NCBI GenBank assembly: GCA_048940925.1
Contig: JBHLOC010000003.1
Location: 64,001-128,000, forward strand
Origin: Promethearchaeota archaeon
GTDB taxonomy: Archaea > Asgardarchaeota > Lokiarchaeia > Sigyniarchaeales > SOKP01
Reading direction: 5' to 3'
Length of the DNA: 64,000 nucleotides
In this document: piece after piece, positions 1 through 64,000 of the stretch
Numbering within the stretch: the stretch's first letter is position 1
Layout: the number at the start of each line of letters is the position of its first letter
Notes under the pieces: generated by a model
Told to the model about the DNA's origin: nothing
What the model saw: only the letters and a program-made list of their open reading frames with translations
The model's database searches: none
Program-made: the position numbers and the translations under genes

Positions 1-226
1 GCTCCTTTTTCATTAACTCTTTTAATTCATTTACAACAAGTTTGTCAAGATATTCTGGTTCAAATTCCATAAGATCCTCTGAACCATAAATTTTCGTGAC
101 TTTTTTAATTGCTTTTTCCTTTTTAAATTCAGGAATTTGAGTGATACTAGTTAAATCAAGTAGATTTAAAATATTCAACCAATCAAGCTTAATTGTCCAG
201 CTTAGTACTTTGTCGTTTTCGACCAT
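1..226 (-). CDS. Hypothetical protein, 5' part only (runs off window start)
   Basis: ATG at 226; open frame MVENDKVLSWTIKLDWLNILNLLDL...ELMKKE to position 1; not in ORF track. Confidence 0.6.
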   Translation of the reverse strand, partial: MVENDKVLSWTIKLDWLNILNLLDLTSITQIPEFKKEKAIKKVTKIYGSEDLMEFEPEYLDKLVVNELKELMKKE

Positions 227-546
227 GGTACATTTTTATATTTGATTCAGATAGTATAGTTATCTGAGTAAATTAAACTTTTTCTATTATATTGTACTCG
301 ATAAATGATCCTTATAAACTTATTGATTCTAATCTATAATAACCATTTAAGGAAAACATTCTGGTTTAATTAACTAATTCAGATAAATCTTTCATAAAAT
401 TTATTTCTAATAAAATTAAAAAGAAAAGAATAAAGGATCGTATTTGAAAGAATTTTAAAAATAAATAAAATAACTGATAATTATTTAAAAAAGAGTTATT
501 GAAAAATCGTTTAAATTTAAGATAAGATATTACAATTCAAATTTAA

Positions 547-756
547 TTATTCAAAATAACTTTTAAAAGATCTAGCAAAATCTTTCACTAAAATATTATC
601 AATTTCTCCGAATTTATAATGTCCTCTAGGTACTTTTTCTTTGGCTGAGAAATGTTTCTTAAATGATAATTCAAAATCATTAATCGGGATACTATTTTCT
701 TCAGCGAACTTTATTTCTCCAAATTTTAAAAGGAAATCAGGATTTATAATAGTCAA
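547..756 (-). CDS. Small hypothetical protein (69 aa)
   Basis: TTG start preceded by GAGGTGA RBS and a TTTATATA box near 847-840; internal KFGEI repeat. Confidence 0.65.
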   Translation of the reverse strand: MTIINPDFLLKFGEIKFAEENSIPINDFELSFKKHFSAKEKVPRGHYKFGEIDNILVKDFARSFKSYFE

Positions 757-898
757 CTAATTTTTCACCTCAAATATTGATGTTTTATTCAAATGTTTTT
801 TTAATTAAATAATAATTTTTATTAATAAAGATAGGTAAATATATAAATCTTTTCCTACACTTACAATGGTTATTTTTCCTAATTTTTAACCGAATCCC

Positions 899-923
899 CA
901 TTCACTGAATGATCGTTCATTCA
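899..923. promoter_or_regulatory. TetR/FadR-type palindromic operator
   Basis: TGAATGA-TCGT-TCATTCA (906-923) plus overlapping CATTCA-C-TGAATG; lies between the divergent small ORF and TetR; resembles the Bacillus FadR box TGAATGA-N4-TCATTCA. Confidence 0.65.
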
Positions 924-1198
924 TTAAATTATTATCTTTATTATATAATAGAATTTTGGAAAAAAGATATAAAACTACCCCATTTGTAAAATTCTCATCA
1001 TTTTCCTATTTATTGCAAATATTTAGACATTAATTTCTAAAGTTGAGAAGATTCCAGATTTCTAAGAAACTTTAAAAAATAAATGGAATTAGATATTTAA
1101 ATAGTATAATAAATTTTAGTATAATTTCTTATATAACAATAATTTTAATGTTTTTTCCTATGAATTAAAATGGTCTTCATTTTTTGAGTTGATTATAA

Positions 1199-1813
1199 GT
1201 GTCTTTAAGAGCAAAAAAGTCTGAAATAATTAAGAAAGAAAAAAGAAATTTATTTATAATATCAGCTCTCTCTGTTTTTGAAGAAAAAGGATTTAACAAT
1301 ACTCGTATAAAAGACATCACAAAAAAAGCAGGGACCTCTGTGGGAAATTTTTATAACTATTTCAAAAGTAAAGAAGAAGTATTCGAAGTTATAATTAGTG
1401 GATTAGCTGAACTAATGGTCAGTAAGTTTAAAGAATTGTTCAAATTTTTTCTAGAAGATAGAATTCCCCCAATCTCTGCTGTCAAGAATCTTTTTCAAGG
1501 ATATTCAAAAATGTTTAGAGCTAAGAAAGAGACTTTTCTTATTTTTCTTGAGCAAATGGGGGGGATTAATAATAAATATAGGAAAAAAAGAAACGAAATT
1601 ATTGATAATTTTACGAGGGAAGTAGAAAAAATCATCTTAAAACTTTTAGAGTTTGGAGCTCGTGATCAGAATCCAAAATTAACTGCTAGAGTTTGGACAT
1701 CTACAGTGCTTGGTGTCTTTAATTGGTGGATTCGGAGCGATTTTGCCCTTGAAGAGGAAGAACTTGTTAACAATTTGACAGATTTTCTTGTTAGGGGGAC
1801 AATGACAAGATAA
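1199..1813 (+). CDS. TetR/AcrR family transcriptional regulator
   Basis: N-terminal HTH ALSVFEEKGFNNTRIKDITKKAGTSVGNFYNYFKSKEE. Confidence 0.93.
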   Translation: MSLRAKKSEIIKKEKRNLFIISALSVFEEKGFNNTRIKDITKKAGTSVGNFYNYFKSKEEVFEVIISGLAELMVSKFKELFKFFLEDRIPPISAVKNLFQGYSKMFRAKKETFLIFLEQMGGINNKYRKKRNEIIDNFTREVEKIILKLLEFGARDQNPKLTARVWTSTVLGVFNWWIRSDFALEEEELVNNLTDFLVRGTMTR

Positions 1814-2025
1814 ATACATAAAATTTTACTTTATTCTAATCTGAAAGATTAAATTCGCGTGTTTTACACTTATTGTAAGATAGAAACTATTTTTATTCTT
1901 TAATATGATTATTTTTTCTGATAGTATTTTGATGAGAAAATATTTACAATAGTTATAATTATAAGCAATATATTCAAATTGTACTTGGAGATTTCATAAA
2001 TTAAATTTTTTGGGCTTAACCTAAA

Positions 2026-2952
2026 ATGAGTAGAGAAATAGATGATAGAACTTATTTGAATTATCTTTTACAATCTTTAAATGTAGATGATTTAAAACAA
2101 ATTTGTCGAGATTTTGAAATAAAGGGATTTTCAAAACTGAAGAAATCAGAATTGATAGACTTTATCCTTGATAGTCTAGCTGAGGAAGAGTTTAAAGAGC
2201 TATTAAAACAAAAGGAATTAGCTATAATCTCAAATGGAATAGATTTAGCAATAAAGAAGATCAACGACGAAGATAGAGAGACTATTACTGAAATTAAAAT
2301 AGTAAATCCAGATAGGCATGAGATTGAGCTTCAATTTAAAGGTTGGAATTGGGAAGTTGCTTCATTTCTATCTATTACTCCCTCAAATATAAAAAATCCT
2401 GAACGCGATTGTGACTGCCGAATAGGTTCAGAAATGGGTTTTTGTAGTCATTTTTGGATTGGTTTTATCTATTCATTAAAGCAAGATTGGTTTAAAATTA
2501 AAGATTGGACATTAACTATTTTACCTGAAGACTTTAAGGAAAGAATAAAGAATATCTCCTTAAAAACTAAAGCAAGTGAAAAGACAGAAGTTCTTATATA
2601 TGAGAATTCTCTCAAAGGAAAATTAATTAGTTACCTTAATTCAAGAATTACTATTTATCAGGGAGAAATATCAGATATAGAAAAAAGAGAATCAGAATTT
2701 CAAGGGAATATTACAGTTTTTTATATGATTATTCTTATAAACGTAAGATTTGGACCCCAACTTAAGAAAAAAAGTGATTACAATGAAGATGATATTGATA
2801 CTATTGAAAACTTAAAGATTAGAGTTAGTGAAAATGCTTTTGAAAAGGCTAATTTATCAGTTGGAGATAAAATTAGTTGTAATGGTGGAGTTAACAAGGA
2901 TAATTTTTGGGGATTAATGATAAAAAGGATTTCCAAACTTCAAAAGCTATAA
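2026..2952 (+). CDS. Rho_N/SAP-like helix-extension-helix + SWIM zinc finger protein with possible C-terminal OB fold
   Basis: LNVDDLKQICRDFEIKGFSKLKKSELIDFI; CDC-x8-CSH; beta-rich C-terminus. Confidence 0.65.
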   Translation: MSREIDDRTYLNYLLQSLNVDDLKQICRDFEIKGFSKLKKSELIDFILDSLAEEEFKELLKQKELAIISNGIDLAIKKINDEDRETITEIKIVNPDRHEIELQFKGWNWEVASFLSITPSNIKNPERDCDCRIGSEMGFCSHFWIGFIYSLKQDWFKIKDWTLTILPEDFKERIKNISLKTKASEKTEVLIYENSLKGKLISYLNSRITIYQGEISDIEKRESEFQGNITVFYMIILINVRFGPQLKKKSDYNEDDIDTIENLKIRVSENAFEKANLSVGDKISCNGGVNKDNFWGLMIKRISKLQKL

Positions 2953-3089
2953 TATTACATAAGAGTGATATATAGCTGATTCTGCTATATTCTAAGATTT
3001 CATCCTAGATTTTATTAATATTGCTTTATTTTTCAAATTGTTTTATTGCTATTAATTAGGAAATTAAAGTTCTTGTAGAATGTATTACC

Positions 3090-3962
3090 TTGAGTAGAGC
3101 AGAAAATAGAAGAATTATCAGTGGGAAAATCTGTATGATCACTGGTGCTAATTCTGGTATTGGTAAAGCCACTGCAATTGGTTTAGCAAAATTAGGTGCT
3201 CATTTAGTGATGGTATGTCGCAATCAAGAACGCGCTGAATCAGCAATAAAAGAAATTAAAGAGAAAAGTGGAAATGATTTAATAGATTTGTTATTAGCAG
3301 ATTTATCTTCTCAAAAGGAAATTCATAGAGTTGTTGATGAGTTTAAGAAAAAGTATGATAAATTAGATGTTTTAATAAATAATGCTGGAGTGACACTTCC
3401 AAAATATTCCTTAACAATTGATGGAATCGAAAAAACGTTTGCGATTAATTATTTAGCCCAATTTATGTTATGTATTTTATTATTTGATGTTTTGAAAAAA
3501 GGAAATCCTGCAAGGATAGTGAATGTAGCTTCAAGTGTTCAAGCAAAAACCGTTGATTTTGATATTTTAAATAGCGAGGAGAATTATGGGCAATTAAAAG
3601 CATATGGTTTATCAAAGTTAGCAGTAATTCTCTTTACTCGTGAATTCGCGAAAGAGATAAAAGGATCGGGAGTTACTGTTAATTGTCTTCATCCGGGTTA
3701 TGTAAAAACTAAATTAATACGTAATTTCAGACCTTTTGTTAAGTATTTTTATCACCTTATAGGATTATTTATGATAAGTCCTAAAAAAGGTGCTAAAACA
3801 TCAATCTATTTAGCCTCCTCACCCGATGTGAATAGTATTAGTGGAAAGTATTATAAAAAAAGAAAAGAAGCAAAAACTGTAAAAATTTCATATGATGACG
3901 AAGTAGCAAAAAGACTTTGGGATATCAGTGTGGAATTAACTAACATTGATTTTAAACTTTAA
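3090..3962 (+). CDS. Short-chain dehydrogenase/reductase (retinol dehydrogenase-like)
   Basis: TGANSGIG, NNAG, YGLSK catalytic motif, HPG. Confidence 0.93.
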   Translation: MSRAENRRIISGKICMITGANSGIGKATAIGLAKLGAHLVMVCRNQERAESAIKEIKEKSGNDLIDLLLADLSSQKEIHRVVDEFKKKYDKLDVLINNAGVTLPKYSLTIDGIEKTFAINYLAQFMLCILLFDVLKKGNPARIVNVASSVQAKTVDFDILNSEENYGQLKAYGLSKLAVILFTREFAKEIKGSGVTVNCLHPGYVKTKLIRNFRPFVKYFYHLIGLFMISPKKGAKTSIYLASSPDVNSISGKYYKKRKEAKTVKISYDDEVAKRLWDISVELTNIDFKL

Positions 3963-3974
3963 ACTATTCCTTAT

Positions 3975-5360
3975 TTACGAATAATTTTCTTTTAGTGAAT
4001 TAGTTAAGGTTCTTAACTTTTCAGAAATTTTTAGTTTGAATATTTGAGCTTCTTCTAGGCTTTTTAAGGGTTTAGGCAATCTTTTTATATTTTCTAAGTA
4101 AAATTGTTGGATTTCATTTAAATTTGGTAATTTTATTATTAATTCACCATTTTTCAGTATTGGTTTTAATAATGCATTAGAATTAGGAGGAGCCGGTTCA
4201 TTATCTAAAGCTAAGATATCTTCTTTAAACATATTATTATCGTAAACTCGATATACTTGTTTTATTCCCGGATAAGTTATTTTTTCCTCACTAATTTTGA
4301 TTCTTGGTGTACCATTGTATTCCATTAGTTTATAAACTCCCGATATTGTGGGATCGTCTCGAGATGTTGCTAATTCCGTTCCTACTCCAAAAGCATCTAT
4401 GGGCGCATTCTTATCAATGATTTCTTTTATTTTGTATTCATTTAAATCAGAACTTGCAACAATTAAAACATCTTCACATCCTTTATTATCTAAGATTTTT
4501 CTGACCTCTTTGGCATGTTTAATAAGATCTCCAGAATCTATTCTTACACCTCTTATGTTATTTCCATACTTGCATGATTTCTCAGCACCTAACTCTGTAT
4601 CATAAGTATCTATTAATAAAATAGAGTCTTCGCCATAGATTTTAAAATAGGATTCAAAACTATCCTCTTCAGTTTCAAATTTCTGAACAAAACTGTGAGC
4701 CATCGTACCAGTTGAATTGATTCCCAATTCAAGATCAGCAAGTACATTACTAGTTGCGCTAAAACCAGCTATATAGCTTGCTCTGGCAGCGTACACTCCT
4801 GCGAGCGGGCTATGAGATCTTCTCGTTCCAAATTCAAGAAGAACTTTATCCTGTGCTATGTTTTTAATTCTTGATGCCTTAGATGCAACCAATGTTTGGT
4901 AATTAATCACGTTTAATAAGTAAGTTTCGGCAATTTGAGCATGAAACATAGGACCTTTAACTCTTAAAATTGGTTCATTAGTAAAAAAAAAATCTCCTTC
5001 CCTCATAGCCCAGACATCTAGGTTGAACTTAAAATTAGGTAAATACTCATCAAAGAAATTAGGATTTATATTTTTAAAGACGGCTTTATTTTTCAGAAAT
5101 TCAATTGTTTGTTCTGTGAATCTCGCATTTTGCAGATAGTGGATTGCTTGTTCTAAACCCGCAAATATTAAATAATTCCGTTTTTTTGGAAATTTTCTTA
5201 TAAATAATTCAAAGGTAGCAATATCTTCTGTTTCATCAATATGATGTTCTAGATTATATTGATAATACGCCGCACCCATAGTTAATTGGTAAAAATCTGT
5301 TGCAAGAATCATATTTTTATCATTTACAAAACCAGAGTTCATTTCATTCATTTTTGCCAC
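3975..5360 (-). CDS. pncB: Nicotinate phosphoribosyltransferase
   Basis: TDFYQLTM, EFGTRR, GTMAHS, LIDTYD, VRIDSGD, FGVGT, VYKL motifs. Confidence 0.95.
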   Translation of the reverse strand: MAKMNEMNSGFVNDKNMILATDFYQLTMGAAYYQYNLEHHIDETEDIATFELFIRKFPKKRNYLIFAGLEQAIHYLQNARFTEQTIEFLKNKAVFKNINPNFFDEYLPNFKFNLDVWAMREGDFFFTNEPILRVKGPMFHAQIAETYLLNVINYQTLVASKASRIKNIAQDKVLLEFGTRRSHSPLAGVYAARASYIAGFSATSNVLADLELGINSTGTMAHSFVQKFETEEDSFESYFKIYGEDSILLIDTYDTELGAEKSCKYGNNIRGVRIDSGDLIKHAKEVRKILDNKGCEDVLIVASSDLNEYKIKEIIDKNAPIDAFGVGTELATSRDDPTISGVYKLMEYNGTPRIKISEEKITYPGIKQVYRVYDNNMFKEDILALDNEPAPPNSNALLKPILKNGELIIKLPNLNEIQQFYLENIKRLPKPLKSLEEAQIFKLKISEKLRTLTNSLKENYS

Positions 5361-5570
5361 AATGAAATTAAATTTATTGCTTTAAATATTTATTTTGAAT
5401 TTTTTTATTTTAAATCTTATTTTAAAGAATAATTAGATAAGGATAAAAAAAATTGTTTAACTCTTTAATGTCAAATATACATATGTCAACATGAATATTT
5501 CTGGATAGGTAATTATTATTTAAATATTCTTAAAAAGTGAAATGAGATAGAAAAAAAATAAAAATTAATT

Positions 5571-5849
5571 CTAAATTATCTCTTGAACTAATAAAGTGCG
5601 TGTTCTATTAAAAGCTGGAAAAGATAAATTTAATTGTACACCTCCAGTTGCATCATATTCGGATTTCCAAAGAACAGAAACAGTATAAGTTCCAGAGGGT
5701 AAACTTTCTGTTTGATAAACAATATTAAGATTATGACTAAATACCCTTGTAGTACCTGGATAGGGACCTGAGTCGTCATAGAAATGAATTGCCATCGTTT
5801 GGTTGCCTGAGCCTTCTATCTTAAGAACGACAAAGAAGTTACAACCCAA
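5571..5849 (-). pseudogene. Truncated remnant of a beta-sandwich C-terminal domain protein (surface/tail-like)
   Basis: LPSGTYTVSVLWKS...RTLLVQEII C-terminal pattern; frame extends only ~11 codons upstream of the TTG to a stop; no clear RBS. Confidence 0.4.
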
Positions 5850-6030
5850 GTTAAAATCTTCCCATTTAATGATACTAGAGCCTTATATTTAGTAGTTTTT
5901 GAGTTTTACGAACTTTACTAATATTATATGTAATAATATGAATCATCTGAAAGTGTTTATAAATTAACTCAACTATTTTTGTATAAATATATATTTTAAT
6001 AAAACATAGTTTAATCAAAAAAGTGATAGT

Positions 6031-7764
6031 ATGTACCACTTAGATGATACTGAATATTTAAACGAAAAATATTATCGTAAAACTGAAAGTGTATGTCCTG
6101 AATGTCTCGAGAAAATCGGTGCTGAAGTATATGAAGAAAATAATGAAATTTGGATGCGTAAAACATGTCCAGAGCATGGGGATTTCAAGGATAAGCTTAG
6201 TTCAAGTGCAAAATATTATAAATGGACTCATTGGGCAATAAAGGATGACCATGGAAAAGTAATTTGGCAATTTGATAAGGATGGGGAGGCTAATCCGCCT
6301 GATTGTGTCGGTGATGATCCAAGAGGGTGCCCTTATAATTGCGGATTATGTGAACAACACCTTTCAACCTGCTCATTAGCTTTAATTGACCTTACAAATC
6401 GATGTAATTTTAATTGCAATTTTTGCTATGCAAATGTGCAAAAAGCAGGATACCTTATAGAACCTACATTAGAAGAAATTGATAGAATCATGACGCATTT
6501 CAGATCTAAACCAATTCCTGCTGTTGCTATAATGTTTACTGGGGGAGAACCCACAGTTAGAAAAGATTTTCCGGAAATTTGTAAAATGGCAAAAGATAAG
6601 GGATTTAAGGAAGTTATTGTAGCTACCAATGGCTATGGATTCCAGAAAAAAAATGGTGGACTAGAGTTTACTAAAAAATGTAAGGAAATGGGTTTAGATA
6701 CACTATATTTCCAATTTGACGGTATAAATGATGCGACATATGAAAAGACTCGTGGTATTAGAAACCTTATGAAATATAAACAAAGAGTCATAGATAATTG
6801 TCGTAAAGTAGGATTTGGTTCTATTGTATTAGTAGCAACAATCGCTAAAGGTGTTACTGATATTGAAGTTGGTAATATTGTTCAATATGCTATTGATAAT
6901 GTAGATGTTATTCGAGGTATAACATTTCAACCTGTTTCCTTATGTGGTCGAATTGCGTTTGAAGAAAGACAAGATTTAAGGATTACTAATGCAGACGTTC
7001 TTAAAATAATAGAAGAACAGACAGCAGGGAAGATTGGTATGGAAAATGCTTGGTATCCTTTAACTACAATTGTAGAGTTTGGTAGAGCCATAGCATATCT
7101 AGCTGATGTCGAACCTATTGAATTTACCTGCCATCCGGACTGCGGTTTTGCTTCGTATATGATTATAAATCCCGATTCAGGCGAAATGATGCCAATAATG
7201 GAATATTTCGACCCACTGAAGGTTATCGATTTTGCGAACCGTTTTTGGGCAAAAATAAAGCATAAAGAGAAGAAACCAATTAAACTTTTTGAAGATCTAT
7301 TGGGTGATTTTGGCAAGACACTTGATAAAGGACTAAATTTTCTCGATAAGACGCAGCTCCGGGCTCGTTTCCTGCTTGGAATATTACAATATTCAAAGAA
7401 ACCTGGTAAGCTTATGGAAATGATTTCAAGAATTCTAATGCGAGGGGATTGGGAAAGCATAAGTTCCTTTAGTTACGGTGCTCTATTATTATCTAGCATG
7501 CATTTTCAGGATGCATATAATATGGACTTAGAAAGAGTAAAGAGATGTATTGTACACTTCGGTGTAGCAATGCCAGATGGTTCCGTAAAAGAGATCTCAT
7601 TCTGTACAATGAATACTCTTCATAGACCTGTAATTGAAAAACAAGTAGCCAAGAAATTAACTGAGAAAGTGAGAAACGAGTTTGACACCAGCACAGGTCA
7701 GCCTATGATAGCACGACCACAGCAAGTAGCACGTAATGGCGGAATCAAAAAGGAAGGTGATTAA
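6031..7764 (+). CDS. tes: Radical SAM tetraether lipid synthase (Tes / GDGT-MAS, MJ0619 family)
   Basis: N-terminal CPEC..CPEHG, GCPYNCGLC..H, CxxxCxxC (CNFNCNFC), TGGEPT, TCHPDCG, C-terminal MHFQDAYNMDLERVKRCIVH...SFCTMN. Confidence 0.85.
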   Translation: MYHLDDTEYLNEKYYRKTESVCPECLEKIGAEVYEENNEIWMRKTCPEHGDFKDKLSSSAKYYKWTHWAIKDDHGKVIWQFDKDGEANPPDCVGDDPRGCPYNCGLCEQHLSTCSLALIDLTNRCNFNCNFCYANVQKAGYLIEPTLEEIDRIMTHFRSKPIPAVAIMFTGGEPTVRKDFPEICKMAKDKGFKEVIVATNGYGFQKKNGGLEFTKKCKEMGLDTLYFQFDGINDATYEKTRGIRNLMKYKQRVIDNCRKVGFGSIVLVATIAKGVTDIEVGNIVQYAIDNVDVIRGITFQPVSLCGRIAFEERQDLRITNADVLKIIEEQTAGKIGMENAWYPLTTIVEFGRAIAYLADVEPIEFTCHPDCGFASYMIINPDSGEMMPIMEYFDPLKVIDFANRFWAKIKHKEKKPIKLFEDLLGDFGKTLDKGLNFLDKTQLRARFLLGILQYSKKPGKLMEMISRILMRGDWESISSFSYGALLLSSMHFQDAYNMDLERVKRCIVHFGVAMPDGSVKEISFCTMNTLHRPVIEKQVAKKLTEKVRNEFDTSTGQPMIARPQQVARNGGIKKEGD

Positions 7765-7767
7765 TAA

Positions 7768-8055
7768 ATGCCCGAAGAAATCGTTGAAGATAGAGACGGT
7801 ATAAAGATTCGCAAGCTGGCGGAATTAAGAACCAACACTGCGAAGGAATACGAAGAGGCAATGCTTAGTCGTGTTGAGGAATTTAAAGACTTAAAAGGAG
7901 ATAAAAGCGGATTCAACAATTTTCTTCAAAACACAATATTCTCTAGCTTGGGATCCCTCTTAGACCTGAAAGTGAAAGCAGATAAAGCTTTGGGGGAAGA
8001 AAACTTAAAAAAAGTTCATAAGATTCTAGATAATATTCTTTTATTTGGACTTTAA
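7768..8055 (+). CDS. Hypothetical helical protein co-transcribed with tes
   Basis: 3-nt gap after the tes stop; AAGGTGA RBS. Confidence 0.75.
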   Translation: MPEEIVEDRDGIKIRKLAELRTNTAKEYEEAMLSRVEEFKDLKGDKSGFNNFLQNTIFSSLGSLLDLKVKADKALGEENLKKVHKILDNILLFGL

Positions 8056-8213
8056 CTGTTCTGATTTTTTATATTTTACTTATTTTTTATTTTGTATCTT
8101 TTCTTTTGGGTGAGTAATATTTTCTTATAAAATTAAAATTATATATAGATGAAGCTCGAACTATCCTTTAAATAAAATTTCTTAACTTTCAGAAAATTTG
8201 AACTAGTATTAAG

Positions 8214-9500
8214 ATGAGTTACATGACTGAAAATAGCGAAATTAGAATAAAAGAACGTTCAAAATCTTATTTCAAATATTTAATCTTAGTTTTAATGCTG
8301 GTACAAATAATTGATTCATATGCTACTGTTTTTCCAGGAGCAATTCCCTCAGCTATAGCAGCTGAATTCTTAAGTGGAAAGCCTGTGAATGTGCAAAATT
8401 CGATAATGGCTCTTGCAAGTGGTATAGTTTCCATTGGTATGTATTTTCTTTTTTTTAGTCAATATTTATCAGACAAATTTGGTCGCAAGAAAATGCTGGC
8501 GGTTACAGTTCTCGGAATGGCGATAGCCTCGTTAGGTATGTTTTTATCAGTTAATTACATCATGTATATGGTTTTCATATTTTTCTTATCTTTTTTCTTC
8601 AGCAGTGATGTCTGGTTGATCTATATCAATGAAGAAGCTAAGCCAAATAAACGAGCAATGTATTCTAATATAATTTTAATGGCTGGCTTAATAGGACCGA
8701 TAATAATGGTGATTTCACGGTTTATATTCATAACTGAAACAGAACCATTTTGGAGAGGTATGACATTTTTACCTATGATAATCGGATTTCCATTATTTTT
8801 TATTATTCTTTTCTCATTGAAAGAAACCTCTAGATATCAAATGATGAAAGAGAGTGGGACAATAAAGTCAAGATCCTTTAAGGAAGACATAGTTTCTATT
8901 TTTCAAACAGAAAATCGAAAACCATATATTATGATATTACTGATAGTGTTCATACGAGGAATTTCTGGAACAGCTATAGGTTTATTTGAAAAATATATTA
9001 GAGACGTTGGAACACTGACTCAAGATCAAGTATCAGTTGTTTTCCTTTTAACAGTTTTTGCAGTGATAATAGCATATTCTATGAACGGTTTTCTTGCAGA
9101 TCGAATTGGGAGAAAGCCTTTACTTTACCTTTGGTCATTTCTAGCACCAACTTCAGTTCTAACATGGGTATTGGGAGCACATAATACGAAATATGCATTT
9201 TATCTTGTTTTGCTGGGATACTCTTTGACCCATATCTCAACATGGGGCGCAATAGGAATGATTAGACTTTTAACGTTAGAAATGCTTCCAACTGATAGGA
9301 GAGGAACTGGTGTTGGTTTTAGAAGTTTAATTGGATCGATTGGTGGCACTGTGGGATTACTTTTAAGTAGTATGGTAATTTTAATAGTCGGGTTAGGTAC
9401 TACTTTCATAATTTTCGTAATGGGAAATTTTATCGTTATACCTTTAGCATATTTTTTCCTTAAGGAAACTAAAGGAGTCGAACTTGCCGAAATAAAATAA
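8214..9500 (+). CDS. MFS transporter
   Basis: ~12 TM; SDKFGRK and ADRIGRK motif A; EMLPTDRRGTG; KETKG. Confidence 0.92.
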   Translation: MSYMTENSEIRIKERSKSYFKYLILVLMLVQIIDSYATVFPGAIPSAIAAEFLSGKPVNVQNSIMALASGIVSIGMYFLFFSQYLSDKFGRKKMLAVTVLGMAIASLGMFLSVNYIMYMVFIFFLSFFFSSDVWLIYINEEAKPNKRAMYSNIILMAGLIGPIIMVISRFIFITETEPFWRGMTFLPMIIGFPLFFIILFSLKETSRYQMMKESGTIKSRSFKEDIVSIFQTENRKPYIMILLIVFIRGISGTAIGLFEKYIRDVGTLTQDQVSVVFLLTVFAVIIAYSMNGFLADRIGRKPLLYLWSFLAPTSVLTWVLGAHNTKYAFYLVLLGYSLTHISTWGAIGMIRLLTLEMLPTDRRGTGVGFRSLIGSIGGTVGLLLSSMVILIVGLGTTFIIFVMGNFIVIPLAYFFLKETKGVELAEIK

Positions 9501-9634
9501 AAAAATAATTATTTTTTCTTTATTATTTTTCAAGACCTCTTTTTTTCGTTTCCTGTGTTTTTTTATCAATTCTTTTTATCATTTCCTACATTTCATAACT
9601 TATTTTTAAAATTAAAATTTAGATTAGTTATATT

Positions 9635-10720
9635 ATGGTTTATAACTGGTTTACAGTACCAATTACTATTTTTTATATAGGGAATGGGTTTGCTCACTTA
9701 TATTATGCTCTTAAATTAAAACGTATGTTTCCACAATATCATAATTTTTTAAATTCATTTATAATAGTGATTCTATGGATCATAGCTGGAGTTGTTTTTC
9801 CATTATTCTTTATTAGAGATACAACCCAAACCAGATGGTTTCACGGATTAGCGCTTCAAATTATATGTATTTATGCCCCATTATTAATTGTTTTTATTTT
9901 ATATTATCAATATCAAGTTGTATTAAAAAAAAATCCACAATTAAAGGATAATAGAACGATAAATAAGTTTGTAGAACAATTTACCCTGATGGACATAAAT
10001 AATCTCAATAATAGAAAAATTGCTTTAAAGACTGATTTTCATAGAAAATTATTTCATTTATTGCCTGCTGTGATTATTATTTTTTTATGGATTTTTGCTG
10101 TTTATATTTGGGATGGGTTATGGAATGCTGATAACTTTTGGGGGATTTCAGGAAAAGAATATGGTATTTTTTTGATATTAACAGTTGGTTATACAGGTGT
10201 AATCATATTTGCTGCTTTAGATTATATTAGATTGTCTTATATATTTGACAAAGGTAATATTTATCATTTACTCCCGAATTGTATTTCTAATACATTAGGT
10301 AAAACTTTAAAGAAAAATGAGATCTATGAATTTTCGAGACCTGTTGCCTTAGTCTTATCACTTGTTCCTACTTTATTCCTTCCTTTCGGAATATTTACTG
10401 CTACCGCACTTATAGCCACCCTAGGTGATGGTGCAGCGTCGATATTTGGACTCAAATTTGGGAGGATTCACATTCCAAAATCTTCAAATAAAACCTTAAT
10501 CGGATATCTTTCCGGATTTTTAGTATCTTTAGGTATCAGTATTTTAGTTTTATGGTTATTCGAACTTAAATCTTTTACAATTTCACAGATTGTTATTATT
10601 GGACTTGGTGGGGCATTAATGTTTTTTATTATTGATATTCTAAATCTTAAAATAGATGATAATATACTAAATCCAATTTTTTGTGGATATTTTATGGCAT
10701 TCTTAGCTTTACTCTTATAA
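9635..10720 (+). CDS. CTP-dependent polyprenol/phytol/diacylglycerol kinase-like membrane protein
   Basis: RKLFH, LGDGAASIFG..FG, KTLIG, IDDN motifs of the dolichol kinase/Dgk1 family. Confidence 0.8.
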   Translation: MVYNWFTVPITIFYIGNGFAHLYYALKLKRMFPQYHNFLNSFIIVILWIIAGVVFPLFFIRDTTQTRWFHGLALQIICIYAPLLIVFILYYQYQVVLKKNPQLKDNRTINKFVEQFTLMDINNLNNRKIALKTDFHRKLFHLLPAVIIIFLWIFAVYIWDGLWNADNFWGISGKEYGIFLILTVGYTGVIIFAALDYIRLSYIFDKGNIYHLLPNCISNTLGKTLKKNEIYEFSRPVALVLSLVPTLFLPFGIFTATALIATLGDGAASIFGLKFGRIHIPKSSNKTLIGYLSGFLVSLGISILVLWLFELKSFTISQIVIIGLGGALMFFIIDILNLKIDDNILNPIFCGYFMAFLALLL

Positions 10721-10851
10721 TTATATAAATCTATAGAGGAGTTCTTACATTACTGGCTCTTTTTAAAAATAAAGCTTTATTAACTATTCCATTCTAAATA
10801 CATTATATAATTTTTAATTATTTAAATCAAACTTCTAATGGTGTAAATAAA

Positions 10852-11265
10852 TTGCCACGTGTTGAGAAAAAATTAGATATTTCAGCCCCTCAAGATTTAA
10901 TATTTAAAATTGTAGATGACGATGATAATTATGCTAAATGGAACATTGTTGTAAATGAAGTGACTAAACTCGGAGAAGGAAACTATTTCTTTAAAACGAA
11001 CGTAGGAGATGTCACTTCCACACGGATAGAAACTAATCCTCCTAAGAGCCTTTCAGCAGCTCAAGAGGGAAGTCCTATGACAAGTTTAGGGTATGTTTTA
11101 AAACCAAAGGGAGATGTTGTTGAAGCAACAATTTGGGCTGAATTTGATGATGCCAGTCAAGAACCCGTTCTCGGAATAGCTGGAGAGATGTTACTAAAAA
11201 GTCTTAAAAAATACGCTGAATTTCTAGAAACTGGTGGAAATCCAGAAGAATTTAATAAAAAATAA
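10852..11265 (+). CDS. SRPBCC (START/polyketide cyclase) family protein
   Basis: VEKKLDISAP..IFKIVDD...YAKW N-terminus; C-terminal helix LKSLKKYAE. Confidence 0.8.
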   Translation: MPRVEKKLDISAPQDLIFKIVDDDDNYAKWNIVVNEVTKLGEGNYFFKTNVGDVTSTRIETNPPKSLSAAQEGSPMTSLGYVLKPKGDVVEATIWAEFDDASQEPVLGIAGEMLLKSLKKYAEFLETGGNPEEFNKK

Positions 11266-11306
11266 GTATAATTTTCTATTTTTTTTTTATATATTTTCAT
11301 TACAAA

Positions 11307-14219
11307 TTAAAAGAAGGCATCCATCTTTTTTATACCTCTAATTTCATCAAAAGTTATACCTAATGCATCTAAAACCTGTTCTAAAGCAGATTTTAGTAGT
11401 TCTTTATATTTTCTGGTATCGATATCTTGAAGTTTAGCTAATTCAATTGCTTTAGCTCCAATTGGTCCCTTACTCTTTATAAAACTAATTGTTTCACCTT
11501 TTTGATATTCTTTTCCTGTTGCATCTTTCAATTCTATTGCAGCTCTAACATGTTGCGGAATAACTTTAGTGTAATTCTTCATATTCTTTTGTAAAGCTAT
11601 ATTTATAGCATAATCTTCAATGCTAAATGTATCTGGTTTGCCAATTTTCTTTAAACTTTCTCTCACAATTCCTATAATCTGATCCTTAGCTTTTAAAAAA
11701 TCCTCATTATTTTTAATATGTTTCAATATTTCAATCATTTCACTAAAAACTTGTTTGATAAATTCGGGTGTGTTTTTCTTTTTGGCTACCAAGCCTTTAA
11801 TATCTGTATATTGAGTATCTTTATAGATTCCAACATAATTCTTTTTTCTATCAGAAAGTGCTAAAAATTGGTATGTTTTTTCTTCTTCTAAATCAAGATC
11901 TAACTCTTCTTTACTCCAATTAGATATTTCTTTCATTTGTTCTTTATTAGGATGTAAAAGAAAAACAGAATCTGTATCACCGTATAAAACCTTTATTCCT
12001 AGAGTTTCTGCTTTGTTAATTGTTTGTTTTATTGAATATTGACCTATTCCAGTAGTACTTTCTGCAACTGGTAAACAAAATAAGGGAAAATTTTGAGATC
12101 CAAAAACTCCATAACTACCATTAATAAAAACCTTAAGAGCTTGTTGAATTGTCAGATAATAACTACGTTGTTTGTCTGTTAAAACATTATCACTTGATTT
12201 TGGTTTAAAATATTTCACTCTGATATCCCGGAAAAATCCAACTACATAAGCAAAAATTCCCATCTTATGTGTACATATATGATAGGGTGTTCCTTTTACT
12301 AGATTATCTTCATCATCCTTGTGAGGACATAGGACTGTCTCGTAGGAAAGATTATACTCTTTTATGATAGAGGGATATAGGCTTGCAAAATCCATCACTA
12401 CTACATTAAAATGGATACCTGGAATAGGCGGTACAACATATGCGCCCAAAAATTTTTCTTCATCAAATTTAGAAGAAAGAATCCCTCCTGGTTTCTCTTC
12501 TTTAATTTCTGATCGCCTGGGAATAAGAGCTTCTTTTCTACGATGCTCAAAATAAAAAATATTCTGGATCCAGGTTGAAATTTGTCTTCTTACCATATCG
12601 TGGATTGGCATTTTTGTAATTCTGCATAATAAGATTATTAAATTCCAGACTAGGGAATTATTAAATTTTGTTAACTTTAATGTTAAAATTGAATCTTTCA
12701 AATTATACCAAGAAAGGATATCATATTCCATTTCATGAATTATTTCATCGTGTTGAAATTTTTCTTCACCTAATAATGCAGCACTGATGTCATTTAAGGA
12801 TGCACTCTCATAAGCACCTCCGAATGCATATCCAGAGATACTACGGTTAAAAAATAGATTGAATAAATCAATGTGTATTCCTCTTCTTAAATCACATTCA
12901 GCTTTTGATAAAATTCCAAAACCACGCTTTACATGAATAGGATTTAAGTCTCTTTTAATTTTTAATTTCTCTGCTCTGTGAAATAAATAATTTAAATCAA
13001 AATTATCACCATTGAATGTAATAATTATAGGGTATTCCCAAATAAGCCGAAATGTTTCTTTTAATAAATTCTTCTCAGATTTAAATAAAATAACCTCAGC
13101 ATCTGAGGGAAATTTTTCATGCAACCTTTCAAAAGAATATCCTTCTCTTTTAAGCATATAAACAAGTTTCAACCCATCTGAAGCTACAAATGATATACTA
13201 ATTACTTCTTGGTTAGCTAACCGAGGATCTGGAATCTTATAATCTCTTTCACCAACCATAACTTCAATATCCATTGCCAACCTTTTGACATCAGGAATAG
13301 GCGTAATAAATATATCTAAAAATTTCTCAGAAAATTCTTGTATTTCTGGAGTTTCATCTTTAAATAAAATCCGAAGCTCATCAGCCATTTTTTTAGAATT
13401 TTCATCAATCTTTTCAAAATTTACTTTAATTAGCTCTCCATTTTTAATAGTGTAAATTAATCCTGGGATTAATTGTCTATCAAAGATATAATTCAAATGA
13501 TATCGAATATCTGCTTCCCACGCTTTTTTATCATTTTCAGCTAAGATATTACGAATATTAGTACCGGATCCTCCAATATTTGTAGGTGTCTTACCATAAA
13601 TTTTAGTTATTTCAATCTCTTTATCTCGTAGTAAGTCAAACCGAGTAATTTTTTCAAACCGATTAAATCCTTCATACTCAGTCAATTTTTTTATTTTTTT
13701 TAATTCTATTATCGACTCTTTACTTAGACAATAAGGTTCATGATTAGTTGTATCAATCCAAACCTTTATATCATCAGTATCTAAGTCATAAAATTTACAA
13801 AATGCTTTATTTTGTCCACCATCATAGTCTACATCTAGTAGTAATCCTCGCTCCAAATTTTCAATTATTTCTCCCTTTTCAATTAAATAACGGATATATT
13901 TTGAAGTCACTCCTTCTCTGAGTACTCTCTCTAATTTTATATTTCCTTCTTTTAAGCCAAAAGGTTCATCTTTTTCTATATATAAAGAGACTTGAGGGTT
14001 TTCTGATTTTTCTGCTAACGGTACTTTTGTTATTTTCTTTCTCTCACTAACTTTTGATTCCTCTACAGGCTGTTCTTCTTTTAATGCCTTAATTCCTTTT
14101 TCTTCAATTTTTTCTTCGTGCTCTTCTTTTTCCTTTTTTTCTTCATTCGCAAAAGAAAATAGTGACGTTTGGGTTTTATCGTCAATTCGCTTCTTTTTAC
14201 CTTTTTTTGGACTTGGCAA
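11307..14219 (-). CDS. polB1: Family B DNA polymerase, PolB1 type
   Basis: Exo DIE, FNGDNFD, YNLKD; Pol DFASLYPSII, QQALKVFINGSYG, YGDTDS, KKNY; NLSYETV. Confidence 0.93.
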   Translation of the reverse strand: MPSPKKGKKKRIDDKTQTSLFSFANEEKKEKEEHEEKIEEKGIKALKEEQPVEESKVSERKKITKVPLAEKSENPQVSLYIEKDEPFGLKEGNIKLERVLREGVTSKYIRYLIEKGEIIENLERGLLLDVDYDGGQNKAFCKFYDLDTDDIKVWIDTTNHEPYCLSKESIIELKKIKKLTEYEGFNRFEKITRFDLLRDKEIEITKIYGKTPTNIGGSGTNIRNILAENDKKAWEADIRYHLNYIFDRQLIPGLIYTIKNGELIKVNFEKIDENSKKMADELRILFKDETPEIQEFSEKFLDIFITPIPDVKRLAMDIEVMVGERDYKIPDPRLANQEVISISFVASDGLKLVYMLKREGYSFERLHEKFPSDAEVILFKSEKNLLKETFRLIWEYPIIITFNGDNFDLNYLFHRAEKLKIKRDLNPIHVKRGFGILSKAECDLRRGIHIDLFNLFFNRSISGYAFGGAYESASLNDISAALLGEEKFQHDEIIHEMEYDILSWYNLKDSILTLKLTKFNNSLVWNLIILLCRITKMPIHDMVRRQISTWIQNIFYFEHRRKEALIPRRSEIKEEKPGGILSSKFDEEKFLGAYVVPPIPGIHFNVVVMDFASLYPSIIKEYNLSYETVLCPHKDDEDNLVKGTPYHICTHKMGIFAYVVGFFRDIRVKYFKPKSSDNVLTDKQRSYYLTIQQALKVFINGSYGVFGSQNFPLFCLPVAESTTGIGQYSIKQTINKAETLGIKVLYGDTDSVFLLHPNKEQMKEISNWSKEELDLDLEEEKTYQFLALSDRKKNYVGIYKDTQYTDIKGLVAKKKNTPEFIKQVFSEMIEILKHIKNNEDFLKAKDQIIGIVRESLKKIGKPDTFSIEDYAINIALQKNMKNYTKVIPQHVRAAIELKDATGKEYQKGETISFIKSKGPIGAKAIELAKLQDIDTRKYKELLKSALEQVLDALGITFDEIRGIKKMDAFF

Positions 14220-14343
14220 TTTTACAAACCATATAAGAATTGTAATTTTAATGTATAATACTAGATAATATTATAATATTTATTATAATACTCACTATTC
14301 CTTCTTTAATATTGAATTTACAGAACAATTTAAATTGCTTTAA

Positions 14344-15618
14344 TTAACTAATTTTCTCTTTCTTGAATCTACGTTTCAATCGGAGTGTTTCAAAAACTAA
14401 TGGGAAAGCTAGGGTTGGAAGGAAAAAATTTAGTTTCCTCTTCGAACCTGTCATTATTTTTCCCCATTTAACCATGAATTTATCTCCTTTTTTTTGACTG
14501 AGGGAAGCAAAAGCATCAAAAAATATTGGATGCTTTGCACAGAAGCGGGCCATTCGAATGGACCATTTAAAGTCTTTACCAAAACTTTTCATCCACTTTC
14601 TTTGATATTGTTTTAAAAATTTTTTTGTAAAGTCATTTTTCTTAAACGCAGCTACAATTATATCAGCAGCGATTTCAGCAGCATCCATGGCATATTGTAA
14701 TCCCTCACCAGTCAGAGGATCTATCATCCCTGCTGCATCCCCGACTAAGAGTAAGTTATTATCATAGCTTTGTGATGTTCCACCAAAACGTATGGGTGCA
14801 GCTTTCATCTCTTCAAGTTCAGCATTAGGACCTAAAGCTTTACTTATGAAAGGGTCATTCTCAATTAAATCATGATGTATTTTATATAAATTTTCGGTAC
14901 GCGTTTTCCCAAAGGGAAGAATATAACAACATAAAACTAGATCATCATCGGCTTCTCTTAAAAGGGCACAATAACCAGGAACAAGATTCATTGGAATAAC
15001 ACATATTCCATCTTGGTCAAACTTATAGGTTCCTGCTTTCACATAAGATCGACTACATACTGCTTGTGGTGATCCTTTTACAATTCCTAGAGATTGAGCA
15101 ATGTGAGAAGAAGCACCATCTGCGAGAACTAGGATTTTAGCATAATAAAGTTGCTTTTCTCCTTTCTTAGGATGGATAATCCAATAGTCCATATTTTCAT
15201 CGAAAGATACCCCCTTTACTGAATAATTCTCTATTAAGATTGATCCAGCCTCAACTGCTGTTTTACAAAGTAGTTCATCTATAATTTTTCTTTTGACTGC
15301 AATTACTAAATGTGATTTAGTTTGTGCATATGAATCTCCAGTATACACAATTCTTCTAGGGCTAACTAGTCCTCCTTGTGCCGTCCATCGCCCTTTGTTC
15401 TCTTCAATTAATTTTTGTAAAATTCCCATCCTCTCGAGATGAATTTGAGCCCGTTGAGTAAACGCATCACCACATATTTTATCTCTAGGAAATTCTTTTT
15501 TTTCAAGTATTAATGGGATTATCCCCTTTTGGGTTAAATAAAATGCACAAGTTGATCCTGCTGGTCCAGCACCAACTATACATACATCATAGATCCTATT
15601 TTCTGGCATTGTTAGCAC
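14344..15618 (-). CDS. Geranylgeranyl reductase-family FAD oxidoreductase
   Basis: VGAGPAG, FPRDKICGD, LADG, LVGDAAGMIDPLTGEG. Confidence 0.88.
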   Translation of the reverse strand: MLTMPENRIYDVCIVGAGPAGSTCAFYLTQKGIIPLILEKKEFPRDKICGDAFTQRAQIHLERMGILQKLIEENKGRWTAQGGLVSPRRIVYTGDSYAQTKSHLVIAVKRKIIDELLCKTAVEAGSILIENYSVKGVSFDENMDYWIIHPKKGEKQLYYAKILVLADGASSHIAQSLGIVKGSPQAVCSRSYVKAGTYKFDQDGICVIPMNLVPGYCALLREADDDLVLCCYILPFGKTRTENLYKIHHDLIENDPFISKALGPNAELEEMKAAPIRFGGTSQSYDNNLLLVGDAAGMIDPLTGEGLQYAMDAAEIAADIIVAAFKKNDFTKKFLKQYQRKWMKSFGKDFKWSIRMARFCAKHPIFFDAFASLSQKKGDKFMVKWGKIMTGSKRKLNFFLPTLAFPLVFETLRLKRRFKKEKIS

Positions 15619-15860
15619 TACTTCAAAAATATTTCACTTATGCTTTAAGGTTTTAGGTCTTACTTTGAAGTAAAGATTCCTTTCCTTCACGTTTGAATGT
15701 TTGAATATCAATGTTGGAATATCAATCCTCAAATTATGATTTATTACCGATTCCAAAGTAGCTAAAAAGATTATCATATATATCATCTAATTAAGGAGAC
15801 CCTAATATCAAATTAAATAATTTCTAATTGGAGAGATAAAAATTCTATAAAAAATTGATA

Positions 15861-16205
15861 TTATCTGTTATTATTTATTAACTTTTTTATTTCTTCTAAA
15901 AGTAGGTGTTTCTCTGCTATATACCAATCAAGTTGACTCTTTGAAGGATTTTCATAATAAATAATCTCAGCAACCTCTTTAATCTCTTCCTCGGGAGGGG
16001 TGATTATTTCACCATTCACATCTTCTCTTATTAATAACACTAAATTATCAGTTTCTAAAGGTTTAATATCATAACCATTCTTCACATTTTTATTAATGGT
16101 AACGCATAATTCTGCCAATCTCCAAATTGACTTTTCCATACTCTCATTTGCTTTGTAAATCTTAAATGCTAGGGATGTTACTTCTTCTTTTGAGAATGGA
16201 GACAT
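15861..16205 (-). CDS. Protein with two DUF2934-like repeats
   Basis: EEVTSLAFKIY...IWRLAE and EEIKEVAEIIY...DWYIAE; GAGGTGA RBS. Confidence 0.65.
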   Translation of the reverse strand: MSPFSKEEVTSLAFKIYKANESMEKSIWRLAELCVTINKNVKNGYDIKPLETDNLVLLIREDVNGEIITPPEEEIKEVAEIIYYENPSKSQLDWYIAEKHLLLEEIKKLINNNR

Positions 16206-16494
16206 TTCTTTTCAACTCACCTCATAATGTGTTATTCCTAAGTAAGACAAGTGAATTTTTAATTAATAATAAGATAATTGATTAACAAAAAGATAAGTTA
16301 ACATTTAATTATTTGTATCGACTTTCATAGGTGTTAAAACTACAAAATTAAAAATTTAGGATGTTGTCAGTGACTTTTTATATAAAAGAAATCCAAGTTT
16401 TTTTAAATGATATAGAAAAATTGTTCAGCTTATTTTAGACATTTAAAAAAAGATGAAAACCTGAGTTAAAAAAAGTATTTAGAAAAATTTATGA

Positions 16495-16791
16495 GTTCAA
16501 AACATCTCGTATAATAATGATATTAGTAAGAAAAGGATTTTAAATATTATAAAGAGTCATAAAAGTGTTAATCTCAATAGACTTTCATACTTAATTGATA
16601 ATAATAGAACAAAAGAAATTATAGTGCCTTATTTAAAAACATTAATCAAAATGGTTCACTATATAAGAGAACATCGAGATGATAAGTTTATTGCAAATCA
16701 TATAAATAAGAATTTAAATTTAACATTTAATCAAGTTAAAATTCGCTCTATCATTGATGATTTAAATGATTATTTTCCAGATTTCTCTTAG
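16495..16791 (+). pseudogene. Decayed ORF remnant upstream of the tRNA
   Basis: 98-codon stop-free frame (VQNISYNNDISKKRIL...DLNDYFPDFS*) without a proper 5' start; fragmented frames upstream. Confidence 0.3.
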
Positions 16792-16872
16792 TATCAAAAA
16801 ATTATAAAAACAAAGTAGCAGAACAAAATAAAAATATTATTATTGTTTAAAATATAATAAAGAATAAATAAA

Positions 16873-16944
16873 GCCCTTGTAACTCAGCGGTAGAGTGATT
16901 GACTTGTAATCAATTAGTCGGGGGTTCAAGTCCCCCCAAGGGCT
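16873..16944 (+). tRNA. tRNA-Thr(UGU)
   Basis: Cloverleaf: GCCCTTG/CAAGGGC acceptor, ACTC/GAGT D-stem, ATTGA-CTTGTAA-TCAAT anticodon arm, GGGGG-TTCAAGT-CCCCC T arm; CCA not encoded. Confidence 0.97.
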
Positions 16945-17112
16945 AATTACAAATCATTGATATGTTTCTTAAATTAATATTAATGTATAATTCTCTCTAT
17001 CTCTTTTAATGGGCACAATTTATTAGCAAAAATAAAAATTGAAAAAACCCAATCGAGAGTAAAAATTTAAGAAGGAGATAAATTATTCCTATCTTAAATA
17101 AAATAGAATGTA

Positions 17113-18153
17113 ATGCATGAATTCAAAATTAATAAGTATATAACACTATCTCTTAAAGATAGAAAGACTGTCATTTATGTGAATAATGAAGAATTTATGC
17201 AATGTAAGTCGATCTTATTAAACATTCCAATTGATAAGAACTATAACTATGATTATATTGCCTCAATTGACGATGCTACAGAAGTCTTTGAATGGTCAGA
17301 AAAAGAACAAAAGGTATTTGAATATAAAATTCCACCAGAAGTGGAATTTTGGGGACATTGTTCAAACCTACAAGCATGGGTGGAACATGAATATGATACA
17401 AGGTTATTACACAGCAACTTAACGTTTCCCCTCCTAAAAAAATTAACAGATGTAGGAGATCCTGATGCTGAGAAAATCTTTAAGCTTGAAATCCTAAGGA
17501 GATTTGTTGAAAGTAACGAAATCACTAGAGAATACTTAATTGAGAATAGATATATTGATTATTTAACAGAAGAAGATACCAGAAGCGTTCTACCTGTCGA
17601 GGAAATATTGCTACTTGAAAAATTAGAAGACATCCTACAAGTGAAGTTTACATTAGCAAAAAATTTAGAAATGATCACTGGGATTAATAGATTTTCGCAT
17701 AATAACTGTTATTATATTGAAAACTATAATATCATAGGATTAAAACTATATAGACCAAAAATAAAGGAATTTCCAGAAGAAATTATAAAATTCAAAAAAC
17801 TTAAATTTCTCGACCTATCTTATAATAACACCACTCACTTACCGAAATTCTTATACAAATTAAAATATCTAAAATATCTAAATTTAGAATGTAACAATAT
17901 AGAAAGAATACCAGATTCATTTAAGAATTTTAATAAATTAGAAGAAGTTAACTTACTTTTTAATAAGTTAAAAGAAATGCCTCTCCCTATGAAAGACCTA
18001 TACTCACTGAAAAAATTATATTTAGCAAAGAACCCAATAAAATCATTTCCAAAAAAATTTGGAAATTTGAAAAAAGAAGATAAAGAAGGCTATTATTTTA
18101 TAAGCAAGTATTGCTTGATAAGGATGGGAAGAAATCAAAATTGCGTAAGGTAA
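17113..18153 (+). CDS. Leucine-rich repeat protein, Lokiarchaeia-type
   Basis: EFKINKYITL, EFWGHCSNLQAW, RLLHSNLTFPLLKKL N-domain; ~4-5 LxxLxLxxN repeats. Confidence 0.88.
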   Translation: MHEFKINKYITLSLKDRKTVIYVNNEEFMQCKSILLNIPIDKNYNYDYIASIDDATEVFEWSEKEQKVFEYKIPPEVEFWGHCSNLQAWVEHEYDTRLLHSNLTFPLLKKLTDVGDPDAEKIFKLEILRRFVESNEITREYLIENRYIDYLTEEDTRSVLPVEEILLLEKLEDILQVKFTLAKNLEMITGINRFSHNNCYYIENYNIIGLKLYRPKIKEFPEEIIKFKKLKFLDLSYNNTTHLPKFLYKLKYLKYLNLECNNIERIPDSFKNFNKLEEVNLLFNKLKEMPLPMKDLYSLKKLYLAKNPIKSFPKKFGNLKKEDKEGYYFISKYCLIRMGRNQNCVR

Positions 18154-18208
18154 TTACAATTACAGATTGACCACAGGTGAGTATTAGAGCTTAAAAATAT
18201 TGATAAGC

Positions 18209-18281
18209 GCTTTATTTGGCAAAGCGGTATAGCAGCAAACTTGTATTCTGCAGGTCGCGGGTTCAAATCCCTTCGGGGGCT
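18209..18281 (+). pseudogene. Degenerate tRNA-Thr(UGU)-like pseudogene
   Basis: TGGCAAAGCGGTATAGC D arm, GCAAA-CTTGTAT-TCTGC anticodon arm, GCGGG-TTCAAAT-CCCTT T arm, CGGGGGCT 3' end; mismatches in all stems. Confidence 0.7.
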
Positions 18282-18343
18282 TATTCTTTTCATTCTTATT
18301 CTCTTCTGTTATTCTTTATAAATTCAAAAGTATAATAAATTAT

Positions 18344-19672
18344 ATGTCTAATCAAGATGAATTAGAATTTAAGAAATCATATCCATATATCTTCTCTTTT
18401 TTTTATTTAGCTCAAGGATTATATAATGGGATACAATATATTGTAATTCCGTTTTGGTTAATAAGTATGATGACAATCGATTTAGCAGTGATTCTAGGTA
18501 TATTTTCAATTACTGTTATTCCTTGGGCGTTAAAATTTTTAATTGGGTTATTCAATGATAAATTTGGTTCAGAAAAGTATGGAAGGAGAAAATTATGGAT
18601 TTTAATTTTTGGTGTATATGCTGGGATTTGGTTTATGATAACAGGTTTTACAATAAATTTGCAATCAAGTAACACGATTCTTGATTATATTTTACTCTGT
18701 GCTCTTATGTGGAATATTGGCATCGCTGTTTCTGACACTTCTTTAGATGGACTAATATTAGATGTCACACCAAAAGAAAAACTAGGAAAAGTTCAAGGAT
18801 ACACTTGGGCAATGAATCTATTTGGAAACGCTGGTGGAGGTATTATTTTAGGAGCATTATTTCTAGCTTTTAATGCAATACCTTTATTGTTTGTCTTTGA
18901 AGGTTTTCTATTAATAATCTCAAGTTTTTTCCCCTTTTTTGTTAAAGAAAAACCACTTCCAGAAGAAATTCATGTTTGGAAAAATGTAAAAACAATTATT
19001 ACTAAGGGAAAAAACTGGAAAGCCTTCACATTTTCATTTTTAGATTCCATTCCCTATGGAATTGTGACAATAACTTATACAATCTTAATTTTGCTTTATG
19101 CCCCAAATTCTCCTATTTCAGGTCCAATAACTTCTTTATCTTTGAAAGGTTTGGCATTAGAAGCCTTTTTAATTTATGTGCTTCTCGGTGCAATTAATGG
19201 TGCTGGTGTAATATTAGGAAGTATAATAACTGGAAGATTTGCAGACAAGAATCGTAGATTTGCGGTATATATAGCAAATATTATGTATATACCCTTTTTA
19301 ATTTTATGCGTTTTATTCCGTGGACCATATATTCTTGGTGGTATAATGATCTTTTTATTAGGCGTTGGTCAGGGCGCTCTTACAGCATCTTATCAATCTA
19401 TTCGGGGAGATCTTTCAAAACAGTATCCAGAATTAAACAGTACTTATTTTGCAATAGTTATTTCTTGCCTAAATCTTGGTCAATCTGTAGGAATGGCAAT
19501 TACCAGTGGACTAATAACGATTTTTTCTTCATTATTTAATGAATATTATGAGACATTTTTCTTTATAATGTTAATTATGGCTGGATTTCAATTTCTCAGT
19601 TTTTTAATATTCTATACTATTAATCGAAAAGAATATGAGCATAAAGATATAATACTGAAAAATAATGATTAA
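18344..19672 (+). CDS. MFS transporter (AmpG/BT1-like)
   Basis: PWALKFLIG..NDKFG...GRRK.W, SDTSLDG; ~12 TM. Confidence 0.88.
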   Translation: MSNQDELEFKKSYPYIFSFFYLAQGLYNGIQYIVIPFWLISMMTIDLAVILGIFSITVIPWALKFLIGLFNDKFGSEKYGRRKLWILIFGVYAGIWFMITGFTINLQSSNTILDYILLCALMWNIGIAVSDTSLDGLILDVTPKEKLGKVQGYTWAMNLFGNAGGGIILGALFLAFNAIPLLFVFEGFLLIISSFFPFFVKEKPLPEEIHVWKNVKTIITKGKNWKAFTFSFLDSIPYGIVTITYTILILLYAPNSPISGPITSLSLKGLALEAFLIYVLLGAINGAGVILGSIITGRFADKNRRFAVYIANIMYIPFLILCVLFRGPYILGGIMIFLLGVGQGALTASYQSIRGDLSKQYPELNSTYFAIVISCLNLGQSVGMAITSGLITIFSSLFNEYYETFFFIMLIMAGFQFLSFLIFYTINRKEYEHKDIILKNND

Positions 19673-19715
19673 AGTTACTTTTTATTTTTTCTATAATTCA
19701 ATAATTTGAGGCTAA

Positions 19716-21290
19716 ATGAATAAAGTAAACAGAGTAATTTTTTGCATCATTGATGACGTCAGAGCAGAATTCTTTTTTAATTTAATGCGTAAAGGATTCC
19801 TCCCTAACATGAAGAAATTAATGAAGCAGGGGATTTATTCAGAGAATTGTATAACAGATTTTCCTCCCATTACGTATCCTACCCAAGTATCTCTTTTAAC
19901 AGGAACTTACACGGGAAATTATAAACAAGAATTATGTCATGGCATTCCCTTAATGAATTGGATGGATCGTGATTATTCTCCCCCAATTCTGAGAAGTTAT
20001 GCTGCTATAGATATGCAAATCTATAAGCTTAATAGCGAAATTGAGAATAATTGTAAAACTATTCTTGAAATGATAGATGAAGGTAATACTGTAAGTATAA
20101 CACAATTTATCAGCAGAGGATCAAATTATTTTTTTCCTGAAAGAAAAACAACACTTGCTTTGTACTATCTCATTTTGAAGTATTTTCCAAGTGTAAAGAG
20201 AAGGCTTATTAGAGCTAATTCGGGAGTAGTGCAAAAATTAATTGGAGTTTTTGAGAAACCAAAAAGGTTTTTTGAAAACTCAGAACCTCCTATCTGCTCT
20301 TTAATATGGTTTATATCCTCTGATTTATTAATGCATGCCTATGGTTATGATTCAAAAATCTATAAATTAAACATTTTGCATATTGATAAAGTCATTGGAA
20401 TATTAATGGATACTTTAGAAAAAATGGGATATTTAGATGATACTGCAATAGTAATTACTTCAGATCATGGTAATTATAAAGCAAATAAAGTGGGAAATTT
20501 AACAGATTTTTTTACGCAAAATAAGCTTACTCATTATCATCCTCGCAAAAATTTAAAGGGAAATATGAACATTTCTGAATATGCGGGTGTAGGATTTTTC
20601 AATTTCAAAGGTCTAACTGATCCAGAAGATATTTATAAATGGGCACGTCCTTCTCTTAAGGAGCTTGAAAATTATGGTCCAAGAAGAATAAATTTGTTAG
20701 AAAAATTATTTAAAATAGAAGGAAGTCTTATGATGTATTATAGAGATGATGAGAATACACATAAGAAGGGAGTTATTTATTTAAAGAAAAAATGCAATCA
20801 AAATGGTAAAACTTTATCTGGAACAATTGAATATCAAGGACGAGGTAATGAATATAAAACTTGTTATATATCTGATGATAGTGATAACGATATTTTTGGC
20901 TATTTAAATGATGATAAAGCAAGAGGATTAATGGATAAAAGATTTCATTCTATAAATGAATGGTTGGAAGCAACTTATCATCTTAATTTCCCTATATTTC
21001 CTGATTTAATTCCTCGCCATTTTAAAAATCCCAGAAGCTGCGATATAATATTGAGTAATGATGGCACTGTTGTTTTTAACATCCATCATGGAAAACAAAA
21101 AAATAAGAATTTATATGACCATGATCTTGGGCTAAGAAAATGTATGGTTGTTCCCCTAATAATTGGAGGCTCATTGGAAATTCCCTCCAAACTTATTCCA
21201 TTTTGTAAAATTACAGATATAGTTCCAACGTTGTTGAAACTTTTAGGAAAAACACCACATAAAAGTGTTATGGGAGAAAGCCTAATATGA
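19716..21290 (+). CDS. Alkaline phosphatase superfamily, nucleotide pyrophosphatase/phosphodiesterase
   Basis: IIDD, FPPITYP (Thr nucleophile), DLLMH, TSDHG, C-terminal DH. Confidence 0.85.
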   Translation: MNKVNRVIFCIIDDVRAEFFFNLMRKGFLPNMKKLMKQGIYSENCITDFPPITYPTQVSLLTGTYTGNYKQELCHGIPLMNWMDRDYSPPILRSYAAIDMQIYKLNSEIENNCKTILEMIDEGNTVSITQFISRGSNYFFPERKTTLALYYLILKYFPSVKRRLIRANSGVVQKLIGVFEKPKRFFENSEPPICSLIWFISSDLLMHAYGYDSKIYKLNILHIDKVIGILMDTLEKMGYLDDTAIVITSDHGNYKANKVGNLTDFFTQNKLTHYHPRKNLKGNMNISEYAGVGFFNFKGLTDPEDIYKWARPSLKELENYGPRRINLLEKLFKIEGSLMMYYRDDENTHKKGVIYLKKKCNQNGKTLSGTIEYQGRGNEYKTCYISDDSDNDIFGYLNDDKARGLMDKRFHSINEWLEATYHLNFPIFPDLIPRHFKNPRSCDIILSNDGTVVFNIHHGKQKNKNLYDHDLGLRKCMVVPLIIGGSLEIPSKLIPFCKITDIVPTLLKLLGKTPHKSVMGESLI

Positions 21291-21336
21291 ATTTGTAGAA
21301 ATTCGATTTTTTTAAATATTTAAAATCTAATTTAAG

Positions 21337-21864
21337 TTAATTTTTACTTTTATATAAGTTAATTGAATAATTCACTATCTCTTTTGCACCTTCAGCATTT
21401 TTCCATTCTTTAAATTTAACCCATTTATGTGGCTCTAGTCTTTTATAAGTTTCATAAAACTCCTGAATTTCGATTAGTTTGTGTTTATGTACATCTTGAA
21501 TATCATTATATCCACTAAATCTTGCATCATTGATTAAAACGGAGAGTATTTTTGGGTCATCTCCATGCTCATCTTCAATAATCAACGCTCCAATAACTCG
21601 AACCTTTACAATACATCCCACTTCTAGTGGTTCATAACTTAATACCATTATATCAAGAGGATCGTTATCATCGGAGAGAGTCATAGGTACGAAACCATAT
21701 TCTACAGGAAAGATCACAGAGGAGGGTATAATTCGATCCAATACAAAGGCTTCCCATTCTTGTTTGTACTCATATTTATCTCTTGATCCCGTAATCACTT
21801 CAATTACTGCATTTAAAATGAGTGGAGGGCTGTCTCCAGGCGGAATATTGCTCCATAAATTCAT
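21337..21864 (-). CDS. ppa: Inorganic pyrophosphatase (family I)
   Basis: KYEY, LDR, YGFVP, DNDPLD, D.K, YKRLE. Confidence 0.96.
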   Translation of the reverse strand: MNLWSNIPPGDSPPLILNAVIEVITGSRDKYEYKQEWEAFVLDRIIPSSVIFPVEYGFVPMTLSDDNDPLDIMVLSYEPLEVGCIVKVRVIGALIIEDEHGDDPKILSVLINDARFSGYNDIQDVHKHKLIEIQEFYETYKRLEPHKWVKFKEWKNAEGAKEIVNYSINLYKSKN

Positions 21865-21980
21865 AATAATCTAAATTTTATAATTTTTTTATTTTATTTC
21901 TTTATAAGTTAAATATAAAAAAGAAATTTTGTTTGGACACTAACAATCTCAAGTTTTTAATGATTCTTCTAACAATCAAT

Positions 21981-22007
21981 CTATATAGAATATATAGGAT
22001 ATATAGA
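21981..22007 (+). promoter_or_regulatory. Candidate phosphate-regulon box (3 x 9-bp NTATATAGR)
   Basis: CTATATAGA-ATATATAGG-ATATATAGA; near-identical copy upstream of pstS. Confidence 0.55.
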
Positions 22008-22251
22008 TGGATTATTCAAGATTTATTTAATACATATAATAAATATATCACTATATAATATTACTAATTGAATTAAAATAAGAAATAAAAGAAGTAGGTA
22101 TAGACAAAAGAGTTAACAGGTCTTATGAAGAGGCAACTTTTATTCTCACTAGTTTTAATAATTGGAATTGCTTTTGGTATAATCTTTGCTGTTATAGATA
22201 ATTATATCAGAGCTTTTGTATAGAGAAAAATTAAAAAATAACCTATAAATT

Positions 22252-23376
22252 ATGAAGCCCTCTCGTAAAGCGAAGAAACGTGGAAAAAGTGCCATTATAA
22301 TTGTTTTTTTAATTGGATTCATAGTAGGTTTGCTCTCTACTAATTTCGTTCTTGAAAGTAGAAAAAAAAAAATCACTATTACAATTATCTATAGCTCTGA
22401 AAAAGCAAGCTGGATGACTATAGCATATTCAGATTTTATGTCTGAGTGGCAAAAAACACACCCTGATGAAAAAATAACCATTGATATGCATCCATATGGT
22501 TCTTCAGACTCAATAATCAGTATCTTAAATAATGAAATTTATCCAACAATTTGGAGCCCTGCAAGTTCTATTTGGTTGCCAATCTTAAATACTAAATGGA
22601 GAGATTTAACAAAAATAGAAGAACCAATTGTAAATATTAGTGAAGCTATAAAAATAATTTATTCACCAGTTGTAATTGCTACATGGCAATCTTTTAATCA
22701 ATCCTATAATATCAGAGGATTTTCTGACATTTATAATTTGAGTGTAAATCCAAATGTAGATGTTAAAATGGCTCATACAGATCCTAGATTGTCAAATTCT
22801 GGTTTTATGAGTGTTATAATGGCATTATCTGCAGCATCAGGGGTTTCTTCAGTAAATTTATCTATAGCAGAGCTCACCAACACAACTAATCAAAAATGGT
22901 TTAAAAAATTTGAATCAAGCGCAGTATTATATGGAAAATCTACTGGATTTTTAGCCCGTTATATGCAAAGTGAAGGACCCCGTGCCTTAAATATAGTGTT
23001 CTTATATGAAAATTTAATAAGGGATATTTCAAGCACATCAACAGGGGGAAAAGTTATTGCTATTTATCCTAAAGAGGGAACATTACTTAGTGATCATCCT
23101 TTTTGTATATTAAATGCTGAATGGGTAACTCCTGAACGAAGAGCCGTAGCTGAGGCTTTTCTTAATTTCCTTAATGAAAGTGATACAGTTAAATCTGCTA
23201 TTGAATATGGTTTTAGACCCATCAATCCTTCAATCCCTTTAGATCCGAATGTATTCAATTATGAAACTAATGGAATTGCTCTTGAATTTAATGTACCTAT
23301 ATTAGAGCCACCAAATGAGGGAAATGTTTTATTAAAAATCCCTGATTTTTGGCTACTTACTAAAGCAACAGGATAA
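22252..23376 (+). CDS. ABC transporter substrate-binding protein (SBP_bac_11-like), N-terminal membrane anchor
   Basis: YSSEK, WSPASS, DPRLSNSG, GKSTGFL, YPKEGTLLSDHPF, YGFRP. Confidence 0.8.
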   Translation: MKPSRKAKKRGKSAIIIVFLIGFIVGLLSTNFVLESRKKKITITIIYSSEKASWMTIAYSDFMSEWQKTHPDEKITIDMHPYGSSDSIISILNNEIYPTIWSPASSIWLPILNTKWRDLTKIEEPIVNISEAIKIIYSPVVIATWQSFNQSYNIRGFSDIYNLSVNPNVDVKMAHTDPRLSNSGFMSVIMALSAASGVSSVNLSIAELTNTTNQKWFKKFESSAVLYGKSTGFLARYMQSEGPRALNIVFLYENLIRDISSTSTGGKVIAIYPKEGTLLSDHPFCILNAEWVTPERRAVAEAFLNFLNESDTVKSAIEYGFRPINPSIPLDPNVFNYETNGIALEFNVPILEPPNEGNVLLKIPDFWLLTKATG

Positions 23377-23427
23377 TATTTAATTATTATTAAATGAAAG
23401 AAAGATTCTACTAAAAAACATCAGAGT

Positions 23428-25074
23428 ATGAGGAAAAATAAAAGCATAGATGATAGTAAATTAATACTTAGTCTAAAAATAGATAGATTTTTTTCCAAAC
23501 CAGTATATAGAAAGAGTTTAGATGTTATCACTATAGGCTTTTTTATTTTAGTAATTATTGGTCCAATAATTAACATATTTTCTACAATTCTTTTGAATAT
23601 TCCCGCAATAAACCATGATGTGTTTAATGACGAATTATTGGGCAATTTACAGTGGTTTAATATCTTAAAATCCCTTGGATATTCTTTCACAATTGCTTCT
23701 ATTGCTGTCGGAGTAGATATTATAATAGGTTTTCCTATCTCAATTATTTTAACGCGATACAATTTTAGAGGTAAAAAATTTCTTGATGCATTAGTGGATT
23801 TACCTATGGCTGTGCCTACAAGTGCGTTAGGATTTTCTGTATTGTTATTTTGGGCAGTATTTGGAATTGAACCAGGATTTACTTTAATACTTCTTGGTCA
23901 TATCGTATTCACATTTCCATATATAGTACGAAATATTAAAATTGTGCTAGAAAAGACATCTACATTATATGAAGATGCGGCTCTTACTCTTGGTGCTCCA
24001 GGATTCACTGTATTTCGAACTATTACTTTACCTTTAATGAAAGAGGGGTTAATAGCTGGAGCTATACTTTCCTTTACAAGAAGTCTAGGTGAGACAGGTG
24101 CGACACTTATACTTTCAGGTTTGATAGAAACAGCTCCAATTTTGATAGTGGGATTTAGAAGACAATTAGAACTCCCCTCTGCTTCATTATTAGCTGGAAT
24201 TTTAATTGCAATATCAATTTTACTCTTATTTTCAGTTAAATTTTTTACTCGAAAAGCTGGATTTCCAATTAAATCTGTCTGGCCAAGGATTGAACGCTTT
24301 TTAAGTCATAAATATTTAAGATATTTAAGAGATATTTTAGCTTTATTAATCCTTTTAGGTCTGATTTTATTTCCTGCCTTTTATATTATAACTCAAATTA
24401 TAGGTGAAGATTGGATATCAGAATTATTTTTAGGGCAAGATTATAAATGGGTATATCTATATATAAGTATTATATATTCAATAGAAATAGGAGCTTTAGC
24501 TGTTTTAATTAACCTTATATTTGGTATCCCATTTGCTTTCATTATTACAAAAAGAAAGTGGGGTAAAGTTATAACATTTCTTGATACCATTCTTGATATC
24601 CCAATTGCTATTCCCTCAGCAGCTTTAGGATTTGCTACTTTCTTATTTTGGGGTCCCGCAGGATTCGGACTTTTTAAATCTGGTTTTTATATGATTTTAT
24701 TTGTACATATTGCATTTACTTTTCCCTATATGGTTAGACCAATTATTGGGGTATTGGAAGCTTCAGATAAAGGAGTAGAAGAAGCTGCTCGTACTTTAGG
24801 CGCTTCTAATTTAACTGTCTTTAGAAGAATAACCCTTCCAAATATAAAGCAAGGAATCATTGCTGGATGTATCATGGTATTTACACGTTCTTTAGGAGAA
24901 ACAGGGGCTACTATTGTAGTTATGGGCAGTATTAGAACAGTGCCGGTATTAATTGTAGATTGGGTAGAAAGTAATGCGTATGCTTCCGCAATTTTTGCGA
25001 GTGTTGTCGTTATAATTATTAGTGCAATATTGATTTTTGCTTTACGAGCTGTTACAAAAAGGAGGTTAATGTAA
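23428..25074 (+). CDS. ABC importer permease, two fused ModB/CysT-like domains
   Basis: Two EAA loops (EDAALTLGA, EEAARTLGA); two DLP.A.P and FTRSLGETGAT repeats. Confidence 0.9.
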   Translation: MRKNKSIDDSKLILSLKIDRFFSKPVYRKSLDVITIGFFILVIIGPIINIFSTILLNIPAINHDVFNDELLGNLQWFNILKSLGYSFTIASIAVGVDIIIGFPISIILTRYNFRGKKFLDALVDLPMAVPTSALGFSVLLFWAVFGIEPGFTLILLGHIVFTFPYIVRNIKIVLEKTSTLYEDAALTLGAPGFTVFRTITLPLMKEGLIAGAILSFTRSLGETGATLILSGLIETAPILIVGFRRQLELPSASLLAGILIAISILLLFSVKFFTRKAGFPIKSVWPRIERFLSHKYLRYLRDILALLILLGLILFPAFYIITQIIGEDWISELFLGQDYKWVYLYISIIYSIEIGALAVLINLIFGIPFAFIITKRKWGKVITFLDTILDIPIAIPSAALGFATFLFWGPAGFGLFKSGFYMILFVHIAFTFPYMVRPIIGVLEASDKGVEEAARTLGASNLTVFRRITLPNIKQGIIAGCIMVFTRSLGETGATIVVMGSIRTVPVLIVDWVESNAYASAIFASVVVIIISAILIFALRAVTKRRLM

Positions 25075-25076
25075 AA

Positions 25077-26222
25077 GTGCCAACTATAGAATTAATTAAT
25101 GTTACAAAAACATATAATGAGGGGAGAGTTCTTGCCGTTGACAATATTTCCATAAAAATAGAAGATGGTGATTATATCTTTTTAATTGGACCTACCGGAT
25201 GTGGTAAGACAACAACACTCAGAATGATAGCAGGTTTAGAACAACCGACTAAAGGGAAAGTTTTAATAGATGGAAAAAATGTTGAGGGTATTCCTCCAGA
25301 AGATAGAGATATGGGATTTATTTTTCAAAATTTTGAAATATTCAATCATTTAACTATATGGGAAAATGTTACATTTGGCTTAGAAATGCGGGGTTATAAT
25401 GACCAGTATATTATTGATAATGCAGAAAAAGCTTTAGAAATCGTTGGTTTATTACAATATGCTGACGATTACCCAGACATTTTTGGTAACCCAGGGTTAC
25501 AGAAATTAGGAATAGCACGAGCTATTGCAATAGGTGCTAAGATTCTAATAATGGACGAGCCTTTAGGTTCTTTAGATCCAAAAATTTCGAAAGTTTTCCG
25601 TCATGAGCTTCGGAATTTAATTAAAGATTTAGGTCTTACTGCTATACATGTAACACATAACCAAGAAGAGGCAATGGCTATTGCTGATAAAATCATTATC
25701 ATGAGAGCGGGACGAATTCTTCAAATGGGAACTCCTTATGAATTATATGAAAATCCAGATACTATTTTTGTAGCCAACTTTCTAGGAGAGACTAATTTTC
25801 TTCAAGGTTTTGTCTTAAAATTACTAGATAATGAATTAATGGAAATTTGGATACGTTTAGGGGGACCTAAGTTAATTTGTCTTAATTTTAATAAGAAATT
25901 TAATTTGGATGATAATATTGTGATTTCATTTCGTTTTGAAGATGTATATTTATTTTCTAAAGATTATAATTTTGAAAAAAGTCAATATGAATGGACTAAA
26001 ATGCAATTTTTTGAAGCAATTCTAGAAACATCTAGATTTATTGGAGCTACGAAGAGATTTTATTTAATCTTAGATAATGGTGATAAATTTATATCAATTA
26101 AACCAGGAAATTTTGAAGAAAATTTTATTCCAGGAGAGAAATTAATAATTGGGATTCATCAAGATGATATCAATGTATTTAAGGCTCCAGATAACCTTCT
26201 TTATGAATTGTCATTATCATAA
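25077..26222 (+). CDS. ABC ATP-binding protein (PotA/CysA-like, TOBE), degenerate signature motif
   Basis: GPTGCGKT, FQN, MDEP, VTHN; LSGGQ replaced by FGNPG. Confidence 0.9.
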   Translation: MPTIELINVTKTYNEGRVLAVDNISIKIEDGDYIFLIGPTGCGKTTTLRMIAGLEQPTKGKVLIDGKNVEGIPPEDRDMGFIFQNFEIFNHLTIWENVTFGLEMRGYNDQYIIDNAEKALEIVGLLQYADDYPDIFGNPGLQKLGIARAIAIGAKILIMDEPLGSLDPKISKVFRHELRNLIKDLGLTAIHVTHNQEEAMAIADKIIIMRAGRILQMGTPYELYENPDTIFVANFLGETNFLQGFVLKLLDNELMEIWIRLGGPKLICLNFNKKFNLDDNIVISFRFEDVYLFSKDYNFEKSQYEWTKMQFFEAILETSRFIGATKRFYLILDNGDKFISIKPGNFEENFIPGEKLIIGIHQDDINVFKAPDNLLYELSLS

Positions 26223-26241
26223 CAAAAAAAGTATTAATATT

Positions 26242-27465
26242 ATGGTACATATAAATTTGAAAAATGTGACTAAATCTTTTAGAAATATTAAAGTTCTTAA
26301 TGAAATTTCACTTGAGATTAAAGATAAAGAGTATTTCATAATCCTTGGACCTACAGGAGCAGGTAAAACTACATTACTTAAGATTATTGCAGGACTTATT
26401 AGACCTGACTCTGGACAAATATTGTTTAATAGTAAAGATGTGACTAAAAAAACTGCGGGAGAGCGTAATATAGGATTTATGTTTGAAAATTATGCGTTAT
26501 TTCCTCACATGAATATTGTGGAGAATATATCGTATAGTGGAAGAGTCCATGCACGAGATTCCGCACAAACTCAAACCTTAGTTGATCAAATTTTGATGAT
26601 GACTTTGCTTACAGGTAGAAATGATGCTATACCTGAAGAACTAAGTGGAGGAATGAAGCAAAGAGTAGCATTATGTCGATCTCTTTTGAATCTCGAACAA
26701 TCAAAATTGTTAATTTTAGATGAGCCTCTAAAAGCGCTTGATGCTGGCCTTAGGAATAGCCTGAGAAGAGAATTGTTGCTAATGGCAAAATCAAAAGAAT
26801 TAGAATTGACAGTATTACATGTTACTAATAATGAACGTGAAGCAATGATGGTCGCCGATAGAATCGCGTTATTAAATGAAGGGAAAATAGTTCAAATTGG
26901 AAGCCCTTATGAAATCTATTATGAGCCTAAAAATCTTTTTGTAGCGTACTTTATGAGTGAAATTAACTACTTTAATGGAATTTGCGTAAAAAACACAGAG
27001 CCTAAGTGGGATATTTATCGTAAATCAGAACAAGGAGATAGATTTTTCGCACAAATTCATGAAAGTTTAGTTCCATTACCATTAGACATAGGATTAAATG
27101 AAATTTTTGCGGGATACTTGAAAGAGTCATTATATAGTGAAATTGGGCAGGGAGATAAAATATTGTTAGTTGTTCGCGCAAATCATATGAAAATACGACT
27201 TGGTAATCGTATTAACGAAAAAAAAAATTCAATTTTAGGTAAAATAATTCGACGTAAATTTATGGGAGTATTTTATCGATTTGAAGTATTAACAGAGATA
27301 AGTAATCAAGAAAAAAAAATTGTGGTTATTAGACCTGCTACTTATGAAATCCATGATAGATTTTTAGAGGGATCAGAAGTAACAGTATATTTCCCTAAAG
27401 AATTAGGAATAGTATTCAAACATCCAGGTGATGATGTAATAAAAGAAGTATTAAAATTAGAATAA
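26242..27465 (+). CDS. ABC ATP-binding protein (PotA/CysA-like), degenerate Q-loop and H-switch
   Basis: GPTGAGKT, LSGGM, LDEP; Q-loop FEN, H-switch VTNN; ATG 26242 preferred over the overlapping 26149 start. Confidence 0.9.
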   Translation: MVHINLKNVTKSFRNIKVLNEISLEIKDKEYFIILGPTGAGKTTLLKIIAGLIRPDSGQILFNSKDVTKKTAGERNIGFMFENYALFPHMNIVENISYSGRVHARDSAQTQTLVDQILMMTLLTGRNDAIPEELSGGMKQRVALCRSLLNLEQSKLLILDEPLKALDAGLRNSLRRELLLMAKSKELELTVLHVTNNEREAMMVADRIALLNEGKIVQIGSPYEIYYEPKNLFVAYFMSEINYFNGICVKNTEPKWDIYRKSEQGDRFFAQIHESLVPLPLDIGLNEIFAGYLKESLYSEIGQGDKILLVVRANHMKIRLGNRINEKKNSILGKIIRRKFMGVFYRFEVLTEISNQEKKIVVIRPATYEIHDRFLEGSEVTVYFPKELGIVFKHPGDDVIKEVLKLE

Positions 27466-27522
27466 GAATTTTAAATATTTTTAAAAATGATAACGAATAT
27501 ATAATTAAAGGAGAGTAGATTT

Positions 27523-28209
27523 ATGAGTTCCTTATTACGTTATTTTAGTACTAGAAATGAAGAAAACGCAATGAACATGACTTTAATTCATACTCAGAAA
27601 GTCCTTGAATGTATAGTTGAATTTGAGAAGGGTTTATCTTTCCTGCTTGAAGAAAAAAATATTGACCTTGCATTAAAAGTTTTTTTTAGAGTAGATGAAT
27701 TAGAACATCAAGCAGACAATATTCGTAGAAATATTCTAAATATGTTATCCCAAGCAGAACTTCCTTCGAAAATACGTGAGAATTTTATGCACCTTATTAA
27801 AAGAATTGATGATATAGCAAATGCAACAAATGCAAGTTCTAGAATTCTGATCTCTATGAATCATAAAGACTTTATGAATTTAGGGGAAGATGTTCATAAA
27901 AATATCCTAGATATCTCAAGAGATTCAGTAGAAGCTGTTAAAAAGGTTAATCTTATGGTAGATAAACTTATCAAAGCAGAAGAAGAAAAAGAAATCCAAA
28001 GTTTGGGAGAAGAAGTTAATGTTTTAGAACATGAATGTGATGAAAAGCGTTATGCAATAAATCGGAGCTTAGTTTTGAATAATCTTGATATTAACCCATT
28101 TAGTGCAATAATAATTCATAATTGTATATCTGCTATGGAGGCTATTAGTGATAACGCTGAAGATGTTGCTGATTATATTATTATGTTAACACTAGCAAAA
28201 AGAACTTAA
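27523..28209 (+). CDS. DUF47 / PhoU_div phosphate transport regulator
   Basis: LEHQAD..RR, RIDDIAN, LEHECD, EAISDNAEDVAD. Confidence 0.88.
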   Translation: MSSLLRYFSTRNEENAMNMTLIHTQKVLECIVEFEKGLSFLLEEKNIDLALKVFFRVDELEHQADNIRRNILNMLSQAELPSKIRENFMHLIKRIDDIANATNASSRILISMNHKDFMNLGEDVHKNILDISRDSVEAVKKVNLMVDKLIKAEEEKEIQSLGEEVNVLEHECDEKRYAINRSLVLNNLDINPFSAIIIHNCISAMEAISDNAEDVADYIIMLTLAKRT

Positions 28210-28243
28210 AAAAAATTATTTGTAGATTACACACTTCAAAAAT

Positions 28244-28864
28244 TTAATTATTCTCTTTATTTCTTTTTTGCAGATTAGAATTCTTTTTTAAAAGTTTAAT
28301 TGATTCTTCTCTCGCTTTTAGAAGATTTCGTTCTTTAACTCCTTCCATTTCTTTAGACGGTAAGACTTTTTCCTTTATCACCTTTTTAAAAAGTAAATAT
28401 TCCTCTTTTCTTGAAATAAATGGATCAACCTTCTCTTCATGTATGAATTCTTCTATAGATGTATTTTTTCCATTACAATTCCCTTCAGTAAGATCGAATC
28501 GATTATTTTTATACACTAAAAAACAATGCACCATTGGTACATAAGGAATGTTATATTTTTTCAGAATTTCATTTGTACCATGTGAGATTTCTTCTGTAAA
28601 TTTATAAATTCCCACATGTTTATAGAGTGGTATGTCAAGTTCTTCCGCAAGTCCTGCAATGACAGCATGTTTAGTTGTACAAGTTCCCATATTTTCTTTA
28701 AACAAAATCATCTTGTCTTCATAATCTGTATTATATCCATAATCAATATTATGGATAAGATTACAGGCTTCTCTAAATGAATTAATTCCTAGATTTATAA
28801 ATTTCTTTGATAATTGTCCAACAGGTTTAATTTCAGCATCAGGCAAATTATTATATGTATCCAT
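28244..28864 (-). CDS. Transglutaminase-like (Cys-His-Asp) protein
   Basis: YGYN, GTCTTKHA, VHCFL, FDLT. Confidence 0.6.
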   Translation of the reverse strand: MDTYNNLPDAEIKPVGQLSKKFINLGINSFREACNLIHNIDYGYNTDYEDKMILFKENMGTCTTKHAVIAGLAEELDIPLYKHVGIYKFTEEISHGTNEILKKYNIPYVPMVHCFLVYKNNRFDLTEGNCNGKNTSIEEFIHEEKVDPFISRKEEYLLFKKVIKEKVLPSKEMEGVKERNLLKAREESIKLLKKNSNLQKRNKENN

Positions 28865-29015
28865 AATAGTCTACTTAGTTATTTAAATAGCTTTTATATT
28901 TATCACTAAATTATGATTTATAAGATTAATTTCTAATAATTATAAGATGAATTTGAGTATGTAATCTTTTTTTTATAAATCTGGATTTTAATTATTATAA
29001 ATAAAGAAAAAAAAA

Positions 29016-29669
29016 TTAAGAAATCTCTTTATGTTTACCAGTTACCATATAGTGAACTTTTTCAGCAATTTTACAAGCATTATCACCACATCTTTCTAAA
29101 TATCGCGCAATCATGGCAAAAAAGGCACAAGGAGTGATTGTTTTAGGATCTTCCATCATATAGGTCAAACATTCTCGAAAGATTGACCATCTCATTTCAT
29201 CAATTTCATCATCCCTCTCCTTAAATTTTTCGATGTACTTTATATCAGCCTCATCAAAAGCTTCTATTGCATTTTCAATCATCAGTTTTACATGTTCCCA
29301 CATATGTTCTAAGTTAATAAATGGGGCAGGATATGGATGTTTTTTTGAAATTTCCTCAACAACTGAAGCAATATCTTTTCCATATCTCCCAATCCTTGCA
29401 AGGTAGGTAATTGTCTTTAAAATAGTTGCTAATCTTCTGAGATCTATTGCCATTGGTTGATAAAGCGCTATTAATTTTAATGCTTTTGACTCTATATTTG
29501 CATCAAATTCTCTAATCTTATATTTCTTTTCCACCGTAGTTTTAGCTAGTTCAATATCTTGAGTCGCTAAAGCTTTCATTGAATCATCTAACATACTCAA
29601 AGCTAAATCAGCCATTTGAACAACTTCTTTTTTTAATGTAAAAATTTCTCGGTGCAATTCTTTTGCCAT
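29016..29669 (-). CDS. phoU: Phosphate signalling protein PhoU
   Basis: QPMAIDLR, LARIGRY, RYLERCGDNA; directly downstream of pstB. Confidence 0.95.
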   Translation of the reverse strand: MAKELHREIFTLKKEVVQMADLALSMLDDSMKALATQDIELAKTTVEKKYKIREFDANIESKALKLIALYQPMAIDLRRLATILKTITYLARIGRYGKDIASVVEEISKKHPYPAPFINLEHMWEHVKLMIENAIEAFDEADIKYIEKFKERDDEIDEMRWSIFRECLTYMMEDPKTITPCAFFAMIARYLERCGDNACKIAEKVHYMVTGKHKEIS

Positions 29670-29679
29670 TAAAATTCAC

Positions 29680-30450
29680 CTAACCAAATCTTCCTGTTAT
29701 ATAATTTTCAGTTAAATGTTCTTTTGGATTCTCAAATATCTGAGTTGTTTCCCCAAATTCAATTAATTCCCCTAAATACATAAAACCTGTAAAATCACTA
29801 ATTCTTGCTGCTTGTTGCATATTATGGGTTACAATTACAACAGTCCATTCTTTCTTCAATTCAAGTATTAGTTCTTCAATTTTCCCAGTAGCAATTGGAT
29901 CTAAAGCTGAACATGGTTCATCCATTAAAATTATCTCAGGTTCAACTGCTAATGCTCTAGCTATGCACAATCTTTGTTGTTGTCCACCGGAGAGACTTGC
30001 TCCAGATTTTTCTAAATCATCCTTAACTTCATCCCATAATTGTGTTAATTTTAAATATTTTTCAACCATCATTTCTAATTTTTCTCTATTTCTTGTACCC
30101 TTTAGTTTAAGACCAACTATAACATTATTAAAGATTGACATAGTTGGAAACGGATTTGGTTTTTGAAAAACCATTCCTATTTTCCTCCTAACTAAAACAG
30201 AATCAATTGATTTATAATTATTGTTATTACCATATATATTATAATTGTCCATTGAAATGCTGCCGGTTACTTTAGCATTAGGTATTAGATCATGCATTCT
30301 ATTCATACTTCTAAGTAAAGTTGTTTTACCGCATCCCGATGGACCAATAATCGCAGTAATATGGTTTTTTTTAATATTCAAATTAATATTGTTTAAAACA
30401 TGTTTATCGCTAAACCATACATTTAAATTTTCAATTTTTAATTTAATCAA
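29680..30450 (-). CDS. pstB: Phosphate ABC transporter ATPase
   Basis: [50 protein letters not shown]. Confidence 0.97.
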
Positions 30451-30462
30451 AATTCATCACAT

Positions 30463-31311
30463 CTAATATTTTTCCCTTGTTAAAATTCTAACCACGATAT
30501 TTAATAAAAGAACCAAAAATATTAAAACTAGCGCCGCACCCCAAGCTTTTGGCCAATCTATACTCACAAATGGAGATTGCGATGAGTTAAAAATTGTTAA
30601 TGGAAGCGCTGCTGTTGGCTCAAAAAAACTAGCGAAAAAGAATCTACTTCCAAGTATAGTTAATAGCAAAGGAGCTGTTTCTCCTGCTACTCTAGCAATT
30701 GCGAGTAATATGCCTGTTACTATCCCTTTTTTTGCTGTTGGAACAGTTATAGTTAAGGTTGTCTTCCATTGAGCTATTCCTAAAGCTAGAGCAGCTTCTC
30801 GAACCGTAGAAGGTACTATTTTAATAGATTCTTCTGTTGCTCTTGTTATTAAAGGAATCATCATTATTCCCAAAGCAAAACCACCAGCTAAAACTGACCA
30901 TCCCGTAATAGTTACAATCAATATCCAAGTAAAAATGCCGATAACAATTGAGGGCATGTTAGATAGAACATCATTTAAAAAACCAGCAGCAAAACTAATT
31001 TTACTATATGGATATTCTGCTAAAAAAATTCCAGAAAAAACGCCTATAGGTATTCCCAGTAAACATGCAAGCATAATTATTATTAATGTTCCTTGGATAG
31101 CAGGTCCAATTCCTCCTCCTGTTTGCCCTAATGGCGAAGTTTCTTGTGTTAAAAAATTTATATTCATTTGACTAATTCCATTAATAATAATTTCGTATAA
31201 AATGCTAATTAAAGGTATTAAACCAATAATTAGGGCAAAAAAACAGAATGATATCATTAAATAATTCTTGAATTTTCTGACTTTAAATCTTGTTTCTTCT
31301 GAAAAAGCCAT
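30463..31311 (-). CDS. pstA: Phosphate ABC transporter permease PstA
   Basis: PSIVIG, REAALALG, ARVAGETAPL; ATG 31311 preferred (track start 31326). Confidence 0.95.
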   Translation of the reverse strand: MAFSEETRFKVRKFKNYLMISFCFFALIIGLIPLISILYEIIINGISQMNINFLTQETSPLGQTGGGIGPAIQGTLIIIMLACLLGIPIGVFSGIFLAEYPYSKISFAAGFLNDVLSNMPSIVIGIFTWILIVTITGWSVLAGGFALGIMMIPLITRATEESIKIVPSTVREAALALGIAQWKTTLTITVPTAKKGIVTGILLAIARVAGETAPLLLTILGSRFFFASFFEPTAALPLTIFNSSQSPFVSIDWPKAWGAALVLIFLVLLLNIVVRILTREKY

Positions 31312-31312
31312 C

Positions 31313-32323
31313 TTAAAACGTCTCAACTCCTTTGAATTTCCTCATAGTATATCGGATTATTAATCTTGCCGTAACATTAACAATTAAAGCCATTATTAAT
31401 AATACAAATCCTACCTCAATTAAAGCTGAAAGATAAACTTCTGGAGAACTAGCCTCCGTAAATTCATTAGCTACTAATGATGCTAAAGTATAAGTAGGAT
31501 CAAATAAAGAGTGAAATAGATTAAATGAGTTTCCAATAACCATCGTTACAGCCATTGTTTCTCCTATTGCTCGACCAAGTCCTAAAATCACCGCTCCTAT
31601 CACGCCTGATCGTCCATATTTTCTAATAATTTTTGTTGACTCCCATTTTGTTGCACCTAATGCTATAATAGCTTCTTTTTGACTCTTTGGAACCGCCGCA
31701 AATATATCTCGAGAAATGGCAGTGATAGTAGGAATTATCATAATTGCTAAGATAATTCCACCTGTTAAAACATTATATCCATGAGTTGCTCCTTGAAAAA
31801 TCGGGATAAAACCAAATATATTTTGAATGACGGGATATACATTTTGATTTAAAAATGGTATAAGGGTAAATATACCCCAAAGTCCATAAATTACACTTGG
31901 TATAGCTGCTAATAGTTCTACTAGAAATGAAACCCAAAAGTTAAATCTTTTTGAAGTGAATTCAGAGAGAGTTAAAGCAATTCCTATGCTTATAGGAAAA
32001 CTTATAAGAATTGCAATTAAAGAGGTAACTAGAGTTCCTAACATCGGAGGTAAAATTCCAAATACAGGAGGAGCGTTAGGATCTGCGGGAGTTGGGTTCC
32101 ACTCGGTTCCCCAAAGAAATTCAAATCCGTAAGTTTCAATTGAAAGATAGGAACGCAAAAAAAGAAAGAGAATCATTAATCCAATTATTATAAATATTAA
32201 AAATGATATGAACCCTAAAAAAGATTTAAAAATTAAATCTCCACTAATTTTTCTTTTTAAAATGAATTTTTTTTTTTTATTTTTTTGATTATTTTTAGGG
32301 ACTATAGATAATTGTTCTTTCAT
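31313..32323 (-). CDS. pstC: Phosphate ABC transporter permease PstC
   Basis: ELLAAIPSVIYGLWG, ALGATKWE, GRAIGETMAVTMVIGN. Confidence 0.96.
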   Translation of the reverse strand: MKEQLSIVPKNNQKNKKKKFILKRKISGDLIFKSFLGFISFLIFIIIGLMILFLFLRSYLSIETYGFEFLWGTEWNPTPADPNAPPVFGILPPMLGTLVTSLIAILISFPISIGIALTLSEFTSKRFNFWVSFLVELLAAIPSVIYGLWGIFTLIPFLNQNVYPVIQNIFGFIPIFQGATHGYNVLTGGIILAIMIIPTITAISRDIFAAVPKSQKEAIIALGATKWESTKIIRKYGRSGVIGAVILGLGRAIGETMAVTMVIGNSFNLFHSLFDPTYTLASLVANEFTEASSPEVYLSALIEVGFVLLIMALIVNVTARLIIRYTMRKFKGVETF

Positions 32324-32410
32324 TAGGCTTTTTATACCATTAAACTATTAAGATATCTTTTGAGTTTCAAAATAAAATACAAAAAAAAATATTATTAAAT
32401 TACTAATTCA

Positions 32411-33532
32411 TTATGCCCAAGTATTTACGATTTCCCCATCAAATATTATAGAACGTAAACTCACTTCATTTATCGCTATTACCGCATCAGGAATTTCAAC
32501 ATAGTGTAAGCCTTCCGCGTAGGATTGAGCTTGATGAGTACACCACCATAACCAATTTGTTAAAGCCTTTGCTTTTGCTAATGTCATACCAGGAATTACA
32601 TTCAGTTCCTTATAAACTAGTATATAAGAAAATGAAGAAATAGGATAAGCATCTCCAGCTCCAGGACCAGTTTTAAAATAAGTGCCAACAGGTTCCCAAT
32701 TTTCATCGCCAGCAGGTAAAGTAACAGCAGCATAAGCTGCTGCTTTTGCTATTGTTGTAGTATTAGCTAACGAATAAATTCCAGCTCTATTTTGAATTAA
32801 AGCATAATCAATACCACTTTCAAGTGCGTATGCTAATTCAATATAACCAAGTGAATATTCATTAGCTTGAAGATATGCCGCAATACCAGAATTTCCTTTT
32901 TGACCTAAAGTATCTGCATGCCAATCTATGGTTTTGGATGCCCCATACGTAGAATTCCACATTGCACTCTCATCAGATAAAAAGGTGGTAAATACAGCTG
33001 TAGATCCACTTGAATCTGATCTGTGAACAACAGTTATTTCATGACTTGGTAAAGTAACTGCAGGATTCAAAGCGGTTAAGTTGGCATGATCCCACATGGT
33101 AATCAACCTCGCAAATATTTGGGCGATTACAGGTCCAGTTAAATTAATAGGTACTGATATTCCCGGAAGATTATAAGCAACTAAAATTCCTCCTATTGTC
33201 ATGGGTAATTGTAAAGTATTCGGCGCTGCTTCCCATTCAGATGTCTTCATTGGTGGATCTGAAGCACCAAAATCTACTGTTTTTGCAGTATGTTGCTGAA
33301 TTCCCCCACCACTACCAATACCCTCATAGTCCACTTGGATTCCTGTGAGACTATTAAACTCTAAAGACCATTTTTGATATAGAGGTGCTGGGAAAGTAGC
33401 ACCTGCTCCACTGAGTCTCATTGGCGTCTCAGGTTGAGTTAGAACAAACATTCCAGCACTAAACCCAATCACCGTTCCAACTAAGGCAATTGCTAAAATA
33501 TATATTATTGATCGTTCTCGCATTTTAAACAC
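32411..33532 (-). CDS. pstS: Phosphate-binding protein PstS
   Basis: GAGATFPAPLY, GSGGG, DFGASD, RSDSSGST, YPISSF; start may be ATG 33523. Confidence 0.96.
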   Translation of the reverse strand: MFKMRERSIIYILAIALVGTVIGFSAGMFVLTQPETPMRLSGAGATFPAPLYQKWSLEFNSLTGIQVDYEGIGSGGGIQQHTAKTVDFGASDPPMKTSEWEAAPNTLQLPMTIGGILVAYNLPGISVPINLTGPVIAQIFARLITMWDHANLTALNPAVTLPSHEITVVHRSDSSGSTAVFTTFLSDESAMWNSTYGASKTIDWHADTLGQKGNSGIAAYLQANEYSLGYIELAYALESGIDYALIQNRAGIYSLANTTTIAKAAAYAAVTLPAGDENWEPVGTYFKTGPGAGDAYPISSFSYILVYKELNVIPGMTLAKAKALTNWLWWCTHQAQSYAEGLHYVEIPDAVIAINEVSLRSIIFDGEIVNTWA

Positions 33533-33632
33533 TTTTATTATGAAACTTAAGTTTTTGTTTAAATTTGGTTATAGAAAGGATTTGCTTATTCAATATAAGG
33601 AATCTCGTCATAGTATATATTGAGTTATTTAC

Positions 33633-33652
33633 CCTATATATTCTATAGAGAT
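33633..33652 (-). promoter_or_regulatory. Candidate phosphate-regulon box upstream of pstS
   Basis: Minus strand ATCTCTATAGAATATATAGG, 19/20 identical to 21979-21998. Confidence 0.55.
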
Positions 33653-33801
33653 AGACTTTATTGATCTTCCCAACGGCATCTAAGTATTGTTATTGAGTTA
33701 ATAGTCTCTGTTGTTTTTTATCAAAAATATCAAACTATATAGAGAATACTGAAATAATTATACTCTATTGCAAAGTTTTATAATTGATTTAGTATTGTCA
33801 T

Positions 33802-33917
33802 ATATATAGAATATAGAAAGTATATATAATATATAGTTTAAGTATAAAATAATCCTATTATTTATTCTAAATAACTAAATTGAGTTAATATTGATATTTT
33901 TTATTCTATATAGAATA
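33802..33917 (+). promoter_or_regulatory. Candidate phosphate-regulon boxes upstream of the AbrB-PhoU regulator
   Basis: Four phased 9-mers at 33802-33837 and a perfect palindrome TATTCTATATAGAATA at 33902-33917. Confidence 0.5.
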
Positions 33918-33954
33918 CTAATTTTAAACCAATTTAAATTAACAAGGGATAAAA

Positions 33955-34959
33955 ATGAGTTTACATATAGAGACAAGAAAAGTTCAGAAGACAGGTGGAT
34001 CCAGTTATATCATTTCCCTTCCTAAAGTATGGATAGATAAGCATGGTGTTGAAAAGAATGATACATTAGGTATTCTTAGCCAACCAGATGGGAATTTACT
34101 TATTACTCCCAAGATAAATTCTGAAGAATATATAAGAAGTAAAATCTTTGATATTGATGAAGTAACCGATTCACAGTATTTATTTCGGCTTTTAATCGGA
34201 GCCTATATTATGGGTTATACTATTATAACAATAAAATCAAGTAAGAAGTTTGAACCTTTTATAAGAGAATGCGTTACAAATTTCACCCAAATTGCTATAG
34301 GTCCAGAAATCATAGAAGAATCTAATAATTTCATAACTATAAAAGATTTGCTTAATCCTAAGGAAATGCCATTTGAAAAGACAATAAAAAGGATGTATAT
34401 TTTGGTCCAAAGTATGCATGAAGATGCTATAAAAGCCCTTGATACAGGGGATAAGCCTTTAGCAGAAGAAATTATTAAGAGGGACGATGATGTTGATAGA
34501 CTACACTGGTTAATCGGTCGTCAGGCTCATATTGTGCTCAGAGACATTATTTTATGTCAAAAAATGGGGATTACATTGGAACAAGCGAGTCATTTTCATC
34601 AGATGAGCCGTTTTTTAGAAAGGATAGGAGATCACGCCTCAAAGATTGCAAAGAATGTGTTAATCATTCTAGAACATAAAATTGATGAACAACTTAATAA
34701 AGAAATCAAAGTAGCAAGTAAAGTATCGTTGGACTTATTAAATAAAAGCCTTGATGCATGGCTTCAAAAAAGTATTACTTTAGCGAATGAAAATATTGAA
34801 GAAATAAGGGATTTGATCTCAACTACCGAAAAAATAAGTCTTAATACCAATGGCAGTGCTCAAGTTTCAATAGCAATAGGATACATTCTTGAATCTATAA
34901 GGAGAACTAGTGAATATGCGGGAGATATATGTGAAATTATAATTAATAATTTAATATAA
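33955..34959 (+). CDS. Archaeal phosphate uptake regulator (AbrB/SpoVT DNA-binding domain + PhoU domains)
   Basis: RKVQKTGGSSYIISLPKVW; RDDDVDRL, LERIGDHA; divergent from pstS. Confidence 0.93.
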   Translation: MSLHIETRKVQKTGGSSYIISLPKVWIDKHGVEKNDTLGILSQPDGNLLITPKINSEEYIRSKIFDIDEVTDSQYLFRLLIGAYIMGYTIITIKSSKKFEPFIRECVTNFTQIAIGPEIIEESNNFITIKDLLNPKEMPFEKTIKRMYILVQSMHEDAIKALDTGDKPLAEEIIKRDDDVDRLHWLIGRQAHIVLRDIILCQKMGITLEQASHFHQMSRFLERIGDHASKIAKNVLIILEHKIDEQLNKEIKVASKVSLDLLNKSLDAWLQKSITLANENIEEIRDLISTTEKISLNTNGSAQVSIAIGYILESIRRTSEYAGDICEIIINNLI

Positions 34960-35038
34960 TTTTCTTTAAAGATTTATTTATTTTTTTACTTACCTTTTTA
35001 CGATAAGTTTAAAAGTACGCATATCTTCACATGACAAT

Positions 35039-35731
35039 TTATATTTTTTCGGTACCAATTAACAATACCATAATATAATCAGCAACAGCTTCTATTGAAT
35101 CAGATATCGCTTCAAGAATATCAAAAACATTTCCTGCAGTGAAAATAGTAAAAAAGTTAACCTTGTAATCAGTATCTTGAAGATTCTTTCTTAATTTAAT
35201 ATTAAGTAGATCTACTTCATGTTCCAGCTGATTAACTTGCTTAGCATAATCTTTTAAATGCTTTCTTTCTTCAAGTAAATCGATTACCATTTTATCTAAA
35301 AATTGAACACAATCAACTGTATTTTTCATCATTTCAGAGATTAGATTGATGGTTTCTATGCTGCTTTGTTCCCAAAATTTTAATGGAATGGTATTAACTC
35401 TACGAGCAACTCCCGTACAGCAATTTGCAACATCATCCATTCTTTTAATTAAATGTGATAAGTCTTGACGTACACTTGGATTTAATTCACCTCTTGAAAC
35501 ATCTTTTTGAATTTCTCTTCTTAATTTATCTGCATTTCTTTCTAAAAGATCAACTTCATGAAAAATTTCGTGAGATTTGTCAAGATCTTTTTCTTTTAAT
35601 AAAATTTGTAAACCAGTACCTAATTTTTTTACACATTCTTGAACTATTTGTGCGTGTTTAACGGACTTCTCCAACGCATTGACTGCAGTCTCTCGCTTTA
35701 AATATTCAATTAAAGATCCTATCCATATCAC
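35039..35731 (-). CDS. DUF47 / PhoU_div protein
   Basis: LERNADKLRR, RMDDVAN, LEHEVD, EAISDSIEAVAD; downstream of the Pit gene. Confidence 0.88.
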   Translation of the reverse strand: MIWIGSLIEYLKRETAVNALEKSVKHAQIVQECVKKLGTGLQILLKEKDLDKSHEIFHEVDLLERNADKLRREIQKDVSRGELNPSVRQDLSHLIKRMDDVANCCTGVARRVNTIPLKFWEQSSIETINLISEMMKNTVDCVQFLDKMVIDLLEERKHLKDYAKQVNQLEHEVDLLNIKLRKNLQDTDYKVNFFTIFTAGNVFDILEAISDSIEAVADYIMVLLIGTEKI

Positions 35732-35800
35732 CTATTTTTTCTACTATATCTAAGTTCAATATAAATATATGTAATATATATATTTTTTATAATTGATCGA

Positions 35801-36838
35801 TCACGAAAATCCAAAAATATTTAGCCCATAATATAAAACACCCGCAAAAATAGCAGCAACAGGAAAGGTAAGAACCCAGAAGGCACCCATCTTAGCTAGT
35901 CCTTTAGAATCTATTTCTTTTTTTTGAGCAAGATTTAATCCAATTATACAAAATACAATCACATGGCTGTGTGAAATTGGAAGTCCATATAAAGTAGCCA
36001 TCATTAAAATAAATGCTGAACTCATTTGAATAATAAATCCCTCACTAGGGCGTGTATTTATCATATGAGAAGCCAAATTTTTGATTACATATCTTGCAGC
36101 AATATAAATACCAAGGAAAGCAAAAATCCCGCATATAATAACATAACTGACATATTCACTATTACTTATAGAATTATTTTCTCTTAGCCCTAAAAGAATT
36201 CCTAAAGCCTCTCCTGAATTAGCTCCGACCCAAATCTCAGCAAATAAAACTGCGAACAGTAAAAGCCATTTAAATGATTTTTCAGATTTTTCAATCTGAT
36301 TAAGACCTCTTAAACGAGATAAAAATAATTTAGCACTAACTTTAAAGAATATATAAGTAATTAATAATCCTAATAATGGAGAAATAAACCAACTTAAAAT
36401 AACATCTCTTAATTTATCATAATTAAATGCGTTATTGAGATTAACTCCTCCTTGAAAAAAAGTATAGACAAAAACCACTCCAACTATACTTCCAATTAAA
36501 GAATGAGTGCTACTTAGAGGGATCCCAGCAAAACTACCAATAACTAACCATAAAATACTACTAACCACAACAGTTAAAAGCATATAATTAGTATATTTTT
36601 CTTCAAGACCTTCACCTAAAAGATTTTTACCAACAGTTTCTGGCACGAAACCTTGGCTAAAAAGAATCATACCTCCACCTATAGCAATTCCTCCTAAAAT
36701 CAAAGCTATTTTAAATTTTAATGCACCTGCACCTACTAATGCCGAAAGAGTCTCATCATTGGCTCCTATTGCAAAAGCTAGACCAACAGCCATAATTATT
36801 AATATTAAAATTAGAGCTAAGTTGAGATCATCAGTCAT
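35801..36838 (-). CDS. pit: PiT/PHO4 family inorganic phosphate transporter
   Basis: GAND, V.ETVG, PLSSTH, SWFISP, GAN, PISHSH, WVLTFP. Confidence 0.88.
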   Translation of the reverse strand: MTDDLNLALILILIIMAVGLAFAIGANDETLSALVGAGALKFKIALILGGIAIGGGMILFSQGFVPETVGKNLLGEGLEEKYTNYMLLTVVVSSILWLVIGSFAGIPLSSTHSLIGSIVGVVFVYTFFQGGVNLNNAFNYDKLRDVILSWFISPLLGLLITYIFFKVSAKLFLSRLRGLNQIEKSEKSFKWLLLFAVLFAEIWVGANSGEALGILLGLRENNSISNSEYVSYVIICGIFAFLGIYIAARYVIKNLASHMINTRPSEGFIIQMSSAFILMMATLYGLPISHSHVIVFCIIGLNLAQKKEIDSKGLAKMGAFWVLTFPVAAIFAGVLYYGLNIFGFS

Positions 36839-36860
36839 AATGAATCAAAATAAGTCATTT

Positions 36861-37532
36861 TCAATCAAAAATTAAGTATTTAGTTGCTAAGAATTGAATA
36901 TCTTCTGAAAAGTTTTTAATATGATCAGCTAACATCATTATATCTTCTATTAATTCTTTGAGATAAATGAATGTTCGAGATAAATAATCCATATCGTAGT
37001 TATATAATCTGTTTAATAGCTGCCATTCTTCTTTTCGCATTTTTCTTCTTTCTTCTTTAACTTTCTCACAAATAAAATGAGCTTCACTGAGATCAGATCC
37101 TATTGATTTAACGGCATTAGATAAATCATTCGAGATCATCCTTAAAGATTTAAGAATACTTAAAATTTGCAATTTAAATTCCTCATCGGGGAATACAACT
37201 CTATAAAGAAGCATTTTATTTGCTAAAAATTCCCCAATATTTTTTATATCATTTATTTTTTTGAATAATTTTAATCTATCTGCTTTTGAAAACATTAATT
37301 TTGATTTAAATATTTTAGATTCAAATTTCTTTTTAATTTTGACTTCTTTATTAGTTTCTATTACATAATTTAAATTTTTCTCAAAATTTTCAAAATTCTC
37401 CTCTACAAGAAATTCAATTCCTCTAATTAGCCTTAAATTTTGTTCATTTATTACATCCATGAAAAGTTTAGTTAACTCATCTATACTTAGCTTATTTATT
37501 TCTTTTTCACTAAGCTCTTCCATTTTAATCAT
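36861..37532 (-). CDS. Divergent DUF47-like protein
   Basis: Two helical-bundle repeats, ADRLKL..KINDI, LADHIKN; directly upstream of pit. Confidence 0.6.
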   Translation of the reverse strand: MIKMEELSEKEINKLSIDELTKLFMDVINEQNLRLIRGIEFLVEENFENFEKNLNYVIETNKEVKIKKKFESKIFKSKLMFSKADRLKLFKKINDIKNIGEFLANKMLLYRVVFPDEEFKLQILSILKSLRMISNDLSNAVKSIGSDLSEAHFICEKVKEERRKMRKEEWQLLNRLYNYDMDYLSRTFIYLKELIEDIMMLADHIKNFSEDIQFLATKYLIFD

Positions 37533-37685
37533 CTAGAATGACAGTATATACCTAATTTAATCAGTTCTCTCTATATAATACAATATATTTCAATATAAAT
37601 ACTATCTTAAATATAGTTTTATGATTCAGTTATTAATCTTCAAATAAATAAAAGAAGGTTTTGATATATTAAATAAAATTAAATT

Positions 37686-38567
37686 TTAATTAATTTGCCA
37701 ATTAATGAGAGAAATGATTAAATTAGTTTTTGATAAAGCTCCTCTGGTTATTTGTTCTATGATACTTTCCTTTCCAAATATCCTTTTAAGTATTTTTCTT
37801 ACAATTCGTTTTTCAGAATATCCCCCATTACGAAGCTTTTTATACTGTTCATGGACTTTTATATGCAATTTCTGAATTTCATTTATTTTTTTCATTAAGA
37901 AATCTCTTCCATTGAGAATACCATTTCCAGCTGAAAAAATTAATAGTTGATCCATCCCCTTTGTGAAATTATAAAGAGATTGAAGAGATTGATAAATTAG
38001 TGAGATATCCTCTGGTATATCACTCTTTTCACCGAATATCATTTTATATTTTGGTTGTACTGCATCAGCAACAAAAGCCCATTGTTGTTGTTTTTCAATT
38101 AAGGTAATTAACTCTGGAGCATGGCCTGGCATTGGAAATAAATCAAAAGCATATTTTTTGGAGCGTGTAATTAGCTGATTTTTAATTGCTTTTGCATTAA
38201 CTGGTAATAATTTAATTCCCCATGCAATTTGGCGATAATCAGGATATTTTCTTCCTCTTTTTAAAATTTCTCTAGCTTTCTCACCAGTATATATAGGAAT
38301 TCCAAATTCTTTATTCAACATATGAGCGCCTCCAGCATGATCTTCATGTGTATGGGTAATAAAACACTTGTCAATCATTTTATCTGGAGTTAAGGATCGT
38401 ATAAATTCTCTTAAATCTTTTTCTCCCCCAGGGGCCCCAGAATCAATAAGAAGCCCATCAACTAAATAACAAGAAGTCCAATATGGGTAAGGCATTAATT
38501 TATTATCTGAAGCCCATTGCCATTCTATGATTTCCTTATTGGAATGATATTTTATTTTAACTACCAA
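37686..38567 (-). CDS. MBL-fold metallo-hydrolase
   Basis: LIDSG, THTHEDH, PGH, AD. Confidence 0.88.
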   Translation of the reverse strand: MVVKIKYHSNKEIIEWQWASDNKLMPYPYWTSCYLVDGLLIDSGAPGGEKDLREFIRSLTPDKMIDKCFITHTHEDHAGGAHMLNKEFGIPIYTGEKAREILKRGRKYPDYRQIAWGIKLLPVNAKAIKNQLITRSKKYAFDLFPMPGHAPELITLIEKQQQWAFVADAVQPKYKMIFGEKSDIPEDISLIYQSLQSLYNFTKGMDQLLIFSAGNGILNGRDFLMKKINEIQKLHIKVHEQYKKLRNGGYSEKRIVRKILKRIFGKESIIEQITRGALSKTNLIISLINWQIN

Positions 38568-38613
38568 GAATCAAAGGCTCCTACTCATTTTTAATATTCC
38601 AATATCAGCAGTT

Positions 38614-39438
38614 TTATTTACCCTTCCATTTTGGTTTTTGCTTTTGTATTCTTGCCATAACTCCAGTCATGAAATCTTTTGATGTTAATAATTGAGAATT
38701 TACCAGTCCTTCTAATTCTAATCCAAATTCAAAATTTTGCCCATAAATATCATCAATTAACTTTTTCCCTAAACCTACTGCTAATGGGGCACTATCAATC
38801 AATTCATCAGAGTATTTTTTTACTAATGCATCTAATTCTTCTCTACTTTTTGCTATTCCATTTACTATACCCATTCTATATACCTCAATTCCATTAAGAT
38901 TTCTTCCTGTTAACACAATATCCTTAGCATGTGCAATCCCACAGAGTCGTGTTAGTCGGGTAGTTCCAGATACATCGGGGATAATTCCTACCTTTACTTC
39001 AGGCATACTAAATATAGCATCTTCTAAAGCAAATCGAAAATCACATGCAAGTGCTAACTCAAATCCTAATCCTAAACAAAAACCCTCAATTCTAGCTATA
39101 AATGGCTTTTCTATTTTTCCAATTTTTGTAACTATTGGATGAAATTTAGTATTCAAAAAATATCTGAAATGTGGTGGTGTATTTAGATCAAGGCTTCTCT
39201 CTCCTCCAGAAGAGTCTCGTCCTGCTAAAGTATTCAAATCAATTCCAGAGCTAAAATAATCTGCTGCTCCTGTTAATATGATAATCCGAGTTTTTGAATT
39301 TTCTGCTTCTTCAATTGCTTTATCTAAACCATCGATAACTTCCCAATTTATAGCGTTTCTTTTCTCTAGCCGATTTAATTTAATTGTAGTTATAGTTTGG
39401 TCTTCATTTTCTTCTACTAAGACTACATTATTTACCAT
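38614..39438 (-). CDS. Enoyl-CoA hydratase/isomerase
   Basis: LNRLEKRNA, FSSGIDL, GFELALACD, PEVKVG. Confidence 0.93.
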   Translation of the reverse strand: MVNNVVLVEENEDQTITTIKLNRLEKRNAINWEVIDGLDKAIEEAENSKTRIIILTGAADYFSSGIDLNTLAGRDSSGGERSLDLNTPPHFRYFLNTKFHPIVTKIGKIEKPFIARIEGFCLGLGFELALACDFRFALEDAIFSMPEVKVGIIPDVSGTTRLTRLCGIAHAKDIVLTGRNLNGIEVYRMGIVNGIAKSREELDALVKKYSDELIDSAPLAVGLGKKLIDDIYGQNFEFGLELEGLVNSQLLTSKDFMTGVMARIQKQKPKWKGK

Positions 39439-39562
39439 AATTTTTTTCTCCTTATATAATTCAATTTAAAGTGAATAATTAAAAGAATTAAAGTAAATTG
39501 AAATAAAAAAATTTTTCAATATTTTAAAAAAAGTTAGAATGCGAGAGATAAACTAGAGTTTT

Positions 39563-40660
39563 TTAATTTGATTTTACTCTTACAGGAGGGATAAAAACTT
39601 CCCGTGGACCAGTTCTTCTCAGATTTATAGCTTCCTCGGGACAATGATGAGCACAAACACCACATCCAATGCATTTCTCTTCATTAACGATTGCTATTGT
39701 ATCATCTAATTCGATTGTTTCCATTGGACACATTTCAACACATGTTCCACATCCAACACAAGAATCTTCATTTATAGCTGCTATATAGGAAGATATCGTA
39801 TGTAATGGCATAATACCTCCACGGTACATTCCAATAATTCCACAACAACAATTACAGCAATTACAAATCGCTTCGATCCCTCTATTTGGATCGGAATGAA
39901 CATGAAATACTTTATGCACAAGTCCGTAATCTTCTGCTTCTCTAAAGATCTTTATAGCCTCCTCTTTAGATACCCGTTGCCCAAACTCTTTTTCTATAGC
40001 AAATTGAGCGCTTTTGTCAAAAAGAAAACAATTATATTTTGATGCTCCTAATTTACATGGATCATTTACAAGATCTTTATGATGACGGCAATAACAATAT
40101 GCAACAGCAATATCATCATATTCTTCAACATATTTTTTAATATCTTCGAATGGCATAACGGTTTCAGTTCCTACTTGCACTTCTTTCTCAACAGGGAGTG
40201 TTCTATCTGTTGGTGGTAAATTTTTAAAAGTATTAATCATAGTTTCATAATTTGCTTCATTTAACTTAGATCTTTCTGAAAAAAGCCTTTCAAACAGTTT
40301 GGCTAATTTTATATGTTTTTCATCTGTTTCCCCCCTCAAGTTTGTATATTCGAATATTCCTGGATAAGGTCCCATAAGTCTGTACACCATTACTCCCGTA
40401 CTTCTACTTTTTACACCAATAATGATGCCATTATACATTAATACTTCTAACATTTTGAGAATGGTATTCTGATCCATATCTGTTCTTTCTCTAATTTGAT
40501 CAAGTGTCAAGGAAGGTTTCTTAAATATTAACAAAAATTTAGCTTGATCTTCAGTTATGATGTTCTGAAGTAACTCTATTAATGTGTCATTAACAGGAAT
40601 AGGGAATACTCCTGCCTTAACAATTGTTCTTGCTACTTTATACCATAATTTATTAGTCAA
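39563..40660 (-). CDS. Multi-[4Fe-4S] protein (winged-helix-like N-terminus, Cys-rich middle, 2x[4Fe-4S] ferredoxin)
   Basis: CYCR, ICNCCNCCCG, CVGCGTCVEMCP, CIGCGVCAHHCP. Confidence 0.85.
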   Translation of the reverse strand: MTNKLWYKVARTIVKAGVFPIPVNDTLIELLQNIITEDQAKFLLIFKKPSLTLDQIRERTDMDQNTILKMLEVLMYNGIIIGVKSRSTGVMVYRLMGPYPGIFEYTNLRGETDEKHIKLAKLFERLFSERSKLNEANYETMINTFKNLPPTDRTLPVEKEVQVGTETVMPFEDIKKYVEEYDDIAVAYCYCRHHKDLVNDPCKLGASKYNCFLFDKSAQFAIEKEFGQRVSKEEAIKIFREAEDYGLVHKVFHVHSDPNRGIEAICNCCNCCCGIIGMYRGGIMPLHTISSYIAAINEDSCVGCGTCVEMCPMETIELDDTIAIVNEEKCIGCGVCAHHCPEEAINLRRTGPREVFIPPVRVKSN

Positions 40661-40871
40661 TTTTATAACCTCTATAAAGAAGATCTGTATTTTTAATTAA
40701 ATGAGGAAAAACTACATAGTTTAATTATATTTCGAGTATAAATGATAAGAAAATATCTCCTAAAATAACAAATTGATCGTTTTAAATACCTACAAAACCT
40801 TTTGACTCTCATATTTTTTTAACTAAACTTATCTTGAAATTAATTAAAGAATTGATTAAAGAATTAAGGGT

Positions 40872-41060
40872 TTGAGGGATATTATTATGATTAGAAAAAC
40901 TCAAGAGAGAATAAATATATTAGAAAATTCAATTAAGATTTTAGAAGCAATTAAAAAAAATTTAGATCACCAAAATCAATCAGTTCCACTTAATTATATT
41001 CAAAATCGCATTACTACTTATAAACGTGAAATTCGAATACGTAAAGATTTCCCGTCTTAA
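40872..41060 (+). CDS. Small hypothetical coiled-coil protein
   Basis: 62-aa ORF with GAGGG RBS-like sequence; true start probably a downstream ATG. Confidence 0.5.
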   Translation: MRDIIMIRKTQERINILENSIKILEAIKKNLDHQNQSVPLNYIQNRITTYKREIRIRKDFPS

Positions 41061-41178
41061 ACATTTTCAATTTAATTTTTTTATTTTATTCTCCTTAGAA
41101 TAGGTTCTATTTCGAAAAATTTTTATCATTATGTTGATGATCAACTACACATACGTTCATTGTAATTCTTGAAAATAG

Positions 41179-42369
41179 GTGTTATTAATTAAAATAGATT
41201 ATGCCGAGAGGGTAAAAAGAATTCCTAAATACATTTTTGTTGAGATTGAAAAATTAATATCAGAAAAGAAGAAAAAGGGTATGGATTTTATTTCACTTGG
41301 AATAGGAGATCCTGATTTAGCAACTCCAGAGATTATAATTAATGCATTAATTGAAGAAGTCAAAAATTCAGAGAACCATAATTACCCTTCAAGTATGGGT
41401 GAAGAGGAATTTAGAGAAACCATCGCAAAGTGGTATAAGATAAGATTTAATGTCGAATTAAACCATAATGATGAGATTACAAATGTAATTGGTGGAAAAG
41501 AAGGCGTAGCTAATGTAGCACGAGCCTTCATTAATCCAGGAGATATTGTCCTTTGTCCTAATCCAGGATATCCTGTTTATGAAAATGGTGCAACAAAACT
41601 ATGCGATGCTGAACCTTATCTGATGCCTATAATAAAAGAAAACAATTATCTTCCAGATTTAGAAGCAATTGATACGAAGATTCTTAGAAAAGCAAAATTA
41701 ATGTATTTAAATTATCCGAATAATCCTACGGGTGCAATTGCTTCAAAACAATTTTTAAAAAAGGTTGTTGATTATGCAGAAGACTATAACTTTTTCATAA
41801 TATATGATAATCCATATTCTGAATTTACTTTTGGTGATTATATTGCACCAACAATATTGCAAGTGGATCGGAATCATGTAGAAATAAATAGTGCCTCTAA
41901 GATGTTTAACATGACAGGCTTTCGATGTGGTTGGATGGCGGGTAATAAAGAAATAATACAAGGGATAAGGAAAGTAAAGTCTCAAATTGATTCTGGTTGT
42001 CCAAAATTTATACAAAAAGCAGTAATGAAAGGTTTAAATGAATATAAATCTGAGGAAAAACCTGAAATAGTAAAGAATACCGTAAGAGTGTATGAAAGAA
42101 GAAGGGATATTTTAATTAAGGAATTAAATGATATGGGATGGAGAACAGAGACACCAAAAGCAACCTTTTATGTATGGACACAAATTCCAGAAAAATTTTC
42201 TAAAGAGAATAGCATGGATTTTGTAAAAAAATTGATAGAAGTAGGAGTAGTTGCCACACCTGGGATAGGTTTTGGTCAATATGGAGAGGGATATATGAGG
42301 TTTGCTTTAACTCAACCTGAGGAAAGAATTAAAGAAGCCTTAGAAAGAATTAAGTCTATTCTTGTTTAA
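41179..42369 (+). CDS. PLP-dependent class I/II aminotransferase (LL-diaminopimelate aminotransferase-like)
   Basis: LGIGDPD, GKEG, PGYPVY, NYPNNPTG, DNPY, SKMFNMTGFR, PGIGFG..GEGY.R. Confidence 0.88.
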   Translation: MLLIKIDYAERVKRIPKYIFVEIEKLISEKKKKGMDFISLGIGDPDLATPEIIINALIEEVKNSENHNYPSSMGEEEFRETIAKWYKIRFNVELNHNDEITNVIGGKEGVANVARAFINPGDIVLCPNPGYPVYENGATKLCDAEPYLMPIIKENNYLPDLEAIDTKILRKAKLMYLNYPNNPTGAIASKQFLKKVVDYAEDYNFFIIYDNPYSEFTFGDYIAPTILQVDRNHVEINSASKMFNMTGFRCGWMAGNKEIIQGIRKVKSQIDSGCPKFIQKAVMKGLNEYKSEEKPEIVKNTVRVYERRRDILIKELNDMGWRTETPKATFYVWTQIPEKFSKENSMDFVKKLIEVGVVATPGIGFGQYGEGYMRFALTQPEERIKEALERIKSILV

Positions 42370-42431
42370 ATAAAACCAAATTATTTTAAAAAAAATTTTA
42401 ATAAAATTAAAAAGATTGAAAGAGATTTTTA

Positions 42432-42611
42432 TCATCTGGAAGATTTCCTATACTTGCTCCTAAGAAATCCTTGTCTTCTCTCATCAATATTTTCTATATT
42501 TTCGTTAAATTCTTTTGATTTATCAAAACTCATCATAACTGGAGCTTTATAAGAATCCCAATCTTTATAATAATCCAATATCAGATCCATTTTATCTGAT
42601 TCTTTTTCCAG
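42432..42611 (-). CDS. Unannotated small protein (59 aa from CTG, 52 aa from ATG 42590)
   Basis: AGGAGGTGA RBS just before CTG; (M)EKESDKMDLILDYYKDWDSYKAPVMMSF...RSKYRKSSR*. Confidence 0.6.
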   Translation of the reverse strand: MEKESDKMDLILDYYKDWDSYKAPVMMSFDKSKEFNENIENIDERRQGFLRSKYRKSSR

Positions 42612-42704
42612 TATTTTTCACCTCCTATTTTGATTAAGTTTCTCACCAGAGGTCCTAAATCTAAATTTTGACCAATTTCGAATAGTAATTATTGATATGT
42701 ATTG

Positions 42705-42837
42705 TTAAAAGAGAACAAATCAGTAAAAATTATAAGAAAAAGGTCAAGAGATTTGATTTATTCTCTCTTAATAATACTATGGATAATTACCTTAATTGTA
42801 GGTAAGGGTAATTTACACCAATAATCCATAGTATTAT
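42705..42837 (-). ncRNA. Candidate structured 5' leader / ncRNA (two abutting long hairpins)
   Basis: 14-bp perfect stem 42771-84/42824-37 and 18-bp stem 42705-22/42754-71 whose two non-Watson-Crick pairs are G-U only on the minus strand; TTTATATA box at 42881-42874. Confidence 0.55.
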
Positions 42838-42982
42838 GTGAAAAACTCATTAATATGTAAATGTGAAAAGATCTATATAAACTTTGCCCATTGGATTCCC
42901 ATTGTATCTAAATATTAAATATTTACAGTTTAGTAGTTTAATAGTTCTTATCTCTTAACCAAAAATGTAGAAAAAATAAATT

Positions 42983-43990
42983 TTAGAGATTTTTCAGTTT
43001 AGGATCCATTGCATCTCTTAAGCCGTCACCTACTAACATAAAACCTAAAACTGTTAAAAAAATCATAAAGCCTGGCCATAGGCCTGCCCAAGGAGCATCA
43101 TATGGGTTCTCTCGTGCCACATTGATATCATTACCCCATTCAATCAGTACAGATTGATTCACGCCTAAAAATGCTAGTCCAGCTAACCCTAATATGACTG
43201 TACCGAGGTTGAAAGTGAATGAGATTATAACAGGTTGAATAGCATTTGGTAATATGTGTTTAAACATTATTCTCCAGTTGCCTGCACCAGATACTCTTGC
43301 AGCTTCGATATATGGAAGATCTCGAGCTAATAATACATTTCCCCTGATCAATCTGGCATAAAAGGGAATCCCTAAAAAACCATATACCATCAAAATTATC
43401 TCTATATAAGGTCCGAAAATCGCAATAAATACTAAACAAAGAATCAAACCTGGAAATGCGAGAAATATATCACAAATTCTCATTATTAGTGAATCTCTCC
43501 AACCTCCATAATAAGCAGAAGTTACACCAAAAACTACTCCACCAATGACACTAATAGAAATTGATGGTAATGCAATAGTTAAAGAAGTTCGCGCTCCCCA
43601 GATTATTCTTGATAATACATCACCTCCCATTGCTGTTTGTCCCAAAGGATGTACTGGAGAAGGAGGATCCCATGAACCAGAATGATGTGTCATAGCTTCA
43701 GCAAAAGATTGAGGAGAAATCCAAGGAGCAAAAATTGCTAAAGTACTAATGAAAAAAATTATGAAAAAACCTAAGATTGTTAGTGGATTTGTTAATCTCC
43801 TTAAAATATTTCTTTTACTGGCTGTTTTTTCAAATTCACTTTCACGATAATTTAATTCTTCTAATCTTGAACAAGGGAGCAAAATAAATTTAATATTTTT
43901 GAAAATCCAGGAAATTATTCTTCTTGGAGTACTTTTTTCTTCGAATTCCTCTTCTTTTTCTATTTCTAGTAGATATTGCTGTTTTTCCAT
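42983..43990 (-). CDS. Oligopeptide/dipeptide ABC permease (DppC/OppC type)
   Basis: HPLGQ...GDVLSR..WGARTSL, ARLIRG, YIEAARVSGA, KHILPN, GDGLRDAMDPK. Confidence 0.93.
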   Translation of the reverse strand: MEKQQYLLEIEKEEEFEEKSTPRRIISWIFKNIKFILLPCSRLEELNYRESEFEKTASKRNILRRLTNPLTILGFFIIFFISTLAIFAPWISPQSFAEAMTHHSGSWDPPSPVHPLGQTAMGGDVLSRIIWGARTSLTIALPSISISVIGGVVFGVTSAYYGGWRDSLIMRICDIFLAFPGLILCLVFIAIFGPYIEIILMVYGFLGIPFYARLIRGNVLLARDLPYIEAARVSGAGNWRIMFKHILPNAIQPVIISFTFNLGTVILGLAGLAFLGVNQSVLIEWGNDINVARENPYDAPWAGLWPGFMIFLTVLGFMLVGDGLRDAMDPKLKNL

Positions 43991-44220
43991 TTTATTCTTT
44001 CCCTCTTATAATTCTTTCAAATTCTAGAGATTATTCTTTATTAGGTAATGGCTTATTTAAAAATTATATTAAGATACTTCTGAATCTATATTTTTCCCAC
44101 ATTTCAAAATATTAGAACATTTAGCGTATTTTGTGAAATGTGATCTTAAAAACTCTTTAAATTAATCACTCTTTTAAATTCATAATAAATATTCAATCAA
44201 TGAGCTTTTAATTTGAAACC

Positions 44221-45543
44221 ATGGAAACTAAAATTGTGTTAGTAGGAGCAGGTTCTACTTCTTTTGGCCCCCCAATGTTTAATGATATTTTTTTAAGTGA
44301 TTTATTAGAAGGTTCTACTGTTGTACTCCATGATTTAAATAAGAATAAATTAGAGATGGTCTATGATCTTCTAGAAATTGAAAATCAAAGAAAAAATAAT
44401 AAGCTTAATCTTGAAAGAACAACAAATAGAGCTAAAGCTTTTAAAGATGCTGATTTTATCATTAACTCAATTGAGGTAGGAAATAGAATGGAATTATGGC
44501 ACCAAGATTATGAAATACCGAGAAAATACGGAGCAAAACAAATATTAGGTGAATGTGGTGGTCCAGGAGGGAGTTTTCATGCATGGAGAATAATCCCACC
44601 AATCGTCGAAATTGTTAAAGATGCTGAAAAAATTTGTCCAAATGCTCTTTTGATTAACTTCTCTAATCCATTATCTCGAGTATGTTTAGCGATCAAGAGA
44701 AGTGTGAAAAAGTTAAGATTTGTGGGCTTATGTCATCAAATTGCTTTTTTAGTGAGACATTTGCCTAATATTTTTGAAAAATCAATTAAAGAGTTAAAAA
44801 TGGAAGTAGGTGGCTTAAATCATTTTGCATTCTTATTAAAACTAGAAGATTTAGTAACTGGAATAGATTTAGTGCCAACTTTTAACAAACAAACTCTAGA
44901 TTATTTTAGAGGATATGAACATCGATTTGAATTTTCAACTCTTACATTTGAAGTATTCAAAAAATTTGGGTGGTTTTGTTATGCTGGTGATAACCACCTT
45001 GGAGAATACTTACAATTTGGTGAAGAATTCACGAAAACGCAGGATATGATAGATTGGATAAATTTTATAGACGTTGAAGGTCAATTAATCTATAACAAGT
45101 TTCTTAACTATCATAAAAGACTTAAGAGGGGAAGATATCCAAGGGGGGGTATATTATTTGGAAAAACTTCTGGAGAAAGGGCGATACCTATAATCGAGGC
45201 AATGATCAAAGATAAAAATTCCTATGAATTTGCTGTTAATATTCCTAATGATAATATAATAGCCAATTTACCACAGGATCTAATCTTAGAGTGTTCAGCA
45301 ACAGTAAATAAAAATGGTATTCATGGAATTAAATTAGGAAAAATTCCTAGAAATATTGCTGCTTTACTCCGCATTGAGGCTTCAATACAAGATTTGTGTG
45401 TGGATGCTGTATTGAATAAATCAAAAGATCTTGCCATCGCCTGTTTAGCCACTGATCCTAATGTGGGGAGTTTTGAAATTGCAGAAGATATTTTTGATGA
45501 AATGAGTCAATTACAAAGTAAATATCTTCCAAATTTTAAGTAA
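44221..45543 (+). CDS. Glycoside hydrolase family 4 (alpha-galactosidase/glucosidase-like)
   Basis: VGAGS, GECGGPGG, NFSNP, GLCH, GLNH. Confidence 0.92.
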   Translation: METKIVLVGAGSTSFGPPMFNDIFLSDLLEGSTVVLHDLNKNKLEMVYDLLEIENQRKNNKLNLERTTNRAKAFKDADFIINSIEVGNRMELWHQDYEIPRKYGAKQILGECGGPGGSFHAWRIIPPIVEIVKDAEKICPNALLINFSNPLSRVCLAIKRSVKKLRFVGLCHQIAFLVRHLPNIFEKSIKELKMEVGGLNHFAFLLKLEDLVTGIDLVPTFNKQTLDYFRGYEHRFEFSTLTFEVFKKFGWFCYAGDNHLGEYLQFGEEFTKTQDMIDWINFIDVEGQLIYNKFLNYHKRLKRGRYPRGGILFGKTSGERAIPIIEAMIKDKNSYEFAVNIPNDNIIANLPQDLILECSATVNKNGIHGIKLGKIPRNIAALLRIEASIQDLCVDAVLNKSKDLAIACLATDPNVGSFEIAEDIFDEMSQLQSKYLPNFK

Positions 45544-45658
45544 ATTAGTCCTTTTATAGTAATTAGTTCTAATTTAATTGGATAAATTTCTAAATCTGAT
45601 ATATTTATTAATTTTTGTTTCTATTCTTTTCAAAATACCCTTTAAACTATTTTAAAAA

Positions 45659-48600
45659 ATGAAATCTAACAATAGTAGGGTTTCTGAAGAAAAAATTAAA
45701 AAGGCTACAGAATTCCTCCAAAAATTGTGGTGGTTTTGTTTTTATTTGATTATTGCACCGCTAGCAACTGCATTTACAGGATTTTGGATTTTTAGTTTAT
45801 TTCCTGGAGGAATTTATCTAGCTTTACCTCTAGCAGTTTTAACTTTTATGTTTGCCCTACTATTTTTTTATAAAGCATTTGATAAATATAGAAACAGACC
45901 CTTCTTCTTGAATAAGGAAAACAATCTAGTTGCTAGAATTCATATTTTATATCTTATTTCTATTGTCTCATTTATAGTTACTCCTATATTTGTTATTATT
46001 TCTCCTGAAGATTATTCCTTTGCAATACTTCCTTTAATTAGCTTTATTGTCTTATATAACATAGTATATTTTTATTATTATTTCCAGCCAATTGGGTTCT
46101 ATGACATAAATCAGGAGAAATTCAGACATACAATCAATCTAAAATTGATGATTAAGCAACCGTACAATTTTATGATTGTAATTAATTATGTTGTTCATAT
46201 CGTATTTCTAGCAGTTACCTTTTCTACAGAGCTATCCTGGCTTTTTAGTCTTATAACAAATTTAATATTTTATTACATCACATATTTCAATACTAAAATC
46301 CAGCGTAGTAAAATAAAAGAGAAAATTAAAGAAAAGGAATCATTTTTACAAGATCTAACTATTTTCAAACAAAGATTTGCTGTCTCAGTACTTAATCTAA
46401 TTTTCGTTTTATTAATTCAAATGCCTTTTGTGGTTGTTTTTACTTCAGTTCTATCAGGCTCTCAGTATTCAGTATTAGAATTGATAAATAGTTCATTTTT
46501 AACATTAATTTTTATAATAGCGTATTTTAAATCCCGATTTTATCTCCTTTTTCATTATAGTAGGATATTAAGCATATATCATCATTCTGAAAGAAGTTAT
46601 AATATTAATAATGATGTAGAAAATAATAAATATCAAAAGTATAATGCTGCTTTATCTGTAGTATTAATATTGTTCATAATTCTATTTTGTTTTTTGATAA
46701 GTAATCCAATATTAATATTACTTATACTTCCATTCCTTTACATCCCATTTTATTATGAACAAAAGGCGAAATTTAGTCCAAAGAAATATAATAAATATGT
46801 TTTTTTACTAAACTCCATTGGGATTTTAATTTCTATTTCATTTGGAATTCTACCTCTAATCTCAACAGTTTTTTTTATAAATATTCAATTTATTGTCTTT
46901 TTAATATCTTTATATCTTATACTTCAAATTTTTGTAAAATATGATTACTTCCATAAAGAGGATATCATTATATTTCAAAATATAATTGCGGTTATCACTT
47001 TTTCGTTGATAACATACTCCTTCTTTCCTATTATAATTATTAACTATATTAGATTTACATCAGATCCAGTAATTATAATATTTTCAAATTTTTTACTTCA
47101 TTCAACTTTTATTTTAATAATTTTATTAGTTTCATTTTATATTTTATACTCCAGGATATTTTATGCTAAACGGACAAAACTCTTTAGAATATGTATTTTT
47201 ACTAACATTTTCTTAATAGAATTGCTCATTTTTATTTTAATAAATTTAAGAGCATATTTAATTCTTGAAATTTTTCCTTTTTTCCAGGTGGTAATGGTAT
47301 CGTCTATTCTATTTCCTATAATTTTCATTCTCTTTATTTTTATGAATTTTCTAATAGGATTGTTTTCTTATAACGACTTTTTAAACTATAGCTATTACTC
47401 ATTATGGATACTAATTTTTGATATTTTTCTAGCGATACTTATAAATTCTTTAGATAGTTTTATAGTCTTGACATTAGATCTGCTCCTTTTATCAATTTTT
47501 AGCTACCTTAACTTAAAGTATGCATTCAAAATAGAAAAAATAAAGGAATCTACATTCAAAAAGTTTGTAGAATTTAATTCTTACTTAATGACGATAGAAC
47601 TTGCTACATTGATTTTCTTTTTCTTTTACTCTATTGTGTTAGTAAATTTAACTATATATCAAAATATAGTATTTTCCATTTATTTCTCGTTAATAATTAT
47701 GACTATATTCGTAAATTTATTCTCTAGAAATGAATTTTTCTTTTCAAAATCAGTGAGCATTAAGACTAATTTAATTACGCTAGGATTTAGCGCAGGATTA
47801 ACCTTTTATTATTCATATATTCTCACTCTAAACACATTTTATGTTCTATTAATTCCCTTTATGTGTTTTTTCTTTGTTTTATTTTTTCCAATATATTACC
47901 TATTAAAAATGAAAATTTACGAGAATCTCTCACGCAAATTCTTATTGATGGATTGTATCCTAATAGCTGGGAGCATCACACTAATCCCACCTATTATCAG
48001 TTTAGACCACTATTTTAGATTAGGATTACCTAGTAATCCCATATCCGTAGTGAATTATTCACTATACATCGTGTTTGGAATTCTAATTTTTACATATTAT
48101 CTAATAAGACACTATCATATGAAAGATATATACACTTCAAGGATTCTAAAAACTCAAGCTATAATAGAAGTGATCTTAGCTGGAACGACAGTTTTCTATT
48201 ATATATTCCTTCTGCTCTATGGGACTCTCTATGGATTATTTTTATCTTTAATTGCTGCGTCAATTTTCTTTTATTTACCAAGCGTATATTCTTATAAAAA
48301 AAGATTGTTTAATGAGAATGTCCTTAAGAAAATCATAGTAGGTAATAGTTTAATACTATCAGGATTAATCACTTCAATTCCTACTTTTGTTGGATTAGAA
48401 ATGGAAAGATTAGGCTTAAGCATCCATATTATCCATATTACTACTATTACTCTTTTTCTTTTTTTTGGAACTCTAAAATTCTTAAGCTTTTTATCTCATA
48501 AGTTTTCATTAAAAGAAAAAAGTATTAGTTTTCTAAAATTAGTTCAAATTTTTACTTGGTTAACAATTTCAATCTTTTTAGCAATAGAGTTACCTATAAT

Positions 48601-51600
48601 TTTTTCTTTTCAATATTTTAGCCTCTTTATTATTAGCAATTCATGCCTGATATTTTTTATTGTGAATATTTATACAGTGATCCTGCTATTTAATTATTCC
48701 AAAGAATTAAAGATTCATAGATATTTACGTGACATTCTTTTGTATGGCATAACTTTCTCTTTATCATTTGTATTTGTATTTTTAATTCATGATAGCACTA
48801 TTTTAAATTTATTTCCTTCTATATTAAGACAATATAATTTGGTCTGGTATCTTGGTCTCTTTTTTCTACTTGTTTTAATTTTGCTTAAGATATTTACAAA
48901 TTTCATAGAAGTAGGATTTAAAAAACTTAAAGATGGATTAGAATTCATCTCATGGCTTTTTACTAAAGTTATTGTATGTCTTTTTCTTATATTTATATTT
49001 TCCTATACAATTTTTACACAAATTATGTTGTATATACTGACTTTTACATTTTTAACCCCTATTACTCTCGCTTATCTTAAAAAACTGGATCTTTTTTCCG
49101 AAGGAAATCAATTAATAATAAAAAAATTGACTGTTATTTTATTTTCTATTTCATTATTGAGTTTTTATATTGAAATATTCTACATTTCATCAAATAGTAT
49201 CTTATTCTTTAATCAAAATCCAGGATTTCAAATTTCAATTATAGTTGCTAATGTAATTTTGTTTTTGAGTTATCTTTGGATAGAAGTTAATGAGATTATA
49301 GAAAATATATCAGATTATAAAATATTCGGCTTTTATCTACTGTCTATCCTATTATTTATAAGTTTACTTTACTTCAATTCTATGCTTTCTATTTTTCTTT
49401 TTATTCTATCCTACACCCTTATTCTATCAAAAAGAAGTTTATTCCCATTATTTAGATTTCTATCATATCTTATACTAAGTTTCATCACATTAATAAAAAT
49501 TATAGCTCTACTTGATTATTATGAAATCAAATTTGAGTTTAACCTTATCTTTATCGGACTTTCTTTTAATATATATTTACTAACTTTTATCTCTGTCCTA
49601 TTGACTTCAGTTTTGTTAAATTATAAGAAAAATAATCTTCTCGAAAAATTCTCATTATATACATCTTTTTCAATATTAGCATTTGTATATCTTATTACAT
49701 ATACACATATTTTGATTCTTTATGATTTAACCATTTCAGCTTTTATCTTCTTACTTGTAGTTGGCATTCATTATTATCGTGAAAAGGATGAAATCTATAA
49801 ATGGTTTATAAAACCATGCATCTTGTTGTTTTTATTCGATTTTATCAGTTTTATATCATATTCATTACTTTTTAATCATCCACCTTATTTAGATTTCTAT
49901 CCTATACTTACTTTTACTTTAACTATGAGTGTGACTGGATTTGGATTTGTACTTCTGTACAATAAATCATCTGAAAGATTTAGAAAGATTTCATTTATTA
50001 TTAATTTATTATCAGTTATACTATCGTTTCCAATCTTTATTTATTTCTTAATTAGTTCTTCTTTATCAATTCCGTTTGGAGACCCTATTCCAATAATAAT
50101 TGCAATTAACCTGAGTGTTCTTCTTTTTTATATTTCCATAGGAATCTATCAATGGAAGATATCTTGGATGATTTGGAAATCAGGTTGGTATGCTTGGATA
50201 ATTATACCGTTAGCAAATTTTTATATAATATATAGAGGGCTAACAGGTATAGATGTAGCTACAAATTCGTTAGAATTGTTCGGTATTTATGATTTTAGTG
50301 GTTCTTTAATTATCAGTATAATAATATGCTCTCTAATGTTCTTACCCGTATTATATACTAAAATAAAGAAATATTTTTTTCATATAATATTTATTATTTG
50401 GGCTGAAAGTTTATTTTTATTGTATTGGATTAGCCAAAATCTATTTGTTGCTGATATTTTATTGAGAAATATATTTTTCATTCTATTTTCTGTGGTTTTA
50501 TTATTCCCCGCATTCGCCATTTTTAAATATTGGAAAATTGCATCAATAATATGGTTATTATCATTATTAGTAAATGCCTTTTTTTGGCAGTTTTACTTAA
50601 TGTCTCTAAACATATCATTAGAAATTGCAAGTTCAATTAATATATTAATAATTGGATTATGTCTAATTGTTTATTCATTTTTTCCGAATATTAGGTCTAT
50701 AGGTTTAATATTAATTATATCATATTTTACAGTTTTAATAGGTATATTCTTAACAGTGTATTTTATATTATATTCTGTCATTTTAAATCCAATATTTTCA
50801 GTTAATATTAGCTTAATTGTGGTAGGTTTAAGTCTTTTTTCTAATAAATATCTAAAATTACGTAATAGACCAATAGATTTATTTCTTTCTTGGATATTAA
50901 TATTAAATTTTGCTTGGTTAACCTTCAATACATTCAGTTTACTGCCAATTCCTGGATTTTTATTATTTTCCTTTTTCATAGCATTAACAGTTTTTGGCAC
51001 TTCTTTTTTTGTTTTTAATCATTTCAAGATGAACATTCCAATTAATACAGTAATTCCTTATCTAGTGGTTACCATAGGTGCTTCATCTTCAATATCATTA
51101 CTCTTCTTAATCTTTTTCAATATTTCAATTGGAATTTTTATTACAATTTTTTCAATCATTTTTATTATCTTTATCTATTTCTTAATAACAGAATATCGAT
51201 ATATTCTCTGGTTTTTATTTCCAATTCCAATTACATTACCCATTTTAGAGATGATTTTAGTTTTTGAAGTAGTTAGACCTTTTTGGTATTTAACATGGGC
51301 TCTTTTGTATTTAGTAAGTTTTCAAATTTTAACTAATCTTTTTAAAAATTTAGTAAAAGAAGAGAAAGCTGAAATTAAAAATAGTATTTTGAAGTTATAT
51401 GAGGATAAGACTCAGGTTAAATGGCTTAATTTCACATGTTACATCCTTAATTCTTTACTCATCTCTTTATTAATTGGAATTATATTACCACTTACATTAA
51501 GACAACTTTTATTTACCCAGATATTAATTATTTATCAAATTTTGGATTTTCTTATAATTTGGTCAATTCTCTTCTTATTATGTTTAAGATATGTTATCAA

Positions 51601-54178
51601 ATCTGAAATTGAATTTAAGGTACAAGACACACTTCTCTATATTAATCATATTTCCTTAATACTATATCTAATTATACCTGCCGGTTTAAGTCTTAATTTC
51701 TTTATTTATTCAATATTTATAAGTTTAAATCCTATCGTATCAATTTATCTTTGTATTTTAATTTTAAGTGGGGGTGTACTTTTCGAAACTTTCATCATCG
51801 ATAGACATAGTTTCTATTATCTATTCAATTCAACCCGAAACAAATTCATACTTTTATCATGGTTCATATTTTGTAATACTTTATCTATTTTCTTGTTCCA
51901 TTTTCATTTAAATTTACTCTTATTAATGTTAACAATATCAGTGTTGAACCTAATTTCTATTTACTTCTTATCTTATTTAGATATCTCACGTCATAAAATT
52001 TCTATATATCGGGTAATCCTCTATTATAATACATTTATCTGGGGATCTTTTTACTTAGCATCCTTACTATCTGATGGTTTATTATTAATATTTCACGAAT
52101 TAGAAGAATTAGTATACTACTCCTTATTTGTTCAAAATGCTTCTTTTTTATTATTTCTTTTAAGCAACATTTTCATTAAAGTGGAGGAAAGAGTTAAAAA
52201 AAGAGTTGAATTGAGCCTAATTCTTTCTTTTCAGATATTTCTTGCCATTAACTGGATAATACTATTGATTACATATAATATTTTAACTTTTTTCCTCATC
52301 TTTTTGTTAGTATTAATCGAAACATGTATATCGTTTGTATCAGTTTATTACTTTGATTTTATTTTCACTAAAGAAAAGTTTCCTGAATTCAAAACGAAAT
52401 TTTATTCTTTCTTAGTTTTGATATTGTATATTGAAATCAGTTTAATGACTTTTGGGTTGCTGTTTGAAAGGTTAGGTATTTTTGAAAGTATAATCATTTC
52501 ACAATTAATACTTTTCATCTTAACATTATTAGATATATATTTTCTAAAGAAGATTAACAAAAGTTATGGGAATTTCATTCATACTATATGTTATTTTATA
52601 ATATCATTATTTACATTGTTAAGTATAAATCAGTTTATTCGGCAATATCCAATTTTGCTAAGTTTAGAATTTATGATTTTTATAATAATGCAAGTTTATA
52701 CGAATTATTCCTTATTTACTGCGTTGAATCATCTTTATCCTGATAAAAAGGAATCTCTCATTAAACATAGAGCCTATATAACCCATGTATTAGGAGTATG
52801 TTTTTATTTTATTCTATTTTTTCTTTTGCTCCAAGGTTTATTATTATTAGAAGTTAATCCCCAATTAGTATTTTTAAGTTTAAGCTTGATGGTTCATATT
52901 CTAATGATACTTGATCTTTACATAATTAGACTTTTAGGAAAAATAGCAAATTATTTTCGATTAATTTCTTGGATTTTCATAATGATCTTTACCACATCTT
53001 ATTTAATATGGCTTTATGTTGATTATTTTATCCAATTGCTAGCTACCTCTATACCACTCATAATTCTAATCTTAATAATAGAGACTGCCTATCTATTCTA
53101 TCTATTAAGTTTTTCGAAATATATCGTCTCAAACAAAAAGAAAATTAGGTTTCTTTTAATATTAGTTTTATACTTGGACGTTGTAATTTGGCCATTATTT
53201 TATCTTACTTTTAATCTATTGCATGTGCTTAATTTGATAGTTATTTCGAGTATAATTTTGTTTGTTTTAACTTATATTGATAAATATGTGGGTGTATTTG
53301 AAGACAAATCATTATCAAATCTTAGAAAGAGCGTTTTTTTAATAATTAGAGTTTTATTTTCGGTTGATGTCTACATACTCTTAGGATTTGTCCCAAACAC
53401 CAATTTTTTCTTAAATATAAGTGTAGCTCTTTTAATTCTTGTGTTTTTCTTAGGTATTGTGGTTAAACCGTTTAAAGAACATTCTTTTAAGGCTTTTGCT
53501 TTTTGGTTTGTGTTTTCTTTATTATTAAGTTCAATATTATTGCAAGTATCATTAAATTATGCACTTAGTGGAGCAATTCTTTTCATAACAATGCTTATTT
53601 ATCCTTTTGTATTTTTATTAGAAGAATTACGAGAACTTTTCAGTAAATTTTTAGATGCGCTTGTTATCTTCTTAAGAAAAATCAAGCAAGCAATAGTTAA
53701 TATCCTGAATAAAATTTCTAAGTTTTTAAAGACATATTATAAATTGATTTGGATTTTATTCAGTTTATTCATATCTCCCTATTGTGGTTTACTTTTATCT
53801 CCATTGTTTTTAAATTATTTAAGTTGGTATCATTCAATTTTAGTAACCATTGCTATGTTTGGTTTGTTATATTTAGTGATACCGTCTAAAAAGTCAAAAG
53901 ATCCCGATATCATTTTTAAGAGAAGAATGATACGTTTCACAGTTGGTTGGGGAAGTGCAATTACAGTTATTTTTATGTTTATAACTCCAATTTATTATAT
54001 CCTTACTGTTTTTATAGCAATCGCCGTAATTGGAACATTTGTTTTAGTGTATATGGGAAGAAAAGAAGAGAGAGAAAAATTATCTGTCAAATGGAGATTT
54101 TATACTCTTATCACACTTTTTATAGCATTTATTTTCTTTGGAATAATGCTTGTATTACAACTTATATTTGGGTTTTAA
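45659..54178 (+). CDS. Giant polytopic membrane protein (2839 aa, ~89 hydrophobic segments counted by eye)
   Basis: Uninterrupted 8.5-kb ORF of TM hairpins with basic loops; internal ~125-130 aa repeats. Confidence 0.85.
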   Translation: MKSNNSRVSEEKIKKATEFLQKLWWFCFYLIIAPLATAFTGFWIFSLFPGGIYLALPLAVLTFMFALLFFYKAFDKYRNRPFFLNKENNLVARIHILYLISIVSFIVTPIFVIISPEDYSFAILPLISFIVLYNIVYFYYYFQPIGFYDINQEKFRHTINLKLMIKQPYNFMIVINYVVHIVFLAVTFSTELSWLFSLITNLIFYYITYFNTKIQRSKIKEKIKEKESFLQDLTIFKQRFAVSVLNLIFVLLIQMPFVVVFTSVLSGSQYSVLELINSSFLTLIFIIAYFKSRFYLLFHYSRILSIYHHSERSYNINNDVENNKYQKYNAALSVVLILFIILFCFLISNPILILLILPFLYIPFYYEQKAKFSPKKYNKYVFLLNSIGILISISFGILPLISTVFFINIQFIVFLISLYLILQIFVKYDYFHKEDIIIFQNIIAVITFSLITYSFFPIIIINYIRFTSDPVIIIFSNFLLHSTFILIILLVSFYILYSRIFYAKRTKLFRICIFTNIFLIELLIFILINLRAYLILEIFPFFQVVMVSSILFPIIFILFIFMNFLIGLFSYNDFLNYSYYSLWILIFDIFLAILINSLDSFIVLTLDLLLLSIFSYLNLKYAFKIEKIKESTFKKFVEFNSYLMTIELATLIFFFFYSIVLVNLTIYQNIVFSIYFSLIIMTIFVNLFSRNEFFFSKSVSIKTNLITLGFSAGLTFYYSYILTLNTFYVLLIPFMCFFFVLFFPIYYLLKMKIYENLSRKFLLMDCILIAGSITLIPPIISLDHYFRLGLPSNPISVVNYSLYIVFGILIFTYYLIRHYHMKDIYTSRILKTQAIIEVILAGTTVFYYIFLLLYGTLYGLFLSLIAASIFFYLPSVYSYKKRLFNENVLKKIIVGNSLILSGLITSIPTFVGLEMERLGLSIHIIHITTITLFLFFGTLKFLSFLSHKFSLKEKSISFLKLVQIFTWLTISIFLAIELPIIFSFQYFSLFIISNSCLIFFIVNIYTVILLFNYSKELKIHRYLRDILLYGITFSLSFVFVFLIHDSTILNLFPSILRQYNLVWYLGLFFLLVLILLKIFTNFIEVGFKKLKDGLEFISWLFTKVIVCLFLIFIFSYTIFTQIMLYILTFTFLTPITLAYLKKLDLFSEGNQLIIKKLTVILFSISLLSFYIEIFYISSNSILFFNQNPGFQISIIVANVILFLSYLWIEVNEIIENISDYKIFGFYLLSILLFISLLYFNSMLSIFLFILSYTLILSKRSLFPLFRFLSYLILSFITLIKIIALLDYYEIKFEFNLIFIGLSFNIYLLTFISVLLTSVLLNYKKNNLLEKFSLYTSFSILAFVYLITYTHILILYDLTISAFIFLLVVGIHYYREKDEIYKWFIKPCILLFLFDFISFISYSLLFNHPPYLDFYPILTFTLTMSVTGFGFVLLYNKSSERFRKISFIINLLSVILSFPIFIYFLISSSLSIPFGDPIPIIIAINLSVLLFYISIGIYQWKISWMIWKSGWYAWIIIPLANFYIIYRGLTGIDVATNSLELFGIYDFSGSLIISIIICSLMFLPVLYTKIKKYFFHIIFIIWAESLFLLYWISQNLFVADILLRNIFFILFSVVLLFPAFAIFKYWKIASIIWLLSLLVNAFFWQFYLMSLNISLEIASSINILIIGLCLIVYSFFPNIRSIGLILIISYFTVLIGIFLTVYFILYSVILNPIFSVNISLIVVGLSLFSNKYLKLRNRPIDLFLSWILILNFAWLTFNTFSLLPIPGFLLFSFFIALTVFGTSFFVFNHFKMNIPINTVIPYLVVTIGASSSISLLFLIFFNISIGIFITIFSIIFIIFIYFLITEYRYILWFLFPIPITLPILEMILVFEVVRPFWYLTWALLYLVSFQILTNLFKNLVKEEKAEIKNSILKLYEDKTQVKWLNFTCYILNSLLISLLIGIILPLTLRQLLFTQILIIYQILDFLIIWSILFLLCLRYVIKSEIEFKVQDTLLYINHISLILYLIIPAGLSLNFFIYSIFISLNPIVSIYLCILILSGGVLFETFIIDRHSFYYLFNSTRNKFILLSWFIFCNTLSIFLFHFHLNLLLLMLTISVLNLISIYFLSYLDISRHKISIYRVILYYNTFIWGSFYLASLLSDGLLLIFHELEELVYYSLFVQNASFLLFLLSNIFIKVEERVKKRVELSLILSFQIFLAINWIILLITYNILTFFLIFLLVLIETCISFVSVYYFDFIFTKEKFPEFKTKFYSFLVLILYIEISLMTFGLLFERLGIFESIIISQLILFILTLLDIYFLKKINKSYGNFIHTICYFIISLFTLLSINQFIRQYPILLSLEFMIFIIMQVYTNYSLFTALNHLYPDKKESLIKHRAYITHVLGVCFYFILFFLLLQGLLLLEVNPQLVFLSLSLMVHILMILDLYIIRLLGKIANYFRLISWIFIMIFTTSYLIWLYVDYFIQLLATSIPLIILILIIETAYLFYLLSFSKYIVSNKKKIRFLLILVLYLDVVIWPLFYLTFNLLHVLNLIVISSIILFVLTYIDKYVGVFEDKSLSNLRKSVFLIIRVLFSVDVYILLGFVPNTNFFLNISVALLILVFFLGIVVKPFKEHSFKAFAFWFVFSLLLSSILLQVSLNYALSGAILFITMLIYPFVFLLEELRELFSKFLDALVIFLRKIKQAIVNILNKISKFLKTYYKLIWILFSLFISPYCGLLLSPLFLNYLSWYHSILVTIAMFGLLYLVIPSKKSKDPDIIFKRRMIRFTVGWGSAITVIFMFITPIYYILTVFIAIAVIGTFVLVYMGRKEEREKLSVKWRFYTLITLFIAFIFFGIMLVLQLIFGF

Positions 54179-54410
54179 TCGAAAATAGTTCATATTTCTT
54201 ATTTGATTTTTAGAAAACAGTAACCTTTTGATTTTTCTGTCAATAGTTTTTATTATTTTCAAATATATATATTAAAATTTTATATAACAATATGTTGTTC
54301 ATGAATAAAGAAAGTTGAAAACTTTAAATACATGTTAAAATGAACTAGTATTTGATCAAAATAAATTTAATCCAAAAAACGAAAAAAAGAAGAGTAAAGT
54401 GATCTAAAAA

Positions 54411-55853
54411 ATGGAATCTTTAACTAAAAGAATCATTGCTATTGTCCTTATTGTAGTCATCGGTGTTGGTATTGGTGTAGGTGTGTGGGTTTTTCTTGGT
54501 CAAGGAGCAGGAACATATTCATGGAGTGCTAAAGATTGTCCTGGAGCTCCAGATGATATTAAAGCAGATCAAATAATTAAGGTCGGAATAATAGGTGATA
54601 CAGAGAGGATACAAGGTGAGGGATCCTTACATGGAGCATTGTTAGCAGCAGAACAAATAAATGAAGCGGGTGGTATTGAAATGGATGGGACAAAATATTA
54701 TATTGGAATTGTTAGTGCTAATTCAGATGAAGCAAATCCTATACTAGATACATCAGTAGCTGTTCGTGCTGCGAAAAGACTTATTAATTTTTATCAAGTT
54801 GATTTCGCATCAGGATCATTTAGAACTGAAGCAGCATTAGCTTACCAAGAATTATTTGCGGTAAAAAAAATTGTATTTTGGAATACTGGGGCAGCGACAC
54901 CAGCACTTACCCAGAAGGTTCTTGATGATTATGCCACATATAAATACTATTTTCAACCAAGTCCACAAAACGTAAGTGGATTAGCAAATAATTTAATTTA
55001 TTTAATACTTGGAACATCTTACTTTAATCATTTTCCACCATCGATGGGCGGCTTAGGTTTTTCAATGCTAAATTTTTCTTTCATGAGAGAAGATCTAGCT
55101 TGGACTAAAGATTTTGCAGATGCTATGATTGAAAACTTAGAAAGTAATAGTTTATTTAATCTGAGCTATACTGGTGTTGATATTGCATTCCCTCAAGATA
55201 TCACTGCTGTAGAAATGGAAAGTCATTGGGACACAGTTGATAAAGCAAAGACCCAAATAGTAGTCCCTATAATTTCTGGTTCTGCAGGATTAACCTTTTG
55301 TCAATCATATGCTTCAAAGAAGCCAAAATGTATCCCTATCGGTATTAATGTTCTATCTCAGGATGGGGAATTTTGGGAACTTTCTGAGGGTACTTGTGAA
55401 TATGGAGTTAGTTTAGAATCTGTATATGAAACAAATAAAACTCCATTAACTCTTCCTTTCTGGAATGCTTATGTAGAGAAATGGGAACAAACACCAATTT
55501 ATACTGCTACTGGTACATATGATTCGATGTTTCAGCTTGCTTGGGCATTAAACGATACTCAATCAACTGATCCCGATGGGATAGTTGATGCATTAGAAAG
55601 TTGGACTACTAATTTAACTGAAGGTAATTATATGATAGGCGCTGGTGGGTTTGTTGCTTATGATAAGAGTCATTGCACCATCCTTGGCTATCCATTTAGT
55701 GCAGCATTAGCTATTCAATGGTATGATGGAGAAAAGATATTAGTTCCAGGACAACTTCTTTATCCAAGTGGAGGCCTCAGTCCATATGGTCCTGCTCTTG
55801 AGAATATGAGCCCATTAGCATTGCCCTCATGGAAAATCTGGGGAGAACCTTAA
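54411..55853 (+). CDS. Liv-type (HAAT) ABC substrate-binding protein, membrane anchored
   Basis: IKVGIIG, GALLAAEQINEAGGI, N-terminal TM; upstream of livHMGF. Confidence 0.88.
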   Translation: MESLTKRIIAIVLIVVIGVGIGVGVWVFLGQGAGTYSWSAKDCPGAPDDIKADQIIKVGIIGDTERIQGEGSLHGALLAAEQINEAGGIEMDGTKYYIGIVSANSDEANPILDTSVAVRAAKRLINFYQVDFASGSFRTEAALAYQELFAVKKIVFWNTGAATPALTQKVLDDYATYKYYFQPSPQNVSGLANNLIYLILGTSYFNHFPPSMGGLGFSMLNFSFMREDLAWTKDFADAMIENLESNSLFNLSYTGVDIAFPQDITAVEMESHWDTVDKAKTQIVVPIISGSAGLTFCQSYASKKPKCIPIGINVLSQDGEFWELSEGTCEYGVSLESVYETNKTPLTLPFWNAYVEKWEQTPIYTATGTYDSMFQLAWALNDTQSTDPDGIVDALESWTTNLTEGNYMIGAGGFVAYDKSHCTILGYPFSAALAIQWYDGEKILVPGQLLYPSGGLSPYGPALENMSPLALPSWKIWGEP

Positions 55854-55884
55854 CCAAGAAACTTAAAAATAATATTTAAATAAC

Positions 55885-55896
55885 TTTTTTTTTTTT
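55885..55896 (+). terminator. Oligo-T archaeal terminator after the SBP gene
   Basis: Run of ~12 T about 30 nt after the stop. Confidence 0.4.
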
Positions 55897-56074
55897 CATT
55901 TATTTTTAATTCTTATTTAATTTACACTTAGGGATGTAAGCGAATAATAAGCTTTTTAAGTTATAGAATAAAAATATTTTTAATATATGTGAATTAATAT
56001 TTTGAGCATTTTAATTAACGAAATGACTTATCATAAATGCTTATGGAAAAATATCATCAATAAGGGGATTTTAA

Positions 56075-57115
56075 TTGGTTGTTGAACAAATAATAATTTT
56101 TGGAGCAGTTCAAGGAGCAGTGTATGCGTTATATGCATTGGGATATTCCTTGGTTTATGGGGTAGGGGGTATTTTGAATTTAGCTCATGGTGCATATTAT
56201 TTGGCTGCGATGTATGGTTTTTATTTTACTTGGTTAATATTAGGAGGAACAAGTGGTCTGATTATAGGAATGGGTATTGGATTAATTGTCGCAGTAGTAA
56301 TCGCGATGCTGTCATATTTCTTAATCATTAAACCTTTAGAACACTCTGAAATAAGCGTTTTGATAGGTACATTTGCGATAGGTTTTTTTATGGAAACTTT
56401 AGTAATAGTTATATATGATCCGAACTTCCATGTAATTGGAAAATTATTTACTGGTTATATAAATATTCAAGTAATAATTATTTTAACCTTTATTATAGTA
56501 GGTTTTTTGGAAGGAAATTTAATATTAGCCATTTATGAGATTATTATAAAGAAATTTAAATACATAAAAGTGCATATACTTTCTCTTCTTGGTATAGCAT
56601 TAATAAGCCTATTATACATTCCTATTTCTATAGAAAAACCAACAGTGATTTCTCTTCCTTTTCAATATATCTTAATTATTATTGTATCATTAATAGTTGT
56701 AACTTTGGTAACGATTTTTATAAGTAAATCAAAATTAGGAAAATCTATTCGAGCTGTGTCACAAGATCGTGAAGCTGCTATGCTTATGGGCATAAATGTT
56801 GATAGAATTCTATTATTTACTATTATGTTATCTGCATTGCTTGTTGGTATTGCCGCAATTCTTTATTGTCCTGTAGATATAATAGCTCCTCATTTAGGTT
56901 GGAGTGTACTTACGGCAGCAATTGCAGTTGTTATACTCGGAGGATTGGGAAGTCTCCCTGGTAGTGTAGTTGGAGCATTTATTATAGGTTATGCCAGAAT
57001 TATTACCGATTATCTCATCGATCCAGTCTATTCTTCTTTAATTCCAGTTATAGTCATAATAATAATTCTTGTCGTTAGACCTAGAGGTTTATTTGGCAAA
57101 AAAGAAATTTACTGA
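56075..57115 (+). CDS. livH: Branched-chain amino acid-type ABC permease
   Basis: ALGYSLVYG...LNLAHG, GKSIRAVSQDREAA.LMGI, LGGLGS, RPRGLFG. Confidence 0.9.
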   Translation: MVVEQIIIFGAVQGAVYALYALGYSLVYGVGGILNLAHGAYYLAAMYGFYFTWLILGGTSGLIIGMGIGLIVAVVIAMLSYFLIIKPLEHSEISVLIGTFAIGFFMETLVIVIYDPNFHVIGKLFTGYINIQVIIILTFIIVGFLEGNLILAIYEIIIKKFKYIKVHILSLLGIALISLLYIPISIEKPTVISLPFQYILIIIVSLIVVTLVTIFISKSKLGKSIRAVSQDREAAMLMGINVDRILLFTIMLSALLVGIAAILYCPVDIIAPHLGWSVLTAAIAVVILGGLGSLPGSVVGAFIIGYARIITDYLIDPVYSSLIPVIVIIIILVVRPRGLFGKKEIY

Positions 57116-57149
57116 TTAAAAAATTGATGAATTAGGGATGATTTGAAAT

Positions 57150-58202
57150 ATGAAAAAATTAAGTGAAAAAGTTAGAGAAGTTCCAGATTATTTGAAGAAT
57201 TGGGTATTAACTTTTAAAGGTGGATTAACCTTATTCTGTTTAGCAATACTCTTTCTTATTCCAATTTTTACTCAAAATGAGTATTATTTAGAAATTTTTG
57301 TCCTGGCAATGATATTCACGATTTTTGCTGCTAGCTGGGATTTTTTAGCAGGTTTTACTGGACAAGTTAGTTTTGGGCATGCTATTTTCTTTGGTTTATC
57401 TGCTTATACCGTTGGCTTTTTACTGGTATCTCTTAACTTTTCCTGGGAAATTTCTTTATTATTTGGGATATTAATCTCAGTAATTATTGGTTTTTTAGTA
57501 GGAGCTGTTTGTTTAAGATTGAAGGGACCTTACTTGGCTGTAGGTACCTTGATAATAAGTCTAATGTTATTAAATTTATTTAAAATAGGGCCAATAAAAG
57601 ATTATCTCGAGGCAAGACATATTTATGGTTGGGGAGATGAAGGCATATCAAGTGTACCCGCATTATCTCCCGATTCCGTTCTAGTTTATTATGCTCTTTT
57701 ACTATTTATGATTTTTTCATTAATAATATTGATCCAAATTTCTAAATCAAATATGGGCACAATTTTAAAATCTATTCGTGATGATGAAACGGGAGCAGAA
57801 GCTTCAGGTATTAATACAACAAAGTATAAAGTTATTGGATTTGTAATTAGTGCTGCATTTGCAGGACTTGCTGGAGGTCTTTTTGTAATGTTTAATAGAA
57901 GTGTAAATCCCCTGATTTATCAACCATATTATTCATTTGTTGTGATTGTTATGGCTGCATTAGGTGGAATCGCAACAATCTCTGGATCTGCCTTAGGGGC
58001 ATTTACATTTATTTTTTTAGCCGAAATTCTTAGAATAGTGGAGACTACGAGTCCTGCAAACCCTATTATTGAAGCTATCTCTAATTCTTCATTTATCTTT
58101 TCAATAATGCTGATAATTATAATTAGATTTGTTTCAGAGGGGATTTTAAAATCTGCCTTAGAAAAATTAAAAGATATGTGGGATATATTACTTGGAAGGT
58201 AG
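57150..58202 (+). CDS. livM: Branched-chain amino acid-type ABC permease
   Basis: GFTGQVSFGH, LRLKGPYLA, IRDDE..A...GIN. Confidence 0.9.
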   Translation: MKKLSEKVREVPDYLKNWVLTFKGGLTLFCLAILFLIPIFTQNEYYLEIFVLAMIFTIFAASWDFLAGFTGQVSFGHAIFFGLSAYTVGFLLVSLNFSWEISLLFGILISVIIGFLVGAVCLRLKGPYLAVGTLIISLMLLNLFKIGPIKDYLEARHIYGWGDEGISSVPALSPDSVLVYYALLLFMIFSLIILIQISKSNMGTILKSIRDDETGAEASGINTTKYKVIGFVISAAFAGLAGGLFVMFNRSVNPLIYQPYYSFVVIVMAALGGIATISGSALGAFTFIFLAEILRIVETTSPANPIIEAISNSSFIFSIMLIIIIRFVSEGILKSALEKLKDMWDILLGR

Positions 58203-58237
58203 ATATTATTTAATTATGACATATTTAAAAGAAGAAA

Positions 58238-58990
58238 GTGCTTAGTATTATGGGTGTTATTTTAGAAGTTAAAAATTTAACTAAAAAATACAGCGGACTA
58301 ACAGCAGTTAATGATTTCAGTTTTGAAATTAAAAGAGGAGAATTTGTTGGACTAATTGGTCCAAACGGAGCTGGAAAGACTACTGTATTTAATTTAATTT
58401 CTGGATTTGAAAAACCAAATTCAGGCACAATTAGATTTGATGGACGAAATATTACAGGCATGGACTCTTATAAATTAGTTAATTTAGGTCTAGCGAGAAC
58501 CTTTCAACTTGTTAGGTCTTTTAAATTTATGACTCTTCTTGATAATATTTCTGTGTCTTGCTTATCTTCAAGAGGAAAAAAAGTTGCCCATGATTATGGA
58601 ATTGAAGAATATGCTAGTACAATTCTAGCCTCAGTAGGACTGGTAGATAAAGCTAGGATCCCTCCCGTTATATTACCTCACGGAGATCTGAGAAAGCTAC
58701 AGATAGGTAAGGCCTTAGGTTCCAATCCTCAATTGCTACTTCTTGATGAGCCTTTTAGCGGGCTTTCTCATGAAGAACAAGATGTTATAACTGATTTAAT
58801 AAAAAAATTAAATGATGATGGAGTTACCATTTTTATTACAGGACACGTATTACGAGAATTAATGCATCTTGTACCAAGAGTAATAGCGATGCATCAAGGT
58901 AAATTTATTACTGAAGGAACTCCTCAAGAAGTTGCGAATAATAAAATTGTGGTAGAGGCTTATTTAGGAAAAGGTGGAAAATTTGCTTGA
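58238..58990 (+). CDS. livG: Branched-chain amino acid-type ABC ATPase
   Basis: GPNGAGKTT.FN, GLARTFQ, LLLDEP, VVEAYLG. Confidence 0.92.
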   Translation: MLSIMGVILEVKNLTKKYSGLTAVNDFSFEIKRGEFVGLIGPNGAGKTTVFNLISGFEKPNSGTIRFDGRNITGMDSYKLVNLGLARTFQLVRSFKFMTLLDNISVSCLSSRGKKVAHDYGIEEYASTILASVGLVDKARIPPVILPHGDLRKLQIGKALGSNPQLLLLDEPFSGLSHEEQDVITDLIKKLNDDGVTIFITGHVLRELMHLVPRVIAMHQGKFITEGTPQEVANNKIVVEAYLGKGGKFA

Positions 58991-59687
58991 AATAAAAAAA
59001 ATATATCATTATTATGGAAAGGCTAAAGCTCTTGAAGAAATTAATTTAAAAATCGAAGAAGAGGCTCTTGATGCAGTAATAGGGCCAAATGGAGCTGGAA
59101 AAAGCACGCTTCTACGAGTGATTTCTGGACTTGAAGAACCAGATAGAGGAAAAATTGAATTTCTTGGTGAGAGAATTGATGAGTTAAAAGCTCATAAAAT
59201 TGCTAGAAAAGGTATCGGTCACTGTCCAGAACGACGTAGATTATTCTATGATATGTCTGTTATGGAAAACCTTGAGATGGGGGCCTATTCCCTAAAAGAT
59301 AGGAAGAAATTTAAACAAATGTTGAATTTTGTATTTGAATTATTCCCTCGTTTGGAAGAAAGAAAGAAACAACGAGCAGGAACATTAAGCGGTGGGGAAC
59401 AACAAATGCTTGCCATCGCACGTGCAATCATGTCAAGTCCAAAATTACTATTAATGGACGAACCTTCATTAGGGTTAGCTCCCAAGGTTAAAGAAAAAAT
59501 ATTTGAAGCTATAGAACAAATTAAAAACGAAGGAACAACAACTTTATTGGTTGAACAAGATGCTGTACTTGCTATGGAGGTTGCTCAAAATATTCATGTT
59601 CTTGAAGAAGGAAAAATAGAGATGAGAGGAACAAAAGAGGAATTAGAAAGAGAACCTCGAATAAAACAAGTATATTTAGGAATTTAG
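58974..59687 (+). CDS. livF: Branched-chain amino acid-type ABC ATPase
   Basis: GPNGAGKST, PERRRLF, LFPRL.ER..Q.AGTLSGGEQQM, DEPSLGLAP; true start probably TTG 58983. Confidence 0.93.
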   Translation: MENLLEIKKIYHYYGKAKALEEINLKIEEEALDAVIGPNGAGKSTLLRVISGLEEPDRGKIEFLGERIDELKAHKIARKGIGHCPERRRLFYDMSVMENLEMGAYSLKDRKKFKQMLNFVFELFPRLEERKKQRAGTLSGGEQQMLAIARAIMSSPKLLLMDEPSLGLAPKVKEKIFEAIEQIKNEGTTTLLVEQDAVLAMEVAQNIHVLEEGKIEMRGTKEELEREPRIKQVYLGI

Positions 59688-59698
59688 GGTGATAAGAA

Positions 59699-61138
59699 TT
59701 GTCGGCTCCATTAGAAAAGTTGTTAAGAGATGCCAGAATTGATCTTGTGCTATCAAGGATAGAAAAGGATCCTACAGTTATAGATGAAGTTATCAACTAT
59801 GTTGATAGTGATAGTAGATCTATAAAATTTAATTCAATTATAGTTTTGGGAGACTTAGGGGAACAATCTTCAAAAGCTGTACCGACATTAATAAATCGGT
59901 TGAATGATAGTGATTGGAGTGTATGTCGAGAGTCAGCGCGTACTTTAGGAAAAATAGGGAAAAAAGCTGAAATTGCTGTTCCAGATTTAACAAAACTATT
60001 AGATAATAAAGAAGATTCTATTCGGAAAGAAGCTGCGGTTGCTCTAGGAAAAATTGGACTTACTAGTGAGAATTCAATTTCTAAATTGTGCAGTGCTTTA
60101 GAAGATAATAATGAAGAAATCCGTGCCGCAGTAGCTAATGCATGTGGTGAAATTGGAGCAGATGCTTATAACGCCATTCCTGCTCTTATGAAAAGTCTTA
60201 AAGACGTGAGTTGGGCGGTTCGAACAGCAGCAGCAGCAGCTATTAGCAATATTGGAAGAGGAACTATAAAAACAATCCCAAGCTTAATAGACGCACTTGA
60301 GGATGATGATTGGAGAGTGCGTTTTAGGGTTGTAAATACTCTTGCAGAAATTGGGGAAGAATCGATTCCAAATCTTTTAAGAGTTTTAACTCATAAAAAC
60401 CCAGTAGTAAGAAAGGAAGCGCTTGAAACATTAGGAGAAATTAAGAAAGCGGACCCACAGGTTATCGAAGATACTGCGAAGCTTTTATTTGATAAAAAAG
60501 AAGTAGTACGAGGAAAAGCTGCTGATACCCTTCGAAGCATTGGTAAAGAGAGTATTCCTATATTTATTGAAGCTTATGATAAATCTAAAAATAATATGAA
60601 AAATATAATCATTTCTTCTATTGGTGGTATTGGATTAGAAGCTTCAGCTGCGATCCCTTTCTTGACAGAAATTTTAAAAACTCCAGAACAAGAAATAGAG
60701 AATTTATCCACTATTAATTATATGATTAAAAGACCATTAATAGCATTTTTTAAGGATCCATTCTCATCAAAGGCTAGACAAAGAGTAGAAACAGCAAGAG
60801 CACTGGGAAAAATTGGTCTCAATTCAGAAGAATCAGTTTCTGCTCTTGAATTAGCTTTAAATGATCCTAAAGATAATGTACGACGAGAAGCTGCACTTTC
60901 TTTAGGGAAATTAGGTTCTTCATCAAGATCTGCAGTTCCTTCTTTAATTAAAACATTAAAAGATAAGAATCGAGATGTAAGATGGCGTGCTTCTGAAGCA
61001 TTAGGATTAATAGGTGTAAAAACTGAAGATGTAGTTTCAAATTTAAACACACTAATTCATGATAAGTGTGATTATGTCTGCGAATCTGCTATTACTGCAT
61101 TAGATTCTTTAACCGAAGAAGAACACAAATATTATTAG
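59699..61138 (+). CDS. HEAT-repeat (PBS lyase-type) protein
   Basis: Many ~31-33 aa repeats L.D....VR..AA.ALG.IG. Confidence 0.92.
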   Translation: MSAPLEKLLRDARIDLVLSRIEKDPTVIDEVINYVDSDSRSIKFNSIIVLGDLGEQSSKAVPTLINRLNDSDWSVCRESARTLGKIGKKAEIAVPDLTKLLDNKEDSIRKEAAVALGKIGLTSENSISKLCSALEDNNEEIRAAVANACGEIGADAYNAIPALMKSLKDVSWAVRTAAAAAISNIGRGTIKTIPSLIDALEDDDWRVRFRVVNTLAEIGEESIPNLLRVLTHKNPVVRKEALETLGEIKKADPQVIEDTAKLLFDKKEVVRGKAADTLRSIGKESIPIFIEAYDKSKNNMKNIIISSIGGIGLEASAAIPFLTEILKTPEQEIENLSTINYMIKRPLIAFFKDPFSSKARQRVETARALGKIGLNSEESVSALELALNDPKDNVRREAALSLGKLGSSSRSAVPSLIKTLKDKNRDVRWRASEALGLIGVKTEDVVSNLNTLIHDKCDYVCESAITALDSLTEEEHKYY

Positions 61139-61215
61139 CAGATCCATATTTTTTTTAAATAAAATATTATTTTGTGATAATTCTAAAAAAGCATTTATAA
61201 AGAGGTAACTAAAAG

Positions 61216-62901
61216 TTGAGTGAAAATCCGTATGCAGAAAAACCTTGGCTAAAACATTATGATGAGGACGTTCCCGCTGAAATAGACATCCCTGAAATGA
61301 ATATATTAGAGTTTCTTGATAATTCGACTGAAGAGTTTGGTGGTAGAACTGCTATTTGGTTTATGAAAAACAAAATATCTTACAAAAAATTCAAGGATGT
61401 CGCTGATAAGCTTGCTACTGTTCTTGTTGATTTAGGTGTGAAGAAAGGTGATGTTGTTGCAATTATGTTACCAAATATGCCTCAATTTATGTTTAGTTTT
61501 TATGGTATCTTGAAAGCGGGAGGAATTGTGACAGCCTGCAGTGTTCTACACACAGAACATGAGCTAGCATACCAATTAAATGATGCTGGAGCAGAAATAA
61601 TCATAGCATGGGATAATCAATTAGAAAAAATTATGAATATAAAGGAAAGAACACGTCTTAGACATATAATTATTACTAATATATTAGATTATGGTCCAAT
61701 GGCTCCGAGAAATCCACCTGAAATTGCTGGTACTCTACAATTTCTAAACTTAATTGAAAAAATCAAACCTAATCTACCCAAATTTGAGACTAATGCAAAA
61801 GAAGATGTAGCAATTTTGCAATATACTGGAGGAACCACAGGCTTACCTAAAGGAGCAATGCTCACACATTATAATCTAGTAGCTAATTGTATGCAGATGT
61901 ATGAATGGAATAAATCCGTATTACAGAGAGGCAAAATGACAGCACTTACTACATTACCATTATTTCATATTTATGGAATGCAAGTGTGTATGAACAGTTT
62001 TATCTATAGTGGAACAACCATTGCTTTACATCCTGATCCTCGAGATCAGAAAGGTTTATTTGAAGTAATTAAAGCAACTCATCCTGCATTATTTCCTGGT
62101 GTACCAACAATGTACATGCGTTTGTTAGAACGCGATGATCTTGAAGATTATGCTAAAGATCTAAGATCAATTAAAATTTGTAATACTGGTGCTGCCCCAA
62201 TGCCCCCCGAAGTTCTTAAAGAGTTTGAGGAACGAACAGGGGCTCTAATAATTGAGGGATATGGAATGACGGAGGCTTCGCCTGTAACACATGTTAATCC
62301 TGTAAAGGGAACAAGAAAAATTGGTTCTGTAGGTCTTGCTGTCTCAAATACTGAATATATACTTGTTGATATTGATGATTATACCAAAATTATGCCTCAA
62401 GGTGAATCGGGAGAAATAATGATTAAAGGTCCACAAGTTATGAAGGGATATTGGAATAAACCAGAAGAAACAGAAAATCAATTGAAAGATAGATGGCTTT
62501 TAACTGGTGATATTGGTAAAATGGATGAGGATGGGTATCTATTTATAGTTGATAGGAAAAAAGATATGATTGATGTCAGTGGATTTAAAGTATACCCAAG
62601 AGAAGTTGAAGATGTATTATTTGAACATGAAGCTGTTGAAAATGCTTCAATAATAGGAATCCCTGATCCTGATACACCTGGAATTGAGCGAGTTAAAGCA
62701 TTCATTGTATTAAAAGACGGATATAAAGAAACTGATGAGATTAAGGCTGAAATTAAGGAATTTCTAAGGCAGAATATAGCACCCTATAAAGTTCCAAGAG
62801 AAATTGAATTCCGTAAGGAATTACCTGAAACTTTAGTTGGAAAAGTTCTCCGTAAGGATTTGAAGGATATAGAAGCCAGAAGGCGCGGAGAAGAGGTATA
62901 G
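61216..62901 (+). CDS. Long-chain fatty acid--CoA ligase
   Basis: YTGGTTGLPKG, EGYGMTE, TGD, DRKKD, GKVLR. Confidence 0.93.
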   Translation: MSENPYAEKPWLKHYDEDVPAEIDIPEMNILEFLDNSTEEFGGRTAIWFMKNKISYKKFKDVADKLATVLVDLGVKKGDVVAIMLPNMPQFMFSFYGILKAGGIVTACSVLHTEHELAYQLNDAGAEIIIAWDNQLEKIMNIKERTRLRHIIITNILDYGPMAPRNPPEIAGTLQFLNLIEKIKPNLPKFETNAKEDVAILQYTGGTTGLPKGAMLTHYNLVANCMQMYEWNKSVLQRGKMTALTTLPLFHIYGMQVCMNSFIYSGTTIALHPDPRDQKGLFEVIKATHPALFPGVPTMYMRLLERDDLEDYAKDLRSIKICNTGAAPMPPEVLKEFEERTGALIIEGYGMTEASPVTHVNPVKGTRKIGSVGLAVSNTEYILVDIDDYTKIMPQGESGEIMIKGPQVMKGYWNKPEETENQLKDRWLLTGDIGKMDEDGYLFIVDRKKDMIDVSGFKVYPREVEDVLFEHEAVENASIIGIPDPDTPGIERVKAFIVLKDGYKETDEIKAEIKEFLRQNIAPYKVPREIEFRKELPETLVGKVLRKDLKDIEARRRGEEV

Positions 62902-63253
62902 ATTTAAAATATTTTTATTTTATATTTTTTTCTTTCCATTTTTTTAGGAAATTCTTAAACTTAAAATCAGAAATACCAAGGGAATTTATTTCTTCCTTAA
63001 TCTCATTTAATTTGGGTTGATCTTTTGATTTAAATGATAATTCCCAATCATAATATGAAACTGCTTTTGACATAATTCTTATACTTAATTTTATACAAAT
63101 AAATTGATACAGACTATAGGTTTTCTAATAGTCAAAGAAATAATACAAATTTGTATATTTAGATTTAAGTTTTATCTTCTATATTACGGACCATAGGAAC
63201 AAAAAAAACTAGTTTAGCAAAAATATTTAAGAGGAAAGAGGCATATTTTCTTT

Positions 63254-63340
63254 AGGAGAGGGGTATCCGACAAAAATATAAATTATTTTCACTCCTAAAA
63301 TAATTTTTTAAATTCGTTAGATTTGATACTCCTCTTTTTT
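63254..63340 (+). ncRNA. Candidate hairpin sRNA
   Basis: 14-bp outer stem with G-U pairs on the + strand, 10-bp perfect inner stem, loop CACTCCT, 3' T-tract, TATTTAA box ~25 nt upstream. Confidence 0.4.
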
Positions 63341-63481
63341 AATAATGGTGGTTTTAATGGGTTTAGGAGGAATTTCATCTTTATTGGGAATAAAATTATT
63401 CCAAAGAAAAACCGCTTTTCTTTAAAAAAATATATACTCAATGTGTAGTACATTTTTTTCATAGAAAATCCTATATCTATT

Positions 63482-64000
63482 ATGCTAACAAAAATTGACT
63501 TTAAAAAAACAATGAAAAATTTATATCAGCCAAATGCTAAAGAAGTGGTAGTTGTTGAAGTTCCTGATATGCAATTTTTAATGATTGATGGAATGGGCTC
63601 TCCTGGAGACTCTCAAGAGTATCAAGATGCACTTACAGCTTTATATCCTGTGGCTTTTAGAGCTAAATTTCTTAGTAAAGCAAAGGGTAAAGATTATGTT
63701 TTTCCTCCCTTAGAAGGTTTATGGTGGGCAGATAATATGAATGATTTTACAGAGGGATATAGGGATAAATGGAAATGGACTATGATGATAATGCAACCTG
63801 ATTGGATAACTCAAGAGATGATAAATGAAGCTAAAGCGATCACAAAGGAGAAAAAATCTGAGCTTTCACATTTACTTCCTAAACTCATATTAGAAAGATA
63901 CAGGGAAGGCAAAGCAGCACAAATCATGCACATTGGTCTTTATTCTGAAGAAGGTCCTACGATTCAAAAATTGCATGATTTCATCAAAAAGGAAGGGGGT
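63482..64000 (+). CDS. GyrI-like small-molecule-binding domain protein, partial
   Basis: MLTKIDFKK..K.LY, FLMIDG.G.P, PPLEGLWW, W.WTMMIMQP, QIMHIG.YSEE; runs off window end. Confidence 0.88.
   Translation, partial: MLTKIDFKKTMKNLYQPNAKEVVVVEVPDMQFLMIDGMGSPGDSQEYQDALTALYPVAFRAKFLSKAKGKDYVFPPLEGLWWADNMNDFTEGYRDKWKWTMMIMQPDWITQEMINEAKAITKEKKSELSHLLPKLILERYREGKAAQIMHIGLYSEEGPTIQKLHDFIKKEGG

Follow-up and report, generated by a model that had tools for sequence, protein, structure and literature searches.

The operon analysed here encodes a six-gene ABC system, so far undescribed, that is conserved in Asgard archaea. It may be an importer of phosphate, or of a close phosphorus oxyanion, that belongs to the phosphate regulon and has a DUF47 protein as its PhoU-like partner; we infer the substrate, and give this reading a probability of about 0.6. 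Because a PhoU-like (DUF47) gene is linked to the importer genes, and because the promoter repeats are common to phosphate genes, the system most likely arose independently, from sulfate/molybdate-type parts, as a second importer of the phosphate type. The window, by which we mean the whole 64,000-nucleotide stretch of DNA that was analysed, holds the operon (22125-28209, + strand) and the following neighbours.

19716..21290, +: cytoplasmic alkaline-phosphatase-superfamily enzyme (Phosphodiest, PF01663, by Pfam), directly upstream
21337..21864, -: inorganic pyrophosphatase (ppa, by Pfam), divergent neighbour
21981..22006, no strand: candidate operator, three 9-bp-phased (C)TATATAG repeats (motif enrichment and conservation)
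22125..22223, +: 32-aa single-pass membrane peptide, first gene of the operon (protein-level conservation)
22252..23376, +: substrate-binding protein (SBP), N-terminal TM anchor and SBP_bac_11-type class II fold, without vWA (PF13531, 49.7 bits)
23428..25074, +: fused double permease, CysT-like N half and ModB/CysW-like C half (two BPD_transp_1 halves)
25077..26222, +: ATPase 1 (consensus Walker A/B, Q-loop and H-loop; degenerate signature)
26242..27465, +: ATPase 2 (consensus signature and Walker A/B; altered Q-loop and H-loop)
27523..28209, +: PhoU_div (DUF47, PitR-like) protein, last gene of the operon (PF01865, 71.4 bits)
28244..28864, -: 206-aa protein, function unassigned, frequent close-clade neighbour (no family match)
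29016..33532, -: canonical phoU-pstB-pstA-pstC-pstS operon (NCBIfam equivalogs)
33625..33836, no strand: further phased TATATAG repeats between pstS and the AbrB-PhoU gene (shared motif)
33955..34959, +: AbrB(SpoVT)-PhoU fusion protein (PF04014 and PF01895)
35039..37532, -: unk223-PiT-DUF47b operon, a Pit-type phosphate transporter with its own DUF47 (Pfam)

Pfam matches and gene coordinates bear out the layout given in the earlier note on this DNA, which named the SBP, permease, two ATPases and DUF47 as co-oriented genes with short gaps, divergent from ppa and next to pst. The gaps measure 2-57 nt, and the pst operon lies one intervening gene away. PF13531, two copies of PF00528 and two of PF00005 lie in one co-oriented run, the content of a type I binding-protein-dependent ABC importer. 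Two elements escaped that first reading, the gene for the 32-aa TM peptide and the repeat array. The peptide ORF occupies -127 to -28 from the SBP start and is kept at the protein level in nearly all Lokiarchaeia loci, with the conserved pattern G-x3-G-I-x-F ... D-N-Y-I-R-S-F-I; a 36-aa counterpart could be read by eye in Ca. Lokiarchaeum ossiferum, and a Pfam search gave no family match. Permease orthologues are 43-94% identical across loci. The start of ATPase 2 is placed at about 26242 rather than at the TTG at 26149, as orthologues align from residue 1 of the 26242 start. The two ATPases differ in their motifs, which we tabulated for about 60 orthologues: ATPase 1 has FGNPG in place of the LSGGQ signature, and ATPase 2 has the signature LSGGM, with the Q-loop Q changed to E and the H-loop H to N. 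From these motifs the pair is predicted to form one consensus and one degenerate ATP site.

How widely is this arrangement kept? The cassette was found in Lokiarchaeia, in Heimdall-, Hel- and Sigyn-type Asgard archaea and in Bathyarchaeia, with weaker SBP-permease matches in Thermoprotei. About 100 loci, drawn from several archaeal phyla, have the genes in this order, so that the arrangement is far from chance. The earlier note had called for a neighbourhood survey, and in it the operon proved not to be unlinked from phosphorus genes: DUF47 adjoins the cassette in 61 of the 63 evaluable loci, across phyla, and 24 of the 27 close-clade loci that could be evaluated have AbrB-PhoU, PiT or pst in the flanks covered, the PiT operon being linked in 20 of the 27. 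AbrB-PhoU also adjoins the cassette in Bathyarchaeia (L105, L117), in Helarchaeota (L114) and at two further loci (L119, L128), and many distant loci have flanks that lack P genes apart from DUF47. The gene for the 206-aa protein, which matches nothing in Pfam or NCBIfam, is present at 10 of the 27 evaluable close-clade loci. At the genus level the cassette is patchy (14 of 36 genomes), and its distribution is not complementary to that of Pst, as four of the five Pst-bearing genomes of the genus also carry it. Of 34 relatives with the cassette, 21 show no PstA, among them the closed genomes G044 (Ca. Harpocratesius) and G050; in the PstA-less genomes the cassette is the only ABC-type candidate for phosphorus uptake.

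The second line of evidence is in cis. The array at 21981..22006 lies about 120 bp 5' of the small ORF and 245 bp 5' of the SBP start. Against an expectation of 3.0, the TATATAG pattern has 16 matches in the window, 11 of them in the region upstream of the operon and the pstS/AbrB-PhoU intergenic region. Genome-wide there are 25 matches; the densest cluster is the one at this operon, and the two densest are those at this operon and at pstS/AbrB-PhoU. Phased repeats also precede pstS, AbrB-PhoU and, in relatives, unk223-PiT. Of 45 evaluable close-clade loci, 42 have kept the array at -200 to -290 although the sequence on either side has diverged. The operon and bona fide phosphate genes therefore have a cis element in common within the close clade, outside which the motif was not found, and we regard the array as a candidate operator of the phosphate regulon. 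The AbrB-PhoU fusion is likely to be a phosphate-responsive transcription factor.

The partner gene tells a similar story. Each PhoU-type accessory protein goes with a single family of orthophosphate importers (PhoU-Pst, PitR/PhoU_div-Pit, NptA-PhoU), and in-operon partners of this type have been described for orthophosphate importers only (PMC13170248). The statement of the earlier note that DUF47 normally accompanies Pit agrees with that work and with the PiT-DUF47 pair in the same island, 7 kb from the ABC operon. Here, Pit (PHO4) adjacency belongs to the other paralogue, at 35039-35731, and the 27523-28209 copy ends the ABC operon. The two are 33% identical, and a 100/100 branch separates ABC-linked from PiT-linked copies. 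The operon protein is a single PF01865 domain (cut-off 24.4 bits) that scores 57 bits on TIGR00153, below the cut-off of 104; it is not a two-domain PhoU, as PF01895 gives 26.6 bits with no single stretch passing alone. Some PiT-family proteins, such as CysP of B. subtilis, carry sulfate, so that linkage to DUF47 is not an absolute marker of phosphate.

What might the binding protein recognize? It is the only SBP_bac_11 protein encoded in the genome, is 374 aa long and ends with the SBP fold; neither Pfam nor the AF2 model (pLDDT 94) gives a C-terminal vWA domain. That this type of SBP is usually fused to vWA, as had been proposed, is roughly right for distant relatives, among them P0138, P0141, P0145 and P0147: 77 of the 150 best cluster representatives exceed 470 aa, and seven of the eight long ones checked carry vWA. 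Fifty-five of the 150, however, are stand-alone. NCBIfam gave no match, and in particular none to ModA, WtpA, TupA or PstS, and Pfam gave no PF12849; the true PstS of the genome is encoded at 32411-33532. The best fold matches are 1sbp (Z 27.8), tied with the thiamin-binding 2qry (Z 27.7), SubI (Z 25.8) and 5um2. The family profile matches 1sbp, SubI and 5um2 at E 1e-8 to 1e-6, with significance for sulfate-binding proteins only, and hhalign ranks Sbp about equal to ModA, then PotD, with PstS of E. coli far behind (E 0.28, 36 columns). By sequence and modelled fold, then, the protein appears closest to sulfate-binding proteins and ModA, and not to PstS. In the alignments, Ser45, a sulfate ligand of Sbp, corresponds to the invariant S84, and the SSGG anion loop to SNSG 181-184. 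Trp192 of Sbp, which contacts sulfate, falls on Tyr252 in the HMMER alignment, although the hhalign register differs in that segment. Against phosphate as ligand, sulfate-binding proteins are said, from Quiocho's work, to exclude it, their pocket lacking hydrogen-bond acceptors; acidic and His residues specific to the present family (E50, D177, D281, H175 and H282) might line the pocket here.

Might the regulon import something other than orthophosphate through this system? The earlier note had proposed a new phosphorus-uptake system, and the context set out above (DUF47, P neighbours and common repeats) supports its core idea of an undescribed, P-linked system that joins a vWA-less SBP_bac_11 protein and a fused oxyanion-type permease to DUF47. 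Its preference for pyrophosphate is not supported. The divergent ppa had made that ligand attractive, yet ppa adjoins the cassette only in the window and its nearest relative (L031/L051), in 1 of 27 evaluable close-clade loci and at no distant locus. More broadly, the alternatives to orthophosphate are thiophosphate, phosphite, hypophosphite, pyrophosphate and short polyphosphate, as well as small esters of phosphate or phosphonate that would then be processed inside the cell, for instance by the adjoining alkaline-phosphatase-superfamily enzyme. Pst and PiT are already present in the genome for orthophosphate, so that a third system could serve another P source. The gene of the Phosphodiest enzyme, which has neither signal peptide nor TM segment, immediately precedes the cassette in 15 of 27 close-clade loci, and the sugar-phosphate binders AfuA and VcA0625 are among the SBP fold matches. 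But the Phosphodiest gene is found at no distant locus, and no genes for phosphite dehydrogenase, C-P lyase or phosphonatase occur among the neighbours examined. That genomes with the cassette often lack PstA would be easier to explain if its substrate were a principal P source rather than a niche one. The ester or phosphonate ligands of the earlier note are also disfavoured by the nearest SBP relatives (Sbp, SubI, ModA), which bind small, bare oxyanions, and by the restriction of PhoU-type partners to orthophosphate importers (PMC13170248). We consider an alternative phosphorus compound unlikely, at perhaps one chance in several.

Against any phosphate reading stands the fact that the SBP, permease and ATPases are more closely related to systems for sulfate, molybdate and tungstate than they are to Pst. 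The best NCBIfam matches of the permease are the sulfate, ModB, CysT and WtpB models. As the sum of its two halves it scores 241.3 on the sulfate subfamily TIGR00969 (cut-off 240) and, again only as such a sum, 211.5 on the ModB equivalog TIGR02141 (cut-off 182.6); it falls short on CysT (204 vs 246), CysW (180 vs 329) and WtpB (201 vs 340), and further short on PstC (80.3 bits vs 196) and PstA (70 vs 193). The ATPases score 217-235 on WtpC (cut-off 440) and 128 bits on PstB (cut-off 343). No component of the operon reaches a Pst equivalog threshold in NCBIfam; PhoU, PstB, PstA and PstS of the pst operon exceed theirs. Does the cassette then import sulfate or thiosulfate, or molybdate or tungstate, its phosphate neighbours reflecting cross-talk between oxyanion pools or clustering without common function? 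The genome has this one SBP_bac_11 protein and 15 AOR genes of the tungsten type, and at one distant locus (L040) a molybdopterin oxidoreductase lies next to the cassette. The genome has, however, a separate TupABC-like (TupA/TupB/WtpC-like) tungstate operon adjoining a Mo/W enzyme on another contig (C5), and TupB-like matches, judged from frame length and score, occur in genus members that lack the patchy cassette. No Sat-type ATP sulfurylase (PF01747) was found in this genome, scored 100% complete, in a search that did not cover CysDN-type activation, and APS-kinase-like P-loop matches were weak. The SBP, both ATPases and DUF47 lie below every NCBIfam cut-off, and the cross-phylum linkage to DUF47 and AbrB-PhoU and the repeats in common with pstS point to phosphate. 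We regard a sulfate, molybdate or tungstate importer as distinctly improbable.

A substrate that is no oxyanion (polyamine, ferric iron or thiamine, as for the cluster-D systems PotABCD, FbpABC and ThiBPQ) seems to us very improbable indeed: PotF/PotD, FutA/FbpA and TbpA rank high in the SBP fold lists, the ATPases score well on PotA models, the many invariant Tyr, Trp, Glu, Asp and His residues of the SBP could form a cation or metal site, and Fbp and Thi systems typically have a fused double permease, but the iron-binding 1y4t reaches only E 0.34 on the SBP profile, the hhalign match to PotD covers just 57 columns, sulfate/ModB models give the permease halves about double their PotC score, the conserved neighbourhood holds no iron, thiamine or polyamine genes, and such a substrate would leave the PhoU-family linkage unexplained.

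How would an importer of phosphate or a close P oxyanion work? We propose that archaea placed a type I ABC importer of CysPTWA/ModABC-like lineage under phosphate control. The membrane-anchored SBP would capture a small tetrahedral oxyanion outside the cell, most likely orthophosphate and otherwise a close P oxyanion, and would hand it to the fused 12-helix permease; import would be driven by the ATPases, paired as a heterodimer in which one ATP site is catalytic and the other degenerate. The PhoU_div (DUF47) protein may serve as accessory brake and sensor, as PhoU does for Pst and PitR for Pit, and would signal transport or phosphate status, with AbrB-PhoU as the probable recipient. AbrB-PhoU, the presumed binder, would act on the TATATAG repeats that precede the PiT operon, pstS, the regulator gene itself and the operon described here. 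As for the 32-aa membrane peptide, it probably forms an additional subunit.

It remains to set the system beside those already known. The bacterial SBP_bac_11-vWA fusions have a homologous SBP domain (E 1e-41 to 1e-23) with the motifs YSSEK, WSPAS, HTxPxxSNSG, STG, YEN and GFRP in common, but carry a C-terminal vWA domain, some together with kinase or other SBP domains. Downstream of the fusion, 19 of 26 metagenome loci have a free-standing SBP paralogue and no permease close by, so that these proteins do not look like transporter components. Their annotation reads "substrate-binding and VWA domain-containing" or, by KO transfer, "Ca-activated chloride channel family". PitA-PitR offers an accessory protein of the same Pfam family, PF01865, with twofold E-H-x-x-D helices; here a DUF47 paralogue is paired with an ABC importer and not with a Pit carrier, a pairing that lies outside the three-clade scheme of PMC13170248. 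CysPTWA/Sbp and ModABC/WtpABC (TC 3.A.1.6, 3.A.1.8) supply the closest relatives of the SBP (1sbp, SubI, 5um2, ModA) and of the permease halves, and the ATPases resemble the CysA, PotA and ModC group in their C-terminal extension. Unlike those systems, this one has its T and W halves fused, a duplicated and asymmetric ATPase, and Tyr (in the HMMER alignment) for the sulfate-contacting Trp of Sbp; it sits among phosphate genes rather than cys or mod genes, includes a PhoU_div gene, and occurs in a genome lacking Sat and having its own Tup. From PstSCAB-PhoU (PhoT family, TC 3.A.1.7) it is separated by the lack of family-level homology, SBP_bac_11 standing in place of PBP_like_2 and PhoU_div in place of a two-domain PhoU, and by its fused permease halves, its two unlike ATPases with a degenerate site and its extra 32-aa peptide. 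Like Pst, it is nevertheless an SBP-dependent ABC importer whose operon closes with a PhoU-fold accessory gene; it also resembles Pst in its regulon neighbourhood and in the repeats that it has in common with pstS in this genome, and the two would have the same function, phosphate uptake with an accessory brake and sensor.

What does the six-gene ABC cassette at 22125-28209 (+) transport? We assign a probability of about 60% to the reading that it is a phosphate-regulon importer of orthophosphate or a very close phosphorus oxyanion. The DUF47 (PhoU_div) protein would then be the importer's PhoU-like partner, AbrB-PhoU would probably be the regulator, acting on TATATAG repeats, and the importer would include a small membrane subunit besides its asymmetric pair of ATPases. 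The host genome, 4.8 Mb and about 29% G+C, is that of an Asgard archaeon (Lokiarchaeia / 'Promethearchaeota'), and the region around the cassette is a phosphorus island with the following genes.

18344-19672, +, MFS transporter
19716-21290, +, Phosphodiest-family enzyme, cytoplasmic (signal peptide absent)
21337-21864, -, ppa, divergent from the operon
22125-22223, +, open reading frame for a 32-aa single-pass membrane peptide, 28 nt ahead of the binding-protein gene
22252-23376, +, substrate-binding protein (SBP), PF13531 SBP_bac_11 (49.7 bits), N-terminal TM anchor, ectodomain at about residues 38-374, no NCBIfam match
23428-25074, +, fused permease, 548 aa, two BPD_transp_1 halves, the N half CysT-like and the C half ModB/CysW-like
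25077-26222, +, ATPase 1
26242-27465, +, ATPase 2, ATG start at 26242
27523-28209, +, PhoU_div/DUF47 protein, PF01865 (71.4 bits)
28244-28864, -, gene for a 206-aa protein (unk206) without family match, directly after the operon
beyond unk206, opposite strand to the cassette, canonical phoU-pstBACS operon
33955-34959, AbrB-PhoU regulator
35039-37532, -, operon of unk223 (a 223-aa protein, 36861-37532), PiT and DUF47

Re-annotation bore out the arrangement described in the earlier note, in which SBP, permease, two ATPases and DUF47 lie together with ppa divergent and pst nearby. The cassette genes are co-oriented with intergenic gaps of 2-57 nt, and orthologue alignments of ATPase 2 begin at the ATG at 26242, not at the overlapping TTG at 26149. 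Almost every Lokiarchaeia locus has, ahead of its SBP gene, an open reading frame with the size, position and C-terminal motif (D-N-Y-I-R-S-F-I) of the 32-aa peptide, the version of Ca. Lokiarchaeum ossiferum having 36 aa; the peptide gene is therefore a real first gene of the operon, and its product is a possible accessory component of the transporter. The peptide, unk206 and unk223 have no Pfam or NCBIfam matches. A frequent neighbour of the cassette, unk206 has a G-x-C segment that weakly matches (E 0.23) the catalytic-Cys region of a transglutaminase-like protein at the same position in a relative's locus (L037). The position of unk223 at the head of the unk223-PiT-DUF47 operon is conserved in 19 of 27 close-clade loci, the close clade being defined by SBP identity of at least 63%. 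The MFS and Phosphodiest pair (18344-21290, +) recurs in some relatives (L085, L086) and possibly forms its own module within the island, for taking up and hydrolysing organophosphates. Elsewhere in the window, a very long open reading frame of 2839 aa (45659-54178, +) occupies a stretch of lower G+C (about 24%).

How widely is this arrangement preserved? There are about 1500 SBP relatives in a large protein collection, and the top 120 are all from Asgard archaea (63-81% identity). The gene is single-copy in 34 of 61 relatives and patchy within the genus (14/36). The window proteins served as tblastn queries against 20-kb stretches from 20 relatives and against 80 loci in GTDB species genomes, the latter found with a 20-sequence alignment as query. 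Lokiarchaeia (among them Ca. Lokiarchaeum ossiferum and Ca. Harpocratesius), Heimdall-, Hel- and Sigyn-type Asgard archaea, and Bathyarchaeia all have loci with SBP, fused permease, ATPase(s) and DUF47 in this order; in Thermoprotei there are weaker SBP-permease matches. DUF47 adjoins the cassette, either downstream or divergently upstream, in 61 of 63 evaluable loci. ABC-linked and PiT-linked DUF47 copies are parted by a 100/100 branch in an unrooted tree, which, with its PiT-linked copies sampled from one narrow clade, shows distinct paralogue sets and not which set is ancestral.

The earlier note's main idea, a phosphorus-linked uptake system with DUF47, is supported by this context. AbrB-PhoU, PiT or pst genes are found in the fetched flanks of 24 of 27 evaluable close-clade loci, 1/4 in other Lokiarchaeia, 2/4 in Bathyarchaeia (both AbrB-PhoU) and 2/7 in other Asgard archaea. 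At the 27 close-clade loci the individual neighbours are PiT (20 loci), Phosphodiest (15), AbrB-PhoU (9), pst (3) and ppa (1); other annotated neighbours at the distant loci are unrelated housekeeping genes and one molybdopterin oxidoreductase. From these counts, the transporter and DUF47 make up the conserved core; AbrB-PhoU recurs beside it across phyla, and ppa is an incidental neighbour. The divergent ppa had suggested pyrophosphate as the favoured ligand, and because that adjacency is not conserved we reject this preference. Import of some other phosphorus compound is an unlikely reading.

A second line of evidence is a repeat. Three (C)TATATAG repeats in 9-bp phase lie at 21981-22006, 5' of the peptide gene, and others are found at 33625-33650 and 33801-33836. 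A two-repeat pattern with at most 2 mismatches has 16 matches in the window against 3.0 expected, and 11 of the 16 sit in the cassette upstream spacer and the pstS/AbrB-PhoU spacer. At a tolerance of one mismatch the genome has 25 matches, a count not above that of a reversed control (25 vs 23), so that significance resides only in the clustering within the phosphorus island; the two densest clusters are the same two spacers. In 42 of 45 evaluable close-clade loci the array lies 200-290 bp 5' of the SBP gene, with diverged flanks, and in relatives (L031-L036, L049-L096) repeats also precede AbrB-PhoU, unk223-PiT and pst. As a candidate archaeal Pho box of this clade, the repeats mark the promoters of pstS and AbrB-PhoU as well as those of the ABC and PiT operons. 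The motif was not found in the other Lokiarchaeia, Bathyarchaeia and Heimdall-type loci searched, with the possible exceptions of the SBP/AbrB-PhoU spacer of L042 and, in that locus as fetched under L114, a weak match with 2 mismatches at -365. When the regions upstream of pst and of the cassette in L. ossiferum were compared by eye, no element convincingly common to both emerged.

The two ATPases have diverged in a complementary way, and the pattern is constant in motifs extracted from about 60 orthologous pairs. Both keep Walker A and B. ATPase 1 keeps the Q-loop Gln and the H-loop His and has a degenerate signature (FGNPG, WGNGD, LSAPE and others), whereas ATPase 2 has the consensus signature LSGGM, with the Q-loop residue changed to E and the H-loop residue to N (Q in the Hel-type). 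A head-to-tail dimer would accordingly contain one consensus and one degenerate ATP site. Single-ATPase Bathyarchaeia loci (L110, L118, L122) have canonical versions of all motifs, so that degeneracy arose after duplication. Read from its motifs, the cassette exemplifies a type I importer with a degenerate ATP site, for which the Bathyarchaeia versions offer a ready-made evolutionary comparison.

Sequence and fold matches place the SBP among oxyanion-type proteins of the sulfate/molybdate lineage and not with PstS. The family profile has significant matches among PDB sequences only to sulfate-binding proteins (1sbp 1.4e-8, SubI 4.5e-7, 5um2 9e-7), and hhalign comparisons with E. coli proteins give E 2.4e-4 over 252 columns for Sbp, 4.7e-4 over 174 for ModA, 4e-3 over 57 for PotD and 0.28 over 36 for PstS. 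The AF2 model is confident (pLDDT 94), and Foldseek puts sulfate-binding 5um2 and 1sbp in the top ranks. In an exhaustive VIA search 1sbp (Z 27.8) is tied with thiamin-binding 2qry (27.7), SubI follows at 25.8, and the other entries are cluster-D binders, for example PotD/F, AfuA and FbpA. ESM Atlas neighbours outside the SBP's own family are sulfate-binding clusters. In HMMER and hhalign alignments the sulfate ligand Ser45 of Sbp corresponds to invariant S84 and the SSGG anion loop to S181-N182-S183-G184; the two methods disagree by 1-5 residues around Y227-Y252, and only these two correspondences are reasonably placed. HMMER also pairs Sbp Trp192 with Y252, a pairing we give no weight because hhalign shifts that segment. 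Residues that are specific to the family and invariant or nearly so include E50, K51, H175, D281 and H282. Of the acidic and His residues, E50, D177, D281, H175 and H282 are candidates for lining the anion pocket, where a carboxylate acceptor is classically what tells phosphate from sulfate. The permease halves and ATPases point to the same kinship. NCBIfam cut-offs are unmet by the SBP, ATPases and DUF47, and the fused permease clears those of the sulfate-subfamily and ModB models only when the scores of both halves are added together.

One might think, from such homology, that the cassette imports sulfate, molybdate or tungstate. It holds the sole SBP_bac_11 gene of a genome with 15 AOR-family (tungsten-type) genes, which favours Mo/W. 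However, contig C5 of the same genome carries a TupA/TupB/WtpC-like operon (9500-13700; 2518-6671 of locus L142), headed by a second PBP_like_2 gene and adjoining a sulfite-oxidase-like molybdopterin enzyme, and genus members without the cassette also have TupB-sized matches, as inferred from frame length and score. Against sulfate, a search confined to Sat-type ATP sulfurylase had no match in the genome, which is scored 100% complete. We regard sulfate or Mo/W import as rather improbable, and a non-anion substrate as very improbable indeed.

If orthophosphate is the substrate, what of Pst? Only 15 of 61 relatives have a PstA that meets the TIGR00974 cut-off; 2 others fall narrowly short of it. 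Pst is present in 13 and absent from 21 of the genomes with the cassette, and present in 4 and absent from 23 of those without it, so the cassette is not simply complementary to Pst. The 21 cassette-only genomes, among them G044 (Ca. Harpocratesius) and G050, both closed, make the cassette often the sole ABC-type candidate for phosphorus uptake. Several sampled Lokiarchaeia genomes encode PstC and PstA together as a single fused frame of about 700 aa.

The SBP type has a wider life. Relatives at E 1e-41 to 1e-23 are mostly proteins of 550-650 aa with a C-terminal vWA domain, some in that range being fused to a Ser/Thr kinase or other SBP domains; stand-alone forms are present in Chloroflexota. 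At 26 soil and sediment metagenome loci of an SBP-vWA representative (L153-L232), a stand-alone SBP paralogue is next in 19, PspA/IM30 genes are near in 5, no ABC permease is nearby, and TelA/XpaC is absent from the conserved neighbour families scanned (the six largest and one rarer). Among surveyed loci, with the neighbourhoods of the Chloroflexota homologues outside the survey, a transporter role is confined to archaea. The cassette is a handle on an SBP_bac_11 subfamily of more than 1300 clusters without known ligand, bacterial vWA and kinase fusions included.

In the accepted picture three importer families, Pst, Pit and NptA, account for phosphate uptake, each with its own PhoU-type partner, and phosphate signalling in S. 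aureus is under PitR control (PMC13170248). These pairs and PitR support taking an in-operon PhoU_div gene as a mark of an orthophosphate importer. PhoU_div with a non-Pst ABC importer would be a fourth, undescribed combination; an incomplete literature search found no description of the system. We propose tentatively, the odds being somewhat against it, that archaea have here a fourth pair of orthophosphate importer and accessory regulator. It would be a SulT/ModABC-derived importer whose Sbp-like binding protein was retuned from sulfate or molybdate to phosphate. Its partner would be a PitR-like DUF47 protein, the 32-aa membrane peptide would be a dedicated subunit, and one of the two sites of its ATPase heterodimer would be degenerate and regulatory; it would be the sole ABC-type phosphate importer in most cassette-bearing Lokiarchaeia. 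If so, high-affinity phosphate uptake evolved more than once, here from sulfate/molybdate-type parts; phosphorus scavenging in sediments by the many Asgard and Bathyarchaeia genomes without Pst would be explained; the Sbp-like pocket would be a natural case of anion-selectivity switching; and the ligand would be the first hint of what is sensed by the SBP-vWA proteins that are widespread in bacteria. Since Ca. Lokiarchaeum ossiferum is in culture and carries the cassette, at about 3.246 Mb of CP104013.1, the prediction is testable.

How, then, does the cassette compare with known systems? As a fourth importer it would be unrelated to the three established families. Its SBP is not a relative of PstS, and alignments pair Ser45 and the anion loop of Sbp with residues in it. 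In contrast to the Pit-DUF47 pairing, its DUF47 is linked to an ABC importer, and the PiT-linked copy in the window is distinct, the two having 33% identity.

Follow-up and report, generated by a model that had tools for sequence, protein, structure and literature searches.

Why should an ABC importer of a type whose motor is normally a homodimer be encoded with two different ATPases, each altered in motifs that the other has kept? The question is raised by a gene cluster in the window, the whole 64,000-nucleotide stretch of DNA from a Promethearchaeota archaeon that was analysed here, and the initial annotation of the two ATPases had proposed an asymmetric pair with one consensus and one degenerate ATP site. 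We consider it likely that this Lokiarchaeon system is a type I ABC importer driven by an obligately heterodimeric motor with one hydrolytic and one degenerate site, that its cargo is probably an oxyanion, and that it is modulated by a DUF47 protein.

The conserved cassette is ordered as anchored substrate-binding protein (SBP), fused two-domain permease, NBD-A, NBD-B and DUF47 protein (Table 1). Both ATPase ORFs are present at the positions given in the initial annotation, and they are separate genes in different frames with a gap of 19 nt between them. NBD-A starts with GTG 2 nt past the permease stop and has AGGAGG upstream. The listed NBD-B ORF begins with a TTG at position 26149 and so overlaps NBD-A; its true start is almost certainly the ATG at 26242, because the N-termini of homologues and solved structures align to that Met, and because NBD-A ends with its TAA stop at 26220-26222. 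Synteny of the five genes holds across the phylum; one of the cassettes, at locus L129, belongs to Candidatus Lokiarchaeum ossiferum, which is in culture, and a survey of Asgard archaea for the SBP found it in 119 of 400 genomes and 41 of 85 genera. The named sequence relatives that were retrieved are all archaeal. In the ESM Atlas, look-alike SBP clusters are found in Chloroflexota and other bacteria.

Table 1. Genes of the cassette and neighbouring phosphate-related features, in window positions
Feature	Position	Strand	Remarks
Substrate-binding protein (SBP) with N-terminal membrane anchor	22252..23376	+	Divergent sulfate/molybdate-type SBP group
Fused permease, two BPD_transp_1 domains, CysT/CysW/ModB-like	23428..25074	+	EAA loop in each domain
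NBD-A (NBD1) ATPase	25077..26222	+	Canonical Walker A/B, Q-loop and H-switch; FGNPG signature; weak TOBE-like C-terminal domain
NBD-B (NBD2) ATPase	26242..27465	+	LSGGM, Walker A/B intact; Q->E, H->N; weak TOBE-like C-terminal domain
DUF47 / PhoU_div protein	27523..28209	+	PF01865; putative regulatory partner of the transporter
Pst operon	29016..33532		Genuine Pst operon
AbrB-PhoU fusion gene	33955..34959		

NBD-A and NBD-B both match PF00005 (E = 7.8e-26 and 1.7e-31, respectively) and solved ATPases of the CysA/MalK/PotA type (E = 1e-59 to 1e-61), and are 36% identical to each other. Their motifs were placed by residue-level alignment to the solved importer ATPases and of NBD-A against NBD-B. 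In NBD-A the Walker A (GPTGCGKT), Q-loop (FQN), Walker B (IMDEP) and H-loop (VTHN) motifs are intact, and FGNPG stands at the position that aligns with LSGGQ. In NBD-B the Walker A (GPTGAGKT), signature (LSGGM) and Walker B (ILDEP) motifs are kept, the Q-loop is FEN, with Glu for Gln, and the H-switch is VTNN, with Asn for His. The alignments thus bear out the motif assignments made for each protein in the initial annotation. Site 1 would be built from the Walker A/B motifs, Q-loop and switch His of NBD-A and the LSGGM of NBD-B, would be fully canonical and would hydrolyse ATP; site 2, which would combine the Walker A/B motifs, Glu Q-loop and Asn switch of NBD-B with the FGNPG pseudo-signature of NBD-A, would be degenerate. 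Since the altered motifs all lie in the same shared pocket, ATP is probably split at one site only. A dimer of NBD-A would have two sites without a signature, and in a dimer of NBD-B both sites would lack the Q-loop Gln and the switch His, so that, as judged from the motifs, a canonical site would form solely in the A/B heterodimer. We infer this pairing, and its orientation on the fused permease, from the same logic and from the adjacency of the genes.

The remaining genes of the cassette are those of an importer. The permease matches PF00528 in two stretches (E = 5.5e-31), two EAA-type loops are visible in its translation, and together with a dedicated SBP and ATPases of the CysA/MalK/PotA class it gives the system the attributes of a type I importer. 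The SBP belongs to PF13531 (E = 5e-13); no NCBIfam model matched it, and a sequence search of the PDB gave nothing significant. Its AlphaFold model (pLDDT 92) has two lobes, with helix 11-36 as an anchor, and invariant Ser/Thr-rich loops are located at helix N-termini. The fold search returned generic cluster-D SBPs, the best being the sulfate-binding proteins 5um2 and 1sbp, followed by AfuA and PotD/F, and the best NCBIfam matches of the permease are sulfate and molybdate permeases, with scores far under the Pst, Pot and Phn cut-offs. We take a small oxyanion to be the probable cargo and, judging from the genes nearby, a phosphorus-related one to be the most likely, although the sulfate-binding folds nearest to the SBP and the sulfate and molybdate families nearest to the permease count against phosphorus.

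The DUF47 protein matches PF01865 (E = 9e-20) and, weakly, the structures 2iiu/2olt and the "PhoU-like" 3l39. Of 78 distinct loci, 68 have a DUF47 gene no more than 6.5 kb from the cassette, 58 of them directly downstream of it, and 10 have none nearby; the whole 4.8-Mb genome has only about four. Within 19 kb there are also genes for Pst, PhoU, Pit, an AbrB-PhoU protein, a pyrophosphatase and a phosphodiesterase, the last two conserved as neighbours only within the genus, and the Pst operon is 0.8 kb from the cassette. The DUF47 protein, being PhoU-like, probably modulates the ATPases as PhoU does PstB, through a putative contact with the transporter. Could the complex then be mainly a sensor that detects external substrate through its SBP and permease, keeps a signalling state in the degenerate site and DUF47, passes the signal to a PhoU-domain transcription factor and transports little? 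The initial annotation had offered a sensor acting with DUF47 as an alternative. PstSCAB-PhoU signals, DUF47/PhoU-fold partners adjoin most loci, an AbrB-PhoU fusion gene is present in 16 of 78 loci as well as in the window, and Pst and Pit are already encoded in the genome. We nevertheless regard this as unlikely: as in working importers, conservation extends to the consensus site, the EAA loops of both permease domains, the SBP with its anchor and the TOBE-like domains; some cassettes of the family have just one, canonical ATPase; and nothing on the transporter itself was identified as a signalling output domain.

For the state of these motifs in relatives, 77 distinct NBD-A/NBD-B gene pairs from Asgard archaea and Bathyarchaeia were compared, the sampled loci being related to one another and the counts not independent. 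The Walker A/B, Q-loop and H-switch residues (K/Q/DE/H) of NBD-A are canonical in all 76 readable copies, and its signature is degenerate in 75. NBD-B keeps an xSGG[M/Q] signature in 76 of 77 pairs; the Q-loop Gln is missing from 75 copies and the switch His from 62, and 14 have Asp or Gln for the Walker B Glu. The Walker A Lys of NBD-B is kept in 75 and gone in 2, and its A-loop aromatic residue is kept in 65. NBD-B is less conserved than NBD-A in 81 of 87 loci. Had the substitutions been private to this genome, the asymmetry could have been dismissed, and they are not: all orthologous pairs examined, at identities of 38-87%, share the complementary degeneracy. Decay and sequencing error were rejected as their source on this conservation. 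The proposal that all defects fall in one composite site, leaving the other canonical, thus holds for the window and across the 77 pairs, and the asymmetric pattern is confirmed at the level of sequence as real and far beyond chance, because it recurs in so many distinct pairs from two archaeal phyla. A lone NBD-A-like gene at locus L026, considered as a counter-example, was rejected as coming from a broken or chimeric locus; the C-terminus of the gene enters compositionally foreign, ORF-poor sequence, and the assembly is 63% complete.

The same comparison bears on whether both ATP sites are catalytically competent, the substitutions merely tolerated and two ATP used per cycle as in other type I importers. 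The NBD-B of this genome has its Walker A motif, Walker B Asp-Glu and D-loop, and a Glu might in principle coordinate Mg2+ and water as Gln does, but FGNPG has neither the Ser nor the Gly-Gly by which a signature contacts the γ-phosphate, and other lineages lose the catalytic Glu or even the Walker A Lys of site 2 while site 1 does not change. Such losses against a constant site 1 are the signature of a site freed from selection for catalysis, and two competent sites seem quite improbable to us. That one ATPase gene is a decaying duplicate and the pump runs on a homodimer of the other is hardly credible, even with NBD-B evolving somewhat faster than NBD-A, given that 77 distinct loci, with identities down to 38%, have the two genes side by side, uninterrupted and at full length, that neither homodimer would contain a canonical site, and that the near-universal NBD-B signature matters only if it completes the NBD-A site; frequent frameshifts or loss of either ATPase gene were not seen among the relatives.

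In the heterodimeric importer that we favour, ATP binding at site 2 has most likely persisted, as most NBD-B copies retain the Walker A Lys and the A-loop aromatic residue, and hydrolysis there is probably poor or absent. We infer ATP occupancy without hydrolysis; a site 2 of this kind would serve as a stable latch or an allosteric site, and one ATP would be consumed per cycle. Some activity may nonetheless survive the Asn and Glu substitutions, and this genome's NBD-B still has its catalytic Walker B Glu, so that site 2 could be slow and not altogether dead.

How might such a pair have arisen? Three Bathyarchaeia loci (L137, L142, L150) have a single canonical ATPase in the same cassette, which is the homodimeric form, so the homodimeric ATPase usual in importers of this type has its counterpart inside the family. 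These loci stand at the start of a natural series; in its middle are L136 and loci of the L066 type, in which the signature is lost and the partner keeps Q and H, and at its end Q, H, Walker B and Walker A are lost. The cassette ATPases all fall in one starred clade, apart from LSGGQ-type ATPases. With SH-aLRT supports from a quick search and a root that depends on the outgroup chosen, the NBD-A copies form one clade (support 87) beside the single-ATPase form, and 19 strongly degenerate NBD-B copies are united in a starred clade, immediately outside which branches the L136 copy, which is less degenerate; the NBD-B clade that includes L136 has a support of only 56. Parsimony on a 65-protein tree gives at least 11 changes at the degenerate site, in the NBD-B Walker A, Q, Walker B and H motifs, and none at the consensus site, either in the same motifs of NBD-A or in the NBD-B signature. 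A single canonical ATPase gene would thus have been duplicated within the cassette family to give the NBD-A/NBD-B pair, and relaxed selection would have eroded one ATP site step by step. It is conceivable, if rather doubtful, that the degenerate site has become a regulatory nucleotide sensor that gates, with DUF47, a third, archaeal-type uptake of phosphorus anions according to ATP and phosphate status. If so, the series from homodimeric to asymmetric forms would record the evolution of a regulatory site in an importer.

The one-degenerate-site design is familiar in exporters, and the reviews consulted treat degenerate ATP sites as an exporter feature. In the searchable literature, importer cases were found only as fused ATPases of the RbsA type. 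The initial annotation had called a single-active-site importer undescribed. This stands for a type I importer that has a heterodimer of separately encoded NBDs with one degenerate site; no description of one was found in the searchable literature, where few subscription journals are covered. It does not stand for importers at large, since the fused RbsA/NupO ATPases are a published precedent (PMC11466899). A survey of Asgard transporters mentions SulT-family homologues and says nothing of a degenerate site (PMC7997004). Nearly all study of degenerate sites has concerned exporters, and an SBP-dependent importer family with one would permit direct tests of whether one hydrolytic site is sufficient, of the ratio of ATP to substrate and of what the degenerate site contributes. 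It has built-in controls in the homodimeric canonical form, the form that has lost only the signature, and the forms without the catalytic Glu or the Walker A Lys. In Asgard archaea and Bathyarchaeia the cassette appears to be a widespread uptake system that has gone unannotated, and through its link to PhoU-fold proteins it bears on how the closest archaeal relatives of eukaryotes acquire nutrients.

Among known importers, CysPTWA for sulfate/thiosulfate and ModABC/WtpABC for molybdate/tungstate have the nearest permease families by NCBIfam and the nearest SBP folds, and share the ATPase class with its C-terminal TOBE-type domains. They have a homodimeric ATPase from one gene and separate or single permease genes, whereas the cassette has a fused permease, two ATPases, an attached DUF47 and an SBP without an NCBIfam model; the single-gene form is limited to the three Bathyarchaeia relatives. 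The permease is under the equivalog cut-offs for CysT (204 versus 246), CysW (180 versus 329) and WtpB (201 versus 340), as are the ATPases for CysA (224/227 versus 502) and WtpC (217/235 versus 440). The permease passes only the broad TIGR00969 (241.3 versus 240) and ModB TIGR02141 (211.5 versus 182.6), with scores summed over its two fused halves. PstSCAB-PhoU is likewise an oxyanion importer with a PhoU-fold accessory protein at the end of its operon, but PstS is PF12849 and PstC and PstA are separate genes, whereas the cassette has a PF13531 SBP and DUF47 in place of PhoU proper, and scores far under the cut-offs for PstC (80 versus 196), PstA (70 versus 193) and PstB (128 versus 343).

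RbsA and NupO are fused-NBD importers of sugars and nucleosides for which sequence analysis points to a single degenerate ATP site, the second half lacking the Walker A Lys and the signature being deviant (PMC11466899). Unlike the separate NBD genes of the cassette, their NBDs form one polypeptide; they are bacterial, work with permeases of the RbsC/NupPQ family, and are homologous to the cassette proteins only in the ABC domain. The closest parallel in the ATP sites is with the heterodimeric exporters and channels TM287/288, TmrAB, BmrCD, TAP1/2, CFTR and MsRv1273c/72c (PMC3971661, PMC7756269, PMC12038006), which also have non-identical NBDs with one consensus and one degenerate site. As in the cassette, the signature deviates in one subunit and the Q-loop, H-switch and sometimes the Walker B Glu, replaced by Asp, in the other; this last change, reported for TM287/288, recurs in some cassette lineages. 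Those exporters have a type IV fold with NBDs fused to TMDs, unlike the cassette with its type I permease, external SBP, separate ATPase genes, TOBE-like tails and PhoU-like partner. With NBDs in genes of their own and a PF00528 TMD, the cassette falls outside the TM287/288 family, but its non-identical NBDs, with the deviations gathered in one composite site, have the feature that defines the one-consensus/one-degenerate class, and at the level of the NBDs the two would work alike.

What kind of ATPase pair drives the importer cassette in the window? The source organism is a Lokiarchaeon, and the closest proteins are labelled Promethearchaeota or Lokiarchaeia, their annotation always being the generic "ABC transporter ATP-binding protein". 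The two ATPases, NBD1 and NBD2 (NBD-A and NBD-B in related loci), were aligned to each other and to solved importer ATPases (1z47, 9j4r, 2it1, PotA). NBD1 carries GPTGCGKT as Walker A, FQN in the Q-loop, IMDEP as Walker B and VTHN in the H-loop, with FGNPG at the aligned LSGGQ position; NBD2 carries GPTGAGKT, FEN (Q to E), ILDEP and VTNN (H to N), with LSGGM as its signature. In ABC dimers, one subunit contributes the Walker, Q and H elements to each ATP site and its partner contributes the signature. On this geometry the three deviations all map to one site, where the P-loop side of NBD2 meets the signature of NBD1, and the reciprocal site is canonical throughout. An NBD1 homodimer would lack the signature in both sites and an NBD2 homodimer would lack Gln and His in both; an intact ATP site is present only in the heterodimer. 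The alignment bears out the motif states given in the initial annotation, and supports its reading of an importer with one consensus and one degenerate site; an asymmetric ATPase architecture is very likely. At the degenerate site, we propose from the motifs, ATP would be bound without hydrolysis.

Features of the cassette and its surroundings (positions in the window)
Feature	Position	Strand	Length	Remarks
Cassette	22252-28209	+		five genes head to tail
Binding protein (SBP)		+	374 aa	PF13531, E 5e-13
Fused permease		+	548 aa	two BPD_transp_1 domains
NBD1 ABC ATPase	start 25077 (GTG)	+		two bases past permease stop; AGGAGG upstream
NBD2 ABC ATPase	26242-27465	+		start Met 19 nt past NBD1 stop
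NBD2/DUF47 spacer	27466-27522		57 nt	A/T-rich; TATA-like runs; GGAG ahead of ATG
DUF47/PhoU_div protein	up to 28209	+		last gene of cassette
ORF	28244-28864	-	206 aa	no Pfam match
AbrB-PhoU gene	33955-34959	+		AbrB/MazE-type DNA-binding domain fused to PhoU domain
ORF	36861-37532	-	223 aa	no Pfam match; directly upstream of Pit (PF01384) gene

The NBD2 open reading frame as listed opens at TTG 26149; the later start is used because homologues and solved structures align from that Met. The DUF47 gene might have its own promoter in the spacer that precedes it. Three congeneric genomes carry homologues of the 206-aa ORF, with 75-80% identity, beside or close to the cassette.

The substitutions are not private to this genome. 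The asymmetric pattern is invariant in 18-20 same-order orthologous pairs, at identities of 47-87% for NBD1 and 38-80% for NBD2, and it recurs more widely. Scanned for the pattern, 185,579 species genomes yielded 233 relatives, of which 80 loci were kept, all archaeal, from several Asgard lineages, Candidatus Lokiarchaeum ossiferum and more than 10 Bathyarchaeia MAGs; removal of duplicates left 77 distinct ATPase pairs with scorable motifs. Their motif counts are not independent trials, because the loci are kin: NBD-A keeps the Walker A Lys, Q-loop Gln, Walker B Asp-Glu and switch His in 76/76 readable copies and has a degenerate signature in 75 (FGNPG, WGNGD, LSAPE/D, LGAPG, LDAAD and others), and NBD-B keeps xSGG[M/Q] in 76/77, with the Q-loop Gln substituted in 75/77 (74 Glu, 1 Ala), Asn or Gln in place of the switch His in 62/77, Asp or Gln in place of the Walker B Glu in 14/77, and the Walker A Lys gone in 2/77. 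Parsimony on a 65-protein tree requires at least 11 changes at the Walker A, Q, Walker B and H positions of NBD-B, and none at those of NBD-A or in the NBD-B signature. The direction is uniform across these kin loci: all decaying positions belong to one composite site. NBD-B is less conserved than NBD-A in 81/87 loci and is clearly still under selection; the A-loop aromatic is kept in 65/77 copies, and this overall pattern fits a subunit that would still bind nucleotide. The system is marked most specifically by its binding protein, which was found in 119/400 genomes of the phylum and 41/85 genera.

Some loci depart from this organization. In L067 and L077, from the Heimdall-type genomes G087 and G091, NBD-B has no Walker A lysine (GPSNGGPSF, GPSGEGPSV) and its Walker B reads DQ; ATP may not bind at all to the degenerate site of this lineage. 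At G273:C19:18097-19182 the SBP orthologue lies within a 902-aa open frame, compared with the usual 375-430 aa, which may reflect fusion to an adjacent gene or domain. Locus L026 (G033:C1, 10900-12400) was rejected as a genuine single-NBD-A variant: beyond residue 330 or so its NBD-A orthologue gives way to sequence of another composition with overlapping ORFs, neither NBD-B nor DUF47 lies downstream, and the assembly seems rearranged or chimeric.

A quick IQ-TREE search with SH-aLRT supports places all cassette-family ATPases in a starred clade separate from ordinary LSGGQ-type PotA/CysA-like ATPases. NBD-A forms one clade (support 87). Closest to it are ATPases from the Bathyarchaeia loci L137, L142 and L150, where the SBP, fused permease and DUF47 of the cassette accompany one ATPase only, canonical at every motif (Q-loop Gln, LSGGM, DE, His); these three loci are a natural homodimeric version of the asymmetric system. 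The 19 strongly degenerate NBD-B copies form a starred clade of their own, and just outside it is the NBD-B of L136, which retains Gln and His and whose partner signature is already LSFGE. On the simplest reading of the tree, a homodimeric ATPase gene would have been duplicated, one copy would then have lost its signature and the catalytic residues of its partner would have eroded afterwards, an order of events that hinges on rooting. A parallel pairing is found in L066 (G046:C198) and the representative proteins P0137, P0139, P0143 and P0145: a canonical LSGGM ATPase comes first, and the second ATPase has an LSRGxQQK or LSGGAQQK signature (LSRGA in L066). Relatives of this second type, the "K" group, are found in Thermoprotei; this may be a second, milder asymmetric lineage.

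What might the system import? The binding protein is modelled with confidence (pLDDT 92) as two lobes preceded by an N-terminal hydrophobic helix at residues 11-36, with the sulfate-binding proteins 5um2 and 1sbp as top structural matches, followed by AfuA and PotD/F. Its invariant residues gather in loops rich in Ser and Thr where helices begin (SPASS, HTDPxLSNSG, YGKSTGF), and these loops would line the predicted ligand pocket; the oxyanion binders Sbp, ModA and PstS grip their ligands by loops of this kind. Among permease families, those for sulfate and molybdate come nearest to the fused permease, which is under every equivalog cut-off except those helped by summing its two halves, and both ATPases end in weak TOBE_2-like domains (18.6 and 19.7 bits, cut-off 21). 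Taken together, these features make the cassette a type I importer that falls outside the curated subfamilies and whose cargo is probably a small anion. Sulfate, molybdate or a tungstate-type anion are alternatives as cargo. In 68/78 distinct loci a DUF47 gene is found no more than 6.5 kb from the cassette, and in 58/78 it comes directly downstream; the source genome has only about four DUF47 genes. The flanks in the window include a type I phosphodiesterase and an inorganic pyrophosphatase, both conserved as neighbours within the genus only, PhoU-PstBAC-PstS, the AbrB-PhoU gene and a DUF47-Pit pair, in which the DUF47 gene follows Pit. In the light of the DUF47 adjacency and these phosphate-gene surroundings, a phosphorus-containing anion is rated the likeliest cargo, with about an even chance of being correct. 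The DUF47 protein is a probable modulator of the ATPases, on the model of PhoU acting on PstB. Homologues of the AbrB-PhoU protein, a candidate regulator of phosphate genes, are encoded beside the cassette in 16/78 loci, and the 223-aa ORF may encode a very divergent PhoU-fold partner.

ABC dimers with one consensus and one degenerate site are frequent in exporters (PMC3971661, PMC7756269), and a degenerate site has been inferred from sequence in the fused RbsA/NupO importer ATPases of B. subtilis (PMC11466899). A literature search of incomplete coverage found the fused RbsA/NupO as the sole importer precedents for a degenerate site, and turned up no type I importer described as combining such a site with heterodimeric ATPases from separate genes. 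Because it lacks the exporter fold that defines the heterodimeric exporter family, the cassette is not a member of it. Its ATPase dimer would nevertheless work as in those exporters, one site being consensus and the other degenerate. Yeast Pdr5 too has Glu in its deviant Q-loop. The Walker B Glu to Asp change reported for TM287/288 (PMC3971661) is also found in some lineages of the cassette family.
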